A stretch of 64,000 nt of DNA, taken from NCBI GenBank assembly GCA_947085855.1, contig CAMTYB010000001.1:213788-277787 (forward strand), given 5' to 3'. Numbering within the stretch: position 1 is the stretch's first letter; every line of letters begins with the position of its first letter. The notes beneath the pieces were generated by a model. That model worked only from the letters and a program-made list of their open reading frames with translations, had not been told where the DNA came from and did not search any database. This stretch comes from an uncultured Candidatus Saccharibacteria bacterium. Its GTDB lineage: Bacteria > Patescibacteriota > Saccharimonadia > Saccharimonadales > 2-12-FULL-41-12. Shown here piece by piece: positions 1 to 64,000 of this stretch. Made by a program: the position numbers and the translations under genes.

Positions 1-65
1 AGATAATTCTGCTCGGTGCCGCTAATTTTGGCGGATTTTTCTACAAAAGAAACTGTTTGACTCAT
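1..65 (-). CDS. 5' end of an unidentified gene running off the left edge (partial)
   Basis: A reverse-strand ATG at 63-65 opens a frame (MSQTVSFVEKSAKISGTEQNY...) that stays open to position 1. Only 21 codons are visible and there is no recognisable motif. Confidence 0.25.
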   Translation of the reverse strand, partial: MSQTVSFVEKSAKISGTEQNY

Positions 66-68
66 GAC

Positions 69-482
69 TTAATCACTATACGGCATCTCGTCGTCATCCT
101 TGACGATCCAGCCACCAGCGAAGGGGTAGCCCCTTCGTTCTTGCTCAGTCTTTTTAGCTTCAGCAGCCTCAGCCTCGGCTGTCTTTTTAGCCAATAGCTT
201 TTGGAATTCAAATTCGATAATATCACAGGCTAAGGCTCCAAGCATTTCTTCCTTATCCCAGTGCTCCATCATCTTTTCACCAAGTTGATACTTTTCCCGA
301 AGGGTAGCAGACGGCTCCGTTCGCCACATCTGGTCATGGCACGCTCGCTGCGCATCAATCACGCTTTTAAGGCCATTGGTAACGGTCTCAAACGTAATGA
401 TCGCCACGGGCAACTCTAAATAATCCTGTTGATATTCGGTCAAAAGGATTTGTTCGGCTGTAAAATTAACCATGTGTGTCAT
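69..482 (-). CDS. Hypothetical protein, 137 aa
   Basis: Longest ORF in the region, with ATG at 482 (alternative at 473). It has a charged helix KKTAEAEAAEAKKTEQERR and an acidic C-terminus. No family recognised. It sits about 50 nt downstream of the hairpin-terminated leader/ncRNA candidate. Confidence 0.5.
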   Translation of the reverse strand: MTHMVNFTAEQILLTEYQQDYLELPVAIITFETVTNGLKSVIDAQRACHDQMWRTEPSATLREKYQLGEKMMEHWDKEEMLGALACDIIEFEFQKLLAKKTAEAEAAEAKKTEQERRGYPFAGGWIVKDDDEMPYSD

Positions 483-530
483 CTATATAGGATTCCTGAG
501 ATTAGTTTGATGCTAGCACAACCGCATAGC

Positions 531-573
531 AATAAAAAGAGCCTCCAGAGGGGGTGGGCACCGCTGGAGGCTC
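531..573 (-). terminator. Intrinsic terminator / attenuator
   Basis: Reverse strand: GAGCCUCCAG, a 15-nt loop, CUGGAGGCUC, followed by UUUUUAUU. Confidence 0.6.
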
Positions 574-891
574 ATTACACCCTTCAACCCACCCGGGACA
601 AAGCACATGGCCTGCGTATTCGCCTAGGTCCAGCGCCTCTGAGAATACAGAATCTGGGGGACTTGTCCATTGAATCGGGTACTGATTTAACATTTTCTTC
701 ATAAATGAATTCTATAATCAAATCGGTAGTTAAAGGGATTAGTATGTTTTAGAGCCTATAACAGTAATAGTTATAGAAGCGAAACATCATGTGGAGGGTA
801 ACAACATGGTCCGCAAACTCTAAAACAATCTAACATTGGGGGTATGGAAGGTGCTTAAATACTGATACCAAAGGCATTTCAGTACTTACAA
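531..891 (-). ncRNA. Candidate ~355-nt structured RNA or attenuating leader (family unknown)
   Basis: Bounded by promoter 898-926 and terminator 531-573. It contains a 9-bp helix (816-808 pairs with 754-746) that encloses two hairpins, and a GGGUGGG/CCCACCC pseudoknot option. The only ORFs have no RBS and run through the terminator. Confidence 0.4.
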
Positions 892-897
892 ATTGCA

Positions 898-926
898 ATT
901 TTAGCAAAAATATTCTTTGGTGTCAA
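898..926 (-). promoter_or_regulatory. Sigma70-type promoter TTGACA-17-TAAAAT
   Basis: Reverse strand: TTGACA (926-921), a 17-nt spacer, TAAAAT (903-898). Confidence 0.6.
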
Positions 927-941
927 TACTTTTTCACGAAC

Positions 942-1640
942 TTGTGCATTATGCAAAATTTCATTATAGAACGATTAGCCATAAGCAGTCTGTCAGACAG
1001 TAGGCTACGAAGATCACTTTGCGCTAGTAAACCGGCTGTTTCTCATCTGTTTTACAGGGGTGACATCAGTCTACTCGCCAAAGATCGGGCACGCATTGCC
1101 ATCATTGGCACGCGCAAAATGACGCCAGCGGGCAGGGAAGCAACCTATCTACTGGCTGAAGCGGCCGCCAATAGTGGGGCAGTGGTCATCAGCGGTCTCG
1201 CGTTTGGAGTAGACACTGCCGCACACCAGGCCACATTAGACAGCGGAGGCAGGGCAGTTGCCATACTACCAGGTAGTCTTGAAGGAGTATATCCGGCACA
1301 TCACCAGCAACAAGCCATGCATATTATAAAGAGCGGGGGATTACTACTCAGTGAAGAGCCGTATCTTTTGCATCCAAAGAAATACCACTTTATCCTGCGC
1401 AATCGCATTATTGCCGCTCTGGCTGATATTATTCTGGTCATCGAAGCACCACACAAAAGTGGCAGCCTACACACAGTGGCGTATGGCACAGACATCAATA
1501 CGCCGATTGCAGCCGTACCCGGCGCTCTTAATAATCCGCAAGCCGCCGGTACCAACCTTCTTATAAGAGACGGTGCGCATGTCATTACATCGCCCGATGA
1601 CCTGCTACAACTCTTGCAGAAAGCGCCGGGCGGCACCTAA
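942..1640 (+). CDS. dprA: DNA processing protein DprA (Smf)
   Basis: DprA Rossmann-core motifs are present: IIGTRKMTPAGRE, VISGLAFGVDTAAH, RNRIIAALADIILVIEAPHKSGSLHT. The start could be TTG 942 or ATG 951. Confidence 0.85.
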   Translation: MCIMQNFIIERLAISSLSDSRLRRSLCASKPAVSHLFYRGDISLLAKDRARIAIIGTRKMTPAGREATYLLAEAAANSGAVVISGLAFGVDTAAHQATLDSGGRAVAILPGSLEGVYPAHHQQQAMHIIKSGGLLLSEEPYLLHPKKYHFILRNRIIAALADIILVIEAPHKSGSLHTVAYGTDINTPIAAVPGALNNPQAAGTNLLIRDGAHVITSPDDLLQLLQKAPGGT

Positions 1641-1724
1641 CACAGAAATGCTTGCAAAGTAAACACAAACAAAGTAGTCTATCAACTCGTACCGACAAGC
1701 GGTATACTAAAGCACAACCAATAT

Positions 1725-4031
1725 ATGTCTAATCCAAAAAACCTCGTAATCGTTGAGAGTCCAGCCAAAGCCAAGACCATCGAAAAGTATCTTGGCAAGG
1801 ATTTTAGTGTCAAAAGTAGTTTTGGCCATATTCGAGATTTGCCCAAAAAAGGACTGGCCATAGATAAAGACAACCACTTCGCACCTACCTACGAAATTGC
1901 AGCCGACAAGAAAAAGGTTGTGAGCGAACTCAAGAAAGCTGCCAAATCAGCTGATGCAGTCTGGCTTGCAAGTGACGAAGACCGTGAAGGAGAAGCTATT
2001 GCTTGGCATCTCTGTCATGCTCTTGGTCTCAAACCAGAAGAAACCAAGCGCATTGTCTTTCACGAAATCACCAAACCAGCTATCGAAGCAGCCGTCAAAA
2101 ACCCGCGCACCGTCGACATCAACCTCGTTGACGCTCAGCAAGCCCGTCGCGTTCTGGACCGCCTTGTCGGGTATGAACTATCGCCGGTTCTCTGGAAGAA
2201 AGTCCAAACTGGCCTCAGCGCAGGACGCGTCCAATCAGTCGCTGTCCGCTTAATCGTAGAGCGCGAACGCGAAATCATTGCTCACGAAGCCAAATCGCAA
2301 TTTAAAGTCTCTGGCAACTTTACAAGTAGCAACAGTGAAGCCGTGGAGCTCGTCGGCGAACTACCAAAACCACTGCCCGATGAAGCAGCCGTCCAAGACT
2401 TCTTGGGCTCACTTTCAAGCAGTAGATTTACCATCCACTCCTTAGCCAAGAAGCCGGGCACGCGCAATCCAGGCCCACCATTTACAACCAGTAGCCTACA
2501 GCAAGAAGCTTCTACTAAGCTTGGTTTCAGCGTCAAGCAAACCATGACCCTCGCGCAGCGCCTCTATGAAAATGGCCACATAACCTACATGCGTACCGAC
2601 AGCGTTAATCTGTCGCAGCAGTCGCTCAACGACGCCAAGTCTTATATAGGTAAAGAGTATGGCGACAAATATCATCAAGTGCGTACCTACAAAACAAAGA
2701 GTGCTGGCGCCCAAGAAGCCCACGAAGCGATTCGGCCAACTAACTTTTCTACTACAACGGCTGGGGCCGACGAACAGCAAAAGAAACTCTATGGTCTCAT
2801 CTGGAGACGAGCCCTAGCCAGCCAAATGGCCAGCGCCCAGATTGAGCGTAGTGAAATCGCCATCGCCATCAGTAATCGACCCGAGCAATTTGTTGCCAAA
2901 GGCGAAATTCTACAGTTTGATGGCTTTATCAAGGTCTATGGCGGTGGCAAAGATGACACCATCCTACCATCGGTCAAAGAAGGCGAAAATCTTACACTCA
3001 ACAGCGTGCGTGCACTTGAGTCATTCGACCGACCACCGGCTCGATATTCCGAAGCTTCGCTTGTAAAAAAACTCGAAGAACTCGGCATTGGCCGACCAAG
3101 CACCTACGCGCCAACTATTTCAACCATCCAAACTCGTAATTATGTAGAAAAGCGTGACGCCGACGGTGTCGAACGAAAACTGCGCGTCTTTACACTCAAG
3201 GACGGCACGATTACCCCTGACACCAAGACCGAAACTACCGGTGCTGAACGCAATCGCCTCATCCCAACCCATTTAGCCGACATGACCACCGACTTCCTAA
3301 CCAAGCACTTTGCTCCCATTGTCGACTACGACTTTACAGCTCGTGCCGAACAAGAGTTCGATAAAATCGCCGATGGTGATGCGCAGTGGCAAGCCACCAT
3401 TGAAGAATTTTATAAATCATTTCAGCCTTTAATAGAAAAGTCGGCCGATGTTAGCCGCGTCGAAGCCGCCCAGGCCCGCGTCCTTGGCAATGACCCCAAG
3501 ACCAAACAGCCAATTATGGCCCGCTACGGTCGGTTTGGACCAATGCTACAGAAGGGCGAAACCGAATCCGAAGAAAAGCCAGCTTTTGCACCGCTACCAG
3601 AAGGCGCCACCTTGACCACGGTCACGCTCGAGCAAGCCCTCGAAATGTTCAAGCTACCACGCACCGTAGGAGTTACTCAAGACGGGGTAGAAATCAAAGC
3701 TAACATTGGTCGATTTGGACCATATGTCCAGATAGACAAGCTATACGTCTCTATCAAGCCACTTGATCCACTGACCATCACCGAAGCTGAAGCTCGGGAA
3801 CTCTACGCCGAACGACTCAAAAAAGAGGCTGAAAAGTATATCCAGCAGTTCGATAACGGCATTTCTATCATTAACGGCCCATATGGACCATACATCACCA
3901 ATGGCAAAAAGAACGCCCGTATTCCAAAATCCGAAGATCCGTCCAAGCTCACCAAAGAACAAGCCACTGAGCTGCTCGAAAAGGCCCCCGACCGCAAAAA
4001 GCGGGCACCACGTCGCCGCAAATCGTCTTAG
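1725..4031 (+). CDS. topA: DNA topoisomerase I
   Basis: TOPRIM N-terminus LVIVESPAKAKTIEKYLG and active-site region ITYMRTDS. The C-terminal domain carries Cys-free GRFGPM/GRFGPY/GPYGPY repeats and a basic tail RKKRAPRRRKSS. Confidence 0.95.
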   Translation: MSNPKNLVIVESPAKAKTIEKYLGKDFSVKSSFGHIRDLPKKGLAIDKDNHFAPTYEIAADKKKVVSELKKAAKSADAVWLASDEDREGEAIAWHLCHALGLKPEETKRIVFHEITKPAIEAAVKNPRTVDINLVDAQQARRVLDRLVGYELSPVLWKKVQTGLSAGRVQSVAVRLIVEREREIIAHEAKSQFKVSGNFTSSNSEAVELVGELPKPLPDEAAVQDFLGSLSSSRFTIHSLAKKPGTRNPGPPFTTSSLQQEASTKLGFSVKQTMTLAQRLYENGHITYMRTDSVNLSQQSLNDAKSYIGKEYGDKYHQVRTYKTKSAGAQEAHEAIRPTNFSTTTAGADEQQKKLYGLIWRRALASQMASAQIERSEIAIAISNRPEQFVAKGEILQFDGFIKVYGGGKDDTILPSVKEGENLTLNSVRALESFDRPPARYSEASLVKKLEELGIGRPSTYAPTISTIQTRNYVEKRDADGVERKLRVFTLKDGTITPDTKTETTGAERNRLIPTHLADMTTDFLTKHFAPIVDYDFTARAEQEFDKIADGDAQWQATIEEFYKSFQPLIEKSADVSRVEAAQARVLGNDPKTKQPIMARYGRFGPMLQKGETESEEKPAFAPLPEGATLTTVTLEQALEMFKLPRTVGVTQDGVEIKANIGRFGPYVQIDKLYVSIKPLDPLTITEAEARELYAERLKKEAEKYIQQFDNGISIINGPYGPYITNGKKNARIPKSEDPSKLTKEQATELLEKAPDRKKRAPRRRKSS

Positions 4032-4064
4032 TCACTAGGGGTAATTATAATGCTAATGCATAAA

Positions 4065-4094
4065 TTGGTATTGTATTTTATTTCGTGGTACAAT
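4065..4094 (+). promoter_or_regulatory. Possible promoter TTGGTA-18-TGgTACAAT
   Basis: Extended -10 at 4086-4094. It would give either a ~300-nt leader or a separate small transcript. Confidence 0.35.
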
Positions 4095-4243
4095 TAGTTC
4101 ACAAATTTAGGCTAATCTGTTTTGGTATAGCAACGTAGGGGCCACATACAGCTCGCTCACAGGCGCTCATAGCAAACAAACAACAGGGGCACCGCTGTCG
4201 AGCGATAAATTTGGAGGGGTGAAACATTTACAACAACATATAC

Positions 4244-4272
4244 TTGACTCAGTATGATTTTAGTGATATAAT
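4244..4272 (+). promoter_or_regulatory. Sigma70-type promoter TTGACT-17-TATAAT
   Basis: Hexamers at 4244-4249 and 4267-4272. The ~125-nt leader contains hairpin CAGATAC/GTATCTG (4320-4346). Confidence 0.6.
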
Positions 4273-4404
4273 TATACTTAAGGTTACCGTAGATGTTGCT
4301 TTATAGCCTTCTATCTTCACAGATACCAAACACCTGTCTGTATCTGATGAAAGCACCATAACAACCCAGAGAATAGGCAAGAATAATAAGGAGCCACCAC
4401 AGCT

Positions 4405-5430
4405 ATGACGCAAGCGCATATCGAAGAACTGGTTAACAACATACTCAACACGATTGAGCGAGAGCGAGAACGTGAAATTGTGTCACGCCGTTATGGACTT
4501 TTTGATCGCAAAGAAACACTCGAACAAATAGGGGAACTCCTTGGCATCACACGCGAACGCGTTCGTCAGCTTGAAAAATCAGTTATGTCACGTTTGCGTG
4601 CCAGCGCCGAAGCAGGCGACCTACCAGGTTTAACAGATTTCCAAGAAACACTTGTAACTAAACTCGACTCAGAAGGCAAGGCTTCGCGCATTGCTACCCT
4701 CAGCAGCGAAATTACAGGCGAGAACAGCTCAAAAATTGAGCAGTCACGCCTGTCTTTTATTGCTGAGCTATGCCCGCAATTGATCGTTGTCAACGACAAT
4801 GACTTTTACTTTCAATCGACAGCACTCGCATCAGTCCACGATGAAAAGGGCATTCAAAAGACCATCGCTGCAATCATCGATGCTATCAAGCAAATCGGCG
4901 AGCCGACTCCTATCGACAAGGTAGCCGACAAGGTCAGCGACAGCGACACCAAGCACGTTGAAGCACTCGCCAGCATCTCTAAACAACTTGCTACGCTCAA
5001 CGGCAAATGGGGTCTTGTGAAGTGGCCAACCGTTAATCCAAAGAATATTCGCGACAAGATTTACGTTATTTTGCAGCAAAATGGCAAACATATGCACTTC
5101 AATGAAATCGCTGAAGCTATCAAAGACTCAGACTTTAAGCGCAAAGATGTAACTACGCAAGCTATCCACAATGAACTTATCAAAGACAAGCGCTTCGTCC
5201 TCATCGGTCGTGGCATTTACGCTCTCAAGGAGTGGGGTTACAAGAAGGGCACCGTAGCCGATATTATCACCGAAGTCCTCAAAGACGCTGGCGAGCCGCT
5301 TCATCGCGATGAAATCGTTAAGCGCGTCCTCAAGAGTCGCTACGTCAAAGAAACTACCATTCTCCTGAACCTACAGGGCAAAACCCAGTTTAACCGCGTC
5401 GCCAAAGCAACCTACGCCCTCGCCGAATAG
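4405..5430 (+). CDS. Sigma-70 region-4-like HTH protein with C-terminal HARE-HTH-like modules (no region 2)
   Basis: N-terminus REIVSRRYGL...TLEQIGELLGITRERVRQLEKSVMSRLR resembles a region-4 HTH. It is followed by delta-subunit-like modules ending GKWGLVKW, GIYALKEWGY and ATYALAE. An AAGGAG Shine-Dalgarno (SD) sequence lies 9 nt upstream. Confidence 0.6.
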   Translation: MTQAHIEELVNNILNTIEREREREIVSRRYGLFDRKETLEQIGELLGITRERVRQLEKSVMSRLRASAEAGDLPGLTDFQETLVTKLDSEGKASRIATLSSEITGENSSKIEQSRLSFIAELCPQLIVVNDNDFYFQSTALASVHDEKGIQKTIAAIIDAIKQIGEPTPIDKVADKVSDSDTKHVEALASISKQLATLNGKWGLVKWPTVNPKNIRDKIYVILQQNGKHMHFNEIAEAIKDSDFKRKDVTTQAIHNELIKDKRFVLIGRGIYALKEWGYKKGTVADIITEVLKDAGEPLHRDEIVKRVLKSRYVKETTILLNLQGKTQFNRVAKATYALAE

Positions 5431-5472
5431 GCTACACGGGTCACAGCAAAATTCTCAGGACCTATCATTACC

Positions 5473-6126
5473 ATGCACTACGTTGGACTCGAAGTTGAAG
5501 TACTCACGGGCAGCAGAGCCCTTGATGAAAATCCTTACTATGAAGTGAACGAAGGAGCTGTTCTGGCGGCCTTCAACGATATTCTTCACCGCCCAGACGC
5601 CACCAACGCCAAAGCGCTGATTGTTGGTGAACCCGCCCGGCAGCCATCACCCTGGAATAAAGAAATAGACGACACCACCGTCTATCATCTACCGATGATT
5701 CCACCCAATCCACTGCCTGCAACCGAACTGGCCAGATTCAACACAACGCTAGCTGGCTATTTAATCGACATTGCCGACAGACACACCGAAACCCAGCAAG
5801 CCGCAGAAAGCCGTTTGATGGATCCAGAGAAAGCCTGGAAGCTAAAAATGGGCGGCATCGCCTCGGCTGCCGCACTCTTATCGCAATCTGTTTACATAGA
5901 TCATGCTGCTCAAACTGGCGAGGTTTGGCCGTCAGCCTTTGGAATAGCTCTTGCTAATGGAGTTTGCCTTGGCGCCTACCACGCAGCCCGCTATGCTCAC
6001 AACAACAATCAACAAACCAGAGCAGAGATTCGTGAAAAATATCGAAATCAAGAAATTGACGCTATAAATCAGATCGGACCACTGATCATACCGAGAGCCA
6101 TGGTAACAGATAGCCAACAGGGGTAG
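5473..6126 (+). CDS. Hypothetical protein, 217 aa
   Basis: Only long ORF here. It has a C-terminal hydrophobic stretch (GGIASAAALL..., FGIALANGVCLGAY). No family recognised. Confidence 0.45.
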   Translation: MHYVGLEVEVLTGSRALDENPYYEVNEGAVLAAFNDILHRPDATNAKALIVGEPARQPSPWNKEIDDTTVYHLPMIPPNPLPATELARFNTTLAGYLIDIADRHTETQQAAESRLMDPEKAWKLKMGGIASAAALLSQSVYIDHAAQTGEVWPSAFGIALANGVCLGAYHAARYAHNNNQQTRAEIREKYRNQEIDAINQIGPLIIPRAMVTDSQQG

Positions 6127-6434
6127 CTCCATTACTTACATCTGTTAATATCTACGTAGCCGACAAATACCGAACATTTTACGAACAAAGCGTATGGGTG
6201 ATATTAAAGGGTATGCGTCACAAAGAAGCATCTGAGCCCACAGAATTGAGCAGTAGCTGGCGGCGGGGCAGAAATAATACATTCATACATTGAAAATTTA
6301 ATTAATATTTCTGAATCGGAACGCGGGGAGCAGGATCAACAATCCAATCAAAGTCTGTAATATAACGTCGCACAATATATCTTTTACGACTTACATATTG
6401 CATTTCAAAGAGGTCTACTGATACCCCTCTGCAG

Positions 6435-6462
6435 GGGAGTAATAACGAGTTTTATGCATAAA
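6435..6462. other. dif-like 11-6-11 element GGGAGTAATAA-CGAGTT-TTATGCATAAA
   Basis: The inner ATAA-N6-TTATG core matches the Xer dif architecture as I recall it (E. coli GGTGCGCATAA-TGTATA-TTATGTTAAAT). The outer arms match poorly. Confidence 0.25.
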
Positions 6463-6585
6463 CGGCACGTACATAAATTGCTGAGCCCCGCACAAGCTGC
6501 ATATGGCTTTACTTGGTTACCATACTCAAATTAGCCACTTCTCGGTACTAAAGCGCCGTATATACGCTTTCACGCTGCTGCTGAG

Positions 6586-6636
6586 TTTTCCACAATTTTA
6601 GTGAGATTTTCCATACCGCTTATGACTTTATCCACA
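6586..6636 (+). other. Three DnaA-box-like 9-mers in direct orientation, phased at 21 bp
   Basis: TTTTCCACA (6586), TTTTCCATA (6607) and TTATCCACA (6628), against the consensus TTATCCACA. Confidence 0.4.
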
Positions 6637-6657
6637 GCCATATTTGCAATTTTACTT

Positions 6658-6710
6658 ATTTTCACGCGAAGTATATTTTTTGCGACGTCCCCTCTCCTGC
6701 CCGTGAAAAT
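6658..6710. repeat. Inverted repeat ATTTTCACG / CGTGAAAAT with 35-nt spacer
   Basis: 9/9 complementary arms at 6658-6666 and 6702-6710. An AT-rich tract follows at 6711-6775. Confidence 0.45.
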
Positions 6711-6850
6711 TATTAAATTTTGACTTTTCGGTATTTTTATTTTTTATATATGTTTTTTTATTAATCCTATAAAACACACATGTGCGAACAAAAAACGAAC
6801 AACAAGGGGAGAACGGTCGGGGGATCTCTCGGTTATAGCTACCTCGCTAG

Positions 6851-7804
6851 CTATTTGACGTAGGCTCGTTCTGGTACTCGCACGTCAATATACTCGGCTG
6901 GCTTTGGACCTTTCTGCTCTGCATAGTCGCGGGCTGCAATAAATGTGCCGAAGCTTTTGCGAGCATCTTCGTAGATACTAAACTTAGCATAATAGACAAC
7001 ACCGTCAAAGCGGGTGAACAGCTCCCCTCCCCCTGCGCGCAGTTCACTGACCTGGATGCTGAGTTTGGCGGCGGCAGCTTGGTGCTGAATTTCATTAATA
7101 AAGGCCACCTGCGTACTGGTGAGAGCCTGCTTGCCAACATCAATGCGAGCTTGTGACTCATCAACCACACGAGGTAGATCATCTCGCTTGGGGCTATCCT
7201 GCAACTGACTAAGGTTAACAAGAGCTTTACCAGTGCTATTCAGAAGAAAATCACCTTGGGACGTAGCCAAAACCAAGCTTGGTCGATTCAGCGTAGCGGT
7301 AACCGTTGCTCGGTTAGTAAATAGAGGTGTCGTGACACGCACACTGCTTAGCTCCGGAAATTTATTCTGTAGCTCTGCGGTGATTTTTTGACGGTCGAGC
7401 GTTAGCTTACTATAGCCCAAGAAGCCTTGTTGATTACTGAGTTCGGCGACGGCTTTTTCATATTCGGCAACTGGTCGTACAGCAGCATCTCCACCGGCAA
7501 TAACTACCTTTGGTGCGGCCGATAAGTGAGCCATTACAATAGCTAAAAGTACCCCACCGAGCACCCAAGCAGATAGGATACCTTTCTGGAGCCAGGTACG
7601 ACTAAACTGACGAGCTGTTGGACCTAAGCCAGCTGCCTCAGTATTACGACTTTGTTGCGGCCGTACGTCTGGTGATCTATTAGAACTATACTGAAACGCA
7701 TTCTGCTTTTGACGCATAATCTGTGGCGACCGACCGACCGGTGCTTTCGGTCGTCGCATTACCGTGCGAGCAAGTTGCTTTGTTAAGCGGCTCAGTCGAC
7801 TCAT
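6851..7804 (-). CDS. ftsQ: Cell division protein FtsQ/DivIB-like (POTRA)
   Basis: Basic cytoplasmic N-terminus, a single TM (GILSAWVLGGVLLAIVMAHL), then a POTRA-like segment. It occupies the last position of the dcw cluster, after murG, with a 4-nt overlap. Confidence 0.65.
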   Translation of the reverse strand: MSRLSRLTKQLARTVMRRPKAPVGRSPQIMRQKQNAFQYSSNRSPDVRPQQSRNTEAAGLGPTARQFSRTWLQKGILSAWVLGGVLLAIVMAHLSAAPKVVIAGGDAAVRPVAEYEKAVAELSNQQGFLGYSKLTLDRQKITAELQNKFPELSSVRVTTPLFTNRATVTATLNRPSLVLATSQGDFLLNSTGKALVNLSQLQDSPKRDDLPRVVDESQARIDVGKQALTSTQVAFINEIQHQAAAAKLSIQVSELRAGGGELFTRFDGVVYYAKFSIYEDARKSFGTFIAARDYAEQKGPKPAEYIDVRVPERAYVK

Positions 7805-8958
7805 GGGCGAGCAATCTCCAACAGAAGTTCTGCCAAATCTGCTGCTGGCTGCCGCTTCCCTTGCAGGGCATACATGTGCTCAGCCAACCGACGTCGCAGG
7901 GCTTTATCTGCTAATAGTGTGTCGACAGCTCGTAATAATGTAGCCGGGCTAGCTTCCAGTTCGTCTTCGGAGACTACAATCGCAGCGCCGGCATCGTGAT
8001 AAACGGTCGCATTCTTAAGCTGATGCCCTCCTGTTAGGTATGGGTTAGGCACAATGATGCAGGCTTTCTTTTGCATAGCGAAATCAGCCAACGCCGAAGC
8101 TCCAGCGCGCGCAATAACCACATCAGCGACGGCACTCATATGGAATAACTCACTTGAGAATGCGAAGAAATGAGTTCGCTTTTTTAGCGCTACGGGCAAA
8201 TTTTCTAACTGATCATCGTTACCCTCGCCAATTTGATGGAAGACACGTAAATTCGGGTGAAGCTCCAGTAATTCCGGAAGTACGCCTATAACCGCTTCAT
8301 TGAGCCGTCTGGCGCCGTTACTACCACCAGTAATCAACAGGACCGGATCAGACTTAGATAGCCTTAGATCGGCTCGTATGCGCTCCTGCTCCTCACTAGA
8401 GTAATGGCGGAACCGTGCATCAGTTGGCACCCCAACCACTCGAATCGTTTTCTTGGGGTAGTTATAGTATTCGGCTGGCATAGCCGTTGCATGGTAGCGC
8501 GCCCAACGCGCAGCCAACCTATTTGATAATCCGGGCAACGCATCTGAGTCATGAGTAATATACGGAACATGATGCAGCCGACCGGCTGCTGCCACCGGCA
8601 CACAGACAAAACCACCCTTCAGTAGCATGGCAGTGGGTTTGAGGCGCCCGAGTAATCGGTAAGCCTGGAAAAGACCGCGCAATAGTCGGAAAAAATCACG
8701 AATATTTAAGATATTTGTCTTAACATCAAAGAGCTTAGTCAGGAGGGATTCACCATGGTACCGCCGTAATTTACCGGCCGAGATAAAATGCAGTTCATCA
8801 AAGAGCTGACTGTCTTTGGCTATGTAGGCAAATTTGCCACCGGTTTCGCCGATGTAGACGAGTCTAGCCTTGGGGTGCTTTTTGCGCAGTTCAGACGCGA
8901 CGGCTAGAAGCGGCGTAATATGGCCGCCCGACCCGCCGCCGCAGAGGACGATTGTCAT
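7801..8958 (-). CDS. murG: Undecaprenyl-PP-MurNAc-pentapeptide GlcNAc transferase MurG
   Basis: N-terminus MTIVLCGGGSGGHITPLLAV. GT28 C-terminal motifs ITGGSNGARRLN and ARAGASALADF. Confidence 0.9.
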   Translation of the reverse strand: MTIVLCGGGSGGHITPLLAVASELRKKHPKARLVYIGETGGKFAYIAKDSQLFDELHFISAGKLRRYHGESLLTKLFDVKTNILNIRDFFRLLRGLFQAYRLLGRLKPTAMLLKGGFVCVPVAAAGRLHHVPYITHDSDALPGLSNRLAARWARYHATAMPAEYYNYPKKTIRVVGVPTDARFRHYSSEEQERIRADLRLSKSDPVLLITGGSNGARRLNEAVIGVLPELLELHPNLRVFHQIGEGNDDQLENLPVALKKRTHFFAFSSELFHMSAVADVVIARAGASALADFAMQKKACIIVPNPYLTGGHQLKNATVYHDAGAAIVVSEDELEASPATLLRAVDTLLADKALRRRLAEHMYALQGKRQPAADLAELLLEIARP

Positions 8959-10252
8959 AATCCGGCTCCTTCTTGTTCATTTTGACGTTCCGTATTGGTT
9001 CAAAAGTCGTAAAGCGTGAAATATGAAAGACTACGCCCAGGGCTGCCATCACAAACAGAATACTCGTGCCACCATAGCTAATAAATGGTAACGTAATGCC
9101 TTTCAGCGGCAAAAGTCCGATCATGGCGCCAATATTAATAATGGCCTGTGTGCTTAACCACGCTAAGACGCCTATGACAAACAGTCGCGCAAAGGGATCG
9201 GCTGTCCGTTCAATAATGCGCTTGAAGCGCGAAAACAGTAGTAGATACAGTCCCAGCACGATTGACACGCCCAAGAAGCCAAACTTTTCGGCCAGAATAG
9301 CAAAAATTGAGTCGTTAGCCGCTTCCGGTAAATAGCCATAGGCTTGGACGCCATTGCCAAGACCAAGGCCAAATACCCCACCGCTACCAACAGCAATCAA
9401 CGCTTGGCACGACTGATAGCCGCTGGCTTGGCAGTCGCTCTGTGGGTTCAAAAAGGTAGCCACGCGATCGCGTCGATAACTACTAGTTGAGATTGCCAAC
9501 AACGTGCCGACGGCTACGATTGCCCCTATCAAGGCAAGTCGTTTCATTGGCAAACCAGCCGCAAATGCCATAACAACGATAATGGCAATCATGACACCGG
9601 TGGAACCGAGGTCACTCTGGACTTTCGCTACTACCACACCTATAACAGCCATGACGATAAGGAGTGGCCGAAGTGTTTTGAGATTATTCCCCATTTCCCC
9701 ACTACGCATGCGCTCCGTCAAAAACGCGGCTAACCAGATAATCAGTGCGAATTTGATAATTTCAGCTACTTGGAACGACAAACCGCCAATCTGAATCCAA
9801 CGCGAGGCGCCGTTTATTTCTTCTCCGACGATAAGAACCGCCACGCAACTGATGGCCGCTAAACCCAACAAGATGTACTGAGCTTTTCGTAGCGTCCTGA
9901 ATGGCACAATGCTAAAAACGGCGAAAGCCGCTAGGCCCAGACTGATTGCAATCGATTGCTTAATCACGAAATAGTTAGTGCCAACACCTTTGGTGGCAGC
10001 TAAACCAGGGCTAATGGCATACACGACCACAAGACCGACTGCTGATAGTAACAATGAAATAATGAGTAGGCTGTAATCTGGTCGGTGCTTACGAGATACA
10101 GCTGCACTACCACTCGACAGGCCACTGCTAGACGAGCGAGATCGCTCATGGGCCGAACTATCACGTCGTGGCGCTCTGCCCCCGCCTCTGGCCGGACTGT
10201 TCTGGCTACCGGGGTTGGGCGAAAATAAGTTTGCTACTATCCTGCTAAACAT
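8891..10252 (-). CDS. ftsW: SEDS-family peptidoglycan polymerase FtsW
   Basis: Polytopic membrane protein with SEDS motifs (SDLGST, LPEAANDSIFA, GITLPFISYGGTS). dcw position between mraY and murG. Confidence 0.85.
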   Translation of the reverse strand: MFSRIVANLFSPNPGSQNSPARGGGRAPRRDSSAHERSRSSSSGLSSGSAAVSRKHRPDYSLLIISLLLSAVGLVVVYAISPGLAATKGVGTNYFVIKQSIAISLGLAAFAVFSIVPFRTLRKAQYILLGLAAISCVAVLIVGEEINGASRWIQIGGLSFQVAEIIKFALIIWLAAFLTERMRSGEMGNNLKTLRPLLIVMAVIGVVVAKVQSDLGSTGVMIAIIVVMAFAAGLPMKRLALIGAIVAVGTLLAISTSSYRRDRVATFLNPQSDCQASGYQSCQALIAVGSGGVFGLGLGNGVQAYGYLPEAANDSIFAILAEKFGFLGVSIVLGLYLLLFSRFKRIIERTADPFARLFVIGVLAWLSTQAIINIGAMIGLLPLKGITLPFISYGGTSILFVMAALGVVFHISRFTTFEPIRNVKMNKKEPDYDNRPLRRRVGRPYYAASSRRV

Positions 10253-11300
10253 GAGTGCCGCTCAGTAAAAAGATTACAATGCCAATCACACCAGACACTT
10301 GGCCGAGTATCCAGAAGCGCATTGTCACTTTGGTTTCAGGCCAACCCGAAGCCTCAAAATGATGATGCAGTGGTGCAATTTTGAAAATCTTTTTACCGTT
10401 TCGGAGCTTCTTAGAAAGTATCTGGAGCAAACTTGATCCAGCTTCGGCCACAAAAACAGCGCCAATAATCGGCAACAGTAGTACCGTGTCGGTAATCATT
10501 GCCACCACACCGAGTGCCGTACCAAGCGCATATGACCCCGAATCCCCCATGAAAAATCGTGCGGGATAGACATTGAACCAGGTATAACTCAACAAAGCAC
10601 CGACAACTGTCATACAGAAACCAGCGACCCCAAAACGCTCCTGTAAGAAAGCGATGATGGCATAGTTACCAAAGGCAATGGCTGCGAGGCCGCCCGCTAA
10701 GCCGTCGAGGCCATCGGTGAAATTAACAGCATTGGTCGTACTTACGACCACCAAGACAAACAGGGGCACAATCAGCCAACCAATCTCAAGGGGCACACTC
10801 AAACCAGGCACAAAGATACTATCCACTTCTAGCTTTGTGAAGAAGTAAAGCCCTCCCACAAGAGCAATCGCTGCTGTTAATAAAAATTTGATACTCGAAG
10901 GCAGACCGGCCACACCGGCACCAGTACCTTTAATGTTGATAATGTCATCAACCAAACCAATCAAACCAGCGCCCACAAAAGCCGCCAGCGGTAGCCACGT
11001 CTCTTCCCTGGCTAAGTTAAAGCTGGCCGTGACCAGCAGGACTGAAACAAGAAAGATGACACCGGCCATGGTTGGAATCAAACGACGATGCTTTTCGGCG
11101 TGTAGCCTCGTAAAAACTTTAGCTTTTTCACCTGTAACGGCGGTAGCACGTGGTTTTTTCCACCATTGCCCCCGATACGCTAGCGTAGTGTAGATAGGTG
11201 TAATCAAGATACTGATAGCAAAGCCTAGGAAAGCCAGGATGAAGATTTCGACTACCTGGCTGACCGGTAAACTGAGGACGAGTGTTTCTGTGTCGGGCAT
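10245..11300 (-). CDS. mraY: Phospho-N-acetylmuramoyl-pentapeptide transferase MraY
   Basis: Motifs NAVNFTDGLDGLA, FMGDSGSYALG, APLHHHFE. Confidence 0.95.
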   Translation of the reverse strand: MPDTETLVLSLPVSQVVEIFILAFLGFAISILITPIYTTLAYRGQWWKKPRATAVTGEKAKVFTRLHAEKHRRLIPTMAGVIFLVSVLLVTASFNLAREETWLPLAAFVGAGLIGLVDDIINIKGTGAGVAGLPSSIKFLLTAAIALVGGLYFFTKLEVDSIFVPGLSVPLEIGWLIVPLFVLVVVSTTNAVNFTDGLDGLAGGLAAIAFGNYAIIAFLQERFGVAGFCMTVVGALLSYTWFNVYPARFFMGDSGSYALGTALGVVAMITDTVLLLPIIGAVFVAEAGSSLLQILSKKLRNGKKIFKIAPLHHHFEASGWPETKVTMRFWILGQVSGVIGIVIFLLSGTHV

Positions 11301-11322
11301 TTGTTTTTAGTACCTTTCTCTA

Positions 11323-13065
11323 TTATAGCGAATAATTCTGTATCAGCATGTCAATTGTTTTACCAAACAGTGGCGCAGCCGCTTTTGTACCGGCATAACC
11401 GGGCACTTTTGGCTCATTAACACGAACCATAACAACGTATTGTGGCTTATCGGTACCGATAAAGCCAATGAATGTACCGTTGTAGCGATCATCATAGTAG
11501 CCGCCGTCTGGCTTAGGAACTTCGGCTGTACCGGTTTTGCCACCAACTTTATAGCCTGCCCGCTTCAGGAAGGTGTAGTTTTTTTGCACGGAATTTTCGT
11601 GCATGCCTCGTAATACGTCGGATATTTCAGGCTTGATAGTATTTGGGCGCACGTTATCAGACTTAGCTTTATCGCCCGATTCAACCAAGTGAGGCCGCAT
11701 ATAGGAGCCCCCGTTAATAGTTGCTGAATAGGCTGCCGTCATCTGTAATGGCGTAACGTTTACACCTTGCCCAAAAGTGGTATTGGCATACTGAATATCC
11801 AAACCATAGCCTTCTTTCGGGTCTGGTACGTAGCCCTCAGCTTCGTAGCCCTGTTCTACTCCGGTTTTTTTGCCAAAGCCATAGTGATTGGTCATGTAGT
11901 CATGCCACTTTACACGGCCCTGCTCGTTGATCTTACCGCCACCAAGCTGCATCAAGATGTACGTAGCCCCCGTGTTCAGCGAGTAGCGCAAAATGTCAGA
12001 AATACTGCGCGTGGCAGCACCGCCATCTTCTTCAACATTTTTAATTGTCCGGTCGCCGATTTTATAAAAACTTGGATCAGCATAGGTTGTATTCGGCTGC
12101 ACCACCCCTTCATTGAGACCGGCAGCTACAGTTAACGTCTTCATAATCGAACCTAGCTCCATAGGCGAGCTAACGGCTGCATTAGCAAAGACTGCAGAGT
12201 CTTCGGCTTTTACATTTGAAAAATCGGCTGGATTATAGGTTGGATAGTTTGCCATGGCCTTAATAGCGCCGCTATTGGGATCCATGACGATTAAACTACC
12301 CGACTCGGACTTAACATCTTGCAGATGAGATTTAAGCGTATCCTCAACTCGTTTTTGCATGCTCAAATCGAGTGTTAAACGAACGCGCTTGCCGTCTTCT
12401 GGTTCCTTGAGAATATTATCGCCAGCACTGATGAGCGGCACACCACGAGCGTCAGTAATTGCTTTAAGCTCACCAGGCTTACCCTTGAGCTGCTCATCGA
12501 GATACTGCTCAATGCCGTACTTGCCCTGCCCTTCGTCGTTCACAAAGCCGAGCGACTGCGAAGCAAGGTTACCTTGTGGATATGTTCGCTGCGGTGTAGC
12601 TCGAGTACCTATACCTTTAATTTCTAGCTTGTCGAGAGCTTCTTGTTTGTCTTTGGGCAGCTTTTTGGCCAAAATCGCATAGCGCGTATCAACACGCATT
12701 TTTTCTTCGTACTCCTTAGGGTTACCGCCAATAACACCAGCAACAGCTTCGGAAGCCTGCTTGGCGTCCTTGACGTACTTCGGGTCGGCAAATAACGTAT
12801 AGACCTGCTCGTTCAGGACTATCGGTACGACGTTTTTGCCATCATAGGCCTCAATAACACCCCTGTTGGCAGGTATTTCATATTCCTTATACTGACCTTG
12901 GTGAGCCGCCAGACGATAACGATCGTGTTGAATAATTTGTAAATAAAAAAGCCGGACCAAAAAGATAGCAAATACGAGCAAAAGCAGTCCGTACCAAATA
13001 TTGAGACGGAGACTACTGAAGTAAACTGGTATATCCCCTATGGGACGAGCAGCTCTTGGTCGCAT
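11323..13065 (-). CDS. ftsI: Penicillin-binding protein, FtsI-type transpeptidase
   Basis: N-terminal TM, PBP dimerisation region, SxxK (GSIMKT) and KTG (GKTGTA) motifs. dcw position. Confidence 0.85.
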   Translation of the reverse strand: MRPRAARPIGDIPVYFSSLRLNIWYGLLLLVFAIFLVRLFYLQIIQHDRYRLAAHQGQYKEYEIPANRGVIEAYDGKNVVPIVLNEQVYTLFADPKYVKDAKQASEAVAGVIGGNPKEYEEKMRVDTRYAILAKKLPKDKQEALDKLEIKGIGTRATPQRTYPQGNLASQSLGFVNDEGQGKYGIEQYLDEQLKGKPGELKAITDARGVPLISAGDNILKEPEDGKRVRLTLDLSMQKRVEDTLKSHLQDVKSESGSLIVMDPNSGAIKAMANYPTYNPADFSNVKAEDSAVFANAAVSSPMELGSIMKTLTVAAGLNEGVVQPNTTYADPSFYKIGDRTIKNVEEDGGAATRSISDILRYSLNTGATYILMQLGGGKINEQGRVKWHDYMTNHYGFGKKTGVEQGYEAEGYVPDPKEGYGLDIQYANTTFGQGVNVTPLQMTAAYSATINGGSYMRPHLVESGDKAKSDNVRPNTIKPEISDVLRGMHENSVQKNYTFLKRAGYKVGGKTGTAEVPKPDGGYYDDRYNGTFIGFIGTDKPQYVVMVRVNEPKVPGYAGTKAAAPLFGKTIDMLIQNYSL

Positions 13066-13117
13066 GTATTCCTTTCAGAGCCACGTTGAGCCAACGATCG
13101 GGCGTACAATACGTGCA

Positions 13118-13462
13118 TTAACGGATTGTGGCTGATGGTGCTACCGAAACGAGGCTTTGTGATGCCGAACTACCGGCAACACGATCCATTGACTGCAGCC
13201 GAGCAGCGGTCAATTCAAGCTCTTCATGTTCTTTTTGCAGTTGTGTGTGTTGTTTAGACAAACCATCTATAGTATACCCGTTGGCATTGGTTTTTGTCAC
13301 CTGAGTCAGGTACAACAAACCAAGCAAGCAACTGAGGATGACGAGGATGACTGTATTGCTGATTGGTCCCAGGGTTTTGACCTGCTCATTGAAGCTAACA
13401 GCATTCTGATGACGAACTGCAAAACGTTTGCGGCTCATGGCGATTGAACTTGAGTATGTCAT
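13118..13462 (-). CDS. ftsL: FtsL-like small bitopic division protein
   Basis: From ATG 13462 (MTYSS...) there is a single TM (VILVILSCLLGLLYL) followed by a coiled-coil (LSKQHTQLQKEHEELELTAARLQ). It lies between rsmH and ftsI. The upstream extension to 13537 merely translates an A-rich leader. Confidence 0.55.
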   Translation of the reverse strand: MTYSSSIAMSRKRFAVRHQNAVSFNEQVKTLGPISNTVILVILSCLLGLLYLTQVTKTNANGYTIDGLSKQHTQLQKEHEELELTAARLQSMDRVAGSSASQSLVSVAPSATIR

Positions 13463-13632
13463 ATGTTTCTTTTTTGTTTTTATTTTTGATATTTTTGGTG
13501 ACAGTAGCGTGCCGGAGGCTGGACGCCCCCAGCACACTGTCGAACCTATAAGACCTTTACAGGTACTTTGTAGGTACGGGAGTTACTTTTTACCTGGATC
13601 GGCATAAGCTTCCCCCTTTCTTGTGTTTATTT

Positions 13633-14514
13633 TTATTTTCGCTGCACTACCCGTAATTTAGCACTACGAGAGCGCGGATTAAAAACGCTTTCAGGCTGCC
13701 CTGCTACCACTGGCTGTTTGGTCTTGATGACAAAATCTGCATCATACCGATTGCCGCCATGCTCTTGAAAATATTGCTTTACCAAACGGTCTTCTAGGCT
13801 GTGAAACGATATCACAGCTAGGCGTCCGCCTGGCTTGAGCAGTGAATGCCACACAGGCAAACTCTGACTCAGCTGATCAAGTTCTCCGTTAACAGCGATT
13901 CTGAGCGCCTGGAAAACTTGAGCTTCAAGCCGCACTTTTGGGTTTGGCTGGCGAGCTTTGATAACACGTGCGAGGTCTGTCGTCGTTTCGAATGGTCGAG
14001 CTGCAATAAGTGCATCCACTACGCCTGCGGCGCCGCGAACTTCACCATACTTCTGAAGAATTGTTATTAACTCTTCCCGAGAAGCTTCATTGATGAGCGA
14101 ACCAGCGGTTACAGATAACCGTTGATCCATGCGCATATCGAGCGGACCTTCTTCTTGAAACGAGAAGCCCCTGCGTGCATTGTCAAGGTGCGGTGACGAT
14201 AAACCAATGTCTGCAAGCACCAGATCAAACGTTTGGCCCTCTTTCTGCAATTGCTGGCTAGCCGACAGGAAATCCTGATGACGAATCTCTACTCGCTGGT
14301 CGGCTGCAAACACTTGTTCCAGATGATCAATGGCGTTCTGATCACGATCTACTAATATTGCGTGTCCATCATCGCCTACCTTTTCCAACACGCGACGAGC
14401 ATGCCCACCGTAGCCTGCCGTCAGGTCTAGGTAATGCTCTCCTGCGTGGGGGTCGAGGTATGAGACAACTTCTTCAATCAATACTGGTATATGTTGTTGC
14501 ATAATTTGGTTCAC
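13633..14514 (-). CDS. rsmH: 16S rRNA (cytosine1402-N4)-methyltransferase RsmH
   Basis: Motifs HIPVL, DLTAGYGGHA, DIGLSSPHLD, SFHSLEDR. GTG at 14514 or ATG at 14502. Confidence 0.9.
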   Translation of the reverse strand: MNQIMQQHIPVLIEEVVSYLDPHAGEHYLDLTAGYGGHARRVLEKVGDDGHAILVDRDQNAIDHLEQVFAADQRVEIRHQDFLSASQQLQKEGQTFDLVLADIGLSSPHLDNARRGFSFQEEGPLDMRMDQRLSVTAGSLINEASREELITILQKYGEVRGAAGVVDALIAARPFETTTDLARVIKARQPNPKVRLEAQVFQALRIAVNGELDQLSQSLPVWHSLLKPGGRLAVISFHSLEDRLVKQYFQEHGGNRYDADFVIKTKQPVVAGQPESVFNPRSRSAKLRVVQRK

Positions 14515-14519
14515 TTGTA

Positions 14520-14639
14520 GTTTTTATTTTTGTGTTTGTTTTTATTTTACAAGGTCACCTATTTAGCAGTCAGTTTTTTATTTTTACATATTTTATGATG
14601 TGACCATCGTTTTTGTTTTTGTTTATCTTTTTAGTCACC
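14520..14639 (-). repeat. Three degenerate T-rich units, each ending in GTCACC/GTGACC (plus-strand reading)
   Basis: The units end at GGTCACC (14553-14559), GTGACCA (14600-14606) and AGTCACC (14633-14639). Each is preceded by GTTTTTATTTT-like runs. Confidence 0.4.
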
Positions 14640-14906
14640 TTCTTGGCTTTAATTTACTATAGATTTTAAAAATCCATTGATAATGCCGAAGGTAAAGATA
14701 GTGAGTTTTAGAGACTTATGTGTGAGGTGGAGTTTTGGGAGGTGTTTTATAAAAAGGTACAAGGGTTTTATCTTGTGGTTTGCCCTACATGCCACATACT
14801 GACTGCCAAATAGCTGACCTCGTGCTACTTGAATTCTGCTTTGCTTATATAACTAGTTGTTAACGTGCTTTGCCAACAAATCAATCAAACCAACACCGAC
14901 ACTCAC

Positions 14907-15275
14907 CTATTCAGGCTTGGCTACGATCCGCCAATAACGGCGACCAACACCAATACAGACAATTTCACGGTCAATGCCAGCGAAATTGAGTAAATGTTGC
15001 TCAATCGTAATGCGACCCTGCCTATCGTCGATAACGGATTCAATCTTGCCCATCCGAAACTGTACGTTAAGATCAGCAATCCGCTCATCGAGGATGTCGC
15101 CTTCCAAGCGTGGCTCAACGAGGTTATCCCAGACATCCTTTGGATATAGATGCAGGTATTTACCGAAACCGCGCGTCACAACTGCTCCGCTCGTGAACTT
15201 ACTACGAATTTCCGGCGGAATAGTGAGCCGCCTCTTTTCGTCAAGCTTCCGTTCAAAATAGTCGTGATTGGCCAT
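14907..15275 (-). CDS. mraZ: Transcriptional regulator MraZ
   Basis: Two SpoVT/AbrB-like halves: KLDEKRRLTIPPEIR and IDDRQGRITIEQHL. First gene of the dcw cluster. Confidence 0.8.
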   Translation of the reverse strand: MANHDYFERKLDEKRRLTIPPEIRSKFTSGAVVTRGFGKYLHLYPKDVWDNLVEPRLEGDILDERIADLNVQFRMGKIESVIDDRQGRITIEQHLLNFAGIDREIVCIGVGRRYWRIVAKPE

Positions 15276-15368
15276 ACTTGGTACTTGAGTTTAAGTTGTT
15301 GATAGATTTGTTAATCTAGTGGTTTTTATTTTTTGATCTGCGGTAACTATTTTGGTTACCTACGATTA

Positions 15369-15404
15369 CCCACTAACAAGATCATACTACCCACTGTACC
15401 CCAC
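15369..15404 (-). promoter_or_regulatory. Candidate MraZ operator: three GTGGG boxes
   Basis: Reverse-strand GTGGG at 15404-15400, 15394-15390 and 15373-15369, with spacings of 10 and 21 nt. They overlap the putative mraZ promoter. Confidence 0.5.
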
Positions 15405-15410
15405 ACACAA
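15381..15410 (-). promoter_or_regulatory. Putative mraZ promoter TTGTGT-18-TATGAT
   Basis: Reverse-strand hexamers at 15410-15405 and 15386-15381. Confidence 0.4.
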
Positions 15411-15647
15411 GCATTTTCTAGATTTATGTCATACAAAATGCCCACGGTTATCCACAGGCAGTAACCAGGAGTCATTTTTGACCACATGTAAGGCGTCTTT
15501 ATCTCATACATGAAATAAAGACGCCGATTCTTACTGCTATCACGACCAGAAATTTGCTGCACAGATAAACCTTCGCTACTGTTAAGTGGTCACTCTTTAG
15601 TGAATTCTTAACAACTTCTTAAATTCGATAAAGGATATACGCACCAT

Positions 15648-16751
15648 ATGCAGCTTGCTCCAGTCGCTCAAAATGAACTCGCCCCCACCCCACCTAAAAT
15701 TGCTGTCGTCGGAGGCGGGACCGGCACGTCTAACATCGCACGCGGTCTACGCGAATATGCCGAGACTATAGATATAACCGCTATACCAAGCGTAGCCGAC
15801 AGTGGTGGTTCAAGCCGAAAAATGCGAGAAATGGGCTTGATGCCACCTGGCGATACACGCCAATGTCTGGCTGCCCTCTCTACCGATAAGAAGCTAGCGA
15901 TACAGTTCAATCATCGCTATGGCCCGGCTGATGGCGAACACCTGGCCGGACACACCTATGGAAATATCTGGCTCGCAACCCACGAACGAAAACTTGGTGG
16001 CTTTGATAAAGCTGTCGTAGCTGCCAGTGATCTTCTCCGAATTAGCGGCCAGGTTATCCCTGCCTCCCTCGACTTGCATGATTCACTACTACATGAAGAA
16101 GGTGTTACGGTCGCCAGAGGCGAAGTAAATGTTCGTAATTACCCCTTGCACGGGGACTCCGAGCCATCGATCAGCCTAACGCCTACGGCACGATTGAACG
16201 AGGAAGCTCAAGTAGCCCTCGGAGAAGCCGATATAGTCGTCATTGCACCCGGCAATTTGTTTGGCTCGCTGCTACCAGTCCTCGCTCTCAGGGGTATGCG
16301 CGAAGCCCTGCGCGATTCACAAGCTCATGTCGCCATGGTCGGCAATCTCGTTAACTGCCCGATTCAAACTCACGGCTGGCACGTTACAGACTATGCCATG
16401 GCAATTGAAGCTGTCATTGGCAAAGGCCGCATCGACAGTATTATCTATAATAATGACATCTCTCTCATTCAAGCTGCCAACAAAAAGGCATTCAGGCGAA
16501 ACGATCCCGACGAAGCCCTAACCAATCCGGTTGCTACCTCTCGTGAGTTGTTTGCGAGATTACCGCGAGCTAAAAAAATCGGTGCCCGTTTAGCCGCCAA
16601 CCAACTACGAGCTGTCAACGCCAATGACACGTTAATTGACCGGCCTCGCAATCAATTTCTACATGACAAACGAGTTCTCGCCAAGACGTTATACGCCATT
16701 GCTCAAGCTCGTCAGACAAACCGTCTAGCTACCACTCAGACAGTTCTTTGA
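15648..16751 (+). CDS. YvcK/CofD-family (UPF0052) protein
   Basis: Motifs VVGGGTGTSNIARGL, ADSGGSSRKMRE, PPGDTRQCL. Confidence 0.75.
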   Translation: MQLAPVAQNELAPTPPKIAVVGGGTGTSNIARGLREYAETIDITAIPSVADSGGSSRKMREMGLMPPGDTRQCLAALSTDKKLAIQFNHRYGPADGEHLAGHTYGNIWLATHERKLGGFDKAVVAASDLLRISGQVIPASLDLHDSLLHEEGVTVARGEVNVRNYPLHGDSEPSISLTPTARLNEEAQVALGEADIVVIAPGNLFGSLLPVLALRGMREALRDSQAHVAMVGNLVNCPIQTHGWHVTDYAMAIEAVIGKGRIDSIIYNNDISLIQAANKKAFRRNDPDEALTNPVATSRELFARLPRAKKIGARLAANQLRAVNANDTLIDRPRNQFLHDKRVLAKTLYAIAQARQTNRLATTQTVL

Positions 16752-18003
16752 TTCGCCGCGAAAACCAGCGAGCGCTTGGTCTAATCTTTCGCTTCATACC
16801 GTGCTTACGGTCAACTTCGACGAGCCCAAAGCGTGGCCACCAGCCGTACTTCCATTCAAAATTATCGAGCAAACTCCAGTGGAAATAGCCCCGCAGGTCT
16901 ACTCCTTCGCTAATGGCGCGCTCCATGGCAACGATCGATTCCTCAATCCACCAGCGACGATGCTTATCATCGGCGTCAGCTAGGCCATTTTCGGTAACAA
17001 AAATCGGTTTTTTGAAGCGCGTCCAGGTGCGCAACAATAGCGGATACAAACCTTCCGGCTCCATATACCATCCCAGGTCGCTGAGTGGAATTTTGGGGTT
17101 GGTTTTCTTGCCAATACCAGAGTAATAGTCCGTGAAGTAGTAGTTAAAACCAACAAAATCTTGATGGTGACGAATCCGACGCAGGAACCACCAGTTCCAG
17201 AAATAGCGCATCCACTTGGTCGTAATATTATCCAGGGTATTATGTGGTCGCTTAGACTGAATATTAGCCAGTTGCGCTGCGATACCGACTTGCAACGCTG
17301 GCTTATCTCGTTTAAGAATCTTGTAGGCTGAGCGATGGGCTCGAGTTAAGTTCCAATAGACGCGCAAGAACTTCAGTAGATTTTTTTCTTGCGGCACCCA
17401 TTCACCAGTCAAATAACCAAAGCTAGCGTATACATTTGGCTCATTCAATGTGATGACGTAGATTACGGTATCATCCAAGATTTCATCAGAAACCTTCTTA
17501 ACAAACCGTTCAAAATACTTCACATTGCGGGTATGTTCAAAACCACCTTTTTCAGCAAACCAGACCGGCATAGTCCAATGCCAAATATTAATAAATGGCT
17601 CTAAATGCTGCTCCCGCATAGCAGCAATGTACTTCTGGTAGTGCTCAATGGCTGCTTCGTCCCAAACGCCTTCTTCCGGTTCGATGCGCGACCACTCAAT
17701 GCCAAAGCGAAAAGCATTCAAATTGAGTTCTTTGGCAATGGCAAAATCCTCTTTGTAGCGATTATAGTGATCGACACCCTTGCCCGAGACATAGTTATCC
17801 GGGTCCTCGGCCTCTTCCTTGATGTCCTGCCAGGTGTGCAACCAAGCCAGGCGCTGGTGAGCTGTATTAGCTAACTGTTGAGCATTTTCTAGCTCCCAAA
17901 CAGTCCATTGATTGTGGTTGCCACCTTCTACCTGGTGACTAGCTGTGCTGGCCCCCCAAAAAAAGCCATCACGAAATTCTGAGCGCTGTGGTTTCATATA
18001 CAA
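16729..18003 (-). CDS. Glycoside hydrolase family 1 (beta-glucosidase-like)
   Basis: Motifs FFWGASTASHQVEGG, acid/base TLNEPNV, nucleophile VTENGLA, and WSLLDNFEW. Its 3' end overlaps the convergent yvcK-like gene by 23 nt. Confidence 0.85.
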   Translation of the reverse strand: MYMKPQRSEFRDGFFWGASTASHQVEGGNHNQWTVWELENAQQLANTAHQRLAWLHTWQDIKEEAEDPDNYVSGKGVDHYNRYKEDFAIAKELNLNAFRFGIEWSRIEPEEGVWDEAAIEHYQKYIAAMREQHLEPFINIWHWTMPVWFAEKGGFEHTRNVKYFERFVKKVSDEILDDTVIYVITLNEPNVYASFGYLTGEWVPQEKNLLKFLRVYWNLTRAHRSAYKILKRDKPALQVGIAAQLANIQSKRPHNTLDNITTKWMRYFWNWWFLRRIRHHQDFVGFNYYFTDYYSGIGKKTNPKIPLSDLGWYMEPEGLYPLLLRTWTRFKKPIFVTENGLADADDKHRRWWIEESIVAMERAISEGVDLRGYFHWSLLDNFEWKYGWWPRFGLVEVDRKHGMKRKIRPSARWFSRRIKELSEW

Positions 18004-18045
18004 AAACTATAGCAGATTTAGTTGTTAAAGCCTCACAGGCATTGG

Positions 18046-18495
18046 CTATAAAATCCAGGTCTGCTTATTGTCTTCAGAAAAATTAACCTCATCAAACAGT
18101 TGAAACCGCTCAGGCGTAAAAACGTACATATGGTGTTTATTGGTCTTTTGTACGAAGTTATCATAAAACCGACTACCAGAGCCATACTTCTCTATGTATG
18201 GCCCCATAACCCGCTTTACAATCTTTGGATCTTCAACCTTGCTGACCACTCCCTCGCCCTGCACTCCAATAACCGGTTGATCAGTTTTATATGCAACCGC
18301 TATGGCTGCCCGACTATGGGCCTCGAGCTCCCGGCTATGACGCTCGTTTGGCAGACTCAGCCAATACAGTCTACATTCTTCATCTGTTACAAAATAGACC
18401 GTACAAACCCACGGCCGATTCTCGCCAGATGCAGAAGCTAATTGCATCACCGTACCTTGTTGCAGACAACGTACAATCTGTTGTTTAGGATCCAT
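18046..18495 (-). CDS. Pyridoxamine 5'-phosphate oxidase-family FMN-binding protein
   Basis: Split-barrel pattern MQLASASGENRPWVCTVYFV...LYWLS. About 150 aa. Confidence 0.6.
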   Translation of the reverse strand: MDPKQQIVRCLQQGTVMQLASASGENRPWVCTVYFVTDEECRLYWLSLPNERHSRELEAHSRAAIAVAYKTDQPVIGVQGEGVVSKVEDPKIVKRVMGPYIEKYGSGSRFYDNFVQKTNKHHMYVFTPERFQLFDEVNFSEDNKQTWIL

Positions 18496-18916
18496 AGGAT
18501 AGCGTGCCGTCTTTAGCCTGCTGATTTACCGACCGCAGCATCTCTTCAACGACCTTTAAGTCTAAGTCATCGAGTTTTTTGAAGCGTATACAACTTTTGC
18601 CGCAACTTACTTTGCCAAGCCTATCGCAGTATGTTTCTGCCAGATAGTTACCCTTTTTGTCTGCGGCACACACATATAAGCTCAGGTAGTTCTTCTGTGG
18701 CGCCAGCATCACTGCCGGCCATTCCGTATAGTTACTGCCCGACTTTGTCTTATATGGCACCAGACCGTAGCTGAGCATACCCATAAATATTCTACCTTTT
18801 ACCGGTGACAGGTCGGGAGCAGATGCAAGAATCAGCTTATCCAGCGCTACTAGATCATCGGCTCTATCACCTGCTAACGCCCAAAAGTCATCCATCGTTT
18901 TAGCTTTCGAAATCAT
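18485..18916 (-). CDS. DUF1801 (YdhG-like) domain protein
   Basis: Size and the pattern ...LILASAPDL...MLSYG...CIRFKKLDDLDLKVVEEMLR resemble the YdhG/DUF1801 family. Recognition is weak. Confidence 0.45.
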   Translation of the reverse strand: MISKAKTMDDFWALAGDRADDLVALDKLILASAPDLSPVKGRIFMGMLSYGLVPYKTKSGSNYTEWPAVMLAPQKNYLSLYVCAADKKGNYLAETYCDRLGKVSCGKSCIRFKKLDDLDLKVVEEMLRSVNQQAKDGTLSYGS

Positions 18917-18972
18917 GGCTTCACTATATCATCCAGTCTTGATCGAATCATTAAAAATCCCTTAAACTTTGA

Positions 18973-19752
18973 CTAGTTTTTAGGTGGCAGTGGAATCAAC
19001 ACGCTGGTTTGAGCTTTGTATTGCTTCCAACCGGGCTTCAGCTCTAAACGGCGTTCACTTGGTGGCACACCAGATATGCGCATGATTAAGTACGTAATAG
19101 TCAACGCTCCAATAACACCCAGCCAACTACCTGTGGCAGCATACGAGATAATGAACATCGCCCACCACATCACAATCTCGCCAAAATAGTTCGGGTGTCG
19201 TGAATAGCGCCACAGACCAGTTTTCATCAATTTACCGCGATTGGAGGCTTTTTGCGTAAACAGCGCAAGCTGTCGATCTGCAATCGCCTGCGTTGCCAAA
19301 CCTGCCAGCCACACAAGACAGCCTATTGTCACCATGACCGCGTTGGCCGATTGAGCCTCGGTGTAGACAAGAAGCAATGGCGTAGAAATGATGATTACCA
19401 GCAGCGCCTGGACGATATAAACACGAAAATATGTGTTCACTGCCACATCGCCCCGCCACTTTTTGCGCAACTCAACATACCGAGCATCTTCGTTAACAGC
19501 CCGCAACCAGCGCCGACCAATATGTAATGCGATTCGTATTCCCCACAGTAGTATCAGAGCCGTTACAAGCCACTGAGTACCATTTTTACTAGACCACGCG
19601 AACCCAAATAGCGCTACGATAACAAAGGCTGGTCCCCACGCTACATCAATTAGATCGTACCGTTTGCGGCGGCGAGCGTACAGAAAAACTAAGCTCATAA
19701 AAATCAGGACATCAATGAAAGCAGCCAGGGCAACAATTATCAACTCAGTCAT
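18973..19752 (-). CDS. DUF1295 / steroid 5-alpha-reductase-like membrane protein
   Basis: Polytopic protein carrying the signature GLWRYSRHPNYFGEIVMWW. Confidence 0.7.
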   Translation of the reverse strand: MTELIIVALAAFIDVLIFMSLVFLYARRRKRYDLIDVAWGPAFVIVALFGFAWSSKNGTQWLVTALILLWGIRIALHIGRRWLRAVNEDARYVELRKKWRGDVAVNTYFRVYIVQALLVIIISTPLLLVYTEAQSANAVMVTIGCLVWLAGLATQAIADRQLALFTQKASNRGKLMKTGLWRYSRHPNYFGEIVMWWAMFIISYAATGSWLGVIGALTITYLIMRISGVPPSERRLELKPGWKQYKAQTSVLIPLPPKN

Positions 19753-19770
19753 AGAATTACCCCTTTCTGT

Positions 19771-21096
19771 TTACAATAATGTTTCGGGTAAGACCCGTTT
19801 TTGCTCGGTAGTATCGCGGTCACGCACCGTAACCGTACCGTCTTCAAGAGTTTGAAAGTCGATTACCACACAGTACGGGGTACCGATTTCGTCTTGCCGA
19901 CGATAGCGCTTGCCAATGTTGCCATTATCATCCCACATAACATTGCCATGAATCTTCTTTAAATCACGGTAGACCTCTTCGGCCTTGGCTACTAATTCAG
20001 GCTTATTCTTGAGTAAAGGCGACACCGCAAAGCGATATGGTGCCAATTCTGGTTTAAGCTTCAAAACTACTCGAGTCTCGCCATTCACCTCTTCTTCGTG
20101 ATAGGCATTTGTCAGTACGGCCAAGAACATGCGACCAACACCAACAGAACTTTCAATTACATATGGTGTAAAGCGTTCACGAGTTTGATCATCAAAGTAC
20201 TGCAGGTCTTTACCGCTTACGCGAATGTGGTTACTTAAGTCAAAATCTGTCCGATTATGTGTGCCCCACAACTCTTTAAATCCCTGTGGAAATTCAAAAT
20301 AAATATCATGAGCTGCGGCCGCATAATGGGCTCGTTCATCTGTTCCGTGCTCATGCCACTGCAATTTGGCTTCGCCGATTCCAAGTTCTTCCTGCAAGAA
20401 TTTCCAGGCAAACTGACGCCATTGCTCATAGCTCTCGTCTTGAGCCTCAGGACGAATAAAGTACTGCATTTCCATCTGCTCCAGCTCACGAACGCGGAAA
20501 ATAAAGTCGCGCGGTGAAATTTCGTTGCGGAAGGCCTTACCGATTTGGGCAATACCAAAAGGCAACTTGGCACGCATCGTCTCGCGCACATTCTCATAGT
20601 TAGTAAACATTGGCCCAGCCGTTTCTGGTCGCAAATACGCCACACCACTCTCGTCTTCAATAGCACCGACGTACGTTTTCATCATCATATTAAAGGTCCG
20701 GACTTCGCCGAGCGGATTGCCTTCCGGAGATTTTTTATCTTTTAGTAAACGATTGAGTTCGTCGAGGTCATTACTATCAACACCGGCCAGGTGGTCGGCA
20801 CGATAGCGCTTTTTGGTTACCAAATCTTCAACCAAAGGATCATTAAAGCCATCAACGTGTCCACTAGCTACCCAGAGTTTTGGATTTTGAATGATGGCAC
20901 TGTCGATACCAAAAATATTATCGTGGTTACGCACCATCGCCTTCCACCATGTCTGCTTGATGTTATTGATCAGTTCCACGCCAAGCGGACCATAATCCCA
21001 AAAGCCAGCTAAGCCGCCATATATTTCGGAGGCCTGAAACACAAAGCCACGACGCTTGGCTAGCGAGACAATATCTTCTATTTTTACTTCGCTCAT
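19771..21096 (-). CDS. glyQS: Glycine--tRNA ligase (alpha2 type)
   Basis: N-terminus IVSLAKRRGFVFQASEIYGGLAGFWDYGPLG. Class II motifs FRNEISPR and GVGRMFLA. ATG at 21096 is preferred over GTG at 21102. Confidence 0.9.
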   Translation of the reverse strand: MSEVKIEDIVSLAKRRGFVFQASEIYGGLAGFWDYGPLGVELINNIKQTWWKAMVRNHDNIFGIDSAIIQNPKLWVASGHVDGFNDPLVEDLVTKKRYRADHLAGVDSNDLDELNRLLKDKKSPEGNPLGEVRTFNMMMKTYVGAIEDESGVAYLRPETAGPMFTNYENVRETMRAKLPFGIAQIGKAFRNEISPRDFIFRVRELEQMEMQYFIRPEAQDESYEQWRQFAWKFLQEELGIGEAKLQWHEHGTDERAHYAAAAHDIYFEFPQGFKELWGTHNRTDFDLSNHIRVSGKDLQYFDDQTRERFTPYVIESSVGVGRMFLAVLTNAYHEEEVNGETRVVLKLKPELAPYRFAVSPLLKNKPELVAKAEEVYRDLKKIHGNVMWDDNGNIGKRYRRQDEIGTPYCVVIDFQTLEDGTVTVRDRDTTEQKRVLPETLL

Positions 21097-21104
21097 TAGC
21101 ACAG

Positions 21105-21113
21105 ATTATAACA
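21105..21113 (-). promoter_or_regulatory. Extended -10 TGTTATAAT, 8 nt before the glyQS ATG
   Basis: Reverse strand: catcTGTTATAATctgtgctaATG. Confidence 0.5.
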
Positions 21114-21124
21114 GATGAAGCGAT

Positions 21125-21628
21125 TTAACGTGAGTCTGTGTCTTTTTGCTGACGCTCGGCTCGCCTATCAAATACGATAAACGTGCTCGTGCTTGCCAAA
21201 CCAAATATAAATGAGCCCCACCACAAACTTATTTCGCGATCATATTTACGATCATCAATTTGGTCTTGGACGACTTTCTTGACTTCATTGCGTGGATAGC
21301 CGTCTTCTGTAATCACTATATTAAGCGTATCTCTGACATCATGTGGATTCGTCATTTCAAATGTACCCATGACTTGATTTTGCCGAACATCTGAGGCAAT
21401 TTCTCCTTCGAATGATTGGCATTCTTCGGATAATTGCAGGATGAAGCTGCCGTATTTACTGCTATAGCCCTGTCCACTTGGGTCATGCAAGCACGCCTCC
21501 CGATCTCGTAGGTATTCACGAGTATCGGTAGCAAACTCATGTATAGCTGGAACAGCGCCACCGACCGCGGCACCAGCCGCCAGTCCAGCAACAATTCGAC
21601 GACCAGTTCCTAACACACTCATAAGCAA
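21125..21628 (-). CDS. Hypothetical membrane protein, 167 aa
   Basis: Hydrophobic segments at the N-terminus and C-terminus (WWGSFIFGLASTSTFIVF). No family recognised. Confidence 0.45.
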   Translation of the reverse strand: MLMSVLGTGRRIVAGLAAGAAVGGAVPAIHEFATDTREYLRDREACLHDPSGQGYSSKYGSFILQLSEECQSFEGEIASDVRQNQVMGTFEMTNPHDVRDTLNIVITEDGYPRNEVKKVVQDQIDDRKYDREISLWWGSFIFGLASTSTFIVFDRRAERQQKDTDSR

Positions 21629-21648
21629 TTTATATCATAAATATATGA

Positions 21649-22329
21649 CTACTGCAAATATAAGCGCAGCAGTCGATGGGTTAATGTCGTTGTCATTTGC
21701 AGCACCTCGTCAGCCGCTTCAATACGAGGAACTCTGGGATGTGTTTCACACAAGCGCAGCAACTTTATGTGCTCGGCCTTAAAGCCGCCCCGTTCCGCTA
21801 CAGAGAAGGCCTGTTCATCATAATCAAAGTTATATGACGCGTCAGGCTGCAGTGGCTTGCCCGTCGTGTCGGTCTGGAGGTTTGGTATGCTGCCAGAAGT
21901 TGTCAGGAGCTGCATTTCGAACCAGATTTGAATGACTGGCTCAGCGAACGCTGAGTCATCTAGAGCAGCTATCGTCTGTGCCAGAATTGGATAATACTCT
22001 TGTCCTGTTTCATCATGAGTAATCTGATTGATAACTTTTAGGTAGTCGTAGGCAGCCGTTGTCCGGCTCATGTCCTTTACGATTGAGCTGTAGTAGCGCA
22101 GTAGACGACTTGACGTAAGAGTACCAAGACTGGCTTTGCCGCGGATGATACTGACTTCTGTTTCCGAAAATAACTCAATGCCACCGGCTAACTTGCTTTT
22201 AGCTGCCCGCACACCTTTGGCGAGAACACTCGCCTTGCCATGTTCTTTACAGAGCAAGTTAATGATGCGATCACGTTCCCCATAGTCGCTACGCGCCAGA
22301 ATAATTGCCGTGTCTTTGTATTGCTTCAT
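21649..22329 (-). CDS. recO: DNA repair protein RecO
   Basis: OB-fold N-terminus TAIILARSDYGERDRIINLLCKEHGKASVLAKGVR. Typical length. Confidence 0.8.
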   Translation of the reverse strand: MKQYKDTAIILARSDYGERDRIINLLCKEHGKASVLAKGVRAAKSKLAGGIELFSETEVSIIRGKASLGTLTSSRLLRYYSSIVKDMSRTTAAYDYLKVINQITHDETGQEYYPILAQTIAALDDSAFAEPVIQIWFEMQLLTTSGSIPNLQTDTTGKPLQPDASYNFDYDEQAFSVAERGGFKAEHIKLLRLCETHPRVPRIEAADEVLQMTTTLTHRLLRLYLQ

Positions 22330-22730
22330 GTAGTGGTTGGCGCTACTTCTAGACTGAGGACTTCGTTGATAGTGCGCTGAAGCTGAGCTAGCGACACAGT
22401 TGGCTTATACAGATACTCGACGACACCGTGCTTTTGCCAGGCCAGAGGTGACAGACCGATTTGCTCTGCCGAAATTTGGCTATAAACAATCACCGGGATA
22501 TCTGTCCAGTCGGCATACGAACGAAATTCTTGGAGAAAAGCCAACCCATTATGTTCCGCCATGGCCAGCTCAAGGATGACGCAATCAGGCCGAGCCTCGT
22601 CAGCCTGGTGGATCGCTTGCTGAGAATCATGAGCACTATACGCCTCTAGCCCAGCAACTGACTGATGTATGTAGCGAGTTATAGCTGCAGCCAGGTCGCG
22701 GTTCGGTTCGACTACTAAAATGCGTTTCAT
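22326..22730 (-). CDS. Atypical single-domain receiver (REC) protein, with Glu at the phospho-acceptor position
   Basis: CheY-like fold pattern. It reads VVEPNRD instead of the acidic DD pocket, and RPDCVILELAMAEHNG instead of ...LLD.MMP. The conserved S (VIVYSQ) and K (YKP) are kept. Confidence 0.7.
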   Translation of the reverse strand: MKRILVVEPNRDLAAAITRYIHQSVAGLEAYSAHDSQQAIHQADEARPDCVILELAMAEHNGLAFLQEFRSYADWTDIPVIVYSQISAEQIGLSPLAWQKHGVVEYLYKPTVSLAQLQRTINEVLSLEVAPTTT

Positions 22731-22735
22731 ATCAC

Positions 22736-23461
22736 CTACACGCTCAGTAATTCAAGCTGTTCACTACGAGGCAATTCTGTCGCTAGGCCGCTCAACTCAC
22801 CCATATGCTTGACGACCATGGCACCACCGAGCGCTCGGCAGAGATTGTCGGCTATAGCCAATGAAATGTGCGTCCCATGGTGGATTCGTGCCAATGGCAT
22901 GTGAGCCTTACCCTGCAGCTGTAGAGCAACCTCAACATCAGCCTGCGACAACTTATTATTACTAAAAACACCAACACCGATTGCACCGCTCCGTGTTTTG
23001 TAGCCTCGCAACAGAACACTACTTGGGCTCGCAGATGACGAAGAACCGAGCACAACAGCTGCAAACATAGTTAAAATCGAAACCAAAGCTGGTCGATTAG
23101 TCATAACTGGTTCGTGTGTCCGATCATGAATGAGGACTTCTTTTTGATGCATTTTTGCATCATCACGCAAATCTTGAGCAACGTCGTATAAAACCGAGCC
23201 AAGCGCGACCGGGCTGAGCTCAAGCCGAGTTTGGCCATATTCACTGGCCATTAACAGATAGCTGTCGATCAGACGCAGTGCTTGCTCGGCAGTTCGTTGA
23301 ATTGATTGTCGACTTGCTTCGTCATCAAGTTCAGCGTAGCGAGCAATCGTAATCAGTGGATTTTTAAGCTCATAGACGAGTGCTCGTAAGGCATTACCCG
23401 AGACAGCCTCTTCTGACAGATCAGTTGCTTGATCATTGCGCGGTACAGATGGGAACCCCAA
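22736..23461 (-). CDS. Soluble histidine-kinase-like protein lacking the phospho-acceptor His
   Basis: DHp-like helix LVYELKNPLITI, where a canonical H-box would read SHELRTPL. The ATPase-domain boxes are degenerate (no N-box Asn pair, no GxGLGL). No TM segments. Confidence 0.55.
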   Translation of the reverse strand: MGFPSVPRNDQATDLSEEAVSGNALRALVYELKNPLITIARYAELDDEASRQSIQRTAEQALRLIDSYLLMASEYGQTRLELSPVALGSVLYDVAQDLRDDAKMHQKEVLIHDRTHEPVMTNRPALVSILTMFAAVVLGSSSSASPSSVLLRGYKTRSGAIGVGVFSNNKLSQADVEVALQLQGKAHMPLARIHHGTHISLAIADNLCRALGGAMVVKHMGELSGLATELPRSEQLELLSV

Positions 23462-23511
23462 AGTAAGACCCTCTTAACTTGGTTAAAAGTATACCACGAG
23501 AGCGTTACGAT

Positions 23512-24180
23512 TTATGGCTTAAAGGTGAAGCTTTTGAGGATAATTTCGTTGAGTTCAGCAACTTTTTCGGGCGACTCAGTCGTAATAATAATAGTTTTAT
23601 CTCTAATAGGAATATAGACGGCAGCGCCTCTTTTATCGGTTGTGATCTGGCCGTCAACGCGTAAGCCGACACTTTCTGGTACCGACGGCAGCGCATAGGC
23701 GGCAGCCGTTAGCTTGCCCTGTTTGATCTCGCTCTCGAGTGACTTCACCACCGTATCGTATTGTCGATTAAGCACTTGAACCTTGAGCGCTTGAGCAGTC
23801 TTGGGGTTTGAGGAAATCACATCCGGGTGCATGGTGAGTGTAATTTCTTCGGCCTGCTCATTGGCATAGGCACTCCACGTCTTAGGGTATTGGAAAGTAA
23901 ATGCACCGTATTGCGAAGGACTCGTATACGCTTTGTACGGCTCCTTCTCTTTCTCGAGGAATTCATTGTCTTTTTCGGTGTTAGCTTTATCAACCGCTAC
24001 TTTAACAGCGGAGTCAACTTTGTCGTCGACATTGGTTTTGTAGTCAGTTCTTTCTACGAACGCCCACAGGCCAAAACAAATAGCTAAAATTAGCATAAAA
24101 ACGGACATAATCAGCGGTATAGTGAGTGTATTCATGACACCCCGCTGGTCTGATTGCAGACGATTGATCATACCGCTCAT
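23512..24180 (-). CDS. Hypothetical N-terminally membrane-anchored protein, 222 aa
   Basis: Single N-terminal TM (LTIPLIMSVFMLILAICFGLWAF) followed by a soluble domain. No family recognised. Confidence 0.5.
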   Translation of the reverse strand: MSGMINRLQSDQRGVMNTLTIPLIMSVFMLILAICFGLWAFVERTDYKTNVDDKVDSAVKVAVDKANTEKDNEFLEKEKEPYKAYTSPSQYGAFTFQYPKTWSAYANEQAEEITLTMHPDVISSNPKTAQALKVQVLNRQYDTVVKSLESEIKQGKLTAAAYALPSVPESVGLRVDGQITTDKRGAAVYIPIRDKTIIITTESPEKVAELNEIILKSFTFKP

Positions 24181-24218
24181 GGTAGCGCATTTACCTAGAT
24201 AACCGCAAGCGTTTATAA

Positions 24219-24713
24219 CTACTCGTACATATACAGGAACAGTCCGTTCCGAGCCCTTTTTGGCTTTTTACCAGGTACCTTAAAAGCATAGCTGACCACT
24301 GGTAGAGTCTTACTGTCGCTCAAAGTTGATCGTTGCTTCAGCTTATCGTCGAACTGCTGCATGTAGCGATCCAGCAAAAATACAAACACCCCATCGGCTG
24401 CCGACAAATCAGCCCGCCAGAAGTTTCCCCACACGATCTTGACCGACTTTCGATACCGCCAGGTATAGACCCGAGCTACCAAGACCAAAATTGGGTTCAG
24501 TTCATAGCCAACAGCCCGCAAATCACGCTCGGCGGCTTGGCGTAGCACCCGGCCATCACCACACCCAAGCTCGTACAGGGTCTGACCAGGCTGCAAGTCG
24601 AGCAAATCAAGAGCGGTTTGGGCTTGTTTACGCTGTGTGGGCAAATATGGGGCGCCAAACAACAGCACAAATCCAAACAGCAAAACTACAATGCCAAATA
24701 ACAAGAGCCACAT
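24219..24713 (-). CDS. Class I SAM-dependent methyltransferase with N-terminal TM
   Basis: Motif I LYELGCGDGRVLRQAA, preceded by a hydrophobic N-terminus. Confidence 0.65.
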   Translation of the reverse strand: MWLLLFGIVVLLFGFVLLFGAPYLPTQRKQAQTALDLLDLQPGQTLYELGCGDGRVLRQAAERDLRAVGYELNPILVLVARVYTWRYRKSVKIVWGNFWRADLSAADGVFVFLLDRYMQQFDDKLKQRSTLSDSKTLPVVSYAFKVPGKKPKRARNGLFLYMYE

Positions 24714-24716
24714 AAA

Positions 24717-24923
24717 CTACCGAGTCTTGGTAGGTTTTTTAGTATCAGCCTGAAGCGACTTCTCTACCTCTTCAATATAGGCTTCGAGCTGCTTCAACAA
24801 CACTTGTGCCTTGGCATGTAGTTGCGTGGCCTTGTCTAGATCTGTTTCTTCGTGCTGTAACTCATCGAGCACCTGTTCTAATTCTTGTTTTAGATCTTGA
24901 TACGATACATCTTTTTTGGCCAT
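24717..24923 (-). CDS. xseB: Exodeoxyribonuclease VII small subunit
   Basis: 68-aa helical protein (LEQVLDELQHEETDLDKATQLHAKAQVLLKQ) immediately downstream of xseA. Confidence 0.8.
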   Translation of the reverse strand: MAKKDVSYQDLKQELEQVLDELQHEETDLDKATQLHAKAQVLLKQLEAYIEEVEKSLQADTKKPTKTR

Positions 24924-24932
24924 GGCATGTCC

Positions 24933-26069
24933 TTAGTCATTATTGGTTACTGTAATGGTACCATCCTTGAATTGAAGCTGCAGTCGTTCGGCGGCAGCAA
25001 CAGTACTAACACGCTTTTTCTGCTTGCCGTCACTTCCGCGCACAATTGCATATCCCCGCTCCAGCGGCTGTAGTGGGTCGAGCGCCTGCAGCAACAGACC
25101 GTTACGATCCAGCTCGTGACGCTGGAGTCGAATTACATCGACCAAGACTTGGTCTGTTTCTTGGCGAGCAGCCTTGAGCCAATTGCGATTTTGTTCACAT
25201 ATTGTACTCATTGCATGTTGTAGTAGTTGTATATTTCGCCTCTGTTGCTGGCGCTCAAACACCACATCTGGAACCAAAAGTTCGGCAGCATTGCTTGGTG
25301 TACTAGCCCGCTGGTCGGCCGCCAACTCGGCCAAACTCATGTCATTTTCGTGACCAATTGCTACCAACGTTGGAATCCGGCTAGCTGCTACTGTCCTCAC
25401 TACCGACTCTTCACTAAAGGCAGCCAAATCATCAGCGCTGCCGCCACCACGAATAATCACCAACACCTCTGGTGGCTGCGCTTCCTGATTAAACCCTTCA
25501 ATGGCCTTCCGGATGGCCGCCGGAGCATCTACACCCTGCACCAACGTATCCGCCAGAACAATTTCAAGCTTTGGCCAACGCGCAATAATAATTTTCCGAA
25601 AGTCGGCAATAGCAGCTGATTCGGCCGAAGTAACGAGCCCAATCCGCTGAGGCGGATACGGTAAAGCGCGTTTACGCTCTGGCGCAAATAAGCCTTCGCC
25701 GCGCAATTTACGCTCAAGTAAGTCACGAGCCTTTTTGATGGAACCTTCCCCTGTTGGCCGAACTGCCTCAAAACTGATGCTAAATCCAAACTGCGGATGC
25801 AGCCGGGGCCGGCCAACCACTTCACACATCAAACCGTCTTGCAGCGGCCCCGGCAAACTAAACACGCTACCAAAGAACTTAACGCTGGCCACGTCGTCCT
25901 TCAGGTCAAAGTAGACCCACTTCCCTTTACTGACGCGAAAATTGCTGAGCTCGCCCTGTATAACGACCTGCGGGTACAACATCTCTAACGACTGATTAAA
26001 TACAGCTACAAACTCACTAACAGTAAAATATGGGCTTTCGCCAACCAAGTCATAGGCCGGGTTAGACAA
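24933..26069 (-). CDS. xseA: Exodeoxyribonuclease VII large subunit
   Basis: OB-fold N-terminus FTVSEFVAVFNQSLE...VVIQGELSNFRVSKGKWVYFDLKD and catalytic region RGGGSADDL. Confidence 0.85.
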   Translation of the reverse strand: MSNPAYDLVGESPYFTVSEFVAVFNQSLEMLYPQVVIQGELSNFRVSKGKWVYFDLKDDVASVKFFGSVFSLPGPLQDGLMCEVVGRPRLHPQFGFSISFEAVRPTGEGSIKKARDLLERKLRGEGLFAPERKRALPYPPQRIGLVTSAESAAIADFRKIIIARWPKLEIVLADTLVQGVDAPAAIRKAIEGFNQEAQPPEVLVIIRGGGSADDLAAFSEESVVRTVAASRIPTLVAIGHENDMSLAELAADQRASTPSNAAELLVPDVVFERQQQRRNIQLLQHAMSTICEQNRNWLKAARQETDQVLVDVIRLQRHELDRNGLLLQALDPLQPLERGYAIVRGSDGKQKKRVSTVAAAERLQLQFKDGTITVTNND

Positions 26070-27165
26070 GTGGTTTATCCTTGCGGTTCAGCGCTTTCTG
26101 GTAGTAAAAATAGCCGATCGGCAACTGTACCGCCATACTCAAGACACGATACATGACGATTACTGGAATACTCGTGGAAAGCGGCACGCCAACAGTGGCC
26201 AAAACAGTGGTCATGAGAGCCTCATAGACACCAATGCCGCCCGGCAAGACCGATATAAGGCCAGCAAAGTTAGCAATTGCGTAGGCAATGATCACCGCAC
26301 CAATATTTACGTACTCGCCAAAAGCGATAAATACCGTATACACAGTTGCAATTTCGGTTGCACTCGACAGCATGGCATACACCAACGGCATCTTGAGTTT
26401 GCTGTAATCTTTTTTGAGTATCCGATAATTTTCATGAAACTCCAGGAATAGCTCCCGTACTTTAGCCGTCTTTATGGTCTCAGGATGTTTTGGCCGAATT
26501 AACCGGATCAGCTTGTTGAGCCAGATCGTAATAGTTGTAAAGAACGTATCGATTCGGCGACGATCACCAATAATGTACATCACCAATAGCGTACCGACTA
26601 CCATTAAGGTGCCCAGTACGGTGGCAATAAAGATAACGAGATTACTCGCCTTCCCGGCAACTGCCAAGGCTAAAATTCCGAATAGTAAGATGATTTGGAA
26701 TGAGATAAAGACAGTTGCAAAGCGCATGGTTTGCACCAAGGTTGCCTGGGCTGCCGTGGCGCCCAACTGCTTCATGCGTAAGCTAAAATATGAAAACCCA
26801 GAAACACCTGCACTTGGAAAGACATGGTTTACAAACGTTAATTCCAGCGAAACTTTATAAGCTGAACCATAGCGAATTTTGGTACCCAGGATGTCAAATA
26901 ACCCCTGATAGAGCTTGGCGTAGGTGTGGTAGTTAATGACTTGCCAAAAAATAATGAAGAGCAGTACATAATAATTAACGTTATCGATCTGATGAATAGT
27001 TTCCCAGATTTGATCACGCAGAAAATAAATCAGCAAGACCATCGCCACCAATGTGCCGATGGTTAGAATTAGTCGCCAATTACGACGGCCACTGTCGTGA
27101 CTCTGGTCGTTAGCGCCAACACTCGCACTACTATTCTCCTGTTTGGAAGTCTTTGCCATGTCCAA
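26062..27165 (-). CDS. Flippase-like / LPG-synthase-TM (UPF0104) family membrane protein
   Basis: Polytopic protein of about 8 TM with a charged N-terminus. The overall pattern fits the UPF0104 family. The start may be ATG 27159. Confidence 0.55.
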   Translation of the reverse strand: MDMAKTSKQENSSASVGANDQSHDSGRRNWRLILTIGTLVAMVLLIYFLRDQIWETIHQIDNVNYYVLLFIIFWQVINYHTYAKLYQGLFDILGTKIRYGSAYKVSLELTFVNHVFPSAGVSGFSYFSLRMKQLGATAAQATLVQTMRFATVFISFQIILLFGILALAVAGKASNLVIFIATVLGTLMVVGTLLVMYIIGDRRRIDTFFTTITIWLNKLIRLIRPKHPETIKTAKVRELFLEFHENYRILKKDYSKLKMPLVYAMLSSATEIATVYTVFIAFGEYVNIGAVIIAYAIANFAGLISVLPGGIGVYEALMTTVLATVGVPLSTSIPVIVMYRVLSMAVQLPIGYFYYQKALNRKDKPLV

Positions 27166-27205
27166 CTATTATACGTTATTTATGGCTGTCGATTATACTG
27201 TAGCT

Positions 27206-28390
27206 ATGCAGTTTATTTGTATCCTCGGTCGTCAACCGGCTTTGGGGCGCGCCGAGCTCGAAAGTCGCTTCGGTGCCGACGCCGTTCAAAGCATCCAACC
27301 AGATATCGTTTTGCTGTCTTGTGAAACGCCTCCAAATTTCAATACATTTGGCGGTATTTTGAAAGTTGCCCTGACGTTTGAAGAAATTCCGACCGACAGT
27401 TGGCCTAAAATCAATCGCCATATTGAAGATGGCGTTAAACAACTAATTCCTCTTTTGCCCGAAGGAAAAATTCAACTCGGAATTAGCGCATACTATTTAC
27501 CGATCAACGCCAGCAAATTGAATGCTGCTGCTCTTTCGCTCAAAAAAACCATTAAGCAAGCCGGACGCAGCGTCCGTATCATCCCCAATAAAGAACCGGC
27601 CCTCAACACAGCCCAGGTACTCCATAACAAGCTCACCAAACCAACTGGCCTTGAGATCGTAGCCGTCAAAGCTAGCTCCCCTTCAGTCTTTTTAGGCAAA
27701 ACCATTTGGGTACAAGACATCGAGGCCTACAGCAAGCGTGATCACGGCCGCCCTAAACGCGATAGCCGAGTCGGTATGCTGCCACCAAAATTAGCCCAAA
27801 TTATCCTTAATTTAGCAGCTGGAACAGATATAAGCTCGGCTATGAATCAAAAAACAGTGCTCGACCCATTCTGCGGCACCGGTGTACTGCTGCAAGAAGC
27901 TGCTCTGTCAGGCTATAACGTCTATGGAACTGATCTGGAGCCACGTATGATCGAATACACGAGCACAAACTTTGACTGGCTCAATACCGTCTTCTCTATC
28001 AGTTCTAAGGCTCAGCTTGAAATCGGAGATGCTACCGACCATCAGTGGTCGCAACCGTTCGACACAGTTGCCTGCGAGAGCTATTTGGGACGCCCGTTTA
28101 GCCACACGCCCGACCCTCAAGTACTTAAAGAAGTCATACAAACCTGTAACCTTATTCATAAAAAATTTTTCCAAAACCTAGCCAAGCAGACCCCAAAAGG
28201 TTTTCGCCTGTGCATTGGTGTTCCGGCCTGGCGAACCAAAAGCGGCTTCACTCACTTGCCTGTCCTTGACCACCTCGAGGAAATAGGCTATAATCGAGTA
28301 AGTTTTGTTCATGCTCAAGCAAAAGATTTGATCTATCATCGAGCAGATCAGTATGTAGCACGTGAACTAGTTGTCCTCGAACGAATTTGA
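27206..28390 (+). CDS. Putative RNA (guanine-N2-type) methyltransferase, UPF0020/Trm11-like
   Basis: N-terminus ILGRQPALGRAELE, GMLPPKLAQIILNLA and SAM motif LDPFCGTGVLLQEA. ATG 27206 is preferred, because the ORF extension to 27143 overlaps the divergent gene. Confidence 0.55.
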   Translation: MQFICILGRQPALGRAELESRFGADAVQSIQPDIVLLSCETPPNFNTFGGILKVALTFEEIPTDSWPKINRHIEDGVKQLIPLLPEGKIQLGISAYYLPINASKLNAAALSLKKTIKQAGRSVRIIPNKEPALNTAQVLHNKLTKPTGLEIVAVKASSPSVFLGKTIWVQDIEAYSKRDHGRPKRDSRVGMLPPKLAQIILNLAAGTDISSAMNQKTVLDPFCGTGVLLQEAALSGYNVYGTDLEPRMIEYTSTNFDWLNTVFSISSKAQLEIGDATDHQWSQPFDTVACESYLGRPFSHTPDPQVLKEVIQTCNLIHKKFFQNLAKQTPKGFRLCIGVPAWRTKSGFTHLPVLDHLEEIGYNRVSFVHAQAKDLIYHRADQYVARELVVLERI

Positions 28391-28427
28391 GACACCAAAT
28401 ATAAGATTTAGTTAATTAAGGAATAGT

Positions 28428-28700
28428 ATGTCAAAAGTTAAAGCAGGTGGTGCATCCAAGAACGTCCACGACAGTCCCGGTCAGCGACTTGGCGTCAAGC
28501 TATTTGGCGGCGAAAAGGCTAAGGTCGGTCAAGTTATTGTTCGCCAAGTTGGCATGACTAAGCGCGCTGGTCCTGGCACCAAAATGAGCCGTAACTTCAC
28601 TATCCACGCCGACAAAGATGGCGTAGTCACCTACACTACTCGCAAGGTACGTACCTTCTCTGGTCGCACCGTTCGTCGCGTCGAAGTTAGCGTTGTCTAA
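28428..28700 (+). CDS. rpmA: 50S ribosomal protein L27
   Basis: KAGGASKNVHDSPGQRLGVKLFGGE...IVRQVG. AAGGAA SD upstream. Confidence 0.92.
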   Translation: MSKVKAGGASKNVHDSPGQRLGVKLFGGEKAKVGQVIVRQVGMTKRAGPGTKMSRNFTIHADKDGVVTYTTRKVRTFSGRTVRRVEVSVV

Positions 28701-28721
28701 GACACCTCCTACAAACACCCC

Positions 28722-29459
28722 TTAAGCAACTCGTACTGTGCGAGTTGCTTTTTCTGTGCCTGCCAGACGATGTTCGCGATGCGCACGTACCAGTGATTTT
28801 CGCAAGAAACCAGGTGCCACTGACCACGTACCCACCTCATCAAGCGGTGAGGAGTTTTTTGGGCGCTCACTTGGCCAGCCTGTTGCCGACACCAAGGAGA
28901 GTAGTCCATTTTTATGCTGCAGACTCTGGACCCTAATATCACCGTCTCCCCGATCAGCCCAAATTTTGAAGTGGTGACCTTCGAATTTCAGATCAGGTAC
29001 AAGCTGGCTTTTGCCACCAAGAATTAAGCTAGCACCAGGATATAAACAGCCTACGAGTTGCGTCTCTTTCATGTACGGATCTTCGTTTATTTTAGTCACA
29101 AATGCCTGCCCATTGGCATGCAAACCACTCCCGTATGCCTTAGACAAACCAAAACCCTGGGTACCAGCATAGATAATTCCGTATAAGATCTGTCGCATAC
29201 CGTACTGCGGCATTTCACGCGCAGCCAAGGCAGCATCGGGCGAATTCGGTATGAGTTTCACGTATGGCGCCAATACCGACTGGGCCACGTAAGGCAGTTC
29301 AGTAATTTCATTAAGCAACAACGAACGCCGTTCGACTTCATCTGGCGCCGGAAAACCACTAACAGCGCCTGGCTGTAATTCTAACCGACTATTTGGCTTC
29401 ACCTGTGACCCTCGCCCGTTTATCTTTTTTTGAGGTTCACTTTCACAATAGCTCACCAA
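28722..29459 (-). CDS. Hypothetical protein, 245 aa (start uncertain, TTG/GTG)
   Basis: Only long ORF in the interval. There is no ATG near the 5' end. The last ~11 codons overlap the rpmA terminator hairpin. No family recognised. Confidence 0.4.
   Translation of the reverse strand: MVSYCESEPQKKINGRGSQVKPNSRLELQPGAVSGFPAPDEVERRSLLLNEITELPYVAQSVLAPYVKLIPNSPDAALAAREMPQYGMRQILYGIIYAGTQGFGLSKAYGSGLHANGQAFVTKINEDPYMKETQLVGCLYPGASLILGGKSQLVPDLKFEGHHFKIWADRGDGDIRVQSLQHKNGLLSLVSATGWPSERPKNSSPLDEVGTWSVAPGFLRKSLVRAHREHRLAGTEKATRTVRVA
28724..28755 (+). terminator. Intrinsic terminator after rpmA
   Basis: AAGCAACTCG, loop tactgtg, CGAGTTGCTT, followed by TTTTT. Confidence 0.75.
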
Positions 29460-29508
29460 CTGTGGTCAAGCAATAGAGTTATACAATTTTACAATGCTAT
29501 AGTTCGGT

Positions 29509-29901
29509 TTAGCTCAAGTGGGCTTTAACCCGATCGACAACGTCGGCAATGACAACCTGTGATTTCACCAGATAATCATCGGCACCGAGTGACTGGGCTC
29601 GTTCTTTGTCACTATCTTGGCTGAGGGCAGTCAACATAATGATTTTAACTTTGGCAGTTTCAGGCGTGTTGCGCAGAATATCTAGCACATCAAAACCACT
29701 TACTTTTGGCATCATGACATCAAGCAAAATGAGGTCAGGTTTAGCCTGCAAAGCCGCTTGCAGTGCATCTCCCCCGTTGCTAACTCGGGTAGTCTTAAAG
29801 CCTTCAGCTTGCAAGCGCGTTTGGTAGACATTTGCCAAATTATCGTCGTCTTCGACGAGTAGAATTACTTTATTTGAAAAATCAATATTTGTATTATCCA
29901 T
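29509..29901 (-). CDS. Single-domain response regulator (CheY-like), canonical
   Basis: Motifs LLVEDDD, KPDLILLDVMMPKVSG, IIMLTA and DYLVKS. All phospho-chemistry residues are present. Confidence 0.8.
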   Translation of the reverse strand: MDNTNIDFSNKVILLVEDDDNLANVYQTRLQAEGFKTTRVSNGGDALQAALQAKPDLILLDVMMPKVSGFDVLDILRNTPETAKVKIIMLTALSQDSDKERAQSLGADDYLVKSQVVIADVVDRVKAHLS

Positions 29902-29975
29902 TAGCGCTTATGTTAACACGAAACGACTGATAATGCAAGTGCTCATAGCTCTCGCTTTTTTCCCGATGGGGAGGC

Positions 29976-31526
29976 TCAGACAACCTTGCGGATTTCGGGC
30001 GAGGCGATGTAGAGCGTTGCGGCGTCGGCCTTGATGAGTCCCTGGATGCGCGCGCTGCTCGACGCCGTGGTGCTCGCCTTCGTCGGGGTCCGCATCACGC
30101 CCTGCGGGATCGCAGACAGGAACGACGACGTGTTGGAAACCCAGAACGTCGCGGCGTAGTTAGTGCCGCCAGGCTCGATGTACTGAAGACGCAACTCCTT
30201 CACGTCCGTCCAGGTGCCCTCACCCTTGTACTCGCAACGGGCGTAGCCATGCTCACCAATGGCGAACTGGCTGGCCCGACCGAACCGGAACCAGCGAAGC
30301 TCGCAGTCCGCGCCACTACTAATGACGATCTTCCACCAGTAACCCGGCTTGCCGTCCGCGCGCGCCTCCAATGACGAGACTACAGTTCCGGTGCCGGACA
30401 CGATGTCGAGTGTATAGCCGATCGGGATGTCGCCGCTGATCGAGCCGGGGTCGCTGTTCGTGCCTCCTGCCGTCGAATGGAAGGGGCTGTACTCCACGAT
30501 GTTCTGCAAGTCCGCGCGACTGTGAAGTAGCTCGTTGACGCTGCTGACACGCGGCTCAAGCAGCGTTGCAATGATCGTCCCGATGGCGCGCGCGCCGCTC
30601 TTCGAAGGATGCAGGCTGTCGTACGTCATGCCGGTGCGTGGGGCGCCGTCGTAGTCCGCAAGGCTGCCGAAGGCGTCTACGAGCAGCATCCCATCCGTAG
30701 CCGCGACGTACTCCCTGATCCACTGATTAACGCCGTACAGAACGGCCTTCTGGCCGGTGGTCAGAGTGATGTCGGAGCGAGGCAGAATCGTGAATGCGAG
30801 GACGACCATTCCGACGGCGAGCGCCTGCTCGTACATGTATTCCAGGTCGCCGGTGATGTCCGCGATGGTGCGGTCGTCCGCCAGGTCGTTCGTCCCGCCG
30901 AAGATGCATCCGTAAGCCGCGCCTGACGCGAGGAACGGCGTGAGGCGGGCGCGAATCTCCTGCGTGTTCTCGCTTACCACGCCATCGATGTACGTCACGT
31001 CGAGACGGTCATAGAGCAGGTAGTTTGCCCACGTGAGGTAGCCGTCGTCGGGCTGCGTGTTACCGACCGCGTTACCGGACGGTTCGCAGGCCGCGGTGAT
31101 CGAGTCACCAATCGCGGCAACGGTGTTACGAGGGGCGGCAGCACCGAGCACCTGAGTAGTGCTTGCCACCACAAGCGGAGTTCCAGTATGTGCGTCTATA
31201 GCTTTTCCTGCATCGTTTGAGTCTGTGGATTTGGTAACTACTGTTGTGGGTATTTGCGCAGGAGTCAGGGTAGTACCTGTGAGACTGGCTACACCGTCGC
31301 TAACACCTTTTTGGGACGCAGGGATGGCATTGTCAGCAGCATCCAGACTAGTCTGGATTGCACCAGAGGTTTTAGCTCGAGTGACTGCATTGTCTTGTAG
31401 CTGGTTGGCGCCAACTACGTTGTCTTTAAGAGTACCAGTGTTAGTGTGAGATTGACTGAGGAAGTCGTTGAGGATGTCCCCCCAGGATCCTTGGTCACTG
31501 CCTGGAGTTGGGAGCCTGCTCGCCAT
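29976..31526 (-). CDS. SGNH/GDSL-family hydrolase with N-terminal fibre-like segment and C-terminal beta-rich domain
   Basis: SGNH blocks GDSIT (I), GGTND (III) and DSLHPS (V). N-terminal motif LPTPGSDQGSWGDILNDFL. GAGGAG SD upstream. The 3' ~1.2 kb is ~67% GC against ~46% in the flanks. Confidence 0.8.
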   Translation of the reverse strand: MASRLPTPGSDQGSWGDILNDFLSQSHTNTGTLKDNVVGANQLQDNAVTRAKTSGAIQTSLDAADNAIPASQKGVSDGVASLTGTTLTPAQIPTTVVTKSTDSNDAGKAIDAHTGTPLVVASTTQVLGAAAPRNTVAAIGDSITAACEPSGNAVGNTQPDDGYLTWANYLLYDRLDVTYIDGVVSENTQEIRARLTPFLASGAAYGCIFGGTNDLADDRTIADITGDLEYMYEQALAVGMVVLAFTILPRSDITLTTGQKAVLYGVNQWIREYVAATDGMLLVDAFGSLADYDGAPRTGMTYDSLHPSKSGARAIGTIIATLLEPRVSSVNELLHSRADLQNIVEYSPFHSTAGGTNSDPGSISGDIPIGYTLDIVSGTGTVVSSLEARADGKPGYWWKIVISSGADCELRWFRFGRASQFAIGEHGYARCEYKGEGTWTDVKELRLQYIEPGGTNYAATFWVSNTSSFLSAIPQGVMRTPTKASTTASSSARIQGLIKADAATLYIASPEIRKVV

Positions 31527-31620
31527 ACCCTACACGCTCCTCGCATTAGTACGTAAAAGCTCAATACCAGAGTGAAGATATACTCTTCGGGTTTTTATTT
31601 TATCCCTCATACTGGTTAAG

Positions 31621-31649
31621 ATTATGTGGTAGCGGTTATCTGGTGTCAA
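31621..31649 (-). promoter_or_regulatory. Sigma70-type promoter TTGACA-17-CATAAT upstream of the SGNH hydrolase gene
   Basis: Reverse-strand hexamers at 31649-31644 and 31626-31621. Confidence 0.55.
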
Positions 31650-31707
31650 GATTAAACTACGGAAGACAAAGCTGAATTGTAACCACAACGATTCCGCTAT
31701 GGACGCC

Positions 31708-33315
31708 TCAGACGAGGGTTTTGATGAAGCCGTCAAACATTGGATGCGGGCGGTTTGGACGTGACTTGAATTCTGGATGAAATTGACTGGCCAAGAAGAA
31801 TGGATGGTCAGTTCCCTCAATCACCTCTACGAGATTGTTGTCCGGATTGATGCCAGTTGGCTTGATGCCCCAACTCTCGTACTGATCTCGATAAGAGTTA
31901 TTACACTCGTAGCGGTGGCGGTGGCGTTCGACGATTTCTGGCTCACCATAAACCTTTGCAGCAAGGCTGCCGGCTTCTAGACTACAGTTGTAATTGCCAA
32001 GGCGCATGGTACCACCAGTGTTCTCTTTACCCTTCTGGCCTTCCATAGTGTGGATGACTTGATTCTTACCCTTGGCATCAAGTTCAGTAGTTGTCGCGTC
32101 AGTTACGCCGTTATTGCGAGCTGCTGCTATGACGGCCATCTGCAAACCAAGGCACAAACCAAGATACGGTAGTTTCTCTTTCAGAGCATATTGAGCGGCA
32201 GTGATTTTGCCTTCAAGGCCGCGGGTGCCAAAGCCGCCAGGCACCACTATACCGTCGCAACCCTTTAGTACCGTAGCAATATCTGCATTCGGTGCTTCAA
32301 TTTCCTCAGCTTCAATCCATTTAATGGTCAGGTTGGTATTGTTCCAAAAAGCCGCGCTACGTAGGGCTTCAAATACAGACATGTACGTATCGGTGTTATC
32401 CATGTACTTAGCGACCACACCGACGGTAACCTCTTTATCAAAAGAAGTAGTCGCCTTCTTAACCACTTCGCGCCAATCACTCAGATCAGGCTTGGTGCTG
32501 CGTTCGCTCACGCCGAGCCTGTCGGCGATAACAGTGCCGAGGCCAGAGTCTTCGAGGGTCAGCGGGACTTCGTAGATACTTTTAGCATTTGGTAGCAAGG
32601 CGATTGCTCTTGAATCCACGCCACTAAACAAGCTGAGCTTCTGGATAACACTTTCGGACGCTTGCTGCTCGCTGCGTGCCACCAAAACATCAGGAACGAT
32701 ACCGAAGCCGCGCAGCTCGCGCACTGCATTCTGAGCCGGCTTAGTCTTCACTTCCTGGCTCGCACCAAGGAATGGCAAATAGACCACATGTACAAACATG
32801 CAGTGCTCACGACCGGTGTTAAAAGCAAATTCGCGAATCGCCTCGATAAAGCTGAGACCTTCATAATCGCCGACGGTACCACCGACTTCGATAATATGAA
32901 CGTCAAAACCTTCACCGGCGCGCTTAATTTCTTCCTGCATGGCCTGCGTAACATGCGGAATGTACTGCACGGTTTTGCCGAGATATTTACCGGCTCGCTC
33001 ATCAGCTAGCACCTTAGCCAAGACGCGACCGCTCATCAATGAGCTCGCCTGCGTCAGTTCTTCATCCAAAAAGCGCTCATAATGCCCGAGGTCTAGGTCG
33101 GTCTCGGCACCGTCTCTCGTCACAAAGCACTCGCCATGCTCAGCCGGATTAAGCGTACCGGCATCAGTATTGAGGTACGGGTCACATTTTTGGAGGTTAA
33201 CAGTTAGTCCGCGGGCTTTTAGCAGACGACCAATTGAGGCGGCCGTGATACCCTTGCCAACTCCTGACAAGACACCGCCGGTAACAAAAATATACTTAGT
33301 CTGCTGTTTTCCCAC
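31708..33315 (-). CDS. pyrG: CTP synthase
   Basis: TKYIFVTGGVLSGVGKG and the glutaminase triad region GLCLGLQ...HRHRYE. GTG 33315 is preferred, with AGAGGGAG SD 8 nt upstream. The ORF track extends to 33324. Confidence 0.95.
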   Translation of the reverse strand: MGKQQTKYIFVTGGVLSGVGKGITAASIGRLLKARGLTVNLQKCDPYLNTDAGTLNPAEHGECFVTRDGAETDLDLGHYERFLDEELTQASSLMSGRVLAKVLADERAGKYLGKTVQYIPHVTQAMQEEIKRAGEGFDVHIIEVGGTVGDYEGLSFIEAIREFAFNTGREHCMFVHVVYLPFLGASQEVKTKPAQNAVRELRGFGIVPDVLVARSEQQASESVIQKLSLFSGVDSRAIALLPNAKSIYEVPLTLEDSGLGTVIADRLGVSERSTKPDLSDWREVVKKATTSFDKEVTVGVVAKYMDNTDTYMSVFEALRSAAFWNNTNLTIKWIEAEEIEAPNADIATVLKGCDGIVVPGGFGTRGLEGKITAAQYALKEKLPYLGLCLGLQMAVIAAARNNGVTDATTTELDAKGKNQVIHTMEGQKGKENTGGTMRLGNYNCSLEAGSLAAKVYGEPEIVERHRHRYECNNSYRDQYESWGIKPTGINPDNNLVEVIEGTDHPFFLASQFHPEFKSRPNRPHPMFDGFIKTLV

Positions 33316-33377
33316 GCAGAACACTCCCTCTTCTCGTTTACTGACTGATTTTACCCTATTTTGCCGCTGTTGACCAG

Positions 33378-34664
33378 CTACTGTTTGAGCTTATTGATCG
33401 CAGCATCCTTCTGCGTGTCTCGCTTGGCAGCGACATCGGCATCACTGATTTCAACCTTCTGATCGGGCTCAATGCCCTCTTTATCGATGTTGCGGCCACT
33501 CGGCGTAAACCAGCGGGCAATCGTTACTTTCAGGCTGCCACCATCTTTGAGCTCGCGAATCTCCTGCACGCTGCCCTTACCATAGGTTTTGACACCAATA
33601 ATAGTAGCTACTTTGTTGTCTTTTAGGGCACCAGCCGTGATCTCACTGGCACTAGCGCTACCATTGTCTACTAAGACCACTGTCGGCACGCCTAACAACG
33701 TGGCGTCACCTTTAGCTCGATAGGTCTTTATGAGTTTGTTATCGCGTTTTTCTTCAAGGATAGTCTTGTCGTCCGACAACCACAGACTGGAAAGATTTAC
33801 CGAAGCATCCAGCAATCCACCGGGGTTACCGCGAAGATCGAGTACGACGCCACGGACGTTCTTAGTCTTAAACTCGGTAGCTGCTTGCTGGGCTAGTTCG
33901 GGTGTATCTTCGCTAAAACGACTAATTGTCATTACGCCGATGTTTTCTGGAGTCACCTCCCATTTAACGCTAGGCGTCGTGATTTGCTCGCGCGTAATCT
34001 CAAAGCTCAGTGGCTTGCCATCGCGAATGATGTCCAGTTTTACCTGCGTACCTTTTGGCCCACGAATCTGTTTGACCGCCTCTGTAACGCTTATGTCATA
34101 GGCACTGTTGCCATTGATCTTACTGATGATATCTTTAGCCTTGAGGCCAGCGCGCTCAGCCGGAAAACCAGCAATTGGCGCCACCACTATAATAGCGTCA
34201 CCCTCTTTACTCAATTCGGCACCAATACCTTCAAAGGAGCCGCTGAGCGCCTCATTAAACTCTCGGCTCTCTTCAGCCGTAAAATACTCGGTATACTGAT
34301 CGCCGGCAGCCTCAACCAAGCCTTTTTTCATGCCATCTTCTAGCTTCTGCTTGTCCAACTGCCCATCAAAACTGATCTTCAAGTCTTCATATAACTGATC
34401 GATACCGCTAAAACTGAGTCGTCCGGGGTCATTGTCCTGAATTGAACGCCGAAAGCCGGCGTCCGAACCAAAAGCAACCGTACCGTTACCAATACCCACG
34501 CCCAGAAATAATACTCCGGCCATTAGTACTGCCAGCCCGGTAATCCGCAGGCCGCTCATGGCGCGAGGATTGCGCTTTATGTTTTGCATGAACCCGCTGA
34601 GTCCTCGTTTATTTGTTTTAGCTGTTGATCTAACTGGCAATTTGCCATGCGGTGACTGAGACAA
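33378..34664 (-). CDS. C-terminal processing (S41) peptidase with PDZ domain
   Basis: LDLRGNPGGLL, catalytic GSASASEI and KTYGKGSVQ. N-terminal TM. TTG start preceded by AAAAGGGG. Confidence 0.85.
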   Translation of the reverse strand: MSQSPHGKLPVRSTAKTNKRGLSGFMQNIKRNPRAMSGLRITGLAVLMAGVLFLGVGIGNGTVAFGSDAGFRRSIQDNDPGRLSFSGIDQLYEDLKISFDGQLDKQKLEDGMKKGLVEAAGDQYTEYFTAEESREFNEALSGSFEGIGAELSKEGDAIIVVAPIAGFPAERAGLKAKDIISKINGNSAYDISVTEAVKQIRGPKGTQVKLDIIRDGKPLSFEITREQITTPSVKWEVTPENIGVMTISRFSEDTPELAQQAATEFKTKNVRGVVLDLRGNPGGLLDASVNLSSLWLSDDKTILEEKRDNKLIKTYRAKGDATLLGVPTVVLVDNGSASASEITAGALKDNKVATIIGVKTYGKGSVQEIRELKDGGSLKVTIARWFTPSGRNIDKEGIEPDQKVEISDADVAAKRDTQKDAAINKLKQ

Positions 34665-34744
34665 GAAAAACCCCTTTTGTTCGCTTACTTGTCCCTATTA
34701 TAGCTTATGTTTGCCGAATTTATTGCGTCCGATAAGCTCAATAA

Positions 34745-35890
34745 CTAGAAGTGAATAAATAAGAGGTTGTTCGGCGAAATAGTTGCTTCGCTGTAGGTGC
34801 CGGTTAGACTAACATTGTACTGACTAATGTTGATTGTTCCATTGCCGTTAACTGATTCCACAAACATAACGTGACCCCATGTACCGGCGTTACTGACTGC
34901 AACGGTACCGGCTGCAGGCGTACTGTTCACAGTAAGGCCTTGGGCGCGAGCAGCATTATCCCAGTTATTGGCATTGCCCCAGCCCGAGTACATGTAGCCT
35001 TTGGTTTTCCAAACTTTCCAGGCAGCGTAGCTAACGCACTGGCGATAGCACATACTCCATGGATCAATGTCGTTACCGTAGAAACATGAACCAGCGTGCG
35101 TCCAAGAACCTGCTCGATAATTAGCCCACGGGTAGCCGGATGTGTCAGGCACGCTGCGGATGGTGCCGCCTCGGCTCGAGAATAGGCGCGCGTTTTCGGC
35201 AGCCTGCTGCTTACGCAAGTCGGCGATTCTACCACTGTTAGCCTGCATTTGAGCGTTAAGCTCGTTTTGCTGTGATTGATTCAGAGACAGCAGACGACTA
35301 TTCTCAGCTCGCTGGCCAGCGAGCTGTTTCTGAAAAGCTTGCTGCTCAGCTAACAACTTCTCAACAATACCCTTTTGGGAATTAAGATCGGCTTTAAGCT
35401 TAGTAATCTTGTCGAGTGTGGTCTTGATTTTCTTATTTACACTCTCGCGGTACTGCTGTTTATCAAAGAATTCGCTCAAGTCTTTACTGGTAGCCAACAT
35501 CTCCACAGTAGTAATATCACCCTCTACATACATAGCCTTGATGGTTTCACCGAGGATTTTACGCTGTTTGACCAACTCTTCTTCGGCAGCCTTAATTTGA
35601 GCATTCAGGTTGGCTATTTGAGTCTGGTTATCATTAATCTTAGCCTGCAGAGCATTGATTTCACCTTGCAGACGCGCAACTTCTTGGCTGATGTTAGTCG
35701 CCTCAGAGCCTAGTTGGCTACGAGACTGTTGTTTACGAGCATTTTCAGCATTCAACGCATTGATCTGATCTTGAAAGCGATCAGCTCGCGCCATCGGCAC
35801 ATACGCAGTCATGCCAACAAAAGCAACTATCACCACGAGCAACGACGCGACGCGTAAATAGATTTTGGTGGTACTTGTTTTAGCTGGCAT
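34745..35890 (-). CDS. PcsB-like coiled-coil + CHAP-domain peptidoglycan hydrolase
   Basis: Signal/TM, then ~200 aa of coiled-coil, then a C-terminal CHAP domain (catalytic Cys in YRQCVSYAAWKV, His in WGHVMFVESV). Downstream of ftsEX. ATG 35890 is preferred over 35962. Confidence 0.7.
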   Translation of the reverse strand: MPAKTSTTKIYLRVASLLVVIVAFVGMTAYVPMARADRFQDQINALNAENARKQQSRSQLGSEATNISQEVARLQGEINALQAKINDNQTQIANLNAQIKAAEEELVKQRKILGETIKAMYVEGDITTVEMLATSKDLSEFFDKQQYRESVNKKIKTTLDKITKLKADLNSQKGIVEKLLAEQQAFQKQLAGQRAENSRLLSLNQSQQNELNAQMQANSGRIADLRKQQAAENARLFSSRGGTIRSVPDTSGYPWANYRAGSWTHAGSCFYGNDIDPWSMCYRQCVSYAAWKVWKTKGYMYSGWGNANNWDNAARAQGLTVNSTPAAGTVAVSNAGTWGHVMFVESVNGNGTINISQYNVSLTGTYSEATISPNNLLFIHF

Positions 35891-36196
35891 ATTGATTTTG
35901 TAGGTTTTTGTTTTACGTAATTTCAACAGTCTAATAATAGCATACATAAGCGTGTTAAGCAACCCTCCTGCGCCGCGTTAGTTTACTGTGATAACTCTTC
36001 TCAATTGATGATTTTAGCTGTGAGTTTTAGCTTTCAGATTAGTTTGGCAATGTCTGATTTTCGGATTGATTAAGCGCTTGCCTATGAGCCCTTCCGGGCA
36101 ACAGTAGTTAAACAGATTCGTCATAACGCTTATGTAACAATTTTAACACAGTCAACGCATTCTACGAGCAGCACGTTTGCTCTCACTTTTAATACG

Positions 36197-36211
36197 GCAC
36201 ACGCCGTGTGC
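36197..36211. repeat. GC-rich palindromic hairpin GCACACGCCGTGTGC (family copy 1)
   Basis: 6-bp stem with a 3-nt loop. The flank CTCACTTTTAATAC resembles the flank of copy 3. Confidence 0.5.
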
Positions 36212-36248
36212 TTTGTTCAAATCTCACTATCTGTTGACAAACCCATGT

Positions 36249-36267
36249 GAGCACACTGCGTGTGCTC
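36249..36267. repeat. Palindromic hairpin GAGCACACTGCGTGTGCTC (family copy 2)
   Basis: 8-bp stem with a 3-nt loop, 54 nt from copy 1. Confidence 0.5.
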
Positions 36268-36318
36268 TATTGAATGCGCCGACGCACACCTACTATATAT
36301 AGACATACCAGAAAACAA

Positions 36319-37302
36319 TTAGGCTTTTTGGCGGCGGCGCTGGCGCCGAGTTGGCTCGAACCGAAGATATCTATGGGTTGCAATCAAGGCCGAGATCGCT
36401 CCGATAGCCATGCCAGCTGCTAGTTGCATGACGAGGAATAGCACGAAATTATCACTAAAGTACTGAGTCGCGTAACGCAGATCAAGCAAGCCAATGCTAT
36501 TTGCATTGAACGCCCGCTCCAAAACTACGAATAGCGCATTACAGATACTCAACGACAAAACTGCCGACACAATGCCGTAAATCATGGTCTCAACAATAAA
36601 TGGACCCTTGATATACCAGGTGCCTGCCCCGAGTAAGCGCATAATTGTCAGTTCGTCACGACGGTTGAAGATAGCCATTTGAATCGTGTTGAAGATTATC
36701 AGCATCGATATAAAAGCAAACGTTACAATACCCACCACGACCGCCTTGCGGAAGAAGGACGTAGCACTCGTAATTTTATCTATTGCCTCTTTACGTTCAC
36801 CAGAATAAGACGTTTCATTGGATTGTAACGCCTTGGCGTCTTGCGCCTCTAACACAATCTTGATCTCATCGATTCGCTGTGGATCGTACGGCTTCACCTG
36901 AATTGTGGCCGGCAACGGGTTATCGGTCTGCGAAATTGCGAGCATTAGGTCCAAATTGCCTTGGTTGTCGCGCTGATAGTTCTCAAGCGCCTCATCTTTC
37001 GATACATAATCAATTGATTTCACGTTCGGGAGTGCCTTCAGCTGTTCTATCAGTTTAGTGCGATCGTCGTCGCTAACCGTGTCCTTTAAGTAGACCGAGA
37101 TATCGATGCGGTCAGTAATGTCTTGGATTGTCTTATTAAAGGTGGCGTTGGCAATGACTGAAAACAGGATGATCGATAGCGTCACTACCATAACCGCCGT
37201 AGCAGCAATACTGAGCGTAATATTGCGGATAAAATTAATACCACCGGCCTTGATAATTCTTTCAAGGGTAATGAGTCGTCGACGGAGTGAATCTTCTCGC
37301 AT
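36319..37302 (-). CDS. ftsX: Cell division permease-like protein FtsX
   Basis: Four-TM FtsX topology with a large first extracellular loop. Directly follows ftsE. Confidence 0.8.
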   Translation of the reverse strand: MREDSLRRRLITLERIIKAGGINFIRNITLSIAATAVMVVTLSIILFSVIANATFNKTIQDITDRIDISVYLKDTVSDDDRTKLIEQLKALPNVKSIDYVSKDEALENYQRDNQGNLDLMLAISQTDNPLPATIQVKPYDPQRIDEIKIVLEAQDAKALQSNETSYSGERKEAIDKITSATSFFRKAVVVGIVTFAFISMLIIFNTIQMAIFNRRDELTIMRLLGAGTWYIKGPFIVETMIYGIVSAVLSLSICNALFVVLERAFNANSIGLLDLRYATQYFSDNFVLFLVMQLAAGMAIGAISALIATHRYLRFEPTRRQRRRQKA

Positions 37303-37320
37303 ATCTATGTACTATCCCGG

Positions 37321-38004
37321 TTATAGCTCGTAAGCAGCGTTGGCTTTGTCGCTAATGATCTGACCATCTTTTATAGTCACAACGCGGCGCTTCAACTTAT
37401 TAACAATTTCTTGATTGTGCGTCGTTAGCAGTACAGTCGTGCCATACTTATTAATCTTTTCTAGAACGCGGATCACATCCCAGGCATGCTTGGGGTCCAA
37501 GTTTCCAGTTGGCTCATCAGCAATCAAAATCTTTGGCTGCCGAATCACAGCTCGCGCAATCGCTACGCGCTGGCGCTCACCACCGGACAATTCCCGCGGA
37601 TAACTCTTCTCTTTCCCCTTTAAGCCAACAATGTTCAAAACCTTTGGCACCGTATGGCGAATCTCGCGATTACTCATGCCAACAATTTCCAGCGCAAATG
37701 CCACATTCTCAAAAACTGTCTTATTAGGTAGTAGTTTGAAGTCCTGGAAAACTACACCAATCCGGCGCCGCAAGCGCGGAATGTCTTTGTCTTTTAATTG
37801 CTCATAATCAATGCCACCGACGATAATCTTGCCACTAGTCGGCTTCTCTTCCCGCGTCAGCAACTTCAAAAAAGTCGATTTGCCAGCGCCACTCGGCCCA
37901 ACTACAATCACAAATTCCTTCGGCTCCACATGCAAACTAATCCGTTGCAATGCCGGCTGCCCACGCTTTGTATACGTTTTTGTTACCCTATCAAGTAGAA
38001 TCAT
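37321..38004 (-). CDS. ftsE: Cell division ATP-binding protein FtsE
   Basis: Walker A GPSGAGKST, signature LSGGERQR, Walker B ILIADEPTGNLD. Confidence 0.9.
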   Translation of the reverse strand: MILLDRVTKTYTKRGQPALQRISLHVEPKEFVIVVGPSGAGKSTFLKLLTREEKPTSGKIIVGGIDYEQLKDKDIPRLRRRIGVVFQDFKLLPNKTVFENVAFALEIVGMSNREIRHTVPKVLNIVGLKGKEKSYPRELSGGERQRVAIARAVIRQPKILIADEPTGNLDPKHAWDVIRVLEKINKYGTTVLLTTHNQEIVNKLKRRVVTIKDGQIISDKANAAYEL

Positions 38005-38011
38005 TCTTCCT

Positions 38012-38020
38012 ATTATAGCA
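38012..38020 (-). promoter_or_regulatory. Extended -10 TGCTATAAT, 7 nt before the ftsE ATG
   Basis: Reverse strand: ctttGCTATAATaggaagaATG. Confidence 0.45.
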
Positions 38021-38043
38021 AAGATAGCTTGTGCTTAGGCAAT

Positions 38044-39129
38044 TTAAGAAACAGTCGGCTGCTGTTCTAGATACGCCTCAATAAAGTCGTTCAACTCGCC
38101 ATCTAGCACAGCTTGCGCCTGGCTGGTCTCGTGCCGGGTGCGCAAATCCTTGACCATAGTATAGGGATGCAGCACGTAACTACGGATCTGATTGCCCCAC
38201 GCTGCTTGCTCGTTTGGGCCTTTGAGTTCAGATATTTTTTCAGCATGCTGCTCCAGCTGAAGTTGCGCAAGTTTTGAGCGCAAAATCGTCAGTGCTGTTT
38301 CTTTATTCTGCAGCTGCGAGCGCTCGTTCTGAATACTGACCACAATGCCAGTTGGCACATGTGTTATCCGTACAGCCGAGTCTGTTGTATTGACGCTTTG
38401 GCCGCCGTGGCCACCAGCTCGGAAGACATCAATTTTGAGATCTTTATCATCAAGGGGGACGGCATCCGGTTCGTCGATTTCGGGAAAAACTTCAACTTTA
38501 GCAAAGCTGGTTTGACGCAAGTTATTAGCATTAAATGGGCTCAAACGCACCAGCCGATGCACCCCGTGCTCACCTTTTAGCTTGCCGTAGGCATAGCTAC
38601 CCTGCATTTCTAGACTAACACTTTTGATGCCAGCTTCTTCGCCGCTTGATTCATCGAGCGTTGTGACTTTTAGGCCTTCAGTTTCGGCCCAACGAGTATA
38701 CATGCGCAATAGCATCTGCGCCCAGTCCTGCGCGTCAGTGCCGCCGGCACCGGCGTGAATACTAAAGACAGCATTGTGGCTGTCATATGGTCCAGTAAAG
38801 CGCATCTGTTTTTTGAGCGAATCATACGTTTGAGTCAGCTGCTGAAACTGTTCATTGATTTCATCCGCCAGACTATCGTCTTTCAAATCTGCCAGTTGCA
38901 CGAGTTCTTCTAAATCCTTTTGTAACTTGAGCCATGGCTCGGTCTGCCCTTCTAGGCTCGTAATGCGCTGCATGACTTTGGAGGCGGCCTGATTATCATC
39001 CCAAAAGCCGGACACCTGAGACTGGCCAAGAAGCTGGGTGTGCTCTTTAGCTAGTTCCTCGATCCGCAGCCGCTGCATGGCAGTGGCAACATTTTGTTTA
39101 AGTTGCTCAATGTCATTACTGGCAGTCAT
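38044..39129 (-). CDS. prfB: Peptide chain release factor 2 (single uninterrupted ORF)
   Basis: SPF tripeptide (RLSPFNANN) and GGQ ([19 protein letters not shown]). Full length without a +1 frameshift site. Confidence 0.9.
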   Translation of the reverse strand: MTASNDIEQLKQNVATAMQRLRIEELAKEHTQLLGQSQVSGFWDDNQAASKVMQRITSLEGQTEPWLKLQKDLEELVQLADLKDDSLADEINEQFQQLTQTYDSLKKQMRFTGPYDSHNAVFSIHAGAGGTDAQDWAQMLLRMYTRWAETEGLKVTTLDESSGEEAGIKSVSLEMQGSYAYGKLKGEHGVHRLVRLSPFNANNLRQTSFAKVEVFPEIDEPDAVPLDDKDLKIDVFRAGGHGGQSVNTTDSAVRITHVPTGIVVSIQNERSQLQNKETALTILRSKLAQLQLEQHAEKISELKGPNEQAAWGNQIRSYVLHPYTMVKDLRTRHETSQAQAVLDGELNDFIEAYLEQQPTVS

Positions 39130-39142
39130 ATTTTTGTACTCG

Positions 39143-40429
39143 TTATTTCCACAAAGTTCGTAAACGTTGCATCAAGTGGTCGAGCTCCTCGCCTTCGGGA
39201 TTGCCGAGCACACCAAGTCCCCACGTTTCGTCGGCAAACAACGCCTGGGCGCCATCAATAATCTGCCGCTTAGTAATGGCTTTGATACGAGTCGGAATTG
39301 TGTAGTAGTCCTCAACGTAATCATCAAAGAAGTAACGTCCAGCATAGTTAGCGGCCACGCCGCCAACCGTTTGACCACCACGCTGGTAGCGACCGAGTCG
39401 ATACTGCTTGGCTGCATCAATTTCTTCTTTTGTTAACTTGCCATCAAAGATTGCCTGAATTTCAGTCACCATAATATCGAATAACGCGTGGGCATTGTCT
39501 GGCCGTACCTGGGCGCCAAACCACCAGTTTGTGGAATACAGATCAGCATTAATGCCAGAACTCATGCTGTACACCAAACCACGCTCGCGCGCAGTTCCCA
39601 AAATACGTGAATAAAGGGTTTCGGTCAGCATACTGTTCAGCAAGCTCATGGCAGCCAATTCAGGATCATCCATCCGGCGCTTCAAGAATGTATCAAAGTA
39701 GAAATAGTAGTTATCGACGGTTTTGTTGCGAATACTCAGTGGCTTTTCAAGCGACTTTGGAATTTCTTTTGGCAACGGCCGACGACCCCTACCCTTGCCA
39801 AGCGGCATTTTATTAAATGCTTCTTTGATCTGCTTGCGGCGAGTCTGCGTAATGTTACCAGCAATCACAAAACGCATGTTCGACGTTACATGCGTTGCAT
39901 GATAATGCTCACGTATATCATCGAGCGTTACGTTGCTCATTAATTTCAAGCGCTCTTGGTCAGTTACTGCGCGGAATTCAAACGCTTCACGCAATGCCAA
40001 ACTCAAGTGACGAAAATGATTGTTAGAACGTGCCGTTAACTCTTCTCGAACATTACCAAATTCGGCTTTGAATTCTTCTTCCAAAAACAACGGTTCGGTA
40101 ATAGCGATGAGCAACCAATCCATAATTCGTTGCCATTCAAAGTCGGCACACTCTGACTCGTAAATAATGTCATAGGCACCCGTACTGGCGTTGCAGTAGG
40201 CGCCATTTTTCTCAAATTCGGCCTGGAAAGCCCGGGCCTTAGGAATGTGCTTGTTAGCGCCGAGCAACAAGTGCTCCATGATGTGCGGTGTTTCCCATTT
40301 GTCACGGTCGACCAGATATTCGCCGGCGCGGAAAGTAACTTGGAACGACATGACGGTGGCATCGGGCACGTTTATCAGGAGTCCGCGAGCGCCGTTATCG
40401 AGTACAATTTCAGATACTATATGCTTCAT
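39143..40429 (-). CDS. M16 (pitrilysin/insulinase) family zinc peptidase
   Basis: Inverted zinc motif HIMEH. The ~430 aa two-lobed size is typical. Confidence 0.75.
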   Translation of the reverse strand: MKHIVSEIVLDNGARGLLINVPDATVMSFQVTFRAGEYLVDRDKWETPHIMEHLLLGANKHIPKARAFQAEFEKNGAYCNASTGAYDIIYESECADFEWQRIMDWLLIAITEPLFLEEEFKAEFGNVREELTARSNNHFRHLSLALREAFEFRAVTDQERLKLMSNVTLDDIREHYHATHVTSNMRFVIAGNITQTRRKQIKEAFNKMPLGKGRGRRPLPKEIPKSLEKPLSIRNKTVDNYYFYFDTFLKRRMDDPELAAMSLLNSMLTETLYSRILGTARERGLVYSMSSGINADLYSTNWWFGAQVRPDNAHALFDIMVTEIQAIFDGKLTKEEIDAAKQYRLGRYQRGGQTVGGVAANYAGRYFFDDYVEDYYTIPTRIKAITKRQIIDGAQALFADETWGLGVLGNPEGEELDHLMQRLRTLWK

Positions 40430-40447
40430 ATTTCTATAGTCGCCTGT

Positions 40448-43084
40448 TTACTTGCGCTTCTTCCCACCTTTTTTGCCTCGTTTTTTGTTTTGGCGCTCGG
40501 TTTTGCGAGCCTTTTTGCGCTTGTTAGCTACTTTTTTGTGTTCAGCATGCTCCTGACTTTCGGTTTTAACCTCAAAGTCATCTTCGTGAAAATGTTCACC
40601 CTCTATAATTTTGTCGGCATTGCTAACTGAACCACGAGCTGCCAACGTTAGTTCAGTCTCAACTGCCCGATCAAGCTGCGATGCATCAACCGGCCGAGCA
40701 TGGAACAAAGAACGAACGATGTCATGACGCAAAGCCAGCTGCATTTGTTCAAAAATGCGCTGCGATTGACGCCGATACTCCACCAACGGGTCACGCTGAC
40801 CAACACCAACCCAACGGATCCCTTCGCGCAAGTGATCCATAGTTTCAAGGTGTTGCATCCAGTAATTATCGAGTGTCTGCAAGTAGATATCGCGTTCAAC
40901 TTTACGTAGGACTTCACTACCAAAGCGCCCCTCTTGCTCGGCATAGAGTTTTTTGGCTGATTTAACCAGTTCTTTTTCGAAGTCATGGGCTGGCAAATCA
41001 AACAAACGATCGAGTGTTTCTTCGTCAAACGGAAAGACTTCGCGAATCATATCTTCATACTTTTCTGTAGTAGCATGCGGCGAATGAGCCAAATCTTTAG
41101 CTTCCGAAGTAATGAACTCGTTCACGCGCTTGCTAATATCGGCATGACGCAAGATCTCATTGCGCATGCTGTACGTTGCCATACGATGGCGATTCATGAC
41201 GTCGTCATACTTAACAACATCTTTACGGGCATCAAAGTTGAAGCCTTCTACCTTCTTCTGCGAACCTTCTAGGCTACGACTAATGAAACGATTTTGTACC
41301 GGCGTTTCATCATCTACTTTGAGTCGTTCCATAACTTTACCGATTCGATCACCACCAAAAATACGCATCAAATCGTCTTCGGTCGAAACGTAAAACTGGC
41401 TTTCGCCCGGATCACCCTGACGACCAGAACGGCCACGCAACTGATTATCAATTCGCCGTGAATCATGTCGTTCACTACCAAGCACAAACAAGCCGCCAGC
41501 TTTTTTGGCATCTTTATCGAGCACAATGTCGGTACCACGACCGGCAATGTTAGTAGCTAGTGTCACTGCACCCTTTTGGCCAGCTTTGGCGATAATAGCA
41601 GCTTCGCGCTCGTTATTTTTAGCGTTCAAAATCTGGTGCTTCACACCGGCTTTCTTCAGCAAAATACCCAATTTTTCGTTCTTTTCAATTGAACCGCTAC
41701 CAATCAAAACCGGCTGACCCTTTTTGTTGAGTCGCTTCACTTCTTTGATAATGGCACGGAACTTACCGTCTTCGTTGCGATAAATTTTATCCGGATGATC
41801 AATACGCGCCATCGGTCGGTTTGACGGAATTTCGATTACATCAAGCTTGTAAACTTGGTGGAATTCTTCGGCTTCAGTTGAAGCGGTACCGGTCATACCA
41901 GATAGCTTTTTATACAATCGGAAATAGTTCTGGAAGCTAATCGTGGCGAGCGTCATTGATTCATCTTGAATCTCAACACCCTCTTTGGCTTCGATTGCCT
42001 GGTGCAAACCCTCGTTATAGCGACGTCCCGGCAACAAGCGTCCCGTAAATTCATCCACAATCACGACTTCACCATCTTTGGTGACTACATAATCTTTGTC
42101 GCGCTTAAAGAGACCCTGCGCCTTGAGTGCCTGCTCGAGGTGATACAAGGTTCGAATATTGTTTGCTGCATATAGATTATCGATACCCAAAATCTTCTCA
42201 AGTTCATCAATACCTTCATCTTTCAAGGTGACCGCACGACGCTTTTCATCAACATCGTAATGCTTGTCGCGCTTGAGCTGACGAACCACTTTGGCAAACT
42301 GCACATACGAAGTACCGCTCGCGGCCGATGCTGCCGAAATAATCAGCGGCGTTCGAGCTTCGTCAACCAAAATCGAGTCAACTTCGTCAACAATGGCGTA
42401 ATTAAGCGGACGCTGACGCAATTGCTCAGTTTCTTTGACCATGTTGTCTCGCAAGTAATCAAAGCCAAACTCATTGTTAGTGCCATACGTAATATCAGCG
42501 TTGTAGGCGTCTTGACGACTGCAAGGCTTCAGTCGGCGTAGGCGCGGATCATCATGATCTTTATTGTCATAGTTCGGGTCAAACAAAAATGACTGATCAG
42601 CCACAATAACACCAGTGCTGAGGCCCAAATAATTGTACAATTCGCCCATCCAACTGGCGTCACGTTGAGCCAAGTAATCGTTCACGGTAACAACGTGCAC
42701 GCCTTTGCCGGTCAGCCCATTTAAATAAACCGGTAGCGTTGCCACCAACGTTTTACCTTCACCAGTCTTCATTTCGGCAATTGAGCCAGAGTGCAGCGCC
42801 ATGCCACCAATCAACTGAACGTCAAAGTGGCGCATTTTCATGATCCGACTTGACGCTTCGCGCACCAATGCAAAAGCATCTGGCAGAATCTTATTCAGGC
42901 CAGCTTCTTGGTCTTTCTCTTTGGCCAGACGATCTTTCAGAACCTGTGTCTGCTTCTTGAGTTGCGCATCCGACATTTTCTTGTATGTATCGGACAGCTT
43001 ATTAATCTCTTTGACGCGCTTTGTCAGCTTCTTGAGTGTGCGCATCTGAGGATCACCAAGCACACGCTTTACTACCTTCTTCAT
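40448..43084 (-). CDS. secA: Preprotein translocase ATPase SecA
   Basis: MKTGEGKTLVATLP, DEVDSILVDEARTPLIIS, TNIAGRGTDI. Polybasic, Cys-free C-terminal tail. ATG 43084 is preferred (CAGGGAGAG SD) over 43150. Confidence 0.95.
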   Translation of the reverse strand: MKKVVKRVLGDPQMRTLKKLTKRVKEINKLSDTYKKMSDAQLKKQTQVLKDRLAKEKDQEAGLNKILPDAFALVREASSRIMKMRHFDVQLIGGMALHSGSIAEMKTGEGKTLVATLPVYLNGLTGKGVHVVTVNDYLAQRDASWMGELYNYLGLSTGVIVADQSFLFDPNYDNKDHDDPRLRRLKPCSRQDAYNADITYGTNNEFGFDYLRDNMVKETEQLRQRPLNYAIVDEVDSILVDEARTPLIISAASAASGTSYVQFAKVVRQLKRDKHYDVDEKRRAVTLKDEGIDELEKILGIDNLYAANNIRTLYHLEQALKAQGLFKRDKDYVVTKDGEVVIVDEFTGRLLPGRRYNEGLHQAIEAKEGVEIQDESMTLATISFQNYFRLYKKLSGMTGTASTEAEEFHQVYKLDVIEIPSNRPMARIDHPDKIYRNEDGKFRAIIKEVKRLNKKGQPVLIGSGSIEKNEKLGILLKKAGVKHQILNAKNNEREAAIIAKAGQKGAVTLATNIAGRGTDIVLDKDAKKAGGLFVLGSERHDSRRIDNQLRGRSGRQGDPGESQFYVSTEDDLMRIFGGDRIGKVMERLKVDDETPVQNRFISRSLEGSQKKVEGFNFDARKDVVKYDDVMNRHRMATYSMRNEILRHADISKRVNEFITSEAKDLAHSPHATTEKYEDMIREVFPFDEETLDRLFDLPAHDFEKELVKSAKKLYAEQEGRFGSEVLRKVERDIYLQTLDNYWMQHLETMDHLREGIRWVGVGQRDPLVEYRRQSQRIFEQMQLALRHDIVRSLFHARPVDASQLDRAVETELTLAARGSVSNADKIIEGEHFHEDDFEVKTESQEHAEHKKVANKRKKARKTERQNKKRGKKGGKKRK

Positions 43085-43138
43085 GTTTCCCAGGCTCTCC
43101 CTGTTTGTTAGACAACTTAGATAATTGTGATACAGCCC

Positions 43139-43167
43139 ATTATACTCCAAACATATCTATTTTGTAA
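43139..43167 (-). promoter_or_regulatory. Putative secA promoter TTACAA-17-TATAAT
   Basis: Reverse-strand hexamers at 43167-43162 and 43144-43139. The ~55-nt leader carries GGGAGAG SD. Confidence 0.5.
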
Positions 43168-43270
43168 GGAGTAACTACAGTTTGACGGCGTAGTTTTTAC
43201 ACCAAACTCCTGACCCACCTTTTGCGGGCAGCCTTTCTATAACCAGTGCAGTGCCTCCACTTTCAAAAAC

Positions 43271-43285
43271 GCACACGGCGTGTGT
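43271..43285. repeat. Palindromic hairpin GCACACGGCGTGTGT (family copy 3)
   Basis: Same core as copies 1, 2 and 4. Flank CTCCACTTTCAAAAAC. Confidence 0.5.
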
Positions 43286-43323
43286 CGTGAGCAGAAATCT
43301 TAAAGTGTTAATTTGGACGGCAA

Positions 43324-43340
43324 GGCACACGGCGTGTGCC
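43324..43340. repeat. Palindromic hairpin GGCACACGGCGTGTGCC (family copy 4)
   Basis: 7-bp stem with a 3-nt loop, 55 nt from copy 3. Followed by CTTTTAAAT on the plus strand. Confidence 0.5.
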
Positions 43341-43371
43341 CTTTTAAATGTAGGCCCTCAACTATAAGCCG

Positions 43372-44676
43372 CTAAATAGTCGGCTTAAGCGAAAGGTACG
43401 GCTGCAAAACCTTTGGTGTGCCAATAGTCCCTTCGGCCGTCTGATAGTTTTCGATCAAAAAGCCGAGCAAACGTCCAAGTGCAAATGCAGTTGCATCGTT
43501 CGTATGTGCAAACTTCAGTTCACCATTCTGGTTGCGATAGCGAGTGTTCAACCCGCGCGCCTGGAAGTCGGTCATATAGTCAGCGCTGTGTGTTTCGCGG
43601 TACTGACCTTGAGACGGAACCCAGACTTCAATGTCGACGCCGCGGGCGTTGGGGTCACCAATGTCAGCCGTACATTTGTTGAGCACACGGTATGGCAGCT
43701 CGAGAGCAGCTACCATATATTCTTGGATTGCAATCAACAGATCATGCTCGGCACGTGACGTTTCGGCGTCACTAAAGACTTCCATCTCCAACTTATCAAA
43801 GTGGTGCAAGCGCGTCAGGCCACCCATATCTTTACCGTACGTGCCGGCCTCGCGACGGAAGCTGGTACTGTAGCCTAGGTAGCGAATCGGCAACTGCTCG
43901 GCCGGAATCACCTCATCCTGATACATTGCACACAAACTATGTTCAGCACTACCAATTAACCACAGGTCGTCATCGGCCAATCTATACGTAACTTCTTCCG
44001 CCTTGAGGCGTCCGGTGGCTTCATAGGCATCGGTGCGCATCATGACCGGAGGCAAAATTGGCACAAATGGCGTCGGCTTCAGGTCAAGGTTATTATCTTT
44101 AATGATCTTGGCTACAAACGCTTCGTCGCTCAGTAAATCAGTCACCCACGACATCAAAGCAAACTGCAGGCGCACCAAATCGCCCTTTATATAGGCGTAA
44201 CGGGCGCCAGATATCTTTGCTGCTCGTTCTTTATCGAATAAATCGAGTGCCGCACCCAGTTCCTCTTGGCTCTTCGGTTCAAAATCAAATTTGGTAGGCT
44301 CGCCAACAGTCTTCACCACCACATTTTCTTCTTCGGTGGCGCCGACTGGAACATCATCAGTCGGCATATTTGGAATTTGCTTCAGCAGCGTCGCCAACTC
44401 TTTGGTTACAGGACCAAGGTAGCCCTCTTTTTCGGCAATCTCAACTTTGAGCGCCCGGCCCTTTTCGACCAACGCTTCATCTGGCTTACCAGAAAAATCC
44501 TTCATAGCTTCGGCAATTTTGTTGCGCTCCTGACGCAGAACTTCCACGCCTTGTAGCAGCTCGCGGCGCTCGCCATCAAGCTGGAGCAAACGGTCAACAT
44601 CGACTTTCACGTTCTTCTGGGCAGACTTCTCTTTTACGACGTCTGGATTATCACGAACAAACTGGATATCAATCAT
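43372..44676 (-). CDS. serS: Serine--tRNA ligase
   Basis: N-terminal coiled-coil MIDIQFVRDNPD... and class II motifs FRREAG and TALAxGR-like region ATAFALGRLL. Confidence 0.92.
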   Translation of the reverse strand: MIDIQFVRDNPDVVKEKSAQKNVKVDVDRLLQLDGERRELLQGVEVLRQERNKIAEAMKDFSGKPDEALVEKGRALKVEIAEKEGYLGPVTKELATLLKQIPNMPTDDVPVGATEEENVVVKTVGEPTKFDFEPKSQEELGAALDLFDKERAAKISGARYAYIKGDLVRLQFALMSWVTDLLSDEAFVAKIIKDNNLDLKPTPFVPILPPVMMRTDAYEATGRLKAEEVTYRLADDDLWLIGSAEHSLCAMYQDEVIPAEQLPIRYLGYSTSFRREAGTYGKDMGGLTRLHHFDKLEMEVFSDAETSRAEHDLLIAIQEYMVAALELPYRVLNKCTADIGDPNARGVDIEVWVPSQGQYRETHSADYMTDFQARGLNTRYRNQNGELKFAHTNDATAFALGRLLGFLIENYQTAEGTIGTPKVLQPYLSLKPTI

Positions 44677-44683
44677 GCCTAAC

Positions 44684-44689
44684 AGTATA
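44684..44689 (-). promoter_or_regulatory. -10 TATACT, 7 nt before the serS ATG
   Basis: Reverse strand: acgTATACTgttaggcATG, with a weak -35 TGGGCA at 17-nt spacing. Confidence 0.4.
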
Positions 44690-44741
44690 CGTAATTATGG
44701 TACCTGTGCCCACTCTTTCTTGATCAGCACTTGTCCAACTC

Positions 44742-44770
44742 TTGACTTTTCACACTGCTTATGCTAATAT
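44742..44770 (+). promoter_or_regulatory. Sigma70-type promoter TTGACT-17-TAATAT
   Basis: The -10 ends at 44770. The in-frame ATG at 44780 lies 9 nt downstream. Confidence 0.6.
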
Positions 44771-44779
44771 ATGACCATT

Positions 44780-45625
44780 ATGCTAGAAAAAACAAAAACA
44801 TTAGTTGCCCCAATTGCAGCCGCAGCTGCTCTTGCCGGTAGCGCGCCAAACACAATGGCTCACAACGCCGAAACATCAAACTCAATTGGTGCTATTGCCG
44901 CCAACCAGGCAAAAGAGCCTACAACAGTTAATGAAGCGGTTAGAGATATGGATGAACCATCTACTACTAACGTACAGGAAAATATAGAGAAGATCTTCGA
45001 TGAAAGTCCTAAAGAGCTTTCCGAAACTCACTCCAAAGCTCCACAAAAACCAAAAAACCCCGACGCACACAACCCTAATGTAACCGAGAATTTGGGATTT
45101 GCACCCAATGAAGAGCCTAAAGGCCCGGTCAACAGTGACATTGAGAATGGCTTAGCAGAAATTAATGAACATGTGATGGATATGAAGCTTGATGCAATCG
45201 AAGAAGTTGCCTTCCAGGATCTCGCCATACATAACCTCGCCTCAAATACTTTAGACAAGGACCCAAGCAAAGGACCTATAAGCACTGACTCCAATCATTC
45301 TGTGGAAGAAAAACGACCCAACATTGTCGAAGCACCTCCGGTCGAGCAACAGCCTTCAGAAGAAGACGCACTTCCTCCTAAGAACCCCTACCAACCTCCG
45401 GAAGCACACAATCCGATGGGCGAGCTAGCGCCTAATGAAACTGGTCCACTCAACAATGGTCTACGTGACGGTGTGGCTGTAATGGAGCAGCACTTCAGCG
45501 AAATGGCGAGTGACCCTTATCAACCTCCTCAAACTACTGTTGAAGCACCTGCTACAAAGACCCCTGCTAGCGGTCAAAATAATGGTTCAGAGAACGGCGC
45601 CCCTGCCGAAGTCCCTGCACCCTAG
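44780..45625 (+). CDS. Secreted Pro/Asn-rich protein with an internal duplication
   Basis: Signal-like N-terminus MLEKTKTLVAPIAAAAALAGSA. Two related units (PKNPDAHNPNV...APNEEPKGPVN...INEHVMDM and PKNPYQPPEAHNPMGELAPNETGPLN...MEQHFSEM). The ORF track starts 9 nt earlier, at 44771. Confidence 0.5.
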   Translation: MLEKTKTLVAPIAAAAALAGSAPNTMAHNAETSNSIGAIAANQAKEPTTVNEAVRDMDEPSTTNVQENIEKIFDESPKELSETHSKAPQKPKNPDAHNPNVTENLGFAPNEEPKGPVNSDIENGLAEINEHVMDMKLDAIEEVAFQDLAIHNLASNTLDKDPSKGPISTDSNHSVEEKRPNIVEAPPVEQQPSEEDALPPKNPYQPPEAHNPMGELAPNETGPLNNGLRDGVAVMEQHFSEMASDPYQPPQTTVEAPATKTPASGQNNGSENGAPAEVPAP

Positions 45626-45645
45626 GTGAGTCACAGTAACGTCTT

Positions 45646-46425
45646 CTATTTGCCTAAATGTTTGAGCGTGAGCTCGGTACGAGCTCGCGCATAGGTGCAG
45701 AATTCGCAAGGTCCGCCCATGATGCTAACGCCGGTGCCCGGCATTGGGCCATCCATGACCTTTTTCATCGAGAGCAGTGTTGGTTCTACCCAACTATCAC
45801 TGCCTTCATATGAAATCAGTTTGGTGCGGAATTCAATGCGATCATTGAAAGCGTCCAAGTCGAGACGACCATTGGTGTAGACAAAGTAGCCAGTGTCGCT
45901 GACGGCAAAACCATTGGCGCGCAAGAGCCATTGGTAAACTTCCATTTGGCGCTTGTAGGTTACCTGCCAGTCGGCGTCGAGTGATACCTCGCTGGCTTTG
46001 GCGGTTGCCTTGTAATCGACTACCATGAGTTCATCTTTTGAGTTGACCCAGATGTCGTCTACCGCACCGAAGACGTGCAAGTTGGTGGGTTCGTGGACGC
46101 TAGCGACCCCTGTAAAATTCTCGCGCCAGGTGTCTATTTGGTCGTGGGCGAATGGGATTGCATCAACTTTGTACTCAACAATGATGGGATGCGGCTTGCC
46201 TTTTGCTCGGTAGGTGTCGAATTCTTTTTTGAAGAGCTCGTCGACGGCTTTGTTGATTTGGAATGGCGGCCCATCGGGTCGTCTTATTTTAAGGCGGACG
46301 TCGAGCCAAAAGCAGCGTGGACACTGCATGAAGAGTTCAATTTTGCTGCGGCTGACTTTGAACGGCGCAGTTTGACCCGGTTTATATGGAATGGAGCGTT
46401 GCCGCCAGTAGTTGTTTTTTGCCAT
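45646..46425 (-). CDS. PD-(D/E)XK nuclease with Cas4-like Cys cluster
   Basis: CPRCFW near the N-terminus, DDIW...ELMVVDYKATAK nuclease core, and C-terminal CEFCTYARA. ATG 46425 is preferred because it avoids overlap with rsmE. Confidence 0.55.
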   Translation of the reverse strand: MAKNNYWRQRSIPYKPGQTAPFKVSRSKIELFMQCPRCFWLDVRLKIRRPDGPPFQINKAVDELFKKEFDTYRAKGKPHPIIVEYKVDAIPFAHDQIDTWRENFTGVASVHEPTNLHVFGAVDDIWVNSKDELMVVDYKATAKASEVSLDADWQVTYKRQMEVYQWLLRANGFAVSDTGYFVYTNGRLDLDAFNDRIEFRTKLISYEGSDSWVEPTLLSMKKVMDGPMPGTGVSIMGGPCEFCTYARARTELTLKHLGK

Positions 46426-46429
46426 TCCC

Positions 46430-47125
46430 CTATTGTAACAGCTGGGCAGCAGCTGTAATGGCAGCAGTTTCGGCGCGAAGCGTAAATGGACTGAGGTGAA
46501 TATGCGGTATTTTATTCGCTTCGAAGAAGCTTTTTTCGTTATCACTCCAGCCGCCCTCGGGGCCTATTAGCAGGCCGAACTTGGTTTGCTGTTTGGTTGG
46601 AGGTTGTGGGCTGGAAACACCTTGCTGGCAGATAAATAAGGGTAGCTCACCGAGGTATTCCGGCAAGGCTGTTTCCAGGCGCACCGGCTCGCGCACAGTC
46701 GGAATAGTGCCCCGACCGCACTGTTCGCTCGCCTCGCGCACAATCTTCCGTGCTCGATCAATATTAAAATTATCACGAATCGACCGCTCACTCAGCAGCG
46801 GCACAAAATTACTCACCCCCAACTCGGTGCATTTTTGCAAAATCAGATCATTATTATCTTTTTTCAATAAACTCCAAAACAGGTAGACATGCTTTTCCGG
46901 TATCTGTTGCTTGAGCTCAGTTACCATCTCTAGATGGGCCTCAGATCGCGTAATTTCGGTTATTGTATAGAGTCGCTCTGTCTGAGCGCCATCAAACAAA
47001 ATTACCTGCTGGCCAACCCGAAAGCGCAGCACTTTGTTCCATTGCCACAATAGGGCTTCGTCACGCAGCCAAAAGTCTTTCTTGAGCTTAATGGCCTCGC
47101 CGGTATAAAATCGATGAACTCGCAT
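46430..47125 (-). CDS. rsmE: 16S rRNA (uracil1498-N3)-methyltransferase RsmE
   Basis: MRVHRFY start and SPOUT C-terminus LLIGPEGGWSDNE...LRAETA. Confidence 0.8.
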   Translation of the reverse strand: MRVHRFYTGEAIKLKKDFWLRDEALLWQWNKVLRFRVGQQVILFDGAQTERLYTITEITRSEAHLEMVTELKQQIPEKHVYLFWSLLKKDNNDLILQKCTELGVSNFVPLLSERSIRDNFNIDRARKIVREASEQCGRGTIPTVREPVRLETALPEYLGELPLFICQQGVSSPQPPTKQQTKFGLLIGPEGGWSDNEKSFFEANKIPHIHLSPFTLRAETAAITAAAQLLQ

Positions 47126-47172
47126 ATGCCTATTGTACACTGCCCTGCTGTGACTTTGATTACTCAATCTTA

Positions 47173-47201
47173 TTGCATAGTAAGGTGAAAAGTTATATAA
47201 T
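47173..47201 (+). promoter_or_regulatory. Sigma70-type promoter TTGCAT-17-TATAAT
   Basis: Upstream of the 139-aa ORF. The leader carries GAGGAG SD. Confidence 0.6.
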
Positions 47202-47245
47202 TACAGTCGATTTTGATTATAGAAAGAACTTGAGGAGTTTATTAC

Positions 47246-47665
47246 ATGTCAGCACCAGAACGTGACGTAACCCTACACTACCCGCAACGCAGTCGACACA
47301 ATCGAGTCGATGCAGTATGGAATATTGCTATGGGTACTGGAATCGTAGCCGCTATAGTAGCAGGCGCTCTCGCGACTATGAAAACTAGCTCGCCACAGTG
47401 TGAAGGCACACAACGAGTTGCCCTAGGTGCAGGCGACGTACCTCAGCTGGTAGCTCAGGAGCGCATCGATGTTACGAGCGGTTATGTAGACATCCAAGGA
47501 ATGGTCAACAGTGGTCGCAATCGACCACCAGCTGCTTTCCTCAATCCTTTTTACGACGAAGACGCTGAAATTCGAGTTGTCGAAGGTCCGGCTCACCAAA
47601 ACTCTAATATCTCCGGCTGGCAGCCTGGCGATATCGTCGTAATGCCTCAGACCTGCAAAGTCTAG
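47246..47665 (+). CDS. Hypothetical membrane-anchored protein, 139 aa
   Basis: GAGGAG SD and a consensus promoter upstream. Single TM (WNIAMGTGIVAAIVAGALATM). No family recognised. Confidence 0.5.
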   Translation: MSAPERDVTLHYPQRSRHNRVDAVWNIAMGTGIVAAIVAGALATMKTSSPQCEGTQRVALGAGDVPQLVAQERIDVTSGYVDIQGMVNSGRNRPPAAFLNPFYDEDAEIRVVEGPAHQNSNISGWQPGDIVVMPQTCKV

Positions 47666-48942
47666 CGACGTCTCAAAATAGCCAGCGCTTCGATGTGCGG
47701 CGTGCGCGGAAAGAAGTTATAGCCGCTAATCCGCTCTATCTTGTAGGTGTCCTGTAGTTTTTCAAGGTCGCGCGCCAGCGTACTCGGATTACAGCTCAGA
47801 TACACTATGTGACCGGGGCAAATGCCTTCAGTCGCTTCAATAACTTTGCTGTGTAAACCGGCCCGTGGCGGGTCAAAAATGACTGTTGAGTCATCATCGC
47901 AGGTTATATTTTCTGTGGCTGACTCACTCGAAGCATGTACCACCTTTACATCTGTAAATTCACTAGCTGCAGCATTGATTTTAGCCATTTCAACCGAATG
48001 CGGATCGAGCTCTACCAGCCACGGCGCCTGTGCACTCACAGTTAAGCCAATACTCCCCACGCCGGCATACATGTCAGTCACAAAATTATTACCCACCGCT
48101 GCTTTAATTTCTGTCAGGGCTTTTTGGTAGATCTCTAAATTAATTTGGAAAAACGATAGCACATCGTACTGAATTACCTGGCCAAGCAGTTCATCTTGAA
48201 GTGTAACTTCACCAAACTCATACAATTTCCGTGTTGCCACACTTGCCGGACTCTTAGGGTTAGAGAAATACACTACCACTCCCTTGCAGACATCTCCTAG
48301 CTCGGCAATTTGCAGGAGTTTTTCGTTGCGCGTGAACAAAGCAGCCACACATTCACCGGCCTGATTACATCTAACAATTAAACTTTTTAGGTCGCCGGCG
48401 CGGATACCGGCCTGATTTAAATTGGCGCAAATCGCGTTGGCTGTCCTGTCGATTTCTGGCCGCGCAATACTGCTGCCGGTCACAATCTGTTTGCGATGCG
48501 TACCCCTGTTGTACAGCGCTAAATGCAAGCCATCATCATCACCCCAAAACGAATACTCCATCTTGTTGCGATACTGCCATGGCTCATTCGGCGCGTACAA
48601 TTCAATTGGGCCATCGTAGTCTACGTCAGCCCGCTGTAGAGTCTCAATCAAAATGTCGCGCTTGTAGCGATTTTCGGCCTCATAGCTCATCATTTGCCAC
48701 GGACTGGTGCTTAAATACAGATCATCGCGCGGGATAGCCCGCTTGGTTGAGGCTTCAATAATGTCAGTGGCAATACCTTCTATATAAGAGGACCTACTCT
48801 TCTGCGACATAAAAGAAACTACCTCGCCCGGTAAGGTGTTCCAGACGAGGACTTTTTTGCCATCAGGCAAGGCACCAAGGCCTTGCCCACCGTGGACTAA
48901 TTTATCAATACGGACGTTGTCGTACTGCTTCGGCTTCGACAT
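47662..48942 (-). CDS. rlmD: 23S rRNA (uracil-5)-methyltransferase, RlmD/RumA family
   Basis: TRAM-like N-terminus (VRIDKLVHGGQGLG), SAM motif DMYAGVGSIGL, FDPPRAGL, and catalytic YLSCNPSTLARD. Confidence 0.8.
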   Translation of the reverse strand: MSKPKQYDNVRIDKLVHGGQGLGALPDGKKVLVWNTLPGEVVSFMSQKSRSSYIEGIATDIIEASTKRAIPRDDLYLSTSPWQMMSYEAENRYKRDILIETLQRADVDYDGPIELYAPNEPWQYRNKMEYSFWGDDDGLHLALYNRGTHRKQIVTGSSIARPEIDRTANAICANLNQAGIRAGDLKSLIVRCNQAGECVAALFTRNEKLLQIAELGDVCKGVVVYFSNPKSPASVATRKLYEFGEVTLQDELLGQVIQYDVLSFFQINLEIYQKALTEIKAAVGNNFVTDMYAGVGSIGLTVSAQAPWLVELDPHSVEMAKINAAASEFTDVKVVHASSESATENITCDDDSTVIFDPPRAGLHSKVIEATEGICPGHIVYLSCNPSTLARDLEKLQDTYKIERISGYNFFPRTPHIEALAILRRR

Positions 48943-48949
48943 CGTTACT

Positions 48950-49861
48950 TTACTGGAGCGCGGTCAAGATAATCAATACAACCAAGAATTTGACGAGTAA
49001 GTCGGCTCGCAAATAGGCTTCTTCGATACCAGTATAGTCGCGGCCAGCAGCACCGGCTTTCAGGACGTTCGCAGCTGCAATCGCCATCACTACATAACCT
49101 AATACGATCACACCGATGACAGCATAGACGTGCCAACCAAAGCGTTCCATACCCCAGATGCTCGTACCAGCCAATGAGCCAAGAATTGGAGCAAACGCAG
49201 TCAAACCAGCCACCCAAGCAAAAATGTAGGCCAACCAGCGTGGCTGACGAGCCTTAGCATTATCGCGCTCCGCAACCCAACTTAGAACCGCAGCCAAGAG
49301 CATAGCCGCTGCCGAAAGTTTTAGTGTCGAAATATCATTAACACCGACGAGTAGATTCAAGAATACTACTGTTAGCGCAGCTGACAAACCAAAAGACATC
49401 CAACGGAAACCCGAGATACGGCCGGCCAAAGTTGTCTCGTAACGTGCTCGTAATTTAGTTGCCAAAAAGAGTGACAATACTGCACTCACTAATAGCGAAG
49501 CTACCAGCACATACTTGGGATCAATATTGTACAAAACTTCGTGTGCTGTACCCAAAACCACCTTGTCCTGCCCCGCAAATTCATCACGAGCTGAAATCGT
49601 CAGCGTAATCGCGCTCTGCGCCATAGACACAAAGCCTATAACTACACCTGCAAATAAGGTGTACACAACCGCGCTGCTTAAATGCAGGCTACGGATTCGC
49701 TCTAACGGTGTAAGTGGAGCTTTGCGACTTGATGATGTAGTAGTCTTAACAGCAGTCGTTTTGGCTGGTTTGGTAACTTTTGTAGTTTTAGTTTTCTTGG
49801 TAACCTTTGCCGCCTTAGAAGCTGACGCCGGCTTTTTTGATTTAGAAGTTGTTGTTGCCAT
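48950..49861 (-). CDS. Heliorhodopsin-like 7TM protein with Lys/Thr-rich N-terminal tail
   Basis: Seven hydrophobic segments. The stretches GFRWMSFGLSAAL...GVNDIS...LSWVAER and YTGIEEAYLRADLLVKFLVV align without gaps to my recollection of heliorhodopsin 48C12 (FRWVEYSLSSS...GIADIV...FGWLQEK; YLRGERAYIVLSLVAKSAL), including the Schiff-base Lys. ATG 49861 is preferred over GTG 49879. Confidence 0.6.
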   Translation of the reverse strand: MATTTSKSKKPASASKAAKVTKKTKTTKVTKPAKTTAVKTTTSSSRKAPLTPLERIRSLHLSSAVVYTLFAGVVIGFVSMAQSAITLTISARDEFAGQDKVVLGTAHEVLYNIDPKYVLVASLLVSAVLSLFLATKLRARYETTLAGRISGFRWMSFGLSAALTVVFLNLLVGVNDISTLKLSAAAMLLAAVLSWVAERDNAKARQPRWLAYIFAWVAGLTAFAPILGSLAGTSIWGMERFGWHVYAVIGVIVLGYVVMAIAAANVLKAGAAGRDYTGIEEAYLRADLLVKFLVVLIILTALQ

Positions 49862-49867
49862 GGCGCT

Positions 49868-49876
49868 ATGATAGCA
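49868..49876 (-). promoter_or_regulatory. Extended -10 TGCTATCAT, 6 nt before the heliorhodopsin-like ATG
   Basis: Reverse strand: gtgTGCTATCATagcgccATG. Confidence 0.4.
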
Positions 49877-49905
49877 CACTCTGTTGGCTTTGGGGTGAGT
49901 TTTAC

Positions 49906-50343
49906 TTACAGCGCCTTAATATAGGTATTAGCGTCACAAATAGCCAGCGTGCCATCCCGATTCTTACCCCGAACTTCCACCGACGCACCGCGCTGAACTT
50001 TACCAATTACACCCTCATCGTTCTGATTATAAATCTCGCAACTTGACTCGCCCGACGCCAACCGCACTTCATACATCTTATTCCGATCACCCTGCACCAT
50101 ATAAATACCCTCGCCATCAACCTGCATCTTCGACAGATCGACCGATGTCACAGTGCCACGAACAGTCATATAGTCACCACCCGCTTGAGACGCTGACGTT
50201 GGTGCTGGCTGCCCATTTTGCCGCGCATAGCTACCGGTTTTTGCCGGATCATCTTCTCGCTGTACATATATAAATGTACCGACCGCTACTACTGCCGTAA
50301 TAATACTTACGATGATGAGATTGCGGTTGCCGAAGTACTTCAT
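49906..50343 (-). CDS. Hypothetical N-terminally anchored exported protein, 145 aa
   Basis: N-terminal TM (LIIVSIITAVVAVGTFIYV) followed by a beta-rich domain. No family recognised. Confidence 0.5.
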   Translation of the reverse strand: MKYFGNRNLIIVSIITAVVAVGTFIYVQREDDPAKTGSYARQNGQPAPTSASQAGGDYMTVRGTVTSVDLSKMQVDGEGIYMVQGDRNKMYEVRLASGESSCEIYNQNDEGVIGKVQRGASVEVRGKNRDGTLAICDANTYIKAL

Positions 50344-50413
50344 AACCCCAGTATAGCAACCAATAATTAAATTCCTATTCCAAGCAACAACCCTGTTATA
50401 AGCATAAATACTA

Positions 50414-50442
50414 TTGACAAAACGTGTGTTTTTTGCTATAAT
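50414..50442 (+). promoter_or_regulatory. Perfect-consensus promoter TTGACA-17-TATAAT
   Basis: Hexamers at 50414-50419 and 50437-50442. The 44-nt A-rich leader contains AAAGGA. Confidence 0.7.
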
Positions 50443-50492
50443 GCATTACTAGAAATACCCAAAAACAAAACTATTCAAAGGATTTCAAAATT

Positions 50493-51020
50493 ATGCCTCG
50501 ACCATTCCCATTCAATCAAGATGATCGACCAAGCCAGCCAGCTGACCTCAGCGCTGCAATCGACCACTTCTCTGGCGATAAGGAACTAAAAGAAGAAACC
50601 GGCCGGCTGCTTGCCCAAGGCGACGAAGTACTCGCAGCCGATCGACAAGCTCGTGGAGCAGATGCTCCCCGCGCTTCACGCAACATTGGCCGCAAAGCCC
50701 TCGTTGGCGTGGCCGCCGCTGCTGCCATAACATTTCCCACCTCTCGCGACACACTAGTAGATACCACTAAAGCAATCGTGGGCAGCAACTCTGTTGAAGA
50801 AACCGATCAACTCTCTCAGCAAATAAATGAACGAAGCGACGTGCTTCGCCAAGCTATAGCTTCAGGCGAAATTCGCCTACCACAACAAACAGACCAATCA
50901 CCAGAGGAAGACCCCTACCAAGCGGTTCACCAAGCTAACGAGCTTGCTACTGTTGGCGAACAAATGCGACACGGCCAAGACATCCCTGCCGTGCAGGTCG
51001 CCGATCAAACTCGTCAATAA
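50493..51020 (+). CDS. Hypothetical protein with central TM, 175 aa
   Basis: A perfect-consensus promoter lies 51 nt upstream. Central hydrophobic segment ALVGVAAAAAITF. No family recognised. Confidence 0.5.
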   Translation: MPRPFPFNQDDRPSQPADLSAAIDHFSGDKELKEETGRLLAQGDEVLAADRQARGADAPRASRNIGRKALVGVAAAAAITFPTSRDTLVDTTKAIVGSNSVEETDQLSQQINERSDVLRQAIASGEIRLPQQTDQSPEEDPYQAVHQANELATVGEQMRHGQDIPAVQVADQTRQ

Positions 51021-51023
51021 TAG

Positions 51024-52520
51024 TTATAGTTTTACGTCGGGGTAAATTTTGCGGGTGGTTTCGTCGATTTCAGAGCGAAGTTGCGGGAACGGCACTCCTT
51101 CGCGGGCGGTAACACCTTCAAAAATCCAGAAAACACGCTCTGAATAGCCCCAGCCACAGGCTGGCGGCATACCGTATTCGAGCATTTCGACGTAGTCGAT
51201 GTCGAGCATCATGGCTTCGTCATCACCAGCTTCGCGCATCTTTTGTTGTTCGACAAAGCGTTCTAGCTGATCAATTGGATCATTGAGCTCCGAAAAGCCA
51301 TTGCCAAGCTCACTGCCAGCAATGACTGGTTGGAAGCGCTGGACGGTTTCAGGGCGATCTGGATTAGCCTTGGCGAGCGGACTAATAAAGAGCGGTGTGT
51401 TGACTAACCAAACCGGACCAGCCACGTCTTTGCGGATGTTTTTCCAGAGCTTGTCGATACCACGGGCTTTGTTGTCGGCCTTTTCAACTTCAAGTTTGTT
51501 GTCTTTGAGCGCTTTCTTGACCTGTTCGAGAGTACAGTCAAAGACATCAATGTCGTAATGCTTCTTGATAACTTCGGCGTAGTCCCACTCTTCCCAGTCT
51601 TTGCTGAGATCAACGTCAAATTTGCCAAGCTTGAACTGGAGAGTACCAAAAGTAGATTCGATAACATAGCGATACATTTGAGTCATCATTTCCATACCCT
51701 GACGCCAATCGGCGTAGGCCCAGTACCATTCCATGGCAACGTGTTCCGGCAGATGCTCGTCGGAGTAGTTTTCGTTACGGAAGCGCGGACCAACGTCATA
51801 AACGCGCTCAAAACCAGCGCCCAGCAAGCGCTTAAGTGGCAATTCGTGGCTAATACGCAGGTAAAAATCCTGATCAAGCGCATCCATGTGGGTTACGAAT
51901 GGATTGGCATCGGCACCACCAGTAGTGTGCTCAAGGACAGGTATGTTTATCTCTGTAAAACCAGCTTCGTCCAAGAACTGACGGGTAGCCCGCCAAAAGC
52001 GTGAACGGCGGTAAAAGCGCATCCTGACATCATCGTTAACGTTCATATCAACGTAGCGGCGGCGCAGACGCTCTTCTTTGTCGGTCAATTCAGTTGGAGT
52101 TGGCCGCAGAGCCTTAGTCAGCAGACGTAGCGTTTCAACCTGTACTGAGATTTCGCCGGTTTGAGTCTTGATAACCGGGCCGGTTACCTCGACAAAGTCG
52201 CCCGTGTCCAGTAGAGCGATGTCCTTGATAGCGAGTTCGCTGTTGCTGTAATCGGCTTCTTTGTCAGCAGTTTTCCAGAAGGCCTGCAAGTCGCCACCCC
52301 AGTCGCGGACAACTATAAAAGCAATTTTGCCAAATTTGCGGATAGATTTAACCTGGCCAGCGATGGTGACTGGTTTGTTTTCTAGCTCTTCGAAGTTTGT
52401 GCGAATGTAGCCGTTGCTGTGTGTGCGATGTGACTTGGCTGGGTACGGGTTAACGCCCAGCGCTTTCAGTTCTTCGAGCTTGCGCAGACGCTCATTACGA
52501 TAATCTTGTAGGGTTGCCAT
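51024..52520 (-). CDS. lysS: Lysine--tRNA ligase (class II)
   Basis: N-terminal OB anticodon-binding domain. Class II motifs FRNE(NYSDEH), GELGNGFSELNDP, GWGYS. ATG 52520 is preferred over TTG 52526. Confidence 0.92.
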   Translation of the reverse strand: MATLQDYRNERLRKLEELKALGVNPYPAKSHRTHSNGYIRTNFEELENKPVTIAGQVKSIRKFGKIAFIVVRDWGGDLQAFWKTADKEADYSNSELAIKDIALLDTGDFVEVTGPVIKTQTGEISVQVETLRLLTKALRPTPTELTDKEERLRRRYVDMNVNDDVRMRFYRRSRFWRATRQFLDEAGFTEINIPVLEHTTGGADANPFVTHMDALDQDFYLRISHELPLKRLLGAGFERVYDVGPRFRNENYSDEHLPEHVAMEWYWAYADWRQGMEMMTQMYRYVIESTFGTLQFKLGKFDVDLSKDWEEWDYAEVIKKHYDIDVFDCTLEQVKKALKDNKLEVEKADNKARGIDKLWKNIRKDVAGPVWLVNTPLFISPLAKANPDRPETVQRFQPVIAGSELGNGFSELNDPIDQLERFVEQQKMREAGDDEAMMLDIDYVEMLEYGMPPACGWGYSERVFWIFEGVTAREGVPFPQLRSEIDETTRKIYPDVKL

Positions 52521-52528
52521 TGCCAAGC

Positions 52529-52537
52529 ATTATAACA
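52529..52537 (-). promoter_or_regulatory. Extended -10 TGTTATAAT, 8 nt before the lysS ATG
   Basis: Reverse strand: ctcTGTTATAATgcttggcaATG. Confidence 0.5.
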
Positions 52538-52566
52538 GAGATAAAGCGTGAGCAATAATCGAGTTG

Positions 52567-53028
52567 TTAGGCTATTTTTGCAACTTTGTAGGTAGCAGTT
52601 TCAGCTGGGGTGGCGATCTCAACTTCTTCACCGAGTTGCTTGCCCATCAAGGCTTGGCCGATTGGTGATTCATCAGAAATTTTACCGTTGAGTGGATCAG
52701 CTTCGACGGTGCCAACAAGGGTGAATTGCTTGCTCTTACCGTTGCCTTTGAGCTCAACCTGGGAGCCAAGTTGGACTTTGTCGGTTTTGCCTTTTGGCTT
52801 GGCAATAACTTCGACGTTAGCCAAGATGTATTCGATTTCGGAAATACGCGACTCAAGCGTCACCTGCTCGTCTTTGGCAGCATGATATTCGGCATTCTCA
52901 CTTAAATCACCTTGTTCACGAGCGGTCTTAATGGCATCGGCGACGCCGGCTCGCTTAGAAACAAGGCCGTCTAGCTCGGCTTTTAGCTCATCGATGCCTT
53001 CTTGGGTTAAGTGGTATTGCTTTTTCAT
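52567..53028 (-). CDS. greA: Transcription elongation factor GreA
   Basis: LTQEGIDELKAELD...REQGDLSENAEYHAAKDEQ and the C-terminal FKBP-like domain. Confidence 0.9.
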   Translation of the reverse strand: MKKQYHLTQEGIDELKAELDGLVSKRAGVADAIKTAREQGDLSENAEYHAAKDEQVTLESRISEIEYILANVEVIAKPKGKTDKVQLGSQVELKGNGKSKQFTLVGTVEADPLNGKISDESPIGQALMGKQLGEEVEIATPAETATYKVAKIA

Positions 53029-53211
53029 GTCATGCTTCCTTTGCTTCGTTATGTTCGCGTAAACCCTCTCTCGCCCACGTTTCGTTTACATTCCTGTATT
53101 TCTGATGGTTTGATTCAGTTTACCTTTGATTTATAAAAAACTCAAACGCACCCGGTTTTGGCGAGTCAAATATATGATTTATCGACTCATTCTTACCATT
53201 TATGGTGTATT

Positions 53212-54462
53212 TTATGCTTGTAGATGCGTAATGAGGCTGTTTTGTGGCACTAATTCAGCCGTCTCGCTGGTGCGAGCTTTGACCTCTACAGATGATTGTT
53301 CGAGCGTCTTAGAACTGATTACGACCCGATACGGCATTCCGAGTAAATCAGCGTCAGCAAACTTAGTTCCAGGCCGAACTGCGCGATCATCATACAACAC
53401 CGAGATACCGGCTGCCTGTAAGACTTCGTACAGTTTTTCTGCTTCGCTTATGACTTTTTCGTCCTCGCCGACCGTCACTAACTGCACCAACGCTGGGGCA
53501 ACCGCTTTTGGCCAGGCCAAGCCCTTATCGTCGGCAAAATGCTCCGCCAACACGCCCACCAAGCGACTCACGCCAATGCCATAACAGCCCATAATAATCT
53601 GTTGTTCTGCCCCGTCTTCGTCGGTGTAGGTCAAACCAAGTGCATCCGTATACTTGGTGCCGAGTGAAAAAATATTACCGACCTCTACCGCCCGCTTTTC
53701 AACCAAGTCGTCCTTCTTCAGGCCAATTTGCTGGAGCACTTCGTCTGTAAAAACTTCTTTGTTAATGGCAATTTTCTTGGCTTCATCAACATAAATTGTA
53801 TCTTCGCCAACATGGCTCAGTGTTTGGAATTCGTCACTGAATTGACTAAAAATGCCACCGCTGGCAAAAGTGCGATAGGTGATGTCGCCAATGCCAAGTC
53901 GTTCGTAGACTCGATGGTAGGCCTCGGCCAATTCTTCATACTGCTGCTTATGCTCATCTTCAGTGCGTGAAAAGGTATATAGGTCTTTCATGAGGAATTC
54001 GCGACCGCGCATGATGCCACTTTTAGCACGCAACTCGTTACGGAATTTACTTTGAATCTGATACACCTTAAGTGGCAGATCCTTGTACGAATTCACGTAC
54101 GGCTTAAGTGAATCAACCACCGGTTCTTCGTGCGTCAGGCCAACGCCGAGTTCGGTACCGTTGGCTAATTTGGTTTTGAACCAGTTATCAACTTTGGCAT
54201 CATCCCAACGATCAGTTAGCTCCCAGATATCCTTTGGCTGCAGCACGGACATCCAGACTTCTTGACCACCAACTTTGTCCATCTCGTCACGCACGATATC
54301 GGCCACATTATTAAGAACTTTTAATCCAAGCGGCAGATAGGCATACACACCAGCCATTTCTTTGTGAACATAGCCGCCCTGAATAAGTAGCTGCGCATTG
54401 CGCGCCGTTTCGTCAGCCGGAACTGATTTGCTGGTTTTTGTGAATAATTTTGAAAGTCTCAT
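53212..54462 (-). CDS. proS: Proline--tRNA ligase, bacterial-type N-terminus but lacking the INS editing insertion
   Basis: MRLSKLF...PADETARNAQLLIQGGYV, motif 2 FRNELRAKSGIMRGREFLMKD, motif 3 GCYGIGVSRL. Only ~130 aa separate motifs 2 and 3. Confidence 0.9.
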   Translation of the reverse strand: MRLSKLFTKTSKSVPADETARNAQLLIQGGYVHKEMAGVYAYLPLGLKVLNNVADIVRDEMDKVGGQEVWMSVLQPKDIWELTDRWDDAKVDNWFKTKLANGTELGVGLTHEEPVVDSLKPYVNSYKDLPLKVYQIQSKFRNELRAKSGIMRGREFLMKDLYTFSRTEDEHKQQYEELAEAYHRVYERLGIGDITYRTFASGGIFSQFSDEFQTLSHVGEDTIYVDEAKKIAINKEVFTDEVLQQIGLKKDDLVEKRAVEVGNIFSLGTKYTDALGLTYTDEDGAEQQIIMGCYGIGVSRLVGVLAEHFADDKGLAWPKAVAPALVQLVTVGEDEKVISEAEKLYEVLQAAGISVLYDDRAVRPGTKFADADLLGMPYRVVISSKTLEQSSVEVKARTSETAELVPQNSLITHLQA

Positions 54463-54470
54463 CGGGCTCC

Positions 54471-54476
54471 ATTGTA
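54471..54476 (-). promoter_or_regulatory. -10 TACAAT, 8 nt before the proS ATG
   Basis: Reverse strand: aaggTACAATggagcccgATG. No clear -35. Confidence 0.35.
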
Positions 54477-54555
54477 CCTTAGCCAGAGTAGAGACGCTAG
54501 TTATTGCAAGCTCAGATTTGTTGGCTTATGCTGGTCAGCACCCTGAGAGTATGAA

Positions 54556-56376
54556 TCATACTCGAAAAAATTCTTCATCAGCAGTAGGCGTTTGGATATG
54601 GTCGGCTGACGACTCATCATGACGTCGAAGCCGAATGCCTCGCTTACCAAACCCAACCGGCTGTGCGTAGCTATGATTAAATGATGGCGCGTTACGGTGA
54701 CTAACGTTGCCACGGCCTTTGTTCGTAACACCCATACTTGTGTATGCACCACCATCACAAATTTGTAGCATCGAACACATGGCTGCAAAACCGTTTATTT
54801 CCTCATCGGATACCCGAGACCTTATATATTCTCTCAGTGTGTCTTTGGCTAGCTTATACATGGCTGCCTTGGCTGATTGACCAGCCCCACGAATATTGAT
54901 ATCAAAAGCCAAATCAGCACCTTCGCCAATTATTGCCAGTATCATTTTTCTATCGCGAACCGGCAAACCTACCTCTTTCAGAAAACCGTTGGCGTATATT
55001 TGATTAAAGTCCTTTTGATTGTGAATTTCACCTTTTATAGCTGCCGCTGGTTTGCCGATATCGTGCGCTAAAATAGCCAGCCTCATGGGGGCAAGCATTT
55101 GCACCGGCAAGTTATCTGCAAAGTTTTCATCAAAGTTTTGGAGTACTGTTTCTGTATGCTCAGCTAAGCTAAACTTCTCCCAATTGCCAGTATCTTCTTT
55201 AAAAATGTGCCCAAAACTAGTAAGTTGACTTGCTAGCTCTACAATTTTTTCTGGCTTCACGTGAGGGTCATCCTGGATTGCCCTAAGAAGCGGCAAACGC
55301 GTATCCGTACCTTCCTGCTCACGTGTTTTTTCTGTAATTTCATCGAGTCGTGCAGCAAATTGACCAACCTGTCGCCACGTCGACTGGCGCTGAGCTTTTG
55401 CTTGTTCTTCAGTTGCCACTTTTTCAAGATCAAAGAGTGATATTGCAATCATCTTTCGATTGATAGTTGCAGAATAAATAGGCTGCTGAACACCGACAAT
55501 ACCTGCTTCTCGAAAGTATCGTTGCACGTATTCCATATTAAGCGGTAGCTCGACCTGCCCTTCATTGACAAGATTAATAACGTCAGTATGAATGTCTCTT
55601 TGCGAACCTAGTAAACGGCCGGCCGCATATGACGGTGCAATCTGCATTACCTGGCGTGCATTGTAGGCACTAGCAAGCTGGAGCGCAACGCTTTCGTCGA
55701 TGCCAGCTTCTTCTGCATACAATGACACCTCTTCTTGCTTGATTCTCGTGGGCAGACGTCGATTGATCACTTCTTTAAAAGGCTTAAAGGCATGTCGATC
55801 GTCGAAACCGAGTGGAGATCCTTCAGATACGCCTATGGCTAACTTATTTAGAGCACCTTTATATTTTTCTAAAGTTACCTCGTCCAATGTTTGAACATCA
55901 AAATTGAGATCAATGACAACTGCATCCGGATTGACCGACACAATATCATGGATTTCCCCTTGGTATTTACGTGCGATAGACTGCCACAAATCGTCCTTTT
56001 CGACTTCAGACATCGGCCATTTAGACGCGTTTGCTTCTCTATCGCGCATTGCTTCAATATATTCTGGATATATAAATTCTCTGCCGCGACTCCTAGCAAA
56101 TTCTAGGGCGTTATCACGCGAGCCTGTGTACAGTGTTGGGCGCGTATTAACGTTGAAATTTCCATTATCGTTGCGGCCATTCGCAAATACCGGGTTTACG
56201 GTCCATGGCTCATTAGCATGATTCTCGCCAACGCGACCATGAAATGTCTCCAGTTCAGACAATGGAGCCAGAAGACCTATCTCTTTAAGTGTCTCAATCG
56301 CCCTGAATCTTTCGGCATCTTCGAGACTTCTAGAATGTTCGGCGCGGGTCTGTAGCTGTTCTGACATAGTATGCAT
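54556..56376 (-). CDS. Large hypothetical protein (606 aa) with C-terminal HD-domain
   Basis: HD signature LAEHTETV...RLAILAHDIGKP...D. The N-terminal ~400 aa are unrecognised. No signal peptide or TM. Confidence 0.55.
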   Translation of the reverse strand: MHTMSEQLQTRAEHSRSLEDAERFRAIETLKEIGLLAPLSELETFHGRVGENHANEPWTVNPVFANGRNDNGNFNVNTRPTLYTGSRDNALEFARSRGREFIYPEYIEAMRDREANASKWPMSEVEKDDLWQSIARKYQGEIHDIVSVNPDAVVIDLNFDVQTLDEVTLEKYKGALNKLAIGVSEGSPLGFDDRHAFKPFKEVINRRLPTRIKQEEVSLYAEEAGIDESVALQLASAYNARQVMQIAPSYAAGRLLGSQRDIHTDVINLVNEGQVELPLNMEYVQRYFREAGIVGVQQPIYSATINRKMIAISLFDLEKVATEEQAKAQRQSTWRQVGQFAARLDEITEKTREQEGTDTRLPLLRAIQDDPHVKPEKIVELASQLTSFGHIFKEDTGNWEKFSLAEHTETVLQNFDENFADNLPVQMLAPMRLAILAHDIGKPAAAIKGEIHNQKDFNQIYANGFLKEVGLPVRDRKMILAIIGEGADLAFDINIRGAGQSAKAAMYKLAKDTLREYIRSRVSDEEINGFAAMCSMLQICDGGAYTSMGVTNKGRGNVSHRNAPSFNHSYAQPVGFGKRGIRLRRHDESSADHIQTPTADEEFFRV

Positions 56377-56398
56377 TTGTTTTTATAACTTTAGTGTC

Positions 56399-56427
56399 AT
56401 TATAGCACAAATATGTGTTTTACGCAA
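56399..56427 (-). promoter_or_regulatory. Promoter TTGCGT-17-(TGc)TATAAT upstream of the HD-domain gene
   Basis: Reverse-strand hexamers at 56427-56422 and 56404-56399. It shares the 15-mer ATTTGTGCTATAATG with the promoter at 59256. Confidence 0.55.
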
Positions 56428-56455
56428 GTTTTCTTATCTTATGGAAGGGTCTGTG

Positions 56456-57268
56456 TTAAGTCCGAAAAACAAATAAGGCCACGAAGGCGAGGCCATTCTT
56501 GAGCGCGTGCACTACTATGCCGGCCCACAACGAGCCGGTTTTGACTCGTAAGCCGATTAAGATCACCGACAGAACAAAGGTGTCTATAGCCGCTACATAC
56601 AGAGGCGGTGCGCCTAAACCGAGCTGCAAATGAGCCAAGCCAAACAAGGTGCTCGCTACCAGCGCAGCCACCACTGGGCCCATTTTTGTGCGCAGACCAC
56701 TATATAAGAAGCCGCGGATCATAATTTCTTCAACAATCGGTGGCAGTATCACCAAGCACACAAAGACCAAGCCGAGCTGCCACACACCATTGGCTGATTC
56801 AAAACCAATTTGCTGCTCTTGCTCTAGATTAATGCTTGGTAGTACCTTGTCGACAGCAGCCAGTACAGCCGCTGCTGCCAAAAAATAACCAACAAAGGCC
56901 CCTACGGCATATAGTATGTCGGACGGCACTATACCCCGCCCCAAGCCAATTTTGGCCCAGGTCACACGGTAGCGCTTCATGTACCAGACGATGACGCCGA
57001 GCATCGTCAAGTAAGCTACCGCCGTAGTCGAAAATTGACCAACTGTTGTATCGCTAATAACGTCAAAGACACGCTCCGAATTCATGCCAGTCACCAAAAT
57101 GAACATGCCGAGCACAAGGCCGAGCAAGAACTGAGGCGACATGTAAGCTACGATCGTCACGACAACTGCACTGACTGGGCCAAAAGATAGGCTCAGTCGG
57201 CTCATGAGTCGCAGGAGCCAGCGGTCTTTTTTGGATATTTTTTGGCTAGAAGAATCGTCGGACATCAA
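56456..57268 (-). CDS. CPBP (CAAX/Abi) family intramembrane metalloprotease
   Basis: Motifs PIVEEIMIRGFLY, FGLAHL, VHALKN. Polytopic. Confidence 0.7.
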   Translation of the reverse strand: MMSDDSSSQKISKKDRWLLRLMSRLSLSFGPVSAVVVTIVAYMSPQFLLGLVLGMFILVTGMNSERVFDVISDTTVGQFSTTAVAYLTMLGVIVWYMKRYRVTWAKIGLGRGIVPSDILYAVGAFVGYFLAAAAVLAAVDKVLPSINLEQEQQIGFESANGVWQLGLVFVCLVILPPIVEEIMIRGFLYSGLRTKMGPVVAALVASTLFGLAHLQLGLGAPPLYVAAIDTFVLSVILIGLRVKTGSLWAGIVVHALKNGLAFVALFVFRT

Positions 57269-58349
57269 CTACGGTGATGAGGACAAACAGAGCCATCAAG
57301 GCTACAAACCCTGTGCCGTGAATTGCCTCTTCTTTCTCTTTTGTTAATGGTTTTTTGAGCGCTCTAAACAGCAGCAGGACAAATAGTCGGCCACCATCGA
57401 GAGCAGGAATTGGCAGCACATTCATGATTGCGAGTGACAACGACAAAATAGCGATTACAAACAAGATGAAGTTAGCGCCAATCTTGCTACCACGCTCGAG
57501 GATTACGGCGATGCCCACGGGCCCGGACACCTGCTCGCTGGCTGTTTTGGTGTCGCCCTTGACTAGACTACTGATTGCCGTGCCAAGCCCTTTAAACGTC
57601 AGCTGCGTCAACTGACCGGTTAGACCAACTGCCACCACTGGTGCTGACCACGTACTGCGCTGCAATTGGATACCGTCTTGCATCGGTGCTACGCCGATGT
57701 AGCCATTACCTTTGTTTTCTTGGTTAACTTGCATCTGTGCGGTATAGGTTTGACCATCGTGCATATAGACAATTGGTATGGTCTGACCAGCATATCGCTT
57801 AGCGATTTGGCCAACTTGATCGGTTTTAGTTATTGGTGTGTTGGCAATTGAGACGATCTCATCGCCTTCCTTGAGTCCGGCTTTGCCGGCCGGTTCGTTG
57901 CTTTCAACGTCACCAGCGACAATGTTAGCTTCACGCGTCACCTTCGTGTCGCTCGCTACGGTAAACTGGTTATCTATAAGTTTTGGCATGCCTACAAGCG
58001 CCAAAATCGTGAACATGGCGAGCGCCACAATCAAGTTCATGACCACCCCGGCCAACATGACTTTTACTTTGACGTTTAGCGGCGCAGCACCAAAGCTACC
58101 GGGTCGCCTATCGGCATCGTTTTCGCCTTTTAAGCGCACAAAACCGCCGAGCGGTAGTAGATTTATGGTGAAAAGGAATTTGCTCTTTTTGGTACGGACT
58201 TTCTTACCCCACACCTTTGGCGGAAAACCAATACCAAATTCTTCAACCTCTACGCCACCACGACGAGCGGCCACAAAATGACCCCACTCGTGTACAACCA
58301 CGAGTCCAATAAACAGAATTACTGCCACAATTAAAAGAAATACTGCCAT
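57246..58349 (-). CDS. rseP: RIP site-2 metalloprotease RseP (M50) with PDZ
   Basis: HEWGHFVAARRGG, a PDZ segment (AGKAGLKEGDEIVSI), and NLLPIPALDGG. Confidence 0.85.
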   Translation of the reverse strand: MAVFLLIVAVILFIGLVVVHEWGHFVAARRGGVEVEEFGIGFPPKVWGKKVRTKKSKFLFTINLLPLGGFVRLKGENDADRRPGSFGAAPLNVKVKVMLAGVVMNLIVALAMFTILALVGMPKLIDNQFTVASDTKVTREANIVAGDVESNEPAGKAGLKEGDEIVSIANTPITKTDQVGQIAKRYAGQTIPIVYMHDGQTYTAQMQVNQENKGNGYIGVAPMQDGIQLQRSTWSAPVVAVGLTGQLTQLTFKGLGTAISSLVKGDTKTASEQVSGPVGIAVILERGSKIGANFILFVIAILSLSLAIMNVLPIPALDGGRLFVLLLFRALKKPLTKEKEEAIHGTGFVALMALFVLITVVDVRRFF

Positions 58350-58358
58350 CTACCCCTC

Positions 58359-58367
58359 ATTTTACCA
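58359..58367 (-). promoter_or_regulatory. Extended -10 TGGTAAAAT, 9 nt before the rseP ATG
   Basis: Reverse strand: ctaTGGTAAAATgaggggtagATG. Confidence 0.45.
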
Positions 58368-58389
58368 TAGCTAGCGAACTGTAACCGGG

Positions 58390-58953
58390 TTAAACGGTCA
58401 TGATTTCGGTCTCTTTGGCCTTGGCCTTGGAGTCCAGAGCAGCTCGTTGCTTGCTCATAGCATCATCAATTTGCGTAACGCAGCGTTTGTGCTCGTCTTC
58501 GCTCATAGCTTTGTCTTTTTTGGCTTGATCCAGCTCTTTCAAAGCATCGTGACGGACACCGCGCATAGCAATGTTAGCGTCTTCGACTTTTTCGCCCAAC
58601 TGTTTAACAATCTGTCGGCGGCGCTCCTCGGTCAGTGGCGGGATTGGAATGCGAATCAGCCGACCATCGTCGCTCGGGTTCAAGCCAAGGCTTTGATTGT
58701 CGCGAATTGCGCTTGCAATGGTTTGTACCGTATTTGGATCAAACGGTGAAATTTGCAGCAACTGCGCCTCTGGTGCGCTGATGGTTGCCACTTGGATCAA
58801 TGGCATTTGTTGACCATAGGCCTCAACCGTCACGCCATCGAGCATGCTCGGGTGTGCGCGACCAGTTCGGAGTTTTTTAACTTCGTCATCGAAGCGCGAC
58901 ACAGCAGCTTCAAACTTAGTTTGGGCAGTTGAAATAACGTCTTGTGGATTCAT
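58390..58953 (-). CDS. frr: Ribosome recycling factor
   Basis: RTGRAHPSMLDGVTVEAYG...PLTEERRRQIVKQ. Confidence 0.95.
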   Translation of the reverse strand: MNPQDVISTAQTKFEAAVSRFDDEVKKLRTGRAHPSMLDGVTVEAYGQQMPLIQVATISAPEAQLLQISPFDPNTVQTIASAIRDNQSLGLNPSDDGRLIRIPIPPLTEERRRQIVKQLGEKVEDANIAMRGVRHDALKELDQAKKDKAMSEDEHKRCVTQIDDAMSKQRAALDSKAKAKETEIMTV

Positions 58954-58961
58954 ATAGATTT

Positions 58962-58967
58962 AGTATA
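58962..58967 (-). promoter_or_regulatory. -10 TATACT, 8 nt before the frr ATG
   Basis: Reverse strand: gcgcTATACTaaatctatATG. No clear -35. Confidence 0.35.
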
Positions 58968-58980
58968 GCGCACTTCCGGC

Positions 58981-59247
58981 TTAGCATGGATAGTGCAAGT
59001 TTTCACGGATGCGCTGGAGTGCTTTGTGGATAAATCCTAAGCCACTACCTCTCGCTTGGTCTCGACGTTGCGCCTGGGCTTCCTCGGTCAACATAACGAC
59101 GGTAGCAATGTGTCCTTCACCCACTTCTAGCTGGCCGGCAACTACAACTTCATCTTCGCCCCATCCCATTACGTCCATGGTGCGACGATCTTTATCTGTA
59201 AGCTCCGGTTGCGGCGCTGTCTCGCCTGAAAATTTATCCTCACTCAT
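58981..59247 (-). CDS. Hypothetical small acidic protein (~88 aa)
   Basis: ORF with its own TAGACA-17-TATAAT promoter. ATG 59247 lies 8 nt after the -10. No family recognised. Confidence 0.4.
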   Translation of the reverse strand: MSEDKFSGETAPQPELTDKDRRTMDVMGWGEDEVVVAGQLEVGEGHIATVVMLTEEAQAQRRDQARGSGLGFIHKALQRIRENLHYPC

Positions 59248-59255
59248 AAACATAC

Positions 59256-59284
59256 ATTATAGCACAAATTCTAGAGTTTGTCTA
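59256..59284 (-). promoter_or_regulatory. Promoter TAGACA-17-(TGc)TATAAT, 8 nt before ATG 59247
   Basis: Reverse-strand hexamers at 59284-59279 and 59261-59256. Confidence 0.55.
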
Positions 59285-59298
59285 TTGTGAAGAGTGCC

Positions 59299-60645
59299 CT
59301 ACTGCTCAGACTGGACGTATTTTTTAGTTTCGTTGTCAACAAATCTTTTGATACGTTTTTCGGCACGACCAGAAATTCTTCCTTCTGCTGCTGCAGTAGT
59401 TGCTTGTACATACATGCCGTCAAGCAAAGACCGCACAAACTCAGGATGAGTCTGTACTTTTGGAATATCTGGATTAGCAACAGCTATGTTTAATTTAGTT
59501 GCCATGCTTTTTATTTCATTGCTGAGTTGTTTTCTATCTGATCGCCGAACAACGCGCCACGCCAATTCTTCTGATTTATCTGGCACGGTTCCGTGTACTG
59601 ACATTCTTATAAGTAGCTCTTTCTTGAGCGCCTCAGACGGCGACAAAGAACCTGGATACGCGCCAGCAGTCAGTATTTCACCAACTAAAAGGCGATCCCG
59701 CCCAAGGTCTGGATCGCCTACCTTCAAATTGACACGATAAAGAATTTGACGGGCTACTTCCGGCAATGCTTTATCGAAAGCTTCTCTAGATTTTATTGAG
59801 AGATCGTGCTGCAAAGTCTCATCTAAGGAAATGATGCCCTGTCGCTGAAGAACTAAACCCAATTCAGGAACTCTTTCAAACTCGCCAGATTTCAGGAAAT
59901 GCTCTGTTATAGCCTGTGGGCCAACCAAACATTTTACGCCCAGGCTATCGACTATGCGGGGCCCACCTGGATCAAACAAGCGCGCAGGATACTCAGACAT
60001 ATCTACGCCACGACCCGTAACTGAGTCGTTATCCCATTTTGGTTTTACCGGCCGAGCAAAGCGCAGGAAGTCTCCTGTCTTGCTGTCGGCAAACCCCACT
60101 TCGTCGGCGTCTATGGCAGACAGATCTGCTTCCATTCTTAGCTTATCTAACTTTGCGCCTGCGACCACGAAGGATCTACTATTGCCACTTACCAATACGC
60201 TCCTCTGCCTATCCTCGCCATTTTCCATACTCTGGATCACCTGAACACCTTGGCTTGCTGCCCAGTCAGGATTACTACCATTCAGCACCTGGTTGATAAC
60301 CATCCAGGCAATTGCCTTGCTGCCAAGTAGCCAAATCGTGCCGCCATCAGCAGCGATATATTCTCGCTTGTATGGAATGTCGAGGCGATGGGCAGCTTCT
60401 TGGCGAGCCAGTTTTTTGTTCCCCAAAAGATCTGCTTCCAGCAAAGTCTCCTTGTCGAAAGTGTCAATAATTTCTGGATTGAATTCGTCGTCGCCAGCAA
60501 TTATTGCCTCGAGGTGTTTCCGTTCACTCACCCCCATATCAGTAAGTTCCGCTTGCTTGCTTGCAATTCCGTTCTCGCCTCCATACCGACGAGTTAGAAA
60601 CTCAAAATCCACACCCATTTCTTCAAATACTGTGGTAGTGCTCAT
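59299..60645 (-). CDS. Large hypothetical protein (~448 aa)
   Basis: Long ORF between tsf and frr. AAGGAG lies 11 nt upstream of ATG 60645 (the ORF track extends to 60711). No motif, signal peptide or TM recognised. Confidence 0.5.
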   Translation of the reverse strand: MSTTTVFEEMGVDFEFLTRRYGGENGIASKQAELTDMGVSERKHLEAIIAGDDEFNPEIIDTFDKETLLEADLLGNKKLARQEAAHRLDIPYKREYIAADGGTIWLLGSKAIAWMVINQVLNGSNPDWAASQGVQVIQSMENGEDRQRSVLVSGNSRSFVVAGAKLDKLRMEADLSAIDADEVGFADSKTGDFLRFARPVKPKWDNDSVTGRGVDMSEYPARLFDPGGPRIVDSLGVKCLVGPQAITEHFLKSGEFERVPELGLVLQRQGIISLDETLQHDLSIKSREAFDKALPEVARQILYRVNLKVGDPDLGRDRLLVGEILTAGAYPGSLSPSEALKKELLIRMSVHGTVPDKSEELAWRVVRRSDRKQLSNEIKSMATKLNIAVANPDIPKVQTHPEFVRSLLDGMYVQATTAAAEGRISGRAEKRIKRFVDNETKKYVQSEQ

Positions 60646-60755
60646 TTTCCAGAAAACTCCTTGTTTTTGAATAGTACCATATACCATAAACCTTGTAAAA
60701 AACCATGACAAGTAAGCCCATTGGACGGATTGTTGGGCTAAATTTAAGAAGCAGT

Positions 60756-61358
60756 CTATTCGATGACTTCGCCGATAGCCAGGCGGCTAAAGCGGCGGAC
60801 CACGATGTTTTCACCAAGCTTGGCAATGCCTTCTTTGATGAAGAGATCGACTGTTTGGTCGGGGTTTTTGACGAATGGCTGGTCGAGTAGGCAGCGTTCG
60901 GCAAAGTATTTTTTGACCATGCCACTGACAATTTGGTCGAGCATGTTGTCTGGCTTGCCTTCGGCTTTGGCTTTTTCGGTAAATTCGGCGGTTACTTTTT
61001 CGGTTTCTTCGGCTGGAATATCGTCAGCACTAACATAGAGCGGACTAGCAGCTGCAATGTGCATAGCAATGTCTTTTACAAGGTCGGTGAATTGTTCGTT
61101 ACGAGCCACAAAGTCAGTTTCGCAGTTCACCTCTAATACGACGCCAATGCGGCTGTCATGATTGTATGTACTAACGATGCCGGCACGGGCTTCGCGTTCA
61201 CCACGCTTTTCGGCCTTAGTTAGGCCTTTCTTGCGCATAGCTTCGAGAGCTTTATCAAAATCGCCGTTGGCTTCGACGAGGGCTTTTTTGGCATCAGTAA
61301 TGCCAACGCCCGTTAGGCCGCGGAGGCGCTTAATTTCATCAATTGAGATATCTGCCAT
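60756..61358 (-). CDS. tsf: Elongation factor Ts (short form)
   Basis: UBA-like N-terminus IKRLRGLTGVGITDAKKALVEANGDFDKALEAMRKKG. Confidence 0.9.
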   Translation of the reverse strand: MADISIDEIKRLRGLTGVGITDAKKALVEANGDFDKALEAMRKKGLTKAEKRGEREARAGIVSTYNHDSRIGVVLEVNCETDFVARNEQFTDLVKDIAMHIAAASPLYVSADDIPAEETEKVTAEFTEKAKAEGKPDNMLDQIVSGMVKKYFAERCLLDQPFVKNPDQTVDLFIKEGIAKLGENIVVRRFSRLAIGEVIE

Positions 61359-61385
61359 ATCTATTCCCTTCCTAAATTCTTAAAA

Positions 61386-62129
61386 TTATTCGGCTTTATC
61401 GGTTTTGTCGGCTTTAGCTTCTGGTTGTTTTTGTTGAGCTTTGCCAACATTGATAGCTTCTACAAAGTAATCGATGATCAATTTAACAGATTTGATTGCA
61501 TCATCGTTAGCTGGTATGACGTAGTCTACCAAGCTTGGATCGGCGTTGGTGTCGACAATAGCGATAACTGGGATACCAAGCTTACGAGCTTCACGCACTG
61601 CGTTGATTTCGGCCACAACATCCACCACGATCATTGCACCGGGGCGATTAGCCATGTGCTTGATACCGCCGTACATGTGGTTCATGTCATCGATTTCTTC
61701 TTGGAAACGCTGGACTTCGAGCTTGTTGTACTTAGCTTCGAGCGCACCTGAATCCATGCGTTGTTCGATGTCTTTTAGATGCTTAATGCGACCATTCATG
61801 GTTGCAACGTTCGTTAGCATACCGCCAACCCAACGTTCTACAACAAATGGCATGCCGGTAGATTCACCAGCTTCACGGACAGCATCCTTAGCTTGGCGTT
61901 TAGTACCAACCAGTAGAACTTGGCGGCTAGAGGCAACCGTTTTGACAACAAAAGCGAGCGCTTCATCAAGGCCTTCAACGGTTTTGGTCAAGTCTATGAT
62001 GTGACTGCCGTCTCGTTTGCTGTGAATGTATTGAGCCATTTTTGGGTGCCAGCGACTGGTCTTGTGACCAAAGTGAGCACCGGCTTCTAATAGTTTTTTA
62101 ATATCAACGTCTACAGTAGCTTGCGCCAT
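61386..62129 (-). CDS. rpsB: 30S ribosomal protein S2
   Basis: LLEAGAHFGHKTSRWHPKM, VLLVGTKRQA, DTNADPSLVDYVIPANDDA. Confidence 0.95.
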   Translation of the reverse strand: MAQATVDVDIKKLLEAGAHFGHKTSRWHPKMAQYIHSKRDGSHIIDLTKTVEGLDEALAFVVKTVASSRQVLLVGTKRQAKDAVREAGESTGMPFVVERWVGGMLTNVATMNGRIKHLKDIEQRMDSGALEAKYNKLEVQRFQEEIDDMNHMYGGIKHMANRPGAMIVVDVVAEINAVREARKLGIPVIAIVDTNADPSLVDYVIPANDDAIKSVKLIIDYFVEAINVGKAQQKQPEAKADKTDKAE

Positions 62130-62232
62130 GTGTCGTCTTCCTTTCTCTTCGCTATCGAGGACCGGTCAGAGTTTCTACACGAAACATAAGCCAGAGGAAC
62201 ACTTCTCGATGCTGCTTAATGATAGTTACCCT

Positions 62233-62261
62233 ATTTTAACAGAGGCCAGTCTTTTTTGCAA
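62233..62261 (-). promoter_or_regulatory. rpsB promoter TTGCAA-17-TAAAAT
   Basis: Reverse-strand hexamers at 62261-62256 and 62238-62233. The ~97-nt leader has nested helices and GAAAGGAAG SD. Confidence 0.6.
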
Positions 62262-62269
62262 CCTGACTA

Positions 62270-62298
62270 TTGCCCATTTACTCCTTTCACGATATAAT
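62270..62298 (+). promoter_or_regulatory. rpmE promoter TTGCCC-17-TATAAT, 8 nt before the ATG
   Basis: Hexamers at 62270-62275 and 62293-62298. ATG at 62307. Confidence 0.6.
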
Positions 62299-62306
62299 AC
62301 TGCGAT

Positions 62307-62702
62307 ATGAAACAAGGTATTCACCCGAAAAACTATCGTCCTGTAGTGTTCCAAGATCTTTCGAATGGCACTATGTTTTTGACGCAGTCAACTGCTACTA
62401 CCGATGAAACCATCAAGCACGAAGATGGCAACGAGTATCCATTGGTAAAAATCCACATCAGTAGCGCCTCACATCCCTTCTTTACCGGCCAAGAAAAGCT
62501 GGTTGACATCGAAGGTCGCGTTGACAAGTTTAAAGCTCGATCAGAAGCTGCCGCCAAGAAGCGCGAAGAAGCTGCTCAGCGACTTGCCGCCAAGAAGCAA
62601 AAGACATCTGCCAAGCCAGCAAAAGCTGCCGACTCAGAAGCCAAGGCCGACTCTAAGACCGAAGCCAAAGCTGAACCAGTCAAAGAAGCTCAAGAAGCCT
62701 AG
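62307..62702 (+). CDS. rpmE: 50S ribosomal protein L31 (type B, no CxxC) with Lys/Ala-rich C-terminal extension
   Basis: [10 protein letters not shown]...[20 protein letters not shown], followed by ~55 aa of K/A/E-rich tail. Confidence 0.85.
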
Positions 62703-62723
62703 TCTACCGGACAAACCAACACT

Positions 62724-62752
62724 ACGAGCCGAGTTATCTTGGCTCGTTTTTA
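62724..62752 (+). terminator. Intrinsic terminator after rpmE
   Basis: ACGAGCC, loop gagttatctt, GGCTCGT, followed by TTTTT. Confidence 0.75.
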
Positions 62753-62794
62753 ATGGCATTTCTTGTATGCCGATTTTTCGGAAAATAACAGTGG

Positions 62795-62803
62795 TGATAT
62801 ACT
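62795..62803 (+). promoter_or_regulatory. Extended -10 TGATATACT, 8 nt before the prfA ATG
   Basis: ggTGATATACTagtttgatATG. Confidence 0.45.
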
Positions 62804-62811
62804 AGTTTGAT

Positions 62812-63867
62812 ATGAATCCTAAAGAACAAGCCCTGCGCGAGGAGTTGACTGCGCTTCAAAAACAACTTGAAGACCCAGCTATTTACAGCGATAAACGTTA
62901 TCCAAAACTTGCTCGACGTCAAAATGAATTAGAAACTATCGTTGCTCTTTTTGACGAAAAGCAAAAGTTGCAGACCGAACAACAAGCCGCTGAGCAGCTT
63001 GGTAAAGACGCCGATGCCGACATGGCCGCTATGGCGCAGGAGGAACTGACTGCTATTGCCGGGCAGCTCGAATCTACGACTGCTAAGCTCGAGGAACTTT
63101 TGACGCCAAAAGACCCGAACGATGAGCGTAATGTCGTCATGGAAATCCGAGCGGCTGCTGGTGGCGATGAAGCAAGCTTATTTGCTGGCGAACTCTACCG
63201 TATGTATAGCCACTACGCCGAAGATAATGGTTTCAAAACTGTCCACGTTAGCGATAGTCCCAGCGAAGCTGGTGGCTTTAAAGAAGTTGTGTTCGAAATT
63301 AATGGTGACTTTGCTTACCGGCAACTGCGTCTAGAAGCCGGCGTTCATCGCGTTCAGCGGGTACCAGCTACTGAGTCTCAGGGTCGCGTCCATACCAGCA
63401 CCGTGACCGTAGCAGTCATGCCCGAAGCCGAAGAAGCTGACATTGAAATCGCGCCCAACGATTTGCGCGTAGACGTCTTCCGTGCTGGTGGCCACGGCGG
63501 CCAAAGCGTCAACACCACCGACTCAGCCGTCCGCATCACCCACATCCCGACTGGCACTGTTGTGACCAACCAAGATGAGAAGTCTCAGATCAAAAACAAA
63601 GAAAAAGCCATGAGCATCCTCCGCTCTCGCTTACTCCAATCAAAAATTGAAGCTGAGCAAGAAAAATTATCGCAAGCTCGTAAGAAACTAATCGGTTCTG
63701 GTGATCGTTCTGAGAAAATTCGCACCTACAACTTCCCGCAAGATCGCATCACCGACCACCGCATCGGCTACTCACGCAGTAACATCCCAGCCGCCCTAAA
63801 CGGCGACATTAACGACATTATAGAAAAACTCCATGACTACGAGCGCACGCTCCTCAGCGAAGAATAA
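62812..63867 (+). CDS. prfA: Peptide chain release factor 1
   Basis: PxT tripeptide (VPATESQGR) and GGQ ([19 protein letters not shown]). Confidence 0.95.
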
Positions 63868-64000
63868 GATCACCATTGCCGAGTGGCTAATCGATAGTAT
63901 GGTGACCCTGCAGAAAGCCGGTATCGCCGAGCGTGGCCGTACCGACTGTATCGTTCTCTTATGCGACGCTTTAGGCAAAGATAAATCATGGGTTCACACT
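63833..64000 (+). CDS. prmC: Release-factor glutamine methyltransferase PrmC, N-terminal fragment (runs off right edge)
   Basis: The frame from ATG 63833 overlaps the prfA end by 35 nt. It reads ...[43 protein letters not shown], which is typical of a PrmC N-domain and of the position after prfA. Confidence 0.45.

Follow-up and report, generated by a model that had tools for sequence, protein, structure and literature searches.

The window analysed here, a stretch of 64,000 nucleotides from the genome of an uncultured Candidatus Saccharibacteria bacterium, encodes proteins that are 56-66% identical, and syntenic, to those of named Saccharibacteria MAG loci. It contains a genuine open reading frame (ORF) of 516 codons on the reverse strand (Table 1), which stands in the gene order SecA, M16 peptidase, RF, FtsEX, CHAP, S41 peptidase, pyrG, the 516-codon gene, response regulator, hypothetical, L27 and methyltransferase. 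The adjacent regulator is a 130-aa Response_reg protein, in agreement with an earlier reading made from the letters of the DNA (hereafter the sequence-only reading), which had described an orphan CheY-like regulator next to the gene. No paralogue of either half of the ORF was found elsewhere in the window, and the window as a whole gave no Rfam match.

Table 1. Features of the inserted gene and its surroundings, in window coordinates.
Feature	Position	Strand	Description
Strain-specific inserted segment	29960..31709	-	Whole gene with its promoter region, plus a few nt past the stop codon
Putative promoter, TTGACA-17-CATAAT	31621..31649	-	Sigma-70-like; 11/12 positions match; inside the insert
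ORF	29976..31526	-	516 codons; stop codon 29976-29978
N-module	31164..31526	-	Codons 1-121, GC3 0.43; conserved 'head' of a tail-fibre-like Saccharibacteria family
Junction/linker	31107..31163	-	Codons 122-140, GC3 0.53; GC3 string and change-point peak at codons 133-142
SGNH/GDSL esterase domain, predicted	30537..31121	-	Residues ~136-330, high GC
Block I, GDSIT	31101-31103 (Ser142)	-	Residues 140-144
Block II, Gly182	30981-30983	-	Oxyanion hole
Block III, GGTND	30888-30890 (Asn213)	-	Residues 210-214; oxyanion hole
Block V, DSLHPS	30618-30620 (Asp303); 30609-30611 (His306)	-	Residues 303-308; catalytic triad
C-terminal all-beta domain, CBM-like	29979..30536	-	Residues ~331-516, high GC

In 1-kb bins, positions 30001-31000 reach a GC content of 0.633 against a window mean of 0.481, with every other bin of the window at or below 0.523. 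The change falls inside the reading frame, as the sequence-only reading had claimed: GC3 is far from uniform along the ORF, rising from 0.43 before the junction to 0.83 in codons 141-516. By maximum likelihood on GC3 along the ORF, the change point has an LLR of 35.3 and peaks at codon ~133-140 (window ~31106-31127), whereas the largest control values were 11.0 among 2000 within-ORF codon permutations and 7.7 among 28 other long ORFs of the window. For comparison, the GC3 of 49 other window ORFs is 0.49 +/- 0.05, and the highest background value in 278 windows of 100 codons is 0.65. Homology of the N-module to its relatives stops, at both the DNA and the protein level, at 31162-31177 (codon ~121), and the crossover lies within the junction codons. 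A second jump, which the same reading had placed at the stop codon, is also present, with a boundary no more than ~18 nt past that codon. The gene is a mosaic.

The entire gene, including its promoter region, is an insertion between pyrG and the response regulator. Three related loci, L087 (92% nucleotide identity), L099 (89%) and L098 (80-85%), share the gene order of the window, and in all three the response regulator directly follows pyrG across a spacer of 59-84 nt, leaving the site empty in 3/3. Homology to these relatives breaks off at the pyrG stop codon (31710) and restarts at ~29958, with ~35 nt of the ancestral pyrG-regulator spacer lost at the insert. Identity of pyrG to the window copy is 0.937 in L087, 0.886 in L099 and 0.848 in L098; the window and L087 are sisters, and L099 and L098 fall outside them. 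The gene thus displays one mark of horizontal transfer, namely absence from the syntenic site in close relatives. We found neither direct nor inverted repeats at the two termini (29960 and 31709), nor a transposase inside the insert, which lacks the inverted repeats, target-site duplication and transposase that would identify it as transposon or insertion-sequence cargo. The sequence-only reading had called the N-terminus native, and this stands only in part. The module is found across Saccharibacteria and has native-like GC3, but since gene and promoter arrived together at the pyrG site, the fusion was probably not built on a resident gene there. The promoter-like site noted at the same time is indeed present, and 32 nt around its -10 box (31625-31594) are 91% identical to the region upstream of a paralogue-like gene, P0040, in locus L005.

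The high-GC block is predicted to encode an SGNH esterase joined to a beta domain. Pfam Lipase_GDSL_2 (PF13472) matches residues 138-314 at 71.5 bits against a cutoff of 32.9, and the three motifs named in the sequence-only reading are all present at the residues listed in Table 1. Ser142, Gly182, Asn213, Asp303 and His306 are invariant in a 16-sequence alignment, giving the protein the conserved blocks of the SGNH superfamily, and to judge from the sequence the catalytic residues are intact. An AF2 model of the esterase and beta block (pLDDT 81, pTM 0.82) matches the SGNH fold, and Foldseek relates it to GDSL lipases and O-acetylesterases (TMt 0.70-0.85), in keeping with an alpha/beta/alpha architecture. 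Among solved structures, those closest to it are generic GDSL acylhydrolases, sialate O-acetylesterases and acetylxylan esterases. The C-terminal ~180 residues, previously described as beta-rich, are modelled as an all-beta domain of ~12 strands, whose Foldseek matches include the hyaluronan-binding CBM70 module 4d0q and CBA120 tailspike 4. No signal peptide or transmembrane segment was predicted in the 516-aa protein.

This pairing of domains is common in phages. Many representatives of a 2124-member family align over block residues 1-390, the block matches phrog_6102 at E 4.9e-30, and, when structures are compared over its whole length, it matches phage esterases and tail fibres at TM 0.72-0.87. 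One phage protein of this kind, ReqiPine5 gp21, is located in a virion structural gene block. The beta domain is conserved in the C-block family and has the C-terminal end ...GVxRTP...RKV; the block as a whole has the layout of a two-domain, phage-type SGNH esterase.

The N-module belongs to a different family. It contains LPTPGSDQGSWGDILNDFL at residues 5-23, the sequence that had been singled out from the N-terminus, and is 60-76% identical to P0040, P0041 and P0002-4; across 35 proteins, R4, L5, P6, G9, D11, W15, G16, I18, L19, N20, L23 and G31 do not vary. GTDB genomes hold 166 N-module relatives, nearly all in Saccharibacteria and often 3-5 per genome, so that genomes of ~1 Mb carry multiple copies scattered at housekeeping sites. 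The cassettes that follow the module are diverse across the family, comprising pectate-lyase-like beta-helix, polysaccharide deacetylase, GDPD, K1-lyase C-domain, CBM5/12, collagen and SGNH. As had been suggested, the N-terminus bears some resemblance to phage fibre proteins, though the PHROG tail matches of the module are weak (phrog_1446, 1.3e-3; phrog_892, 4.8e-3). Residues 1-34 are 59% identical to gp186 of Streptomyces phage BRock (E 1e-5), which is encoded outside the tail module. Phage genes for morphogenesis, integrase or lysis were not found within +/-10 kb, either here or at four other annotated Saccharibacteria loci, and at none of the five does the gene lie in a phage or prophage tail or structural cluster. 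Association with pilins was considered as a general feature of the family and rejected, being seen at 7/79 loci only. The AF2 model of the N-module is poor (pTM 0.31) and was left out of the fold search. RSCU over its 121 codons correlates at r about 0 with every reference and is uninformative; the module is therefore assigned as native on the strength of its GC3 and its homology to genes of other Saccharibacteria.

The sequence-only reading had proposed a search for the same junction in related genomes. Two further loci turned up, and the reading has to be corrected in that the event is not unique. In P0004 (L003), GC3 climbs at codon 118 from 0.41 to 0.85 with an LLR of 45, and in P0040 (L005) the step falls at codon 130, the next genes having a GC3 of 0.71-0.75 in a background of 0.41. 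High-GC DNA thus starts at the same junction in two other members of the N-module family. For the donors of these two loci, no relatives were found in IMG/VR or among the loci compared. The high-GC block of P0004 was also compared with a gene of the Solirubrobacteraceae locus L009 as a possible second close donor link, and this was rejected: the junction motif is near-identical and the overall identity only 26-30%.

Relatives of the high-GC block were sought in a database of 5.8e9 clusters, using as queries both the whole protein and the isolated C-block, followed by an exhaustive search of 1.84e9 cluster representatives and a scan of JGI metagenome contigs and IMG/VR, covering a protein space of ~15 billion proteins. 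An intact close donor gene was not found in this space, all relatives being at or below 37% identity except for one decayed fragment, P0074, the only relative above 40% among the 1.84e9 cluster representatives. P0074 lies on L095, a contig of uniformly 65% GC; it has a frameshift and a deletion of residues 341-472, and retains 80-92% nucleotide identity to the block, with 85% amino-acid identity over residues 186-295 and 93% over residues 473-515. With one close relative and the rest at or below 37%, a gene tree would not resolve the donor. L095 in turn is syntenic with, and 83% identical at the nucleotide level over 4.3 kb to, the MAG contig JAEMQS010000011.1 of Solirubrobacteraceae (Actinomycetota), and its methyltransferase clusters at >=90% with MBJ7519101.1. 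L095 is assigned to the actinobacteria through this one MAG contig, which may itself be a mis-binned mobile element. L095 showed no DNA match to known phages and only methyltransferase-level matches to plasmids. It was rejected as the donor itself, because third-codon identity is only 0.63-0.76, and is instead a cousin.

Codon usage points the same way as composition. The RSCU of the block correlates at r=0.89 with the genes of L009 and L095 and at r=0.29 with window genes, so that the block is atypical for its recipient and typical for such a donor, and its closest homologue sits in a distant taxon of matching composition, the taxon being assigned through the single MAG contig. An amelioration polarity test against L095 gave 39 AT-ward differences versus 25 (p=0.10, not significant). 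Transfer of the block from a high-GC donor is strongly supported, as the sequence-only reading had anticipated when it proposed recent acquisition of an esterase module, perhaps from the host. The N-module is absent from all 148 of the closest representatives of the C-block family, and homology-guided recombination is thus not demonstrated.

The gene combines features of several known systems. The phage SGNH esterases and receptor-binding proteins that we compared (E. coli G7C gp63.1, Klebsiella prophage SGNH tail fibres, Rhodococcus ReqiPine5 gp21, Gordonia Ranch and Lambo, and phrog_6102) likewise place an enzyme behind an N-terminal part resembling a fibre, with an SGNH catalytic domain and then a beta-sandwich domain; the whole block superposes at TM 0.72-0.87, and sequence identity is 25-28% over residues ~130-480. 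Known phage SGNH receptor-binding proteins deacetylate surface polysaccharides (PMC13123978, PMC5380687). Unlike them, the window gene lies in a Saccharibacterium chromosome with no phage genes around it, and its N-terminal module is almost exclusive to Saccharibacteria. Modular exchange in tailspikes and in tail and tailocin fibres (P22/Sf6/HK620/CUS-3, K1F and Pectobacterium carotovoricin fibres) shares the conserved N-terminal domain, the unrelated C-terminal enzyme cassettes and the fixed junction. Here, however, high-GC DNA of Actinomycetota-like type has passed between phyla into a Saccharibacterium of 48% GC; the exchange has left an unameliorated composition step and has no virion or tailocin gene cluster associated with it. 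Polymorphic toxin systems (PMC3482391) and other surface proteins that swap cassettes also place C-terminal cassettes diversified by recombination behind a constant head, there a trafficking part, but the N-module cassettes are glycan-active enzymes or esterases and not toxins, and we saw neither immunity genes nor stand-alone cassette arrays nor known secretion-system domains. Acquisition of the arginine deiminase system by Saccharibacteria (PMC8764695) is a further precedent for a foreign, perhaps adaptive gene in an epibiont with a reduced genome; in the present case only part of the gene is foreign, joined in frame to the N-module, and the donor lineage apparently belongs to the phylum of the host.

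A detailed comparison of these features enabled us to propose a model for the origin and function of the gene, which taken as a whole we regard as slightly more probable than an even chance. In this model, the 5' part (promoter and codons 1-121) would be a copy of the conserved N-module from the tail-fibre-like family, and the 3' part (codons ~125-516) a phage-type cassette of SGNH esterase and carbohydrate-binding-like beta domain from a high-GC actinobacterial lineage or from a phage or mobile element belonging to it. The closest relative known for the cassette is on a Solirubrobacteraceae-like contig. Recombination at the 3' border of the N-module, the junction used by the two other members, would have joined the parts, and the finished gene would have been placed between pyrG and the response regulator after the split from the closest sampled relative. 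It is plausible that the N-module serves as a common attachment or assembly end, like the N-terminal domain of phage receptor-binding proteins, that the beta domain binds a cell-envelope glycan, and that the esterase strips O-acyl (probably acetyl) groups from a glycan of the partner, or host, as phage SGNH receptor-binding proteins do. The data show the mosaic structure, the foreign, high-GC origin of the block, the insertion, the intact catalytic residues and the diversity of cassettes across the family; we only infer that the donor was the host, that the protein is exported to the surface, what its substrate may be and that it would deacetylate the partner's envelope. The 516-aa protein is accordingly a candidate host-surface-targeting protein.

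The gene could instead be a moron or remnant left by a Saccharibacteria phage, coding for a tail fibre or receptor-binding protein without a cellular role and formed as a phage-phage mosaic, for example through phages in contact with Actinobacteria as well as Saccharibacteria. PHROG tail-fibre and minor-tail families are matched by the N-module and its relatives, the best sequence and structure matches of the C-block are phage esterases, P0005 adjoins a P22-type portal, and CRISPR spacers of Actinobacteria target some Saccharibacteria phages (PMC10746230). We nevertheless consider a phage stray unlikely, given the phage-free surroundings at all five loci, an insert of one gene with its own putative promoter and no att-like repeats, the scattered, multi-copy occurrence of the N-module family, and an intact ORF with intact predicted catalytic residues. 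A foreign esterase used for nutrient scavenging or on the cell's own envelope, acting on imported or self glycans or lipids with no host target and with the N-module incidental, seems to us quite unlikely. The functional breadth of SGNH enzymes, the generic nature of the nearest solved structures and the lack of a predicted signal peptide would all suit such a role. However, the whole two-domain block is a phage-virion-type unit, the N-module is otherwise joined only to envelope-polymer-active or fibre-like cassettes, and presence or absence at the level of strains fits an interaction gene better than core metabolism.

Neither of two explanations that dispense with transfer fares well. The data are metagenome-derived, and in sample ERR3478710 the contig breaks 42 nt inside the 3' end of the gene, as might be expected if Saccharibacteria and actinobacterial reads had been joined by chimeric assembly or binning error. 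Yet the join preserves a 516-codon frame and sits at a domain boundary, the identical 516-aa protein is encoded both by an 817,656-bp NCBI contig and by an independently made Logan assembly of ERR4904396, and in ERR3478710 itself the high-GC 3' end runs on unbroken into the native spacer and response regulator at 100% identity. With the same kind of step in two unrelated samples, an artefact is very improbable. Endogenous high GC3, brought about in a long-resident gene by codon selection or biased gene conversion, has only its general possibility to recommend it and is already contradicted, to the point of being scarcely tenable, by the absence of the gene from three syntenic relatives, a codon usage that fits high-GC contigs, the close cousin on L095 and the coincidence of the step with the end of N-module homology.

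Returning to the preferred reading, a mosaic gene directed at the partner's envelope, a bolder version can be extended to the whole family. The tail-fibre-like proteins of Saccharibacteria would be host-surface-targeting devices whose specificity is renewed by cassettes from the DNA of actinobacterial hosts or their prophages, grafted onto a constant head at a fixed junction, with the window gene as a fresh example whose cassette origin points to a Solirubrobacterales-like host. We offer this tentatively, as more doubtful than not. To our knowledge, little is understood of how ultrasmall epibionts such as Saccharibacteria and other CPR bacteria recognise and act on host surfaces beyond type IV pili. 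Actinobacteria are the phylum on which such parasites live, and for environmental lineages few hosts have been identified. If the N-module family is a surface device with host-derived cassettes, it provides a concrete, testable set of host-interaction proteins, and cassette composition and nearest relatives could then predict the hosts of uncultured Saccharibacteria using nothing but sequence. Furthermore, the cassette-swapping logic of phage receptor-binding proteins would be at work across phyla in a cellular parasite. On a conservative reading, the locus still documents cleanly how part of a gene was recently transferred between phyla, the boundaries of the insertion being defined and three empty sites serving as controls.

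Two smaller observations bear on the wider family. The Solirubrobacteraceae contig JAEMQS010000011.1 encodes an N-module and SGNH-type esterase gene of its own, at 65% GC. In the split variants P0040 and P0041, the N-module is encoded by a separate short 'adapter' ORF that is followed by a large ORF, an arrangement that parallels adapter-plus-tailspike systems (PMC5380687, PMC13195805).

The gene changes composition abruptly within its reading frame, as the sequence-only reading had claimed, and the step is real and far outside chance. GC reaches 0.633 in the 1-kb bin 30001-31000, against a window mean of 0.481 and at most 0.523 in all other bins, and a count by codon position places nearly all of this signal at third positions. 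GC3 (GC at third codon positions) is not uniform across the ORF, being 0.43 over codons 1-121, 0.53 over codons 122-140 and 0.83 over codons 141-516. The likelihood change-point at codon ~133-140 has a log-likelihood ratio (LLR) of 35.3, compared with a maximum of 11.0 in 2000 codon shuffles within the same ORF and a best value of at most 7.7 in 28 other long window ORFs. Background GC3 in the other 49 window ORFs is 0.49 +/- 0.05, with none of 278 background 100-codon windows above 0.65; we consider it extremely improbable that the high GC3 is an endogenous codon bias, and scarcely less so that the step is an assembly artefact. Every other feature described is present as well: three SGNH motifs, an N-terminal peptide, a TTGACA-17-CATAAT site resembling a promoter (31649-31621, 11/12 positions) and a neighbouring regulator, which is a 130-aa receiver-domain protein. 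Composition, change-point, controls and motifs therefore confirm the earlier observation of a gene that is mosaic in structure.

The high-GC block (codons ~125-516) encodes a predicted esterase and a beta domain. A GDSL/SGNH domain is recognised by Pfam over residues 138-314 (71.5 bits; cutoff 32.9), and an alignment with 15 relatives, in which the superfamily-defining residues Ser142 (in GDSIT), Gly182, Asn213 (in GGTND), Asp303 and His306 (both in DSLHPS) are invariant, shows the predicted catalytic apparatus to be intact. The AlphaFold2 model of residues 126-516 (pLDDT 81, pTM 0.82) presents an alpha/beta SGNH domain and then an all-beta domain of ~180 residues; among solved structures the former resembles GDSL acylhydrolases, sialate O-acetylesterases and acetylxylan esterases, and the latter matches the carbohydrate-binding module CBM70 (4d0q) and the phage tailspike CBA120 TSP4. 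Both domains together superpose on predicted viral structures, namely a Pseudomonas phage GDSL lipase (TM 0.87), Rhodococcus phage ReqiPine5 gp21 (0.82), the Gordonia phage Lambo esterase (0.79), the Microbacterium phage Shocker esterase (0.73) and a Vibrio phage tail fibre (0.72). ReqiPine5 gp21 lies between the tape-measure gene and head-morphogenesis genes, P0005, among the nearest sequence relatives of the block, directly follows a P22-type portal gene, and the block matches PHROG 6102 (E 5e-30). An exhaustive search returned 2124 family members, many alignable end to end, and the SGNH and beta domains therefore form an established unit.

The block is of foreign origin. The whole 516-aa protein has no relative besides itself and, across 5.8e9 clusters, 1.84e9 representatives, JGI metagenome contigs and IMG/VR, the block alone has nothing above ~37% identity except P0074, an 86-aa fragment on contig L095, whose GC is uniformly 58-69% across 8.7 kb. 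L095 carries a decayed copy of the block, an actinobacterial-type cousin that is a pseudogene: it lacks the first ~185 residues (catalytic Ser included), is frameshifted and has lost residues 341-472, some ~130 residues from the beta domain. This line of cassettes is thus disappearing from the high-GC lineage and is intact in the Saccharibacterium. Amino-acid identity to the block is 85% over residues 186-295, 73% over 297-340 and 93% over 473-515, and at the DNA level the two segments are 80% and 92% identical. Because the differences fall mostly at third codon positions (identity by position 0.86/0.91/0.63 in one segment and 1.0/1.0/0.76 in the other), L095 represents only a cousin, under purifying selection until recently, and not the donor, which itself lies outside the sampled genomes. 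The L095 methyltransferase belongs to the same cluster (at least 90%) as a protein from a Solirubrobacteraceae MAG (phylum Actinomycetota, class Thermoleophilia). L095 is also 83% identical over 4.3 kb to L009, an 88-kb contig of the same MAG, which is independently the second-best genome match for the N-module and carries a 570-aa gene of 65% GC combining an N-module with an SGNH-type esterase. Codon usage of the block correlates with that of L009 and L095 genes at r=0.89, against r=0.29 for window genes. The cousin, the L009 link and codon usage thus speak for transfer into the Saccharibacterium from a high-GC lineage, and for a donor of this kind.

Homology of the N-module (low-GC codons 1-121), in DNA and protein, stops at 31162-31177, codon ~121, exactly at the onset of the GC3 rise. 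Within the closest N-module subgroup a step at the same junction recurs in two further members, with other content downstream: in P0004, on L003, GC3 rises from 0.41 to 0.85 at codon 118 (LLR 45), leading into a different esterase, and in P0040, on L005, the step is at codon 130 and the two genes that come next have GC3 of 0.75 and 0.71 in a genome of ~0.41. Codon usage of these two likewise correlates with that of the high-GC contigs, at r = 0.93 and 0.90, respectively. All others in a survey of ~85 N-module genes are uniform in composition, so high-GC capture is uncommon in the family, yet recurrent at the junction. The N-module is absent from all 148 closest relatives of the block, which makes this pairing of head and cassette new and any homology-guided swap conjectural.

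The whole gene is an insertion at the pyrG/regulator site. In three genomes collinear with the window, L087 (92% nucleotide identity, pyrG 0.937), L099 (89%, 0.886) and L098 (80-85%, 0.848), the response regulator lies just 59-84 nt after pyrG. By pyrG identity the window and L087 are sisters with the other two outside, therefore the empty site is ancestral, and on these alignments the segment evidently entered after the window lineage split from L087. The N-terminus, earlier taken to be native, does have a native-like GC3 (0.43), but was not resident at the site, which is empty in three of three relatives; it was inserted with the block. Some 35 nt of old spacer are gone, and the ends of the segment carry no terminal repeats. 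Around the -10 box, 32 nt share 91% identity with sequence upstream of P0040, so the promoter and the N-module belong together as a unit of the family. A contig from ERR3478710, a second sample that also contains P0040, matches the final 42 nt of the gene and the spacer at 100% identity. The insertion, the family promoter unit and this match suggest that the fusion was most probably assembled elsewhere and later placed beside pyrG, the alternative, equally compatible with these data, being two quick steps at the pyrG site itself.

There is no terminator-like site on the minus strand at 29902-29975, between the inserted gene and the regulator, and transcription from the insert's promoter may therefore continue into the regulator gene; in relatives that gene directly follows pyrG. 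A second strain-variable slot lies 1.6 kb from the first, between pyrG and an S41 peptidase gene, so pyrG in this lineage is flanked on each side by a hot spot of gene gain and loss. Nowhere in the 64 kb of the window does any Rfam family, tRNA included, reach its gathering threshold. Window housekeeping genes share 56-66% identity and synteny with named Saccharibacteria MAG loci.

Coordinates of the gene, its insertion site and features of related loci
Feature	Locus	Coordinates	Strand	Content
Gene under study	window	29976-31526	minus	ORF, 516 aa
Inserted segment	window	~29960-31709	minus	183-bp low-GC promoter region, N-module, high-GC block
pyrG	window	31708-33324
S41 peptidase gene	window	33378-34664
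Second slot	window	33364-33377		14 bp
Second slot	L087	11230-12387		385-aa ORF, no Pfam match, native GC3 0.42
Second slot	L098	4130-5925		381-aa and 214-aa ORFs
Second slot	L099	4083-5232		205-aa and 133-aa ORFs
Decayed copy of block	L095	1-722
Split variant P0040	L005	10001-12842
Split variant P0041	L006	10001-12706
Prepilin-like neighbour	L059	4921-8209		Planctomonas deserti
Prepilin-like neighbour	L078	2240-9420		Microbacterium MAG
Prepilin-like neighbour	L037	~8862		Galbitalea MAG
XRE/HTH_3 regulator	L003	4693-4920
XRE/HTH_3 regulator	L005	9523-9738
Genes beside P0040	L005	5679-9526

Residues 1-121 share 60-76% identity with the N-termini of P0040, P0041 and P0002-P0004, and 35 N-module proteins have 12 invariant positions in common within their first 31 residues. 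Scanning one genome for each GTDB species gave 166 relatives, and the top 80 come nearly all from Saccharibacteria, often with 3-5 copies per genome, together with five Actinomycetota. The parts following the N-module are highly diverse, with cassettes comprising pectate-lyase-like beta-helices, polysaccharide deacetylase, glycerophosphodiester phosphodiesterase (GDPD), K1-capsule-lyase C-domain, CBM5/12, collagen repeats and other SGNH esterases. In the split variants P0040 and P0041, a short N-module ORF of 170-175 aa with a C-terminal ...GD(L/I)W...T motif is immediately followed by a large PKD- or beta-helix-like ORF, an arrangement resembling phage adapter-plus-tailspike systems. Genes after the split N-module have high GC in L005 (GC3 0.71-0.75) and native composition in L006. 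The AlphaFold2 model of the N-module is extended and unreliable, and the window protein has no signal peptide or transmembrane segment.

Phage SGNH receptor-binding proteins, such as G7C gp63.1, deacetylate surface polysaccharides, and Klebsiella prophage tail fibres with an SGNH domain are active esterases (PMC13123978); in phages, N-terminal attachment domains are conserved and catalytic modules exchangeable (PMC5380687). By analogy with such proteins, we propose that the N-module may serve as a constant end for attachment or assembly, that the beta domain would bind an envelope glycan, and that the SGNH domain would act on that polymer in the envelope of a partner cell, stripping its O-acyl groups. 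Saccharibacteria are known to parasitise Actinomycetota, and with a cassette from the parasitised phylum and of a type with which phages recognise the surface of that phylum, host targeting would be the most economical reading of the gene product. We infer its export, substrate and role, and likewise that the donor was the host. In our judgement the transfer and mosaic history is very probable, the proposed function tentative, and the two combined somewhat favoured. PHROG tail-fibre and minor-tail matches are weak for the window's N-module (E ~1e-3) and stronger for its relatives, and the gene could instead be a stray fibre gene of a Saccharibacteria phage; however, phage genes are absent at five loci and the family has a scattered, multi-copy distribution, making this unlikely. 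A little less probable again is that the esterase serves scavenging or work on the cell's own envelope.

Precedents exist separately for mosaic receptor-binding proteins, for SGNH esterases in phages and for gene acquisition in Saccharibacteria. What is new is that the gene family is chromosomal, not prophage-borne, and set in a CPR epibiont, together with the inter-phylum capture of a partial gene leaving an unameliorated in-frame step, the recurrence of such capture at one junction, and a donor-like relative of the block in Actinomycetota. The searchable literature yielded no description of the fibre-like N-module family.

A gene with a type-IV-prepilin-like N-terminus (e.g. RRGFTIVELL) adjoins the N-module gene in three of five actinobacterial loci, with no head or packaging genes near the pair at any of the three, and in just 4 of 74 Saccharibacteria N-module loci; the family is possibly linked to a pilus in Microbacteriaceae. 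A small, divergently transcribed XRE/HTH_3 gene lies just upstream of the N-module gene in L003 and L005, and is missing upstream of the window's gene; its product is a possible regulator devoted to the family. Beside P0040 stand an OLD-family nuclease (AAA_15/TOPRIM), a DUF2130 gene and a PLD-like gene, surroundings that look like a defence-island context.

Follow-up and report, generated by a model that had tools for sequence, protein, structure and literature searches.

The heliorhodopsin Schiff-base region, composed of Glu107, Ser237, His23, and His80 (numbering of heliorhodopsin 48C12, which is used throughout), is highly conserved (PMC7049168). In 48C12, both Glu107 and Ser237 form direct hydrogen bonds with the Schiff base, and Ser237 replaces Asp212 of bacteriorhodopsin (bR); the Asp position of the DxxxK motif has been equated structurally with bR Asp212 by Kovalev et al. 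(PMC7049168). The surveys of Bulzu 2021 and Chiriac 2022 both require an SxxxK motif in TM7 (PMC8612252, PMC9166423). The heliorhodopsin-family gene described here is of a non-canonical DxxxK type. It lies in a 64,000-nucleotide stretch of a contig from an uncultured Candidatus Saccharibacteria bacterium (hereafter the window, to which all coordinates refer) at positions 48950..49861 of the minus strand, and it encodes a protein of 303 amino acids followed by a stop codon. An open reading frame at 48950-49879 had been called in the initial annotation; the frame does exist on the minus strand, but its start is not the GTG at 49879. We place the start at the ATG at 49861, 18 nt inside the frame, because all homologs begin with MATT and an identical database protein (P0001) has 303 residues.

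Assignment of the protein to the heliorhodopsins, which had been proposed in the initial annotation, is supported by profile searches. The Pfam Heliorhodopsin model (PF18761) matches with 73.5 bits (E = 2e-20; Pfam cut-off 26.7) over profile positions 13-234 of 242, and a profile built from the clade of the window protein matches TaHeR (6is6) with E = 1.5e-22 and 48C12 (6su3) with E = 6e-14. Identity to canonical heliorhodopsins is approximately 17%. The top 10 PDB matches in a Foldseek search with the AlphaFold model of the protein (pLDDT 79.5, pTM 0.74) are all 48C12 or TaHeR, with TM-scores of 0.65-0.78 (normalized by target length), and the next-best matches after these heliorhodopsins are halorhodopsins (E ~2e-3, 16-18% identity). 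A positive-inside tally on the helices of the model predicts a cytoplasmic N terminus: the cytoplasmic segments hold approximately 21 Lys and Arg residues (14 in the N-terminal tail and approximately 7 in the inner loops) compared with 3 Lys and Arg and 7 Asp and Glu residues in the outer loops. A Pfam search of the protein returned no match to Bac_rhodopsin (PF01036) at E<=0.1. Given this result and the predicted orientation, the protein is not a member of the type-1 microbial rhodopsins, and its DxxxK motif is a likeness in mechanism only. Both residues named in the criteria of Chazan et al. are present, namely the Schiff-base Lys of TM7 (K291, equivalent to K241) and the Arg of TM3 (R153, equivalent to R104). 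The canonical heliorhodopsin motifs are absent: DLLVK stands in place of SxxxK, the TM3 Glu and the two cavity His residues are missing, and the position of the ESL motif reads S-S-F.

An alignment to 48C12 and TaHeR, in which the reference 48C12 sequence is identical to that of PDB 6su3/9ljj, is ungapped in both helices that contribute to the Schiff-base region. In TM3, FRWVEYS of 48C12 corresponds to FRWMSFG (R104-W105-V106-E107 to R153-W154-M155-S156), and in TM7, SLVAK corresponds to DLLVK, anchored by the pairs E230/E280, Y233/Y283, and K241/K291. By this alignment, Lys291 (codon AAA, 48989..48991, minus strand) is the retinal Schiff-base lysine, and its equivalent is kept in 32 of 33 close homologs. 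Ser156 (codon TCT, 49394..49396, minus strand) occupies the position of the Glu107 counterion, which is the bR Asp85 position. Asp287 (codon GAC, 49001..49003, minus strand), four residues ahead of the lysine, occupies that of Ser237. The initial annotation had described the retained Lys, the Ser in place of the TM3 Glu, and the Asp ahead of the Lys, all of which the alignment bears out; it places no Glu at the counterion site and preserves the Lys. The two His residues of 48C12 are likewise replaced, as had been suggested: His80 corresponds to Ser130 and His23 to Tyr67 or Ala71. We give two equivalents for His23 because TM1 of 48C12 cannot be aligned to the clade HMM; Ala71 follows from the HMM/TaHeR alignment and Tyr67 from a bridged MAFFT alignment, the two alternatives are one helical turn apart, and neither is a His. 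Additional changes in the cavity replace Asn101 with Ser and Tyr108 with Phe, and no second conserved acid lies near the Schiff base. Given that Ser237 contacts the Schiff base in 48C12 and is equivalent to bR Asp212, Asp287 is the likely counterion, with a geometry relative to Lys291 taken from homology. The retinal pocket of the clade includes Trp at position 105 in 57 of 57 sequences, Trp at 173 in 38, Phe at 206 in 35, and Gln at 213 in 35; three pocket residues of the window protein, F223, Y256, and A263, are not those of most clade members. A natural heliorhodopsin that has neither of the two His residues still binds retinal, and we infer that the window protein binds it as well.

To place these residues in a wider context, we surveyed positions 107, 237, and 241 over 173 relatives, of which 133 carry the Lys and 40 (~23% of related representatives) do not. 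An acid is present only at 107 in 65 of the Lys-bearing relatives, only at 237 in 57, at both positions in 2, and at neither in 9. Exactly one of the two carboxylates is therefore found in 122 of 133, and the residue pair highlighted in the initial annotation holds an acid at one position or the other but rarely at both. At least one acid occurs in 124/133 Lys-bearing as opposed to 16/40 Lys-less relatives, a comparison for which our Fisher tests treat relatives as independent and are not phylogeny-corrected; a single evolutionary change, or a handful, could be enough to account for the one-acid pattern. Among the 57 sequences of the x-D-K type (named for positions 107, 237, and 241, with Asp or Glu at 237 and no acid at 107), 53 fall in one clade with the window protein, and x-D-K marks a near-monophyletic Saccharibacteria clade. 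Position 237 is Asp in 55/57 of these sequences and Asp or Glu in 57/57. Position 107 is variable and non-acidic in the clade (A, L, Y, I, S, F, V), and Ser156 is not conserved; one sequence inside the clade, P0018, has Met in place of the Lys. A reciprocal exchange of E/S for S/D between TM3 and TM7 had been proposed for this protein. The loss of the TM3 acid and the gain of the TM7 acid stand, whereas a literal swap does not, given the variability at 107 and the nearly invariant Asp at 237; as read from the alignments, the event is the loss of an acid from TM3 together with the gain of an acid on TM7.

The heliorhodopsin gene is under purifying selection, with a dN/dS of 0.04-0.07 (0.03-0.05 for the 7TM core alone). 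Its N-terminal 51 codons (49709..49861, minus strand) encode a Lys/Thr/Ala/Ser tail that is polybasic, predicted to be cytoplasmic, and disordered as judged from its composition and low pLDDT (<50 for the greater part of its length, at alignment residues 6-44). These residues comprise 13 Lys, 1 Arg, 14 Thr, 8 Ala, and 7 Ser with no Asp or Glu, a composition that agrees with the earlier description of a polybasic Lys/Thr tail before TM1, and dN/dS in this region is 0.20-0.25. Such tails occur in 48/60 x-D-K, 54/69 acid-107, and 29/45 Lys-less relatives; the tail is a lineage-wide feature of the Saccharibacteria heliorhodopsin radiation and is not specific to the x-D-K clade. A genome-wide habit of Lys-rich segments was considered and rejected, as a segment so rich in Lys occurs nowhere else among the window ORFs.

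A 7-nt spacer (AGTAACG, 48943..48949, minus strand) separates the TAA stop of the heliorhodopsin gene (48950-48952) from the ATG (48942) of the gene directly downstream (47662..48942, minus strand). The latter encodes an RNA m5U methyltransferase with TRAM and tRNA_U5-meth_tr domains (PF05958, 87.5 bits; TRAM, 16.2 bits, a weak match below its cut-off), both of which are carried by the homologs in the related loci L007 and L014. These domains point to an enzyme of the RlmD/RumA/TrmA family that may modify 23S U1939 or another site. The conserved syntenic block includes an RsmE-type 16S rRNA methyltransferase downstream (46430..47167, minus strand; tblastn 52-70% identity in related loci, where its homologs carry Pfam Methyltrans_RNA) and a lysyl-tRNA synthetase (51024..52526, minus strand; tblastn 61-64% identity in L001-L004 and L014). 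Upstream on the same strand, the transcription unit may begin with a 145-aa ORF without significant Pfam match (49906..50343, minus strand); this ORF is shared by the nearest relatives alone (L006, L018, and L019) and is absent from L001-L005. Our promoter/terminator scan found no terminator-like site between the heliorhodopsin and RlmD-family genes, and on the minus strand it gave no convincing promoter immediately ahead of the heliorhodopsin gene; scanning the window for Rfam families and tRNAs returned no hits. The heliorhodopsin and RlmD-family genes are adjacent in five x-D-K genomes and in L007, L010/L011, and L014; in L016, RlmD is absent from the locus and RsmE directly follows the heliorhodopsin gene. 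This comparison extends to relatives other than P0104 (D-D-K) and P0134, whose contigs are too short. The adjacency is an old conserved gene order common to relatives with other counterion states. Of the operon postulated in the initial annotation, the 7-nt gap is confirmed, while the adjacency proves to be neither specific to the clade nor unbroken; based on the conserved order and its disruption in L016, co-transcription of the two genes is likely and a functional link between them only putative. The ortholog at the same syntenic locus in L014 lacks the Lys (S-Q-A), and Lys-less orthologs at this position indicate that the locus can keep the gene without covalently bound retinal.

Searches for Blh, RPE65, Crt, and type-1 rhodopsin families among the 39 window ORFs of at least 200 aa returned no match, in agreement with the earlier statement that no retinal or carotenoid biosynthesis gene is visible in the window. 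Jaffe et al. examined Saccharibacteria that carry rhodopsins; these organisms also lack retinal-synthesis genes, and Saccharibacteria rhodopsins quickly take up external retinal (PMC9296517).

Taking these results together, we favor with moderate confidence a vertically inherited Saccharibacteria heliorhodopsin that would bind retinal on Lys291 and whose counterion would have been relocated from TM3 to Asp287 of TM7. Such a protein would span the membrane seven times with its N terminus in the cytoplasm; the TM3 acid found in 48C12 as Glu107 (the bR Asp85 position) has been lost and a TM7 carboxylate gained four residues ahead of the Lys, at the Ser237/bR Asp212 position, and the polar, His-lined Schiff-base cavity of canonical heliorhodopsins has been largely rebuilt (H80 to S, N101 to S, Y108 to F, and H23 to Y or A). 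Retinal would be obtained from the host or the environment, and an altered color, counterion pKa, and M-state chemistry would be expected. By analogy with other heliorhodopsins, we expect the protein to be a slow-cycling light sensor or regulator. That the gene is instead decaying or mis-called, with its odd residues being noise, has a practically negligible probability: only the divergence from canonical heliorhodopsins (~17% identity) speaks for it, against an intact ORF, the same signature in more than 50 relatives, a dN/dS of 0.04-0.07, and a locus that is conserved across genomes. A pseudogene is ruled out by the dN/dS and the clade-wide signature. The protein is also unlikely to be largely chromophore-independent in vivo, that is, a scaffold that anchors or regulates at the membrane by means of its cytoplasmic loops and polybasic tail, in which the Lys and Asp would be structural or would serve occasional retinal loading. 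The 40/173 relatives without the Lys, including the S-Q-A ortholog in L014, the Lys to Met change of P0018 inside the clade, and the lack of retinal-synthesis genes both in the window and in the Saccharibacteria of Jaffe et al. (PMC9296517) argue for such a role; however, both the Lys and the preceding Asp of the DxxxK motif are almost invariant in the clade and under strong purifying selection, the pocket aromatics are conserved, and loss of the Lys accompanies loss of the carboxylate, as expected if both act at the Schiff base.

Two transport functions deserve consideration given the residues around the Schiff base. In a halorhodopsin-like, anion-dependent protein, a halide or other anion beside the Schiff base would form part of the counterion, and the function of the protein would be anion binding or transport. 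The Schiff-base arrangement of halorhodopsins is Thr/Ser/Asp, which Ser156, Ser160 one turn away, and Asp287 resemble. Halorhodopsins are the next-best structural matches, and anion binding is reported for the E107A and E107Q variants of 48C12 (PMC7049168). We nevertheless consider this function improbable, since position 107 is not conserved and frequently holds a bulky side chain (L 9, Y 8, I 7, and F 5 of 57), which disfavors a conserved anion site, and since the Foldseek halorhodopsin matches (E ~2e-3, 16-18% identity) reflect a shared fold only. A light-driven or light-gated proton transporter is very improbable; it would operate in the schizorhodopsin direction and, as a consequence of the inverted orientation, move protons outward. 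Schizorhodopsins are inward proton pumps with a single TM7 Asp counterion. This residue, Asp179/180, is equated with bR Asp212, and the window protein, like schizorhodopsins, has Asp at the equivalent of D212 and no carboxylate at that of bR D85. Proton transport is documented for one viral heliorhodopsin (PMC9448325), but the prokaryotic heliorhodopsins tested so far are all non-transporting (PMC7049168). In addition, the bR Asp96 position (L118 of 48C12) is occupied by Phe167 rather than a carboxylate, and no conserved polar chain was found through the extracellular half. A further and speculative hypothesis, to which we assign a low probability, is that the whole Saccharibacteria heliorhodopsin lineage responds to light and either regulates ribosome or rRNA maturation or tethers it to the membrane, with the TM7-Asp clade as a re-tuned photochemical switch; an outward proton transporter of the single-TM7-Asp design is less likely still. 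The hypothesis draws on the polybasic tail, which resembles nucleic-acid-binding segments, and on the place of the gene directly upstream of RlmD (or of RsmE where RlmD is missing).

The relocated counterion that we favor would amount to a natural swap experiment, in which the heliorhodopsin family tolerates a counterion at the helix-7 site that type-1 rhodopsins employ. It bears on the divergence of heliorhodopsins from type-1 rhodopsins and on the purpose of the Glu107 water cavity, and an altered counterion geometry may shift color or fluorescence in ways useful for optogenetic tools. In the searchable literature, subscription-only papers excepted, we found no description of the x-D-K clade. 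The SxxxK motif filters of both surveys cited above appear to exclude this clade together with its D-N-K and Lys-less relatives, and the diversity of CPR heliorhodopsins has therefore probably been underestimated.

Several described systems share individual features with this locus. AbHeR and glutamine synthetase (Cho et al. 2022, PMC9529153) provide a precedent for a heliorhodopsin that shares its operon with a soluble enzyme, and positively charged cytoplasmic residues of AbHeR mediate partner binding (PMC9529153). In contrast to that system, the putative partner here would be an RNA m5U methyltransferase, and the two genes are neighbors within an extended region of synteny, an arrangement that one relative lacks. 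With bacteriorhodopsin-like type-1 rhodopsins, the window protein shares an Asp placed four positions ahead of the Schiff-base Lys; it differs from them in lacking a Bac_rhodopsin match and an Asp85-position carboxylate, in its predicted opposite orientation, and in a similarity that reaches only the level of fold. Like schizorhodopsins and halorhodopsins, it would combine a neutral bR Asp85 position with an Asp212-position carboxylate as the sole protein counterion, although it belongs to another family, has another orientation, and lacks a conserved anion-site residue at 107. Anion channelrhodopsins likewise have a carboxylate on TM7 only. Unlike the window protein, with its Phe167, schizorhodopsins have the Glu of an FSE-type TM3 motif at the bR Asp96 position. 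The closest described relatives are 48C12 and TaHeR (PF18761; 6su3 and 6is6), from which the window protein differs in the replacement of Glu107 by Ser (variable in the clade), of Ser237 by Asp, and of His23, His80, Asn101, and Tyr108; in the loss of the helix-E Pro172, with a new Pro three residues later; and in the addition of a polybasic N-terminal tail of approximately 50 aa. It shares with them the 7TM fold, the predicted cytoplasmic N terminus, and the retinal Lys of TM7, and it retains R104/W105, Ser76, Ser111, Tyr92, Asp127, Glu149, and Glu230.

The gene proposed in the initial annotation as a heliorhodopsin-like frame at 48950..49879 (minus strand) exists, but its start lies elsewhere. 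Because the 32 close homologues, each annotated by Pfam PF18761 alone, open with MATT, and because P0001, the database protein identical to the window protein, has 303 aa, we place the true start six codons further downstream, at the ATG at 49861. An HMM search confirmed the family assignment (Pfam Heliorhodopsin, 73.5 bits, E=2e-20, cut-off 26.7), and the Pfam search returned no match to the type-1 rhodopsin family. As a single sequence the protein matched the canonical heliorhodopsin TaHeR (6is6) at E=1.8e-9; a 33-sequence profile reached TaHeR at E=1.5e-22 and 48C12, a second structurally solved member, at E=6e-14. An AlphaFold2 model built on the 33-sequence alignment (mean pLDDT 79.5, pTM 0.74) shows seven long helices preceded by a disordered N-terminal region. 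In a Foldseek search of the PDB, heliorhodopsin structures took all of the top 10 places (target-normalised TM-scores 0.65-0.78), followed by halorhodopsins and other type-1 rhodopsins with much weaker E-values. On the model's helices, the N-tail and inner loops carry ~21 K+R and the outer loops 3 K+R and 7 D+E, a distribution that fits the inverted heliorhodopsin topology.

Residues were mapped by HMM alignment to the 48C12 sequence, checked to be identical to PDB 6su3/9ljj over residues 1-256; the TM3 and TM7 segments are ungapped, invariant residues served as anchors, and the window protein is numbered from its ATG. The retinal-binding lysine is kept (K241 = K291), the TM3 glutamate is replaced by serine (E107 = S156), and the serine four residues before the lysine is replaced by aspartate (S237 = D287). 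Both histidines are also replaced. H80 corresponds to S130, and H23, in the less surely mapped TM1, corresponds to Ala71 in the profile/TaHeR alignment and to Tyr67 in a MAFFT alignment that used canonical-type relatives as a bridge and pairs Asn16 with His60; the position is non-His in both. N101 and Y108 correspond to S150 and F157, and the other positions compared are identical (S76 = S126, Y92 = Y141, R104 = R153, W105 = W154, S111 = S160, D127 = D176, E149 = E198, E230 = E280). Every residue-level statement of the initial annotation is borne out.

When 1.84 billion representatives were searched exhaustively with the profile, 873 relatives reached E≤1e-3, 146 of them E≤1e-30, and positions 107, 237, and 241 (48C12 numbering, here and below) were read in an alignment of the best 150 relatives and 33 close homologues. 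Two groups dominate: 57 sequences with a non-acidic residue at 107, Asp/Glu at 237, and Lys at 241 (x-D-K), and 65 with Asp/Glu at 107, Asn/Ser/Gly at 237, and Lys at 241. Lysine-bearing sequences with both acids (n=2) or neither (n=9) are rare, and 40 relatives lack the lysine. Neighbor joining groups 53 of the 57 x-D-K sequences into one clade with the window protein (purity 93-96%); the exceptions within it, P0018 (K→M) and P0015 (D→G), look like secondary losses. Among x-D-K sequences, position 237 is Asp in 55 and Glu in 2, and position 107 is A in 13, L in 9, Y in 8, I in 7, S in 5, F in 5, and V in 4. Because position 107 is variable in the clade whereas Asp 237 is nearly fixed, the event is best described as loss of an acid in TM3 and gain of one on TM7; those elements of the suggested reciprocal E/S-to-S/D swap stand, and a literal Glu/Ser exchange does not. 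The clade also has Ser at the N101 position (51/57), Gly at S109, and a helix-E proline that has been lost at 172, with a new one three residues on.

The large sister group (65 relatives) is non-canonical too, with Asp rather than Glu at 107 and Asn/Ser/Gly at 237, while the residue aligned to His80 is usually Pro; we found no description of it in the literature searched. One member, P0054 (L007, 324-1256), occupies the same heliorhodopsin-RlmD locus and, with Asn at 237, likewise fails the SxxxK criterion. A Y-D-K heliorhodopsin that keeps His80 (in the L016 segment 4001-5651) falls outside the main clade; its TM7 Asp may have arisen independently. In ~23% of the representatives around the clade (~40/173) the TM7 lysine is replaced, by R in 9, L in 6, A in 5, Q in 5, T in 4, V in 4, and other residues in the rest. 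One of these, the S-Q-A protein P0076 (L014, 5001-5957), occupies the identical syntenic position between LysS and RlmD, so this locus can keep an "opsin" unable to form a Schiff base.

The Schiff base of 48C12 forms direct hydrogen bonds with Glu107 and Ser237, which lie at the places of bR Asp85 and Asp212, respectively (Kovalev et al., PMC7049168). Given that Ser237 makes this direct contact, an Asp at 237 would touch the Schiff base. Exactly one of the two carboxylates is present in 122 of 133 Lys-bearing relatives (Fisher p=3e-25, shared ancestry ignored), and at least one is kept in 124 of these 133 vs 16 of 40 Lys-less relatives (p=6e-12, shared ancestry again ignored); these tests describe a pattern and do not count events. 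We found no rival conserved acid near the Schiff base in the clade alignment, where the remaining invariant acids are E198 and E280, partners of Arg104. The x-D-K clade also retains retinal-pocket hallmarks (W105 57/57, W173 38/57, F206 35/57, Q213 35/57) at frequencies close to those of its sister group. On this evidence, Asp287 is likely the Schiff-base counter-ion; that the pigment instead depends on an anion seems to us improbable. A chromophore-independent scaffold is somewhat less remote, though still unlikely.

One natural heliorhodopsin that lacks both histidines still binds retinal, with less of the M intermediate; by analogy, the window protein is expected to be a working pigment with changed proton-transfer behavior. 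Proton transport itself we consider more doubtful than anion dependence, and we give practically no weight to gene decay, with dN/dS values of 0.044 and 0.067 against two close relatives and 0.03-0.05 in the 7TM core. We consider it reasonably probable that the protein is a retinal-binding sensory heliorhodopsin in which the loss of an acid from TM3 and the gain of one at the 237 position on TM7 would have made Asp287 a relocated counter-ion touching the Schiff base.

The polybasic N-terminal tail reported initially is present: residues 1-51 (MATTTSKSKKPASASKAAKVTKKTKTTKVTKPAKTTAVKTTTSSSRKAPLT) comprise 13 K, 1 R, 14 T, 8 A, 7 S, and no acids. This region is predicted to be disordered in the AlphaFold2 model, is the only Lys-rich segment of its type among the window's ORFs, and has a dN/dS of 0.20-0.25, indicating weaker yet real constraint. 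Similar tails occur in 48/60 x-D-K, 54/69 acid-107, and 29/45 Lys-less sequences, including canonical H/N/E/S/K forms, counts from a search profile that contained the tail and so favored tailed matches; the tail is shared well beyond the DxxxK clade. With its predicted cytoplasmic location and strong positive charge, it could interact with nucleic acid, with anionic lipid, or with another protein. In AbHeR, partner binding relies on cytoplasmic positive charges (PMC9529153).

Downstream lies a TRAM and m5U-methyltransferase protein of the RlmD/RumA/TrmA family (47662..48942, minus strand). As first described, 7 nt separate the two genes (TAA at 48950-48952, AGTAACG, ATG at 48942), with no terminator-like site in the gap. 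Five x-D-K genomes share the order GreA, LysS, variable slot, heliorhodopsin, RlmD, variable, RsmE (in the window at 46430..47167, minus strand), PD-(D/E)XK nuclease, SerS. The same order surrounds other Schiff-base states, namely D-N-K (L007, spacer ~6 nt), E-S-K (L010, L011), and Lys-less S-Q-A (L014); in the canonical-type L008 one HAD gene intervenes, and L016 and L017 lack RlmD at the locus, RsmE following 7 nt after the heliorhodopsin. The gap and conserved order indicate that the two genes are likely co-transcribed in the window, as the proposed operon implied, but the last two loci show that the pairing is not obligatory; it reflects an ancestral arrangement in a small genome with strong synteny. 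A functional link to the methyltransferase, by analogy with the AbHeR-glutamine synthetase pair, is possible but conjectural.

The LysS-heliorhodopsin gap (window 49906-51020; also L010, L014, L016, L018) is a variable slot. The window and its closest relatives carry two unannotated ORFs there, of 145 aa and, on the opposite strand, 175 aa; the latter (50493-51020) has no family match, is convergent to LysS, and lies just 3' of a perfect sigma-70 consensus (50414-50442, plus strand; TTGACA, 17 nt, TATAAT, TG upstream). Other occupants are MsrA (L014), an FMN reductase and YdjM (L010), an esterase and HAD hydrolase (L016), and, additionally, an ornithine/DAP decarboxylase (L018); the redox-related ones recall the proposed connection of heliorhodopsins with oxidative stress. 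In L010 the lysyl-tRNA synthetase between GreA and heliorhodopsin (2252-3784) is class I (PF01921), while the window and L014 have class II, an apparent in-place non-orthologous replacement.

The genomes that carry the related loci are Saccharibacteria/Saccharimonadia assemblies of environmental origin, and several of the contigs measure 0.7-1.2 Mb. The 64-kb window holds housekeeping genes only (DprA, TopA, FtsW, MraY, PBP, RsmH, PyrG, SecA, several aminoacyl-tRNA synthetases, RF1/RF2, S2, Tsf), nearly all on the minus strand. In agreement with the initial annotation, its 39 ORFs ≥200 aa include no match to Blh, RPE65, Crt, or type-1 rhodopsin. Retinal synthesis is missing from the rhodopsin-bearing Saccharibacteria of Jaffe et al., whose type-1 rhodopsins take up retinal from outside in a matter of seconds (PMC9296517). 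A DUF1295 gene, a recurrent heliorhodopsin neighbor in the list of Chazan et al., lies at 18973-19752, 30 kb away, and no linkage is implied. Positions 30001-32000 have 57% GC vs 45-51% elsewhere, coincide with a 516-aa GDSL-lipase-domain ORF (29976-31526), and may be a low-complexity region or foreign segment. Three ORFs (54556-56376, 606 aa; 59299-60711, 470 aa; 6851-7804, 317 aa) match no Pfam family at E≤1e-5; the N-terminal segments of the last and of FtsW (8891-10252) are Arg-rich. No tRNA genes or Rfam families at the gathering threshold were found in the window (1-64000).

Wherever it could be checked, the first reading proved right, and its interpretation, refined as above, is supported. 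Ser237, Glu107, His23, and His80 have been called "highly conserved" across all heliorhodopsins (Kovalev et al., PMC7049168), and two large censuses, one covering CPR bacteria, required SxxxK in TM7 for a bona fide heliorhodopsin (PMC8612252, PMC9166423). Since the clade carries DxxxK, this filter should exclude it, revealing a blind spot of published surveys. The literature searched, which left most subscription papers outside, contains no description of DxxxK or S237D heliorhodopsins. The DxxxK form is a clean case, cheap to test, that would surprise rhodopsin specialists. The window protein belongs to the heliorhodopsin homology family and fails the canonical motif definition; it is a variation inside a known family.

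Follow-up and report, generated by a model that had tools for sequence, protein, structure and literature searches.

A probable accessory-gene insertion and a small orphan gene between tsf and frr in a Saccharibacteria genome

The genes around the bacterial elongation factor EF-Ts are canonically arranged as rpsB-tsf-pyrH-frr-uppS-cdsA-rseP. In the stretch of DNA analysed here (64,000 nucleotides of a Saccharibacteria (TM7) genome, referred to throughout as the window) rpsB, tsf, frr and rseP follow one another in this order on one strand. Unlike the canonical cluster, however, the pyrH slot lacks pyrH in 77 of 77 relatives, and the window's clade has no uppS between frr and rseP, where about 43 relatives carry one. 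The tsf–frr region holds two minus-strand ORFs, here termed X448 and Y88 (Table 1), which a preliminary description of the sequence had singled out as unrecognised genes of 448 and 88 aa; both ORFs were confirmed. The same gene order was recovered, at 100 % identity, in the independent Logan assembly ERR4904396, and the locus is therefore not an assembly artefact.

Chromosomal integration hot spots resemble this locus in having conserved flanks (here tsf and frr) around a spacer whose content differs by lineage, in that X448 is present in one species and missing from close relatives with intact flanks, and in the mildly atypical composition of X448. They differ from it in that the X448 insert is a single gene on ~1.47 kb, with no flanking integrase, tRNA or clear repeats, so that its mechanism of insertion has to be presumed. 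A further parallel is the cargo of integrative and mobilisable elements (serine recombinase, Replic_Relax PF13814, TraG/TraD), as two of the three X448 homologues with known context lie near a Replic_Relax gene, one of them in a tRNA-Lys/serine-recombinase island and the other beside a coupling-protein fragment; in contrast, X448 of the window has no such element genes nearby and matches no element family. Y88, for its part, is akin to the orphan small leaderless genes, being confined to one genus-level clade, apparently under purifying selection and predicted from its sequence to be devoid of a leader. We favour the reading, to which we would assign a probability of roughly 0.7, that X448 was acquired horizontally as an accessory gene, that Y88 is an unrelated, real small gene and that pyrH was never displaced. 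As such, the locus would be an ordinary case of accessory-gene insertion next to a small orphan gene, and nothing ties X448 or Y88 to translation.

Table 1. Features of the tsf–frr region and its flanks, in window positions
Feature	Position	Strand	Description
tsf (EF-Ts)	60756..61358	-	Upstream conserved flank; Pfam EF_TS, E=1e-37
X448 upstream region	60646..60755	-	110 bp; promoter-like sites 60711-60683 and 60699-60671; GGAG 60660-60657
X448	59299..60645	-	448-aa ORF, ATG start
Inserted DNA (approximate extent)	59285..60755	-	~1.47 kb; bounded closely by the tsf stop and the Y88 -35
Y88 promoter	59256..59284	-	TAGACA, 17 nt, TG-extended TATAAT
Y88	58981..59247	-	88-aa ORF
frr -10-like region	58954..58967	-	TATACT 58967-58962, read from sequence; candidate leaderless promoter
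frr (ribosome recycling factor)	58390..58953	-	Downstream conserved flank; Pfam RRF, E=6e-55
rseP	57246-58349		Beyond frr, same strand

In four close relatives, represented by short metagenomic contigs of unassigned strains, tsf is followed by 44–67 bp, a Y88 homologue and frr, with no X448 between them; two of the contigs (L085 and L086) also reach rseP. The tsf, frr and rseP genes of the window are 87–90 % identical to those of these relatives at the nucleotide level. As X448 is absent from all four despite their intact flanks, it appears to be a recent insertion of ~1.47 kb, and for X448 the earlier proposal of a lineage-specific insertion was borne out; the gene is likewise absent from the 77 distant relatives. 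The preliminary description had allowed that genes both absent from all close relatives and poorly expressed might be recent junk, and the first of these features, absence, was found for X448 (present in none of four) but not for Y88 (present in four of four). Two expectations of horizontal acquisition were observed for X448, namely its absence from syntenic close relatives and the presence of homologues on mobile elements. Around the insert there is an imperfect junction repeat, AATAGAC...AAATTT (60760-60740 and 59286-59266; 15 of 21 positions, AATAGAC exact), although this direct repeat could be of chance origin. The flanks of X448 in the window lack a recombinase, a transposase, a clear target-site duplication and a tRNA; ARAGORN detected no tRNA genes across the entire 64 kb, and an Rfam scan of 52000-64000 returned nothing at E ≤ 0.1.

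We envisage that a ~1.47-kb cassette, consisting of X448 with its own TG-extended -10 element and Shine–Dalgarno sequence, entered the 44–67 bp that separate the stop codon of tsf from the Y88 promoter, and that it would have done so after the split from the relatives that are 87–90 % identical in the flanking genes. The route may have been recombination between the conserved flanking core genes or, alternatively, illegitimate recombination, and the presence of dprA in the window (942-1640) is consistent with a DNA uptake step. Saccharibacteria G1 genomes are known to keep high synteny, with individual genes gained and lost by recombination (PMC7427843). The locus may offer a gene-by-gene record of how an ultra-reduced, highly syntenic genome takes up accessory genes one at a time, in the short spacers that precede leaderless promoters of core genes.

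In an exhaustive phmmer search of 1.84 billion representatives of protein clusters (covering about 15 billion proteins) we found four full-length X448 homologues of 446–450 aa, which align end to end at 28–34 % identity with E-values of 4e-25 to 4e-44. Together with X448 itself this makes five full-length members of the family in the representatives searched, and the family would seem very rare; an alignment of the five contains 51 invariant residues. A word-indexed search of 5.8 billion protein clusters returned only X448 itself, and the family profile recovered already known members only. Similarly, tblastn of X448 against phage (INPHARED) and plasmid (PLSDB) collections gave no match, and its profile found no relatives in IMG/VR or JGI metagenome contigs.

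Family searches of X448 against Pfam, NCBIfam, PADLOC, PHROGs and PDB sequences were blank. For X448 and its four homologues nothing was obtained from Pfam/NCBIfam even at E ≤ 10, the PADLOC-DB 2.0 HMMs gave no hit to the five members at E ≤ 1, and searches of PDB sequences for X448 and Y88, with individual sequences as well as profiles, produced insignificant hits only (acyl carrier protein, E=0.17; FliG, E=0.06). X448 has a pI of 5.5 and lacks any TM or signal-like segment (maximum Kyte–Doolittle 19-residue mean 1.27), and it shows no motif of a nuclease, NTPase, TIR, Sir2 or other effector, in agreement with the initial impression of a protein without motif, signal peptide or TM. An AlphaFold model built from the five-sequence alignment (pLDDT 70.5) consists largely of helices and has a small beta region; Foldseek comparison of this model with PDB and BFVD gave no match at E ≤ 0.001, the best hits being generic helical repeats, although with a model of only moderate confidence the missing fold match is weak evidence. 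Profile and structure searches of the kind proposed at the outset, run against Pfam, NCBIfam, PDB and BFVD, assigned X448 to no known family and revealed no UMP kinase.

Three of the homologues could be placed in a genomic context. One (P0005, locus L084) lies in an island with the order tRNA-Lys, serine recombinase, Replic_Relax, Type IIG restriction-modification enzyme (PADLOC E=6e-247), HTH-SocA_Panacea, DUF2130, X448 homologue, Xre-type HTH and a DrmC/MkoC-like PLD nuclease; a zeta-toxin-like kinase is also present, and no att-type repeat closing the island was found. In the second context (L082) a Replic_Relax homologue (pairwise E=1e-11) precedes the X448 homologue, which is followed by a TraG/TraD coupling-protein fragment. 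In the third (L083) the homologue sits between the 3' end of uvrA and a DedA gene, and the 2.8 kb available contain no mobile-element gene. Recognisable element genes therefore stand beside two of the three homologues, with Replic_Relax at a distance of 0.4–7 kb; each of these two is the nearest relative of the other (44 % identity), so that they effectively represent one element lineage. From these contexts we consider that X448 would be mobile-element cargo, encoding a soluble cytoplasmic protein that works alone, and that its role would most likely be in defence, anti-defence or element maintenance rather than in translation. As a mobile-element-linked, uncharacterised family with no detectable relatives, it would be of interest only where the defence or mobile-element biology of Saccharibacteria is at issue.

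A narrower proposal is that X448 acts by itself in anti-phage defence or abortive infection, as a new protein of this kind. The island of P0005, shared with Type IIG restriction-modification, HTH-SocA/Panacea, PLD nuclease and zeta-toxin-like kinase genes, points in this direction, as does the fact that X448 stands alone, under a promoter of its own, in a variable hot spot. Defence genes accompany the family in this one context only, however, with none in the window, L082 or L083; moreover, PADLOC matched none of the five members, X448 has neither effector motif nor fold match, and an accessory role in conjugation or replication would suit the neighbours in L082 and L084 (Replic_Relax, coupling protein) equally well. 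We therefore regard this proposal as possible, though rather improbable. The same tentative standing applies to a broader conception, in which X448 would represent a family that is confined to Saccharibacteria, is carried by mobile elements and has a fold not seen in PDB or BFVD, X448 itself acting as a solo, novel defence, anti-defence or element-competition protein, with the tsf–frr spacer as one landing pad for gene exchange between reduced genomes.

The longest frame of X448 opens at TTG 60711; the ATG at 60645 was favoured as the start because the N-termini of the four homologues and a conserved upstream AAGGAG agree, the GGAG of the window lying 11 nt before this ATG. Each gene had been credited with a promoter of its own in the preliminary description, and whilst the one given for Y88 was exact (59284-59256, 11 of 12 positions), the TTGTCA-17-TATGGT given for X448 was misplaced by ~11 nt and matches 9 of 12 consensus positions. 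By itself this site is statistically not significant, as six sites of the 9/12 type were observed in the 4-kb region versus 4.3 ± 1.8 in shuffles. An overlapping TTTACA-17-TACTAT with TG appears to be the better match to the TGnTAnnnT element that, followed by AAGGAG, also precedes the L082, L083 and L084 homologues. Judging from this shared arrangement, the 110-bp upstream region would have come in together with X448. The composition of the gene is mildly atypical (GC3 0.42 versus a window mean of 0.49; synonymous-codon score z -1.6), a deviation of <2 SD.

Were X448 a non-functional remnant of a decayed mobile element, in the course of being lost, its solitary position with no element genes nearby, its absence from every relative, its slightly poor codon usage and its weak promoter match (9/12) would all be accounted for. 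Against this stand a frame that is intact at full length (448 aa versus 446–450 aa in the homologues) and the retention of the conserved N-terminus, -10 element and Shine–Dalgarno sequence, as well as of the 51 family-invariant residues, the last being true by definition since X448 is among the five aligned sequences. That the genomes of Saccharibacteria are reduced, with a tendency to lose DNA that is not in use, likewise argues against a remnant, and we consider it distinctly unlikely. Gene loss in Saccharibacteria has been noted (PMC7427843).

Y88 starts at ATG 59247, which is conserved in the relatives, whereas ATG 59253 is not, and specifies a soluble protein whose pI of 4.9 confirms the acidic character ascribed to it at the outset. 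Its homologues in the four close relatives share 77–85 % amino-acid identity and always lie between tsf and frr, with dN/dS values of 0.09–0.24 and indels in whole codons. On the strength of these dN/dS values Y88 is taken to be a real gene, and the substitution pattern indicates purifying selection. No match was found in Pfam, NCBIfam, PADLOC or PHROGs, and no significant one among PDB sequences; the structural model (pLDDT 64) had no PDB match at E ≤ 0.001. A Y88 profile found no relatives in JGI metagenomes and no distant ones among the small ORFs in the tsf–frr gaps of other genera. By these searches Y88 would be a taxonomically restricted orphan known only from one genus-level clade, within which alone it keeps its tsf–frr position, although it may well have distant homologues beyond their reach. 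It may thus serve as a clean case of a young, selected small gene that is predicted to be leaderless.

Across Saccharibacteria, 80 loci keep prfA, L31, rpsB, tsf, frr, rseP, a CAAX protease gene and proS, and tblastn of X448, Y88 and a 606-aa ORF against them gave no match. Contrary to the premise that X448 and Y88 occupy a pyrH slot in a frozen rpsB-tsf-pyrH-frr block, pyrH was found between tsf and frr in none of the 77 relatives. In 45 of these the gap is 17–177 bp and contains no ORF ≥ 70 aa; in the remaining 32 it spans 230–1703 bp and holds mutually unrelated ORFs, one of which encodes a trypsin-like protease. Because these 32 relatives hold unrelated ORFs there, the spacer is best described, from gene content, as a phylum-wide variable hot spot with no frozen slot, and since pyrH is missing from this position throughout the phylum (77 relatives examined) it would have been displaced by neither X448 nor Y88. 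The 606-aa ORF was compared with X448 and is unrelated to it, and a 436-aa ORF in the tsf–frr gap of another locus (L026) was tested and is not homologous. On the far side of frr, the window has neither uppS nor cdsA before rseP, as had been noted, frr and rseP being 43 bp apart (measured between tblastn match ends); cdsA is unlikely to lie there in the relatives, because their gaps fit uppS only. For a gene in the 'pyrH slot' of Saccharibacteria, position is therefore meaningless, the slot being empty or variable across the phylum, and the annotation of genes in this spacer should not draw on their having tsf and frr as neighbours.

These observations bear on the suggestion that X448, Y88 or both are lineage-specific ribosome- or translation-associated factors in the pyrH slot, which we judge to be very improbable. 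X448 and Y88 are read in the same direction as tsf and frr, and no terminator is predicted after tsf or X448, making co-transcription possible; in addition, Y88 holds the same position in all four known relatives. The latter is uninformative, however, because the whole block is syntenic at 87–90 % nucleotide identity, and X448 is missing from every close and distant relative. As its homologues occupy unrelated contexts, some on mobile elements, the position of X448 beside translation genes is considered incidental; the slot itself contains pyrH in none of the 77 relatives, and the spacer of other lineages carries unrelated cargo such as the trypsin-like protease. An origin of X448 as an EF-Ts paralogue was also considered, on account of a weak hmmsearch match to one tsf (13 bits), and rejected when hhalign, run with the X448 family alignment against 20 Saccharibacteria EF-Ts sequences, returned a probability of 0.3 %. 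PyrH is about 240 aa long. The idea of X448 as a UMP kinase (PyrH) that has diverged strongly, or as some other nucleotide kinase, suggested by nothing other than its position in what is the pyrH slot of typical bacteria, can effectively be dismissed given twice the length of PyrH, a mostly helical model with a small beta region, no amino-acid-kinase (PF00696) or other Pfam/NCBIfam match for the five members at E ≤ 10, and a tblastn search with E. coli PyrH (an approximate query) that was blank in the window and 85 loci.

With regard to the signals downstream of the insert, the Y88 promoter (TAGACA-17-TATAAT with a TG extension) is conserved in all four close relatives, and the remainder of the spacer diverges. 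Its -10 element (TGcTATAAT) has its end 8 nt ahead of the ATG and no Shine–Dalgarno sequence is present; the promoter is thus predicted to be strong and placed for leaderless translation, and Y88 would be expressed from it as a leaderless mRNA. Within the promoter spacer lies a palindrome, ACAAAyT-N4-AATTTGT (59264-59281), that is unique in the window, and its operator-like form suggests regulation. The TATACT upstream of frr ends at the same 8-nt distance from its ATG, is conserved in three of the close relatives (L085, L086 and L088) and is likely to be a separate leaderless promoter for frr. Such geometry is common in the window, where a -10-like hexamer ends 6–9 nt before the ATG of 15 of 61 genes, at exactly 8 nt in nine of the 15 (Y88 and eight others), and where these hexamers are positionally enriched.

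Two unrecognized ORFs of 448 aa (X448) and 88 aa (Y88) lie between tsf and frr, as the preliminary description had correctly stated. Both encode acidic, soluble proteins with no hydrophobic segment, and neither gave a match in Pfam, NCBIfam, PADLOC, PHROGs or the PDB sequences. The same locus junctions were found at 100 % identity in an independent Logan assembly. As set out below, X448 was acquired recently, stands alone in the window and belongs to a rare protein family linked to mobile elements.

Layout of the gene block around X448 and Y88 (window coordinates)
Feature	Position	Strand
rpsB	61386-62129	minus
tsf	60756-61358	minus
X448, 448-aa ORF	59299-60645	minus
Y88, 88-aa ORF	58981-59247	minus
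frr	58390-58953	minus
rseP	57246-58349	minus
CAAX-type protease	56456-57268	minus
Z606, 606-aa ORF	54556-56376	minus
proS	53212-54462	minus

Relatives were collected by a scan with the frr protein, which returned 80 loci, mostly from Saccharibacteria/Saccharimonadia, with RRF identities of 53-71 %. The order prfA, L31, then rpsB, tsf, frr, rseP, CAAX protease and proS was kept in all of these loci. Among the 77 relatives scored for the tsf-frr gap, 45 had 17-177 bp there and no ORF of ≥ 70 aa; in the other 32 the gap measured 230-1703 bp and held ORFs related neither to one another nor to X448 or Y88, including a trypsin-like protease in one locus (L057) and others judged by eye to be RHH-type or four-helix-bundle-like. 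With a length of 17-1703 bp and contents that are unrelated between lineages, the spacer is a variable hot spot, and not part of the frozen translation-factor cluster that had been proposed. The accompanying suggestion that the two ORFs had taken the place of pyrH also fails: pyrH is absent from this slot in the relatives across the phylum, and X448 and Y88 therefore did not displace it. A tblastn search with an approximate E. coli PyrH query, to be taken as a lead only, returned no match, neither for the window nor for 85 Saccharibacteria loci with ~1.2 Mb of sequence. The window does contain pyrG (CTP synthase; 31708-33324, minus strand), despite the lack of a detectable pyrH in the window or those 85 loci.

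Between frr and rseP, uppS (Pfam Prenyltransf, E=2e-76) was present in ~43 of 74 relatives. This gap is empty in the window, its close relatives and ~25 others, bearing out the reported absence of uppS from this position. Two loci, L010 and L014, have a PRPP synthetase here, and other genes occupy the gap in L005, L021, L023 and L026. Judged by size, gaps of ~730 bp have room for uppS only, which makes cdsA unlikely there.

The recent arrival of X448 is seen from four close relatives (short metagenomic contigs L085-L088) that carry Y88 without X448, and in which the tsf stop and Y88 are only 44-67 bp apart. As tsf, frr and rseP in these relatives are 87-90 % identical to those of the window (dS 0.5-1.0), the insertion of X448 postdates the split of these lineages; the inserted segment comprises X448 with its 110-bp upstream region (~1.47 kb in total), placed between the tsf stop and the Y88 -35 element. 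The idea of a lineage-specific insertion thus holds for X448, which is absent from close relatives, but not for a conserved slot, as the spacer varies phylum-wide. At the junctions, an imperfect repeat (AATAGAC...AAATTT, 15/21 positions, at 60760-60740 and 59286-59266) may represent microhomology or chance, and no recombinase, transposase or tRNA was found near X448 in the window. Its GC3 of 0.42, against a mean of 0.49 (SD 0.054), and its poor synonymous-codon score (z = -1.6) are compatible with a foreign origin but are no proof of one. Saccharibacteria genomes have been described as highly syntenic, with individual genes gained or lost by recombination (PMC7427843), and the X448/Y88 locus matches this published picture of high synteny plus single-gene gain and loss.

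An exhaustive phmmer search of 1.84 billion representatives recovered four X448 homologues of 446-450 aa, which align over their whole length, with identities of 28-34 % (E-values 4e-25 to 4e-44). The five-sequence alignment has 51 invariant columns and is best conserved over the N-terminal 40 residues; on these grounds X448 belongs to a real, albeit extremely rare, protein family. An AlphaFold2 model built from this alignment (pLDDT 70.5, pTM 0.62) is helical at both ends, as a bundle at the C-terminus, around a small centre of mixed alpha/beta structure in which residues 189-233 form a disordered loop. Foldseek comparison of the model with PDB and BFVD gave no match at E ≤ 0.001. Nothing speaks for the role in translation that had also been raised: hmmsearch gave a weak similarity to EF-Ts, but this was lost in profile-profile comparison (probability 0.3 %), and X448 was rejected as an EF-Ts relative.

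The genomic contexts of the homologues are unlike that of the window. On contig L084, which is probably from Saccharibacteria, as its MraY is 54 % identical to that of the window, homologue P0005 is at a distance of ~9 kb from a tRNA-Lys gene, whose 3' end is overlapped by a serine recombinase gene next to it. The region 797-12257 of this contig encodes Replic_Relax, a Type IIG restriction-modification enzyme (PADLOC E=6e-247), HTH-SocA_Panacea, DUF2130, an Xre-type HTH protein, a PLD nuclease and a zeta-like kinase, and constitutes a putative integrative island next to the tRNA-Lys; an att repeat was looked for and not found. On L082, homologue P0002 sits between a homologue of the L084 Replic_Relax (pairwise E=1e-11) and a TraG/TraD coupling-protein fragment, and on L083, P0004 is located between the 3' end of uvrA (read by eye) and a DedA-family gene. 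As P0002 and P0005 are mutually closest (44 % identity), the mobile-element link of the family effectively represents one element lineage. No conserved partner gene was found beside the family across the homologue contexts. The best reading of X448 is as mobile-element cargo acting alone, for which defence, anti-defence or element maintenance would be the most likely class of role. The remaining value of the locus is X448 as a protein family without detectable relatives.

Y88 is a young orphan gene under selection, and no copy is known outside this genus-level clade. Its homologues form three protein clusters with 77-85 % amino-acid identity, found on the four contigs, and are immediately flanked by tsf and frr in every case where flanks are visible; at this relatedness, the position of Y88 beside frr is uninformative. 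Its indels are whole codons, and its dN/dS against the orthologues is 0.09-0.24; the values for tsf, frr and rseP are 0.01-0.04. The AlphaFold model (a helix, two strands and two helices) is of low confidence (pLDDT 64) and gave no fold match.

The N-terminus of the X448 homologues, MS..(R/V)FE(E/K/N)(M/L)GVD, fits translation from the ATG at 60645, but not from the TTG that precedes it. A TGnTAnnnT motif followed by AAGGAG precedes X448 and its L082 and L083 homologues, and is less clear in L084; the window counterparts are TTTACA-17-TACTAT with TG (60699-60671) and GGAG at 60660-60657. The promoter previously assigned to X448, TTGTCA-17-TATGGT, is present (60711-60683), but with 9/12 matches does not exceed background in a promoter scan. 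The one assigned to Y88 at 59284-59256 was confirmed as TAGACA-17-TGcTATAAT (11/12 matches plus TG extension), and is near-invariant in the four relatives while the remainder of the spacer is divergent. The conserved Y88 start is the ATG at 59247, in agreement with the 88 aa first given; an upstream ATG at 59253 is not conserved in L085-L088. Inside the promoter spacer is a palindrome, ACAAAyT-N4-AATTTGT (59264-59281), which occurs once in the window and has conserved arms and a variable centre among the four relatives. It resembles an operator, and as such points to regulated Y88 expression.

In the stretch 59248-59261 the Y88 -10 element ends 8 nt before the ATG, with no Shine-Dalgarno sequence, and in 58954-58967 frr has the same 8-nt geometry (TATACT at 58967-58962); we infer that each would have its own leaderless-type promoter. 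The same geometry was seen at L31 (upstream of 62307), prfA (62812) and proS, and leaderless-like -10 placement also for 51024-52526 and 19771-21102. When 61 window genes were scanned within 60 nt of the ATG for -10-like hexamers (≥ 5/6 matches to TATAAT), one ended 6-9 nt before the ATG in 15 (exactly 8 nt in nine), and any other distance occurred at most once. This suggests, from sequence, that about a quarter of the window genes may be transcribed as leaderless mRNAs, which would be common in this organism. Several ORFs begin with TTG or GTG when read at full length; for these, -10 placement favours an ATG further downstream as the real start.

Z606 (GC3 0.38) is a second species-specific insertion like X448: L085 and L086 lack it at the corresponding place between the CAAX protease and proS. 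Z606 and X448 are unrelated. The sole feature recognized in Z606 is a weak HD/Cas3''-like motif (aa 403-442, E=2e-4 to 9e-4). The Z606 promoter (56399-56411) shares an exact 13-mer, TTTGTGCTATAAT, with that of Y88 (0.13 chance matches expected). L085 has an extra 234-aa gene (5764-6468) between L31 and rpsB relative to the window/L001, and three unknown genes (1380-3217) as against one in the window between the trypsin-PDZ protease and prmC; hence several spacers in the block differ between species. Elsewhere in the window, a GDSL-lipase/acylhydrolase gene (29976-31526, minus strand) has a GC of 0.605 and a GC3 of 0.72 (window means 0.49 and 0.49), the latter > 4 SD off the mean, and probably came from a donor of high GC content.
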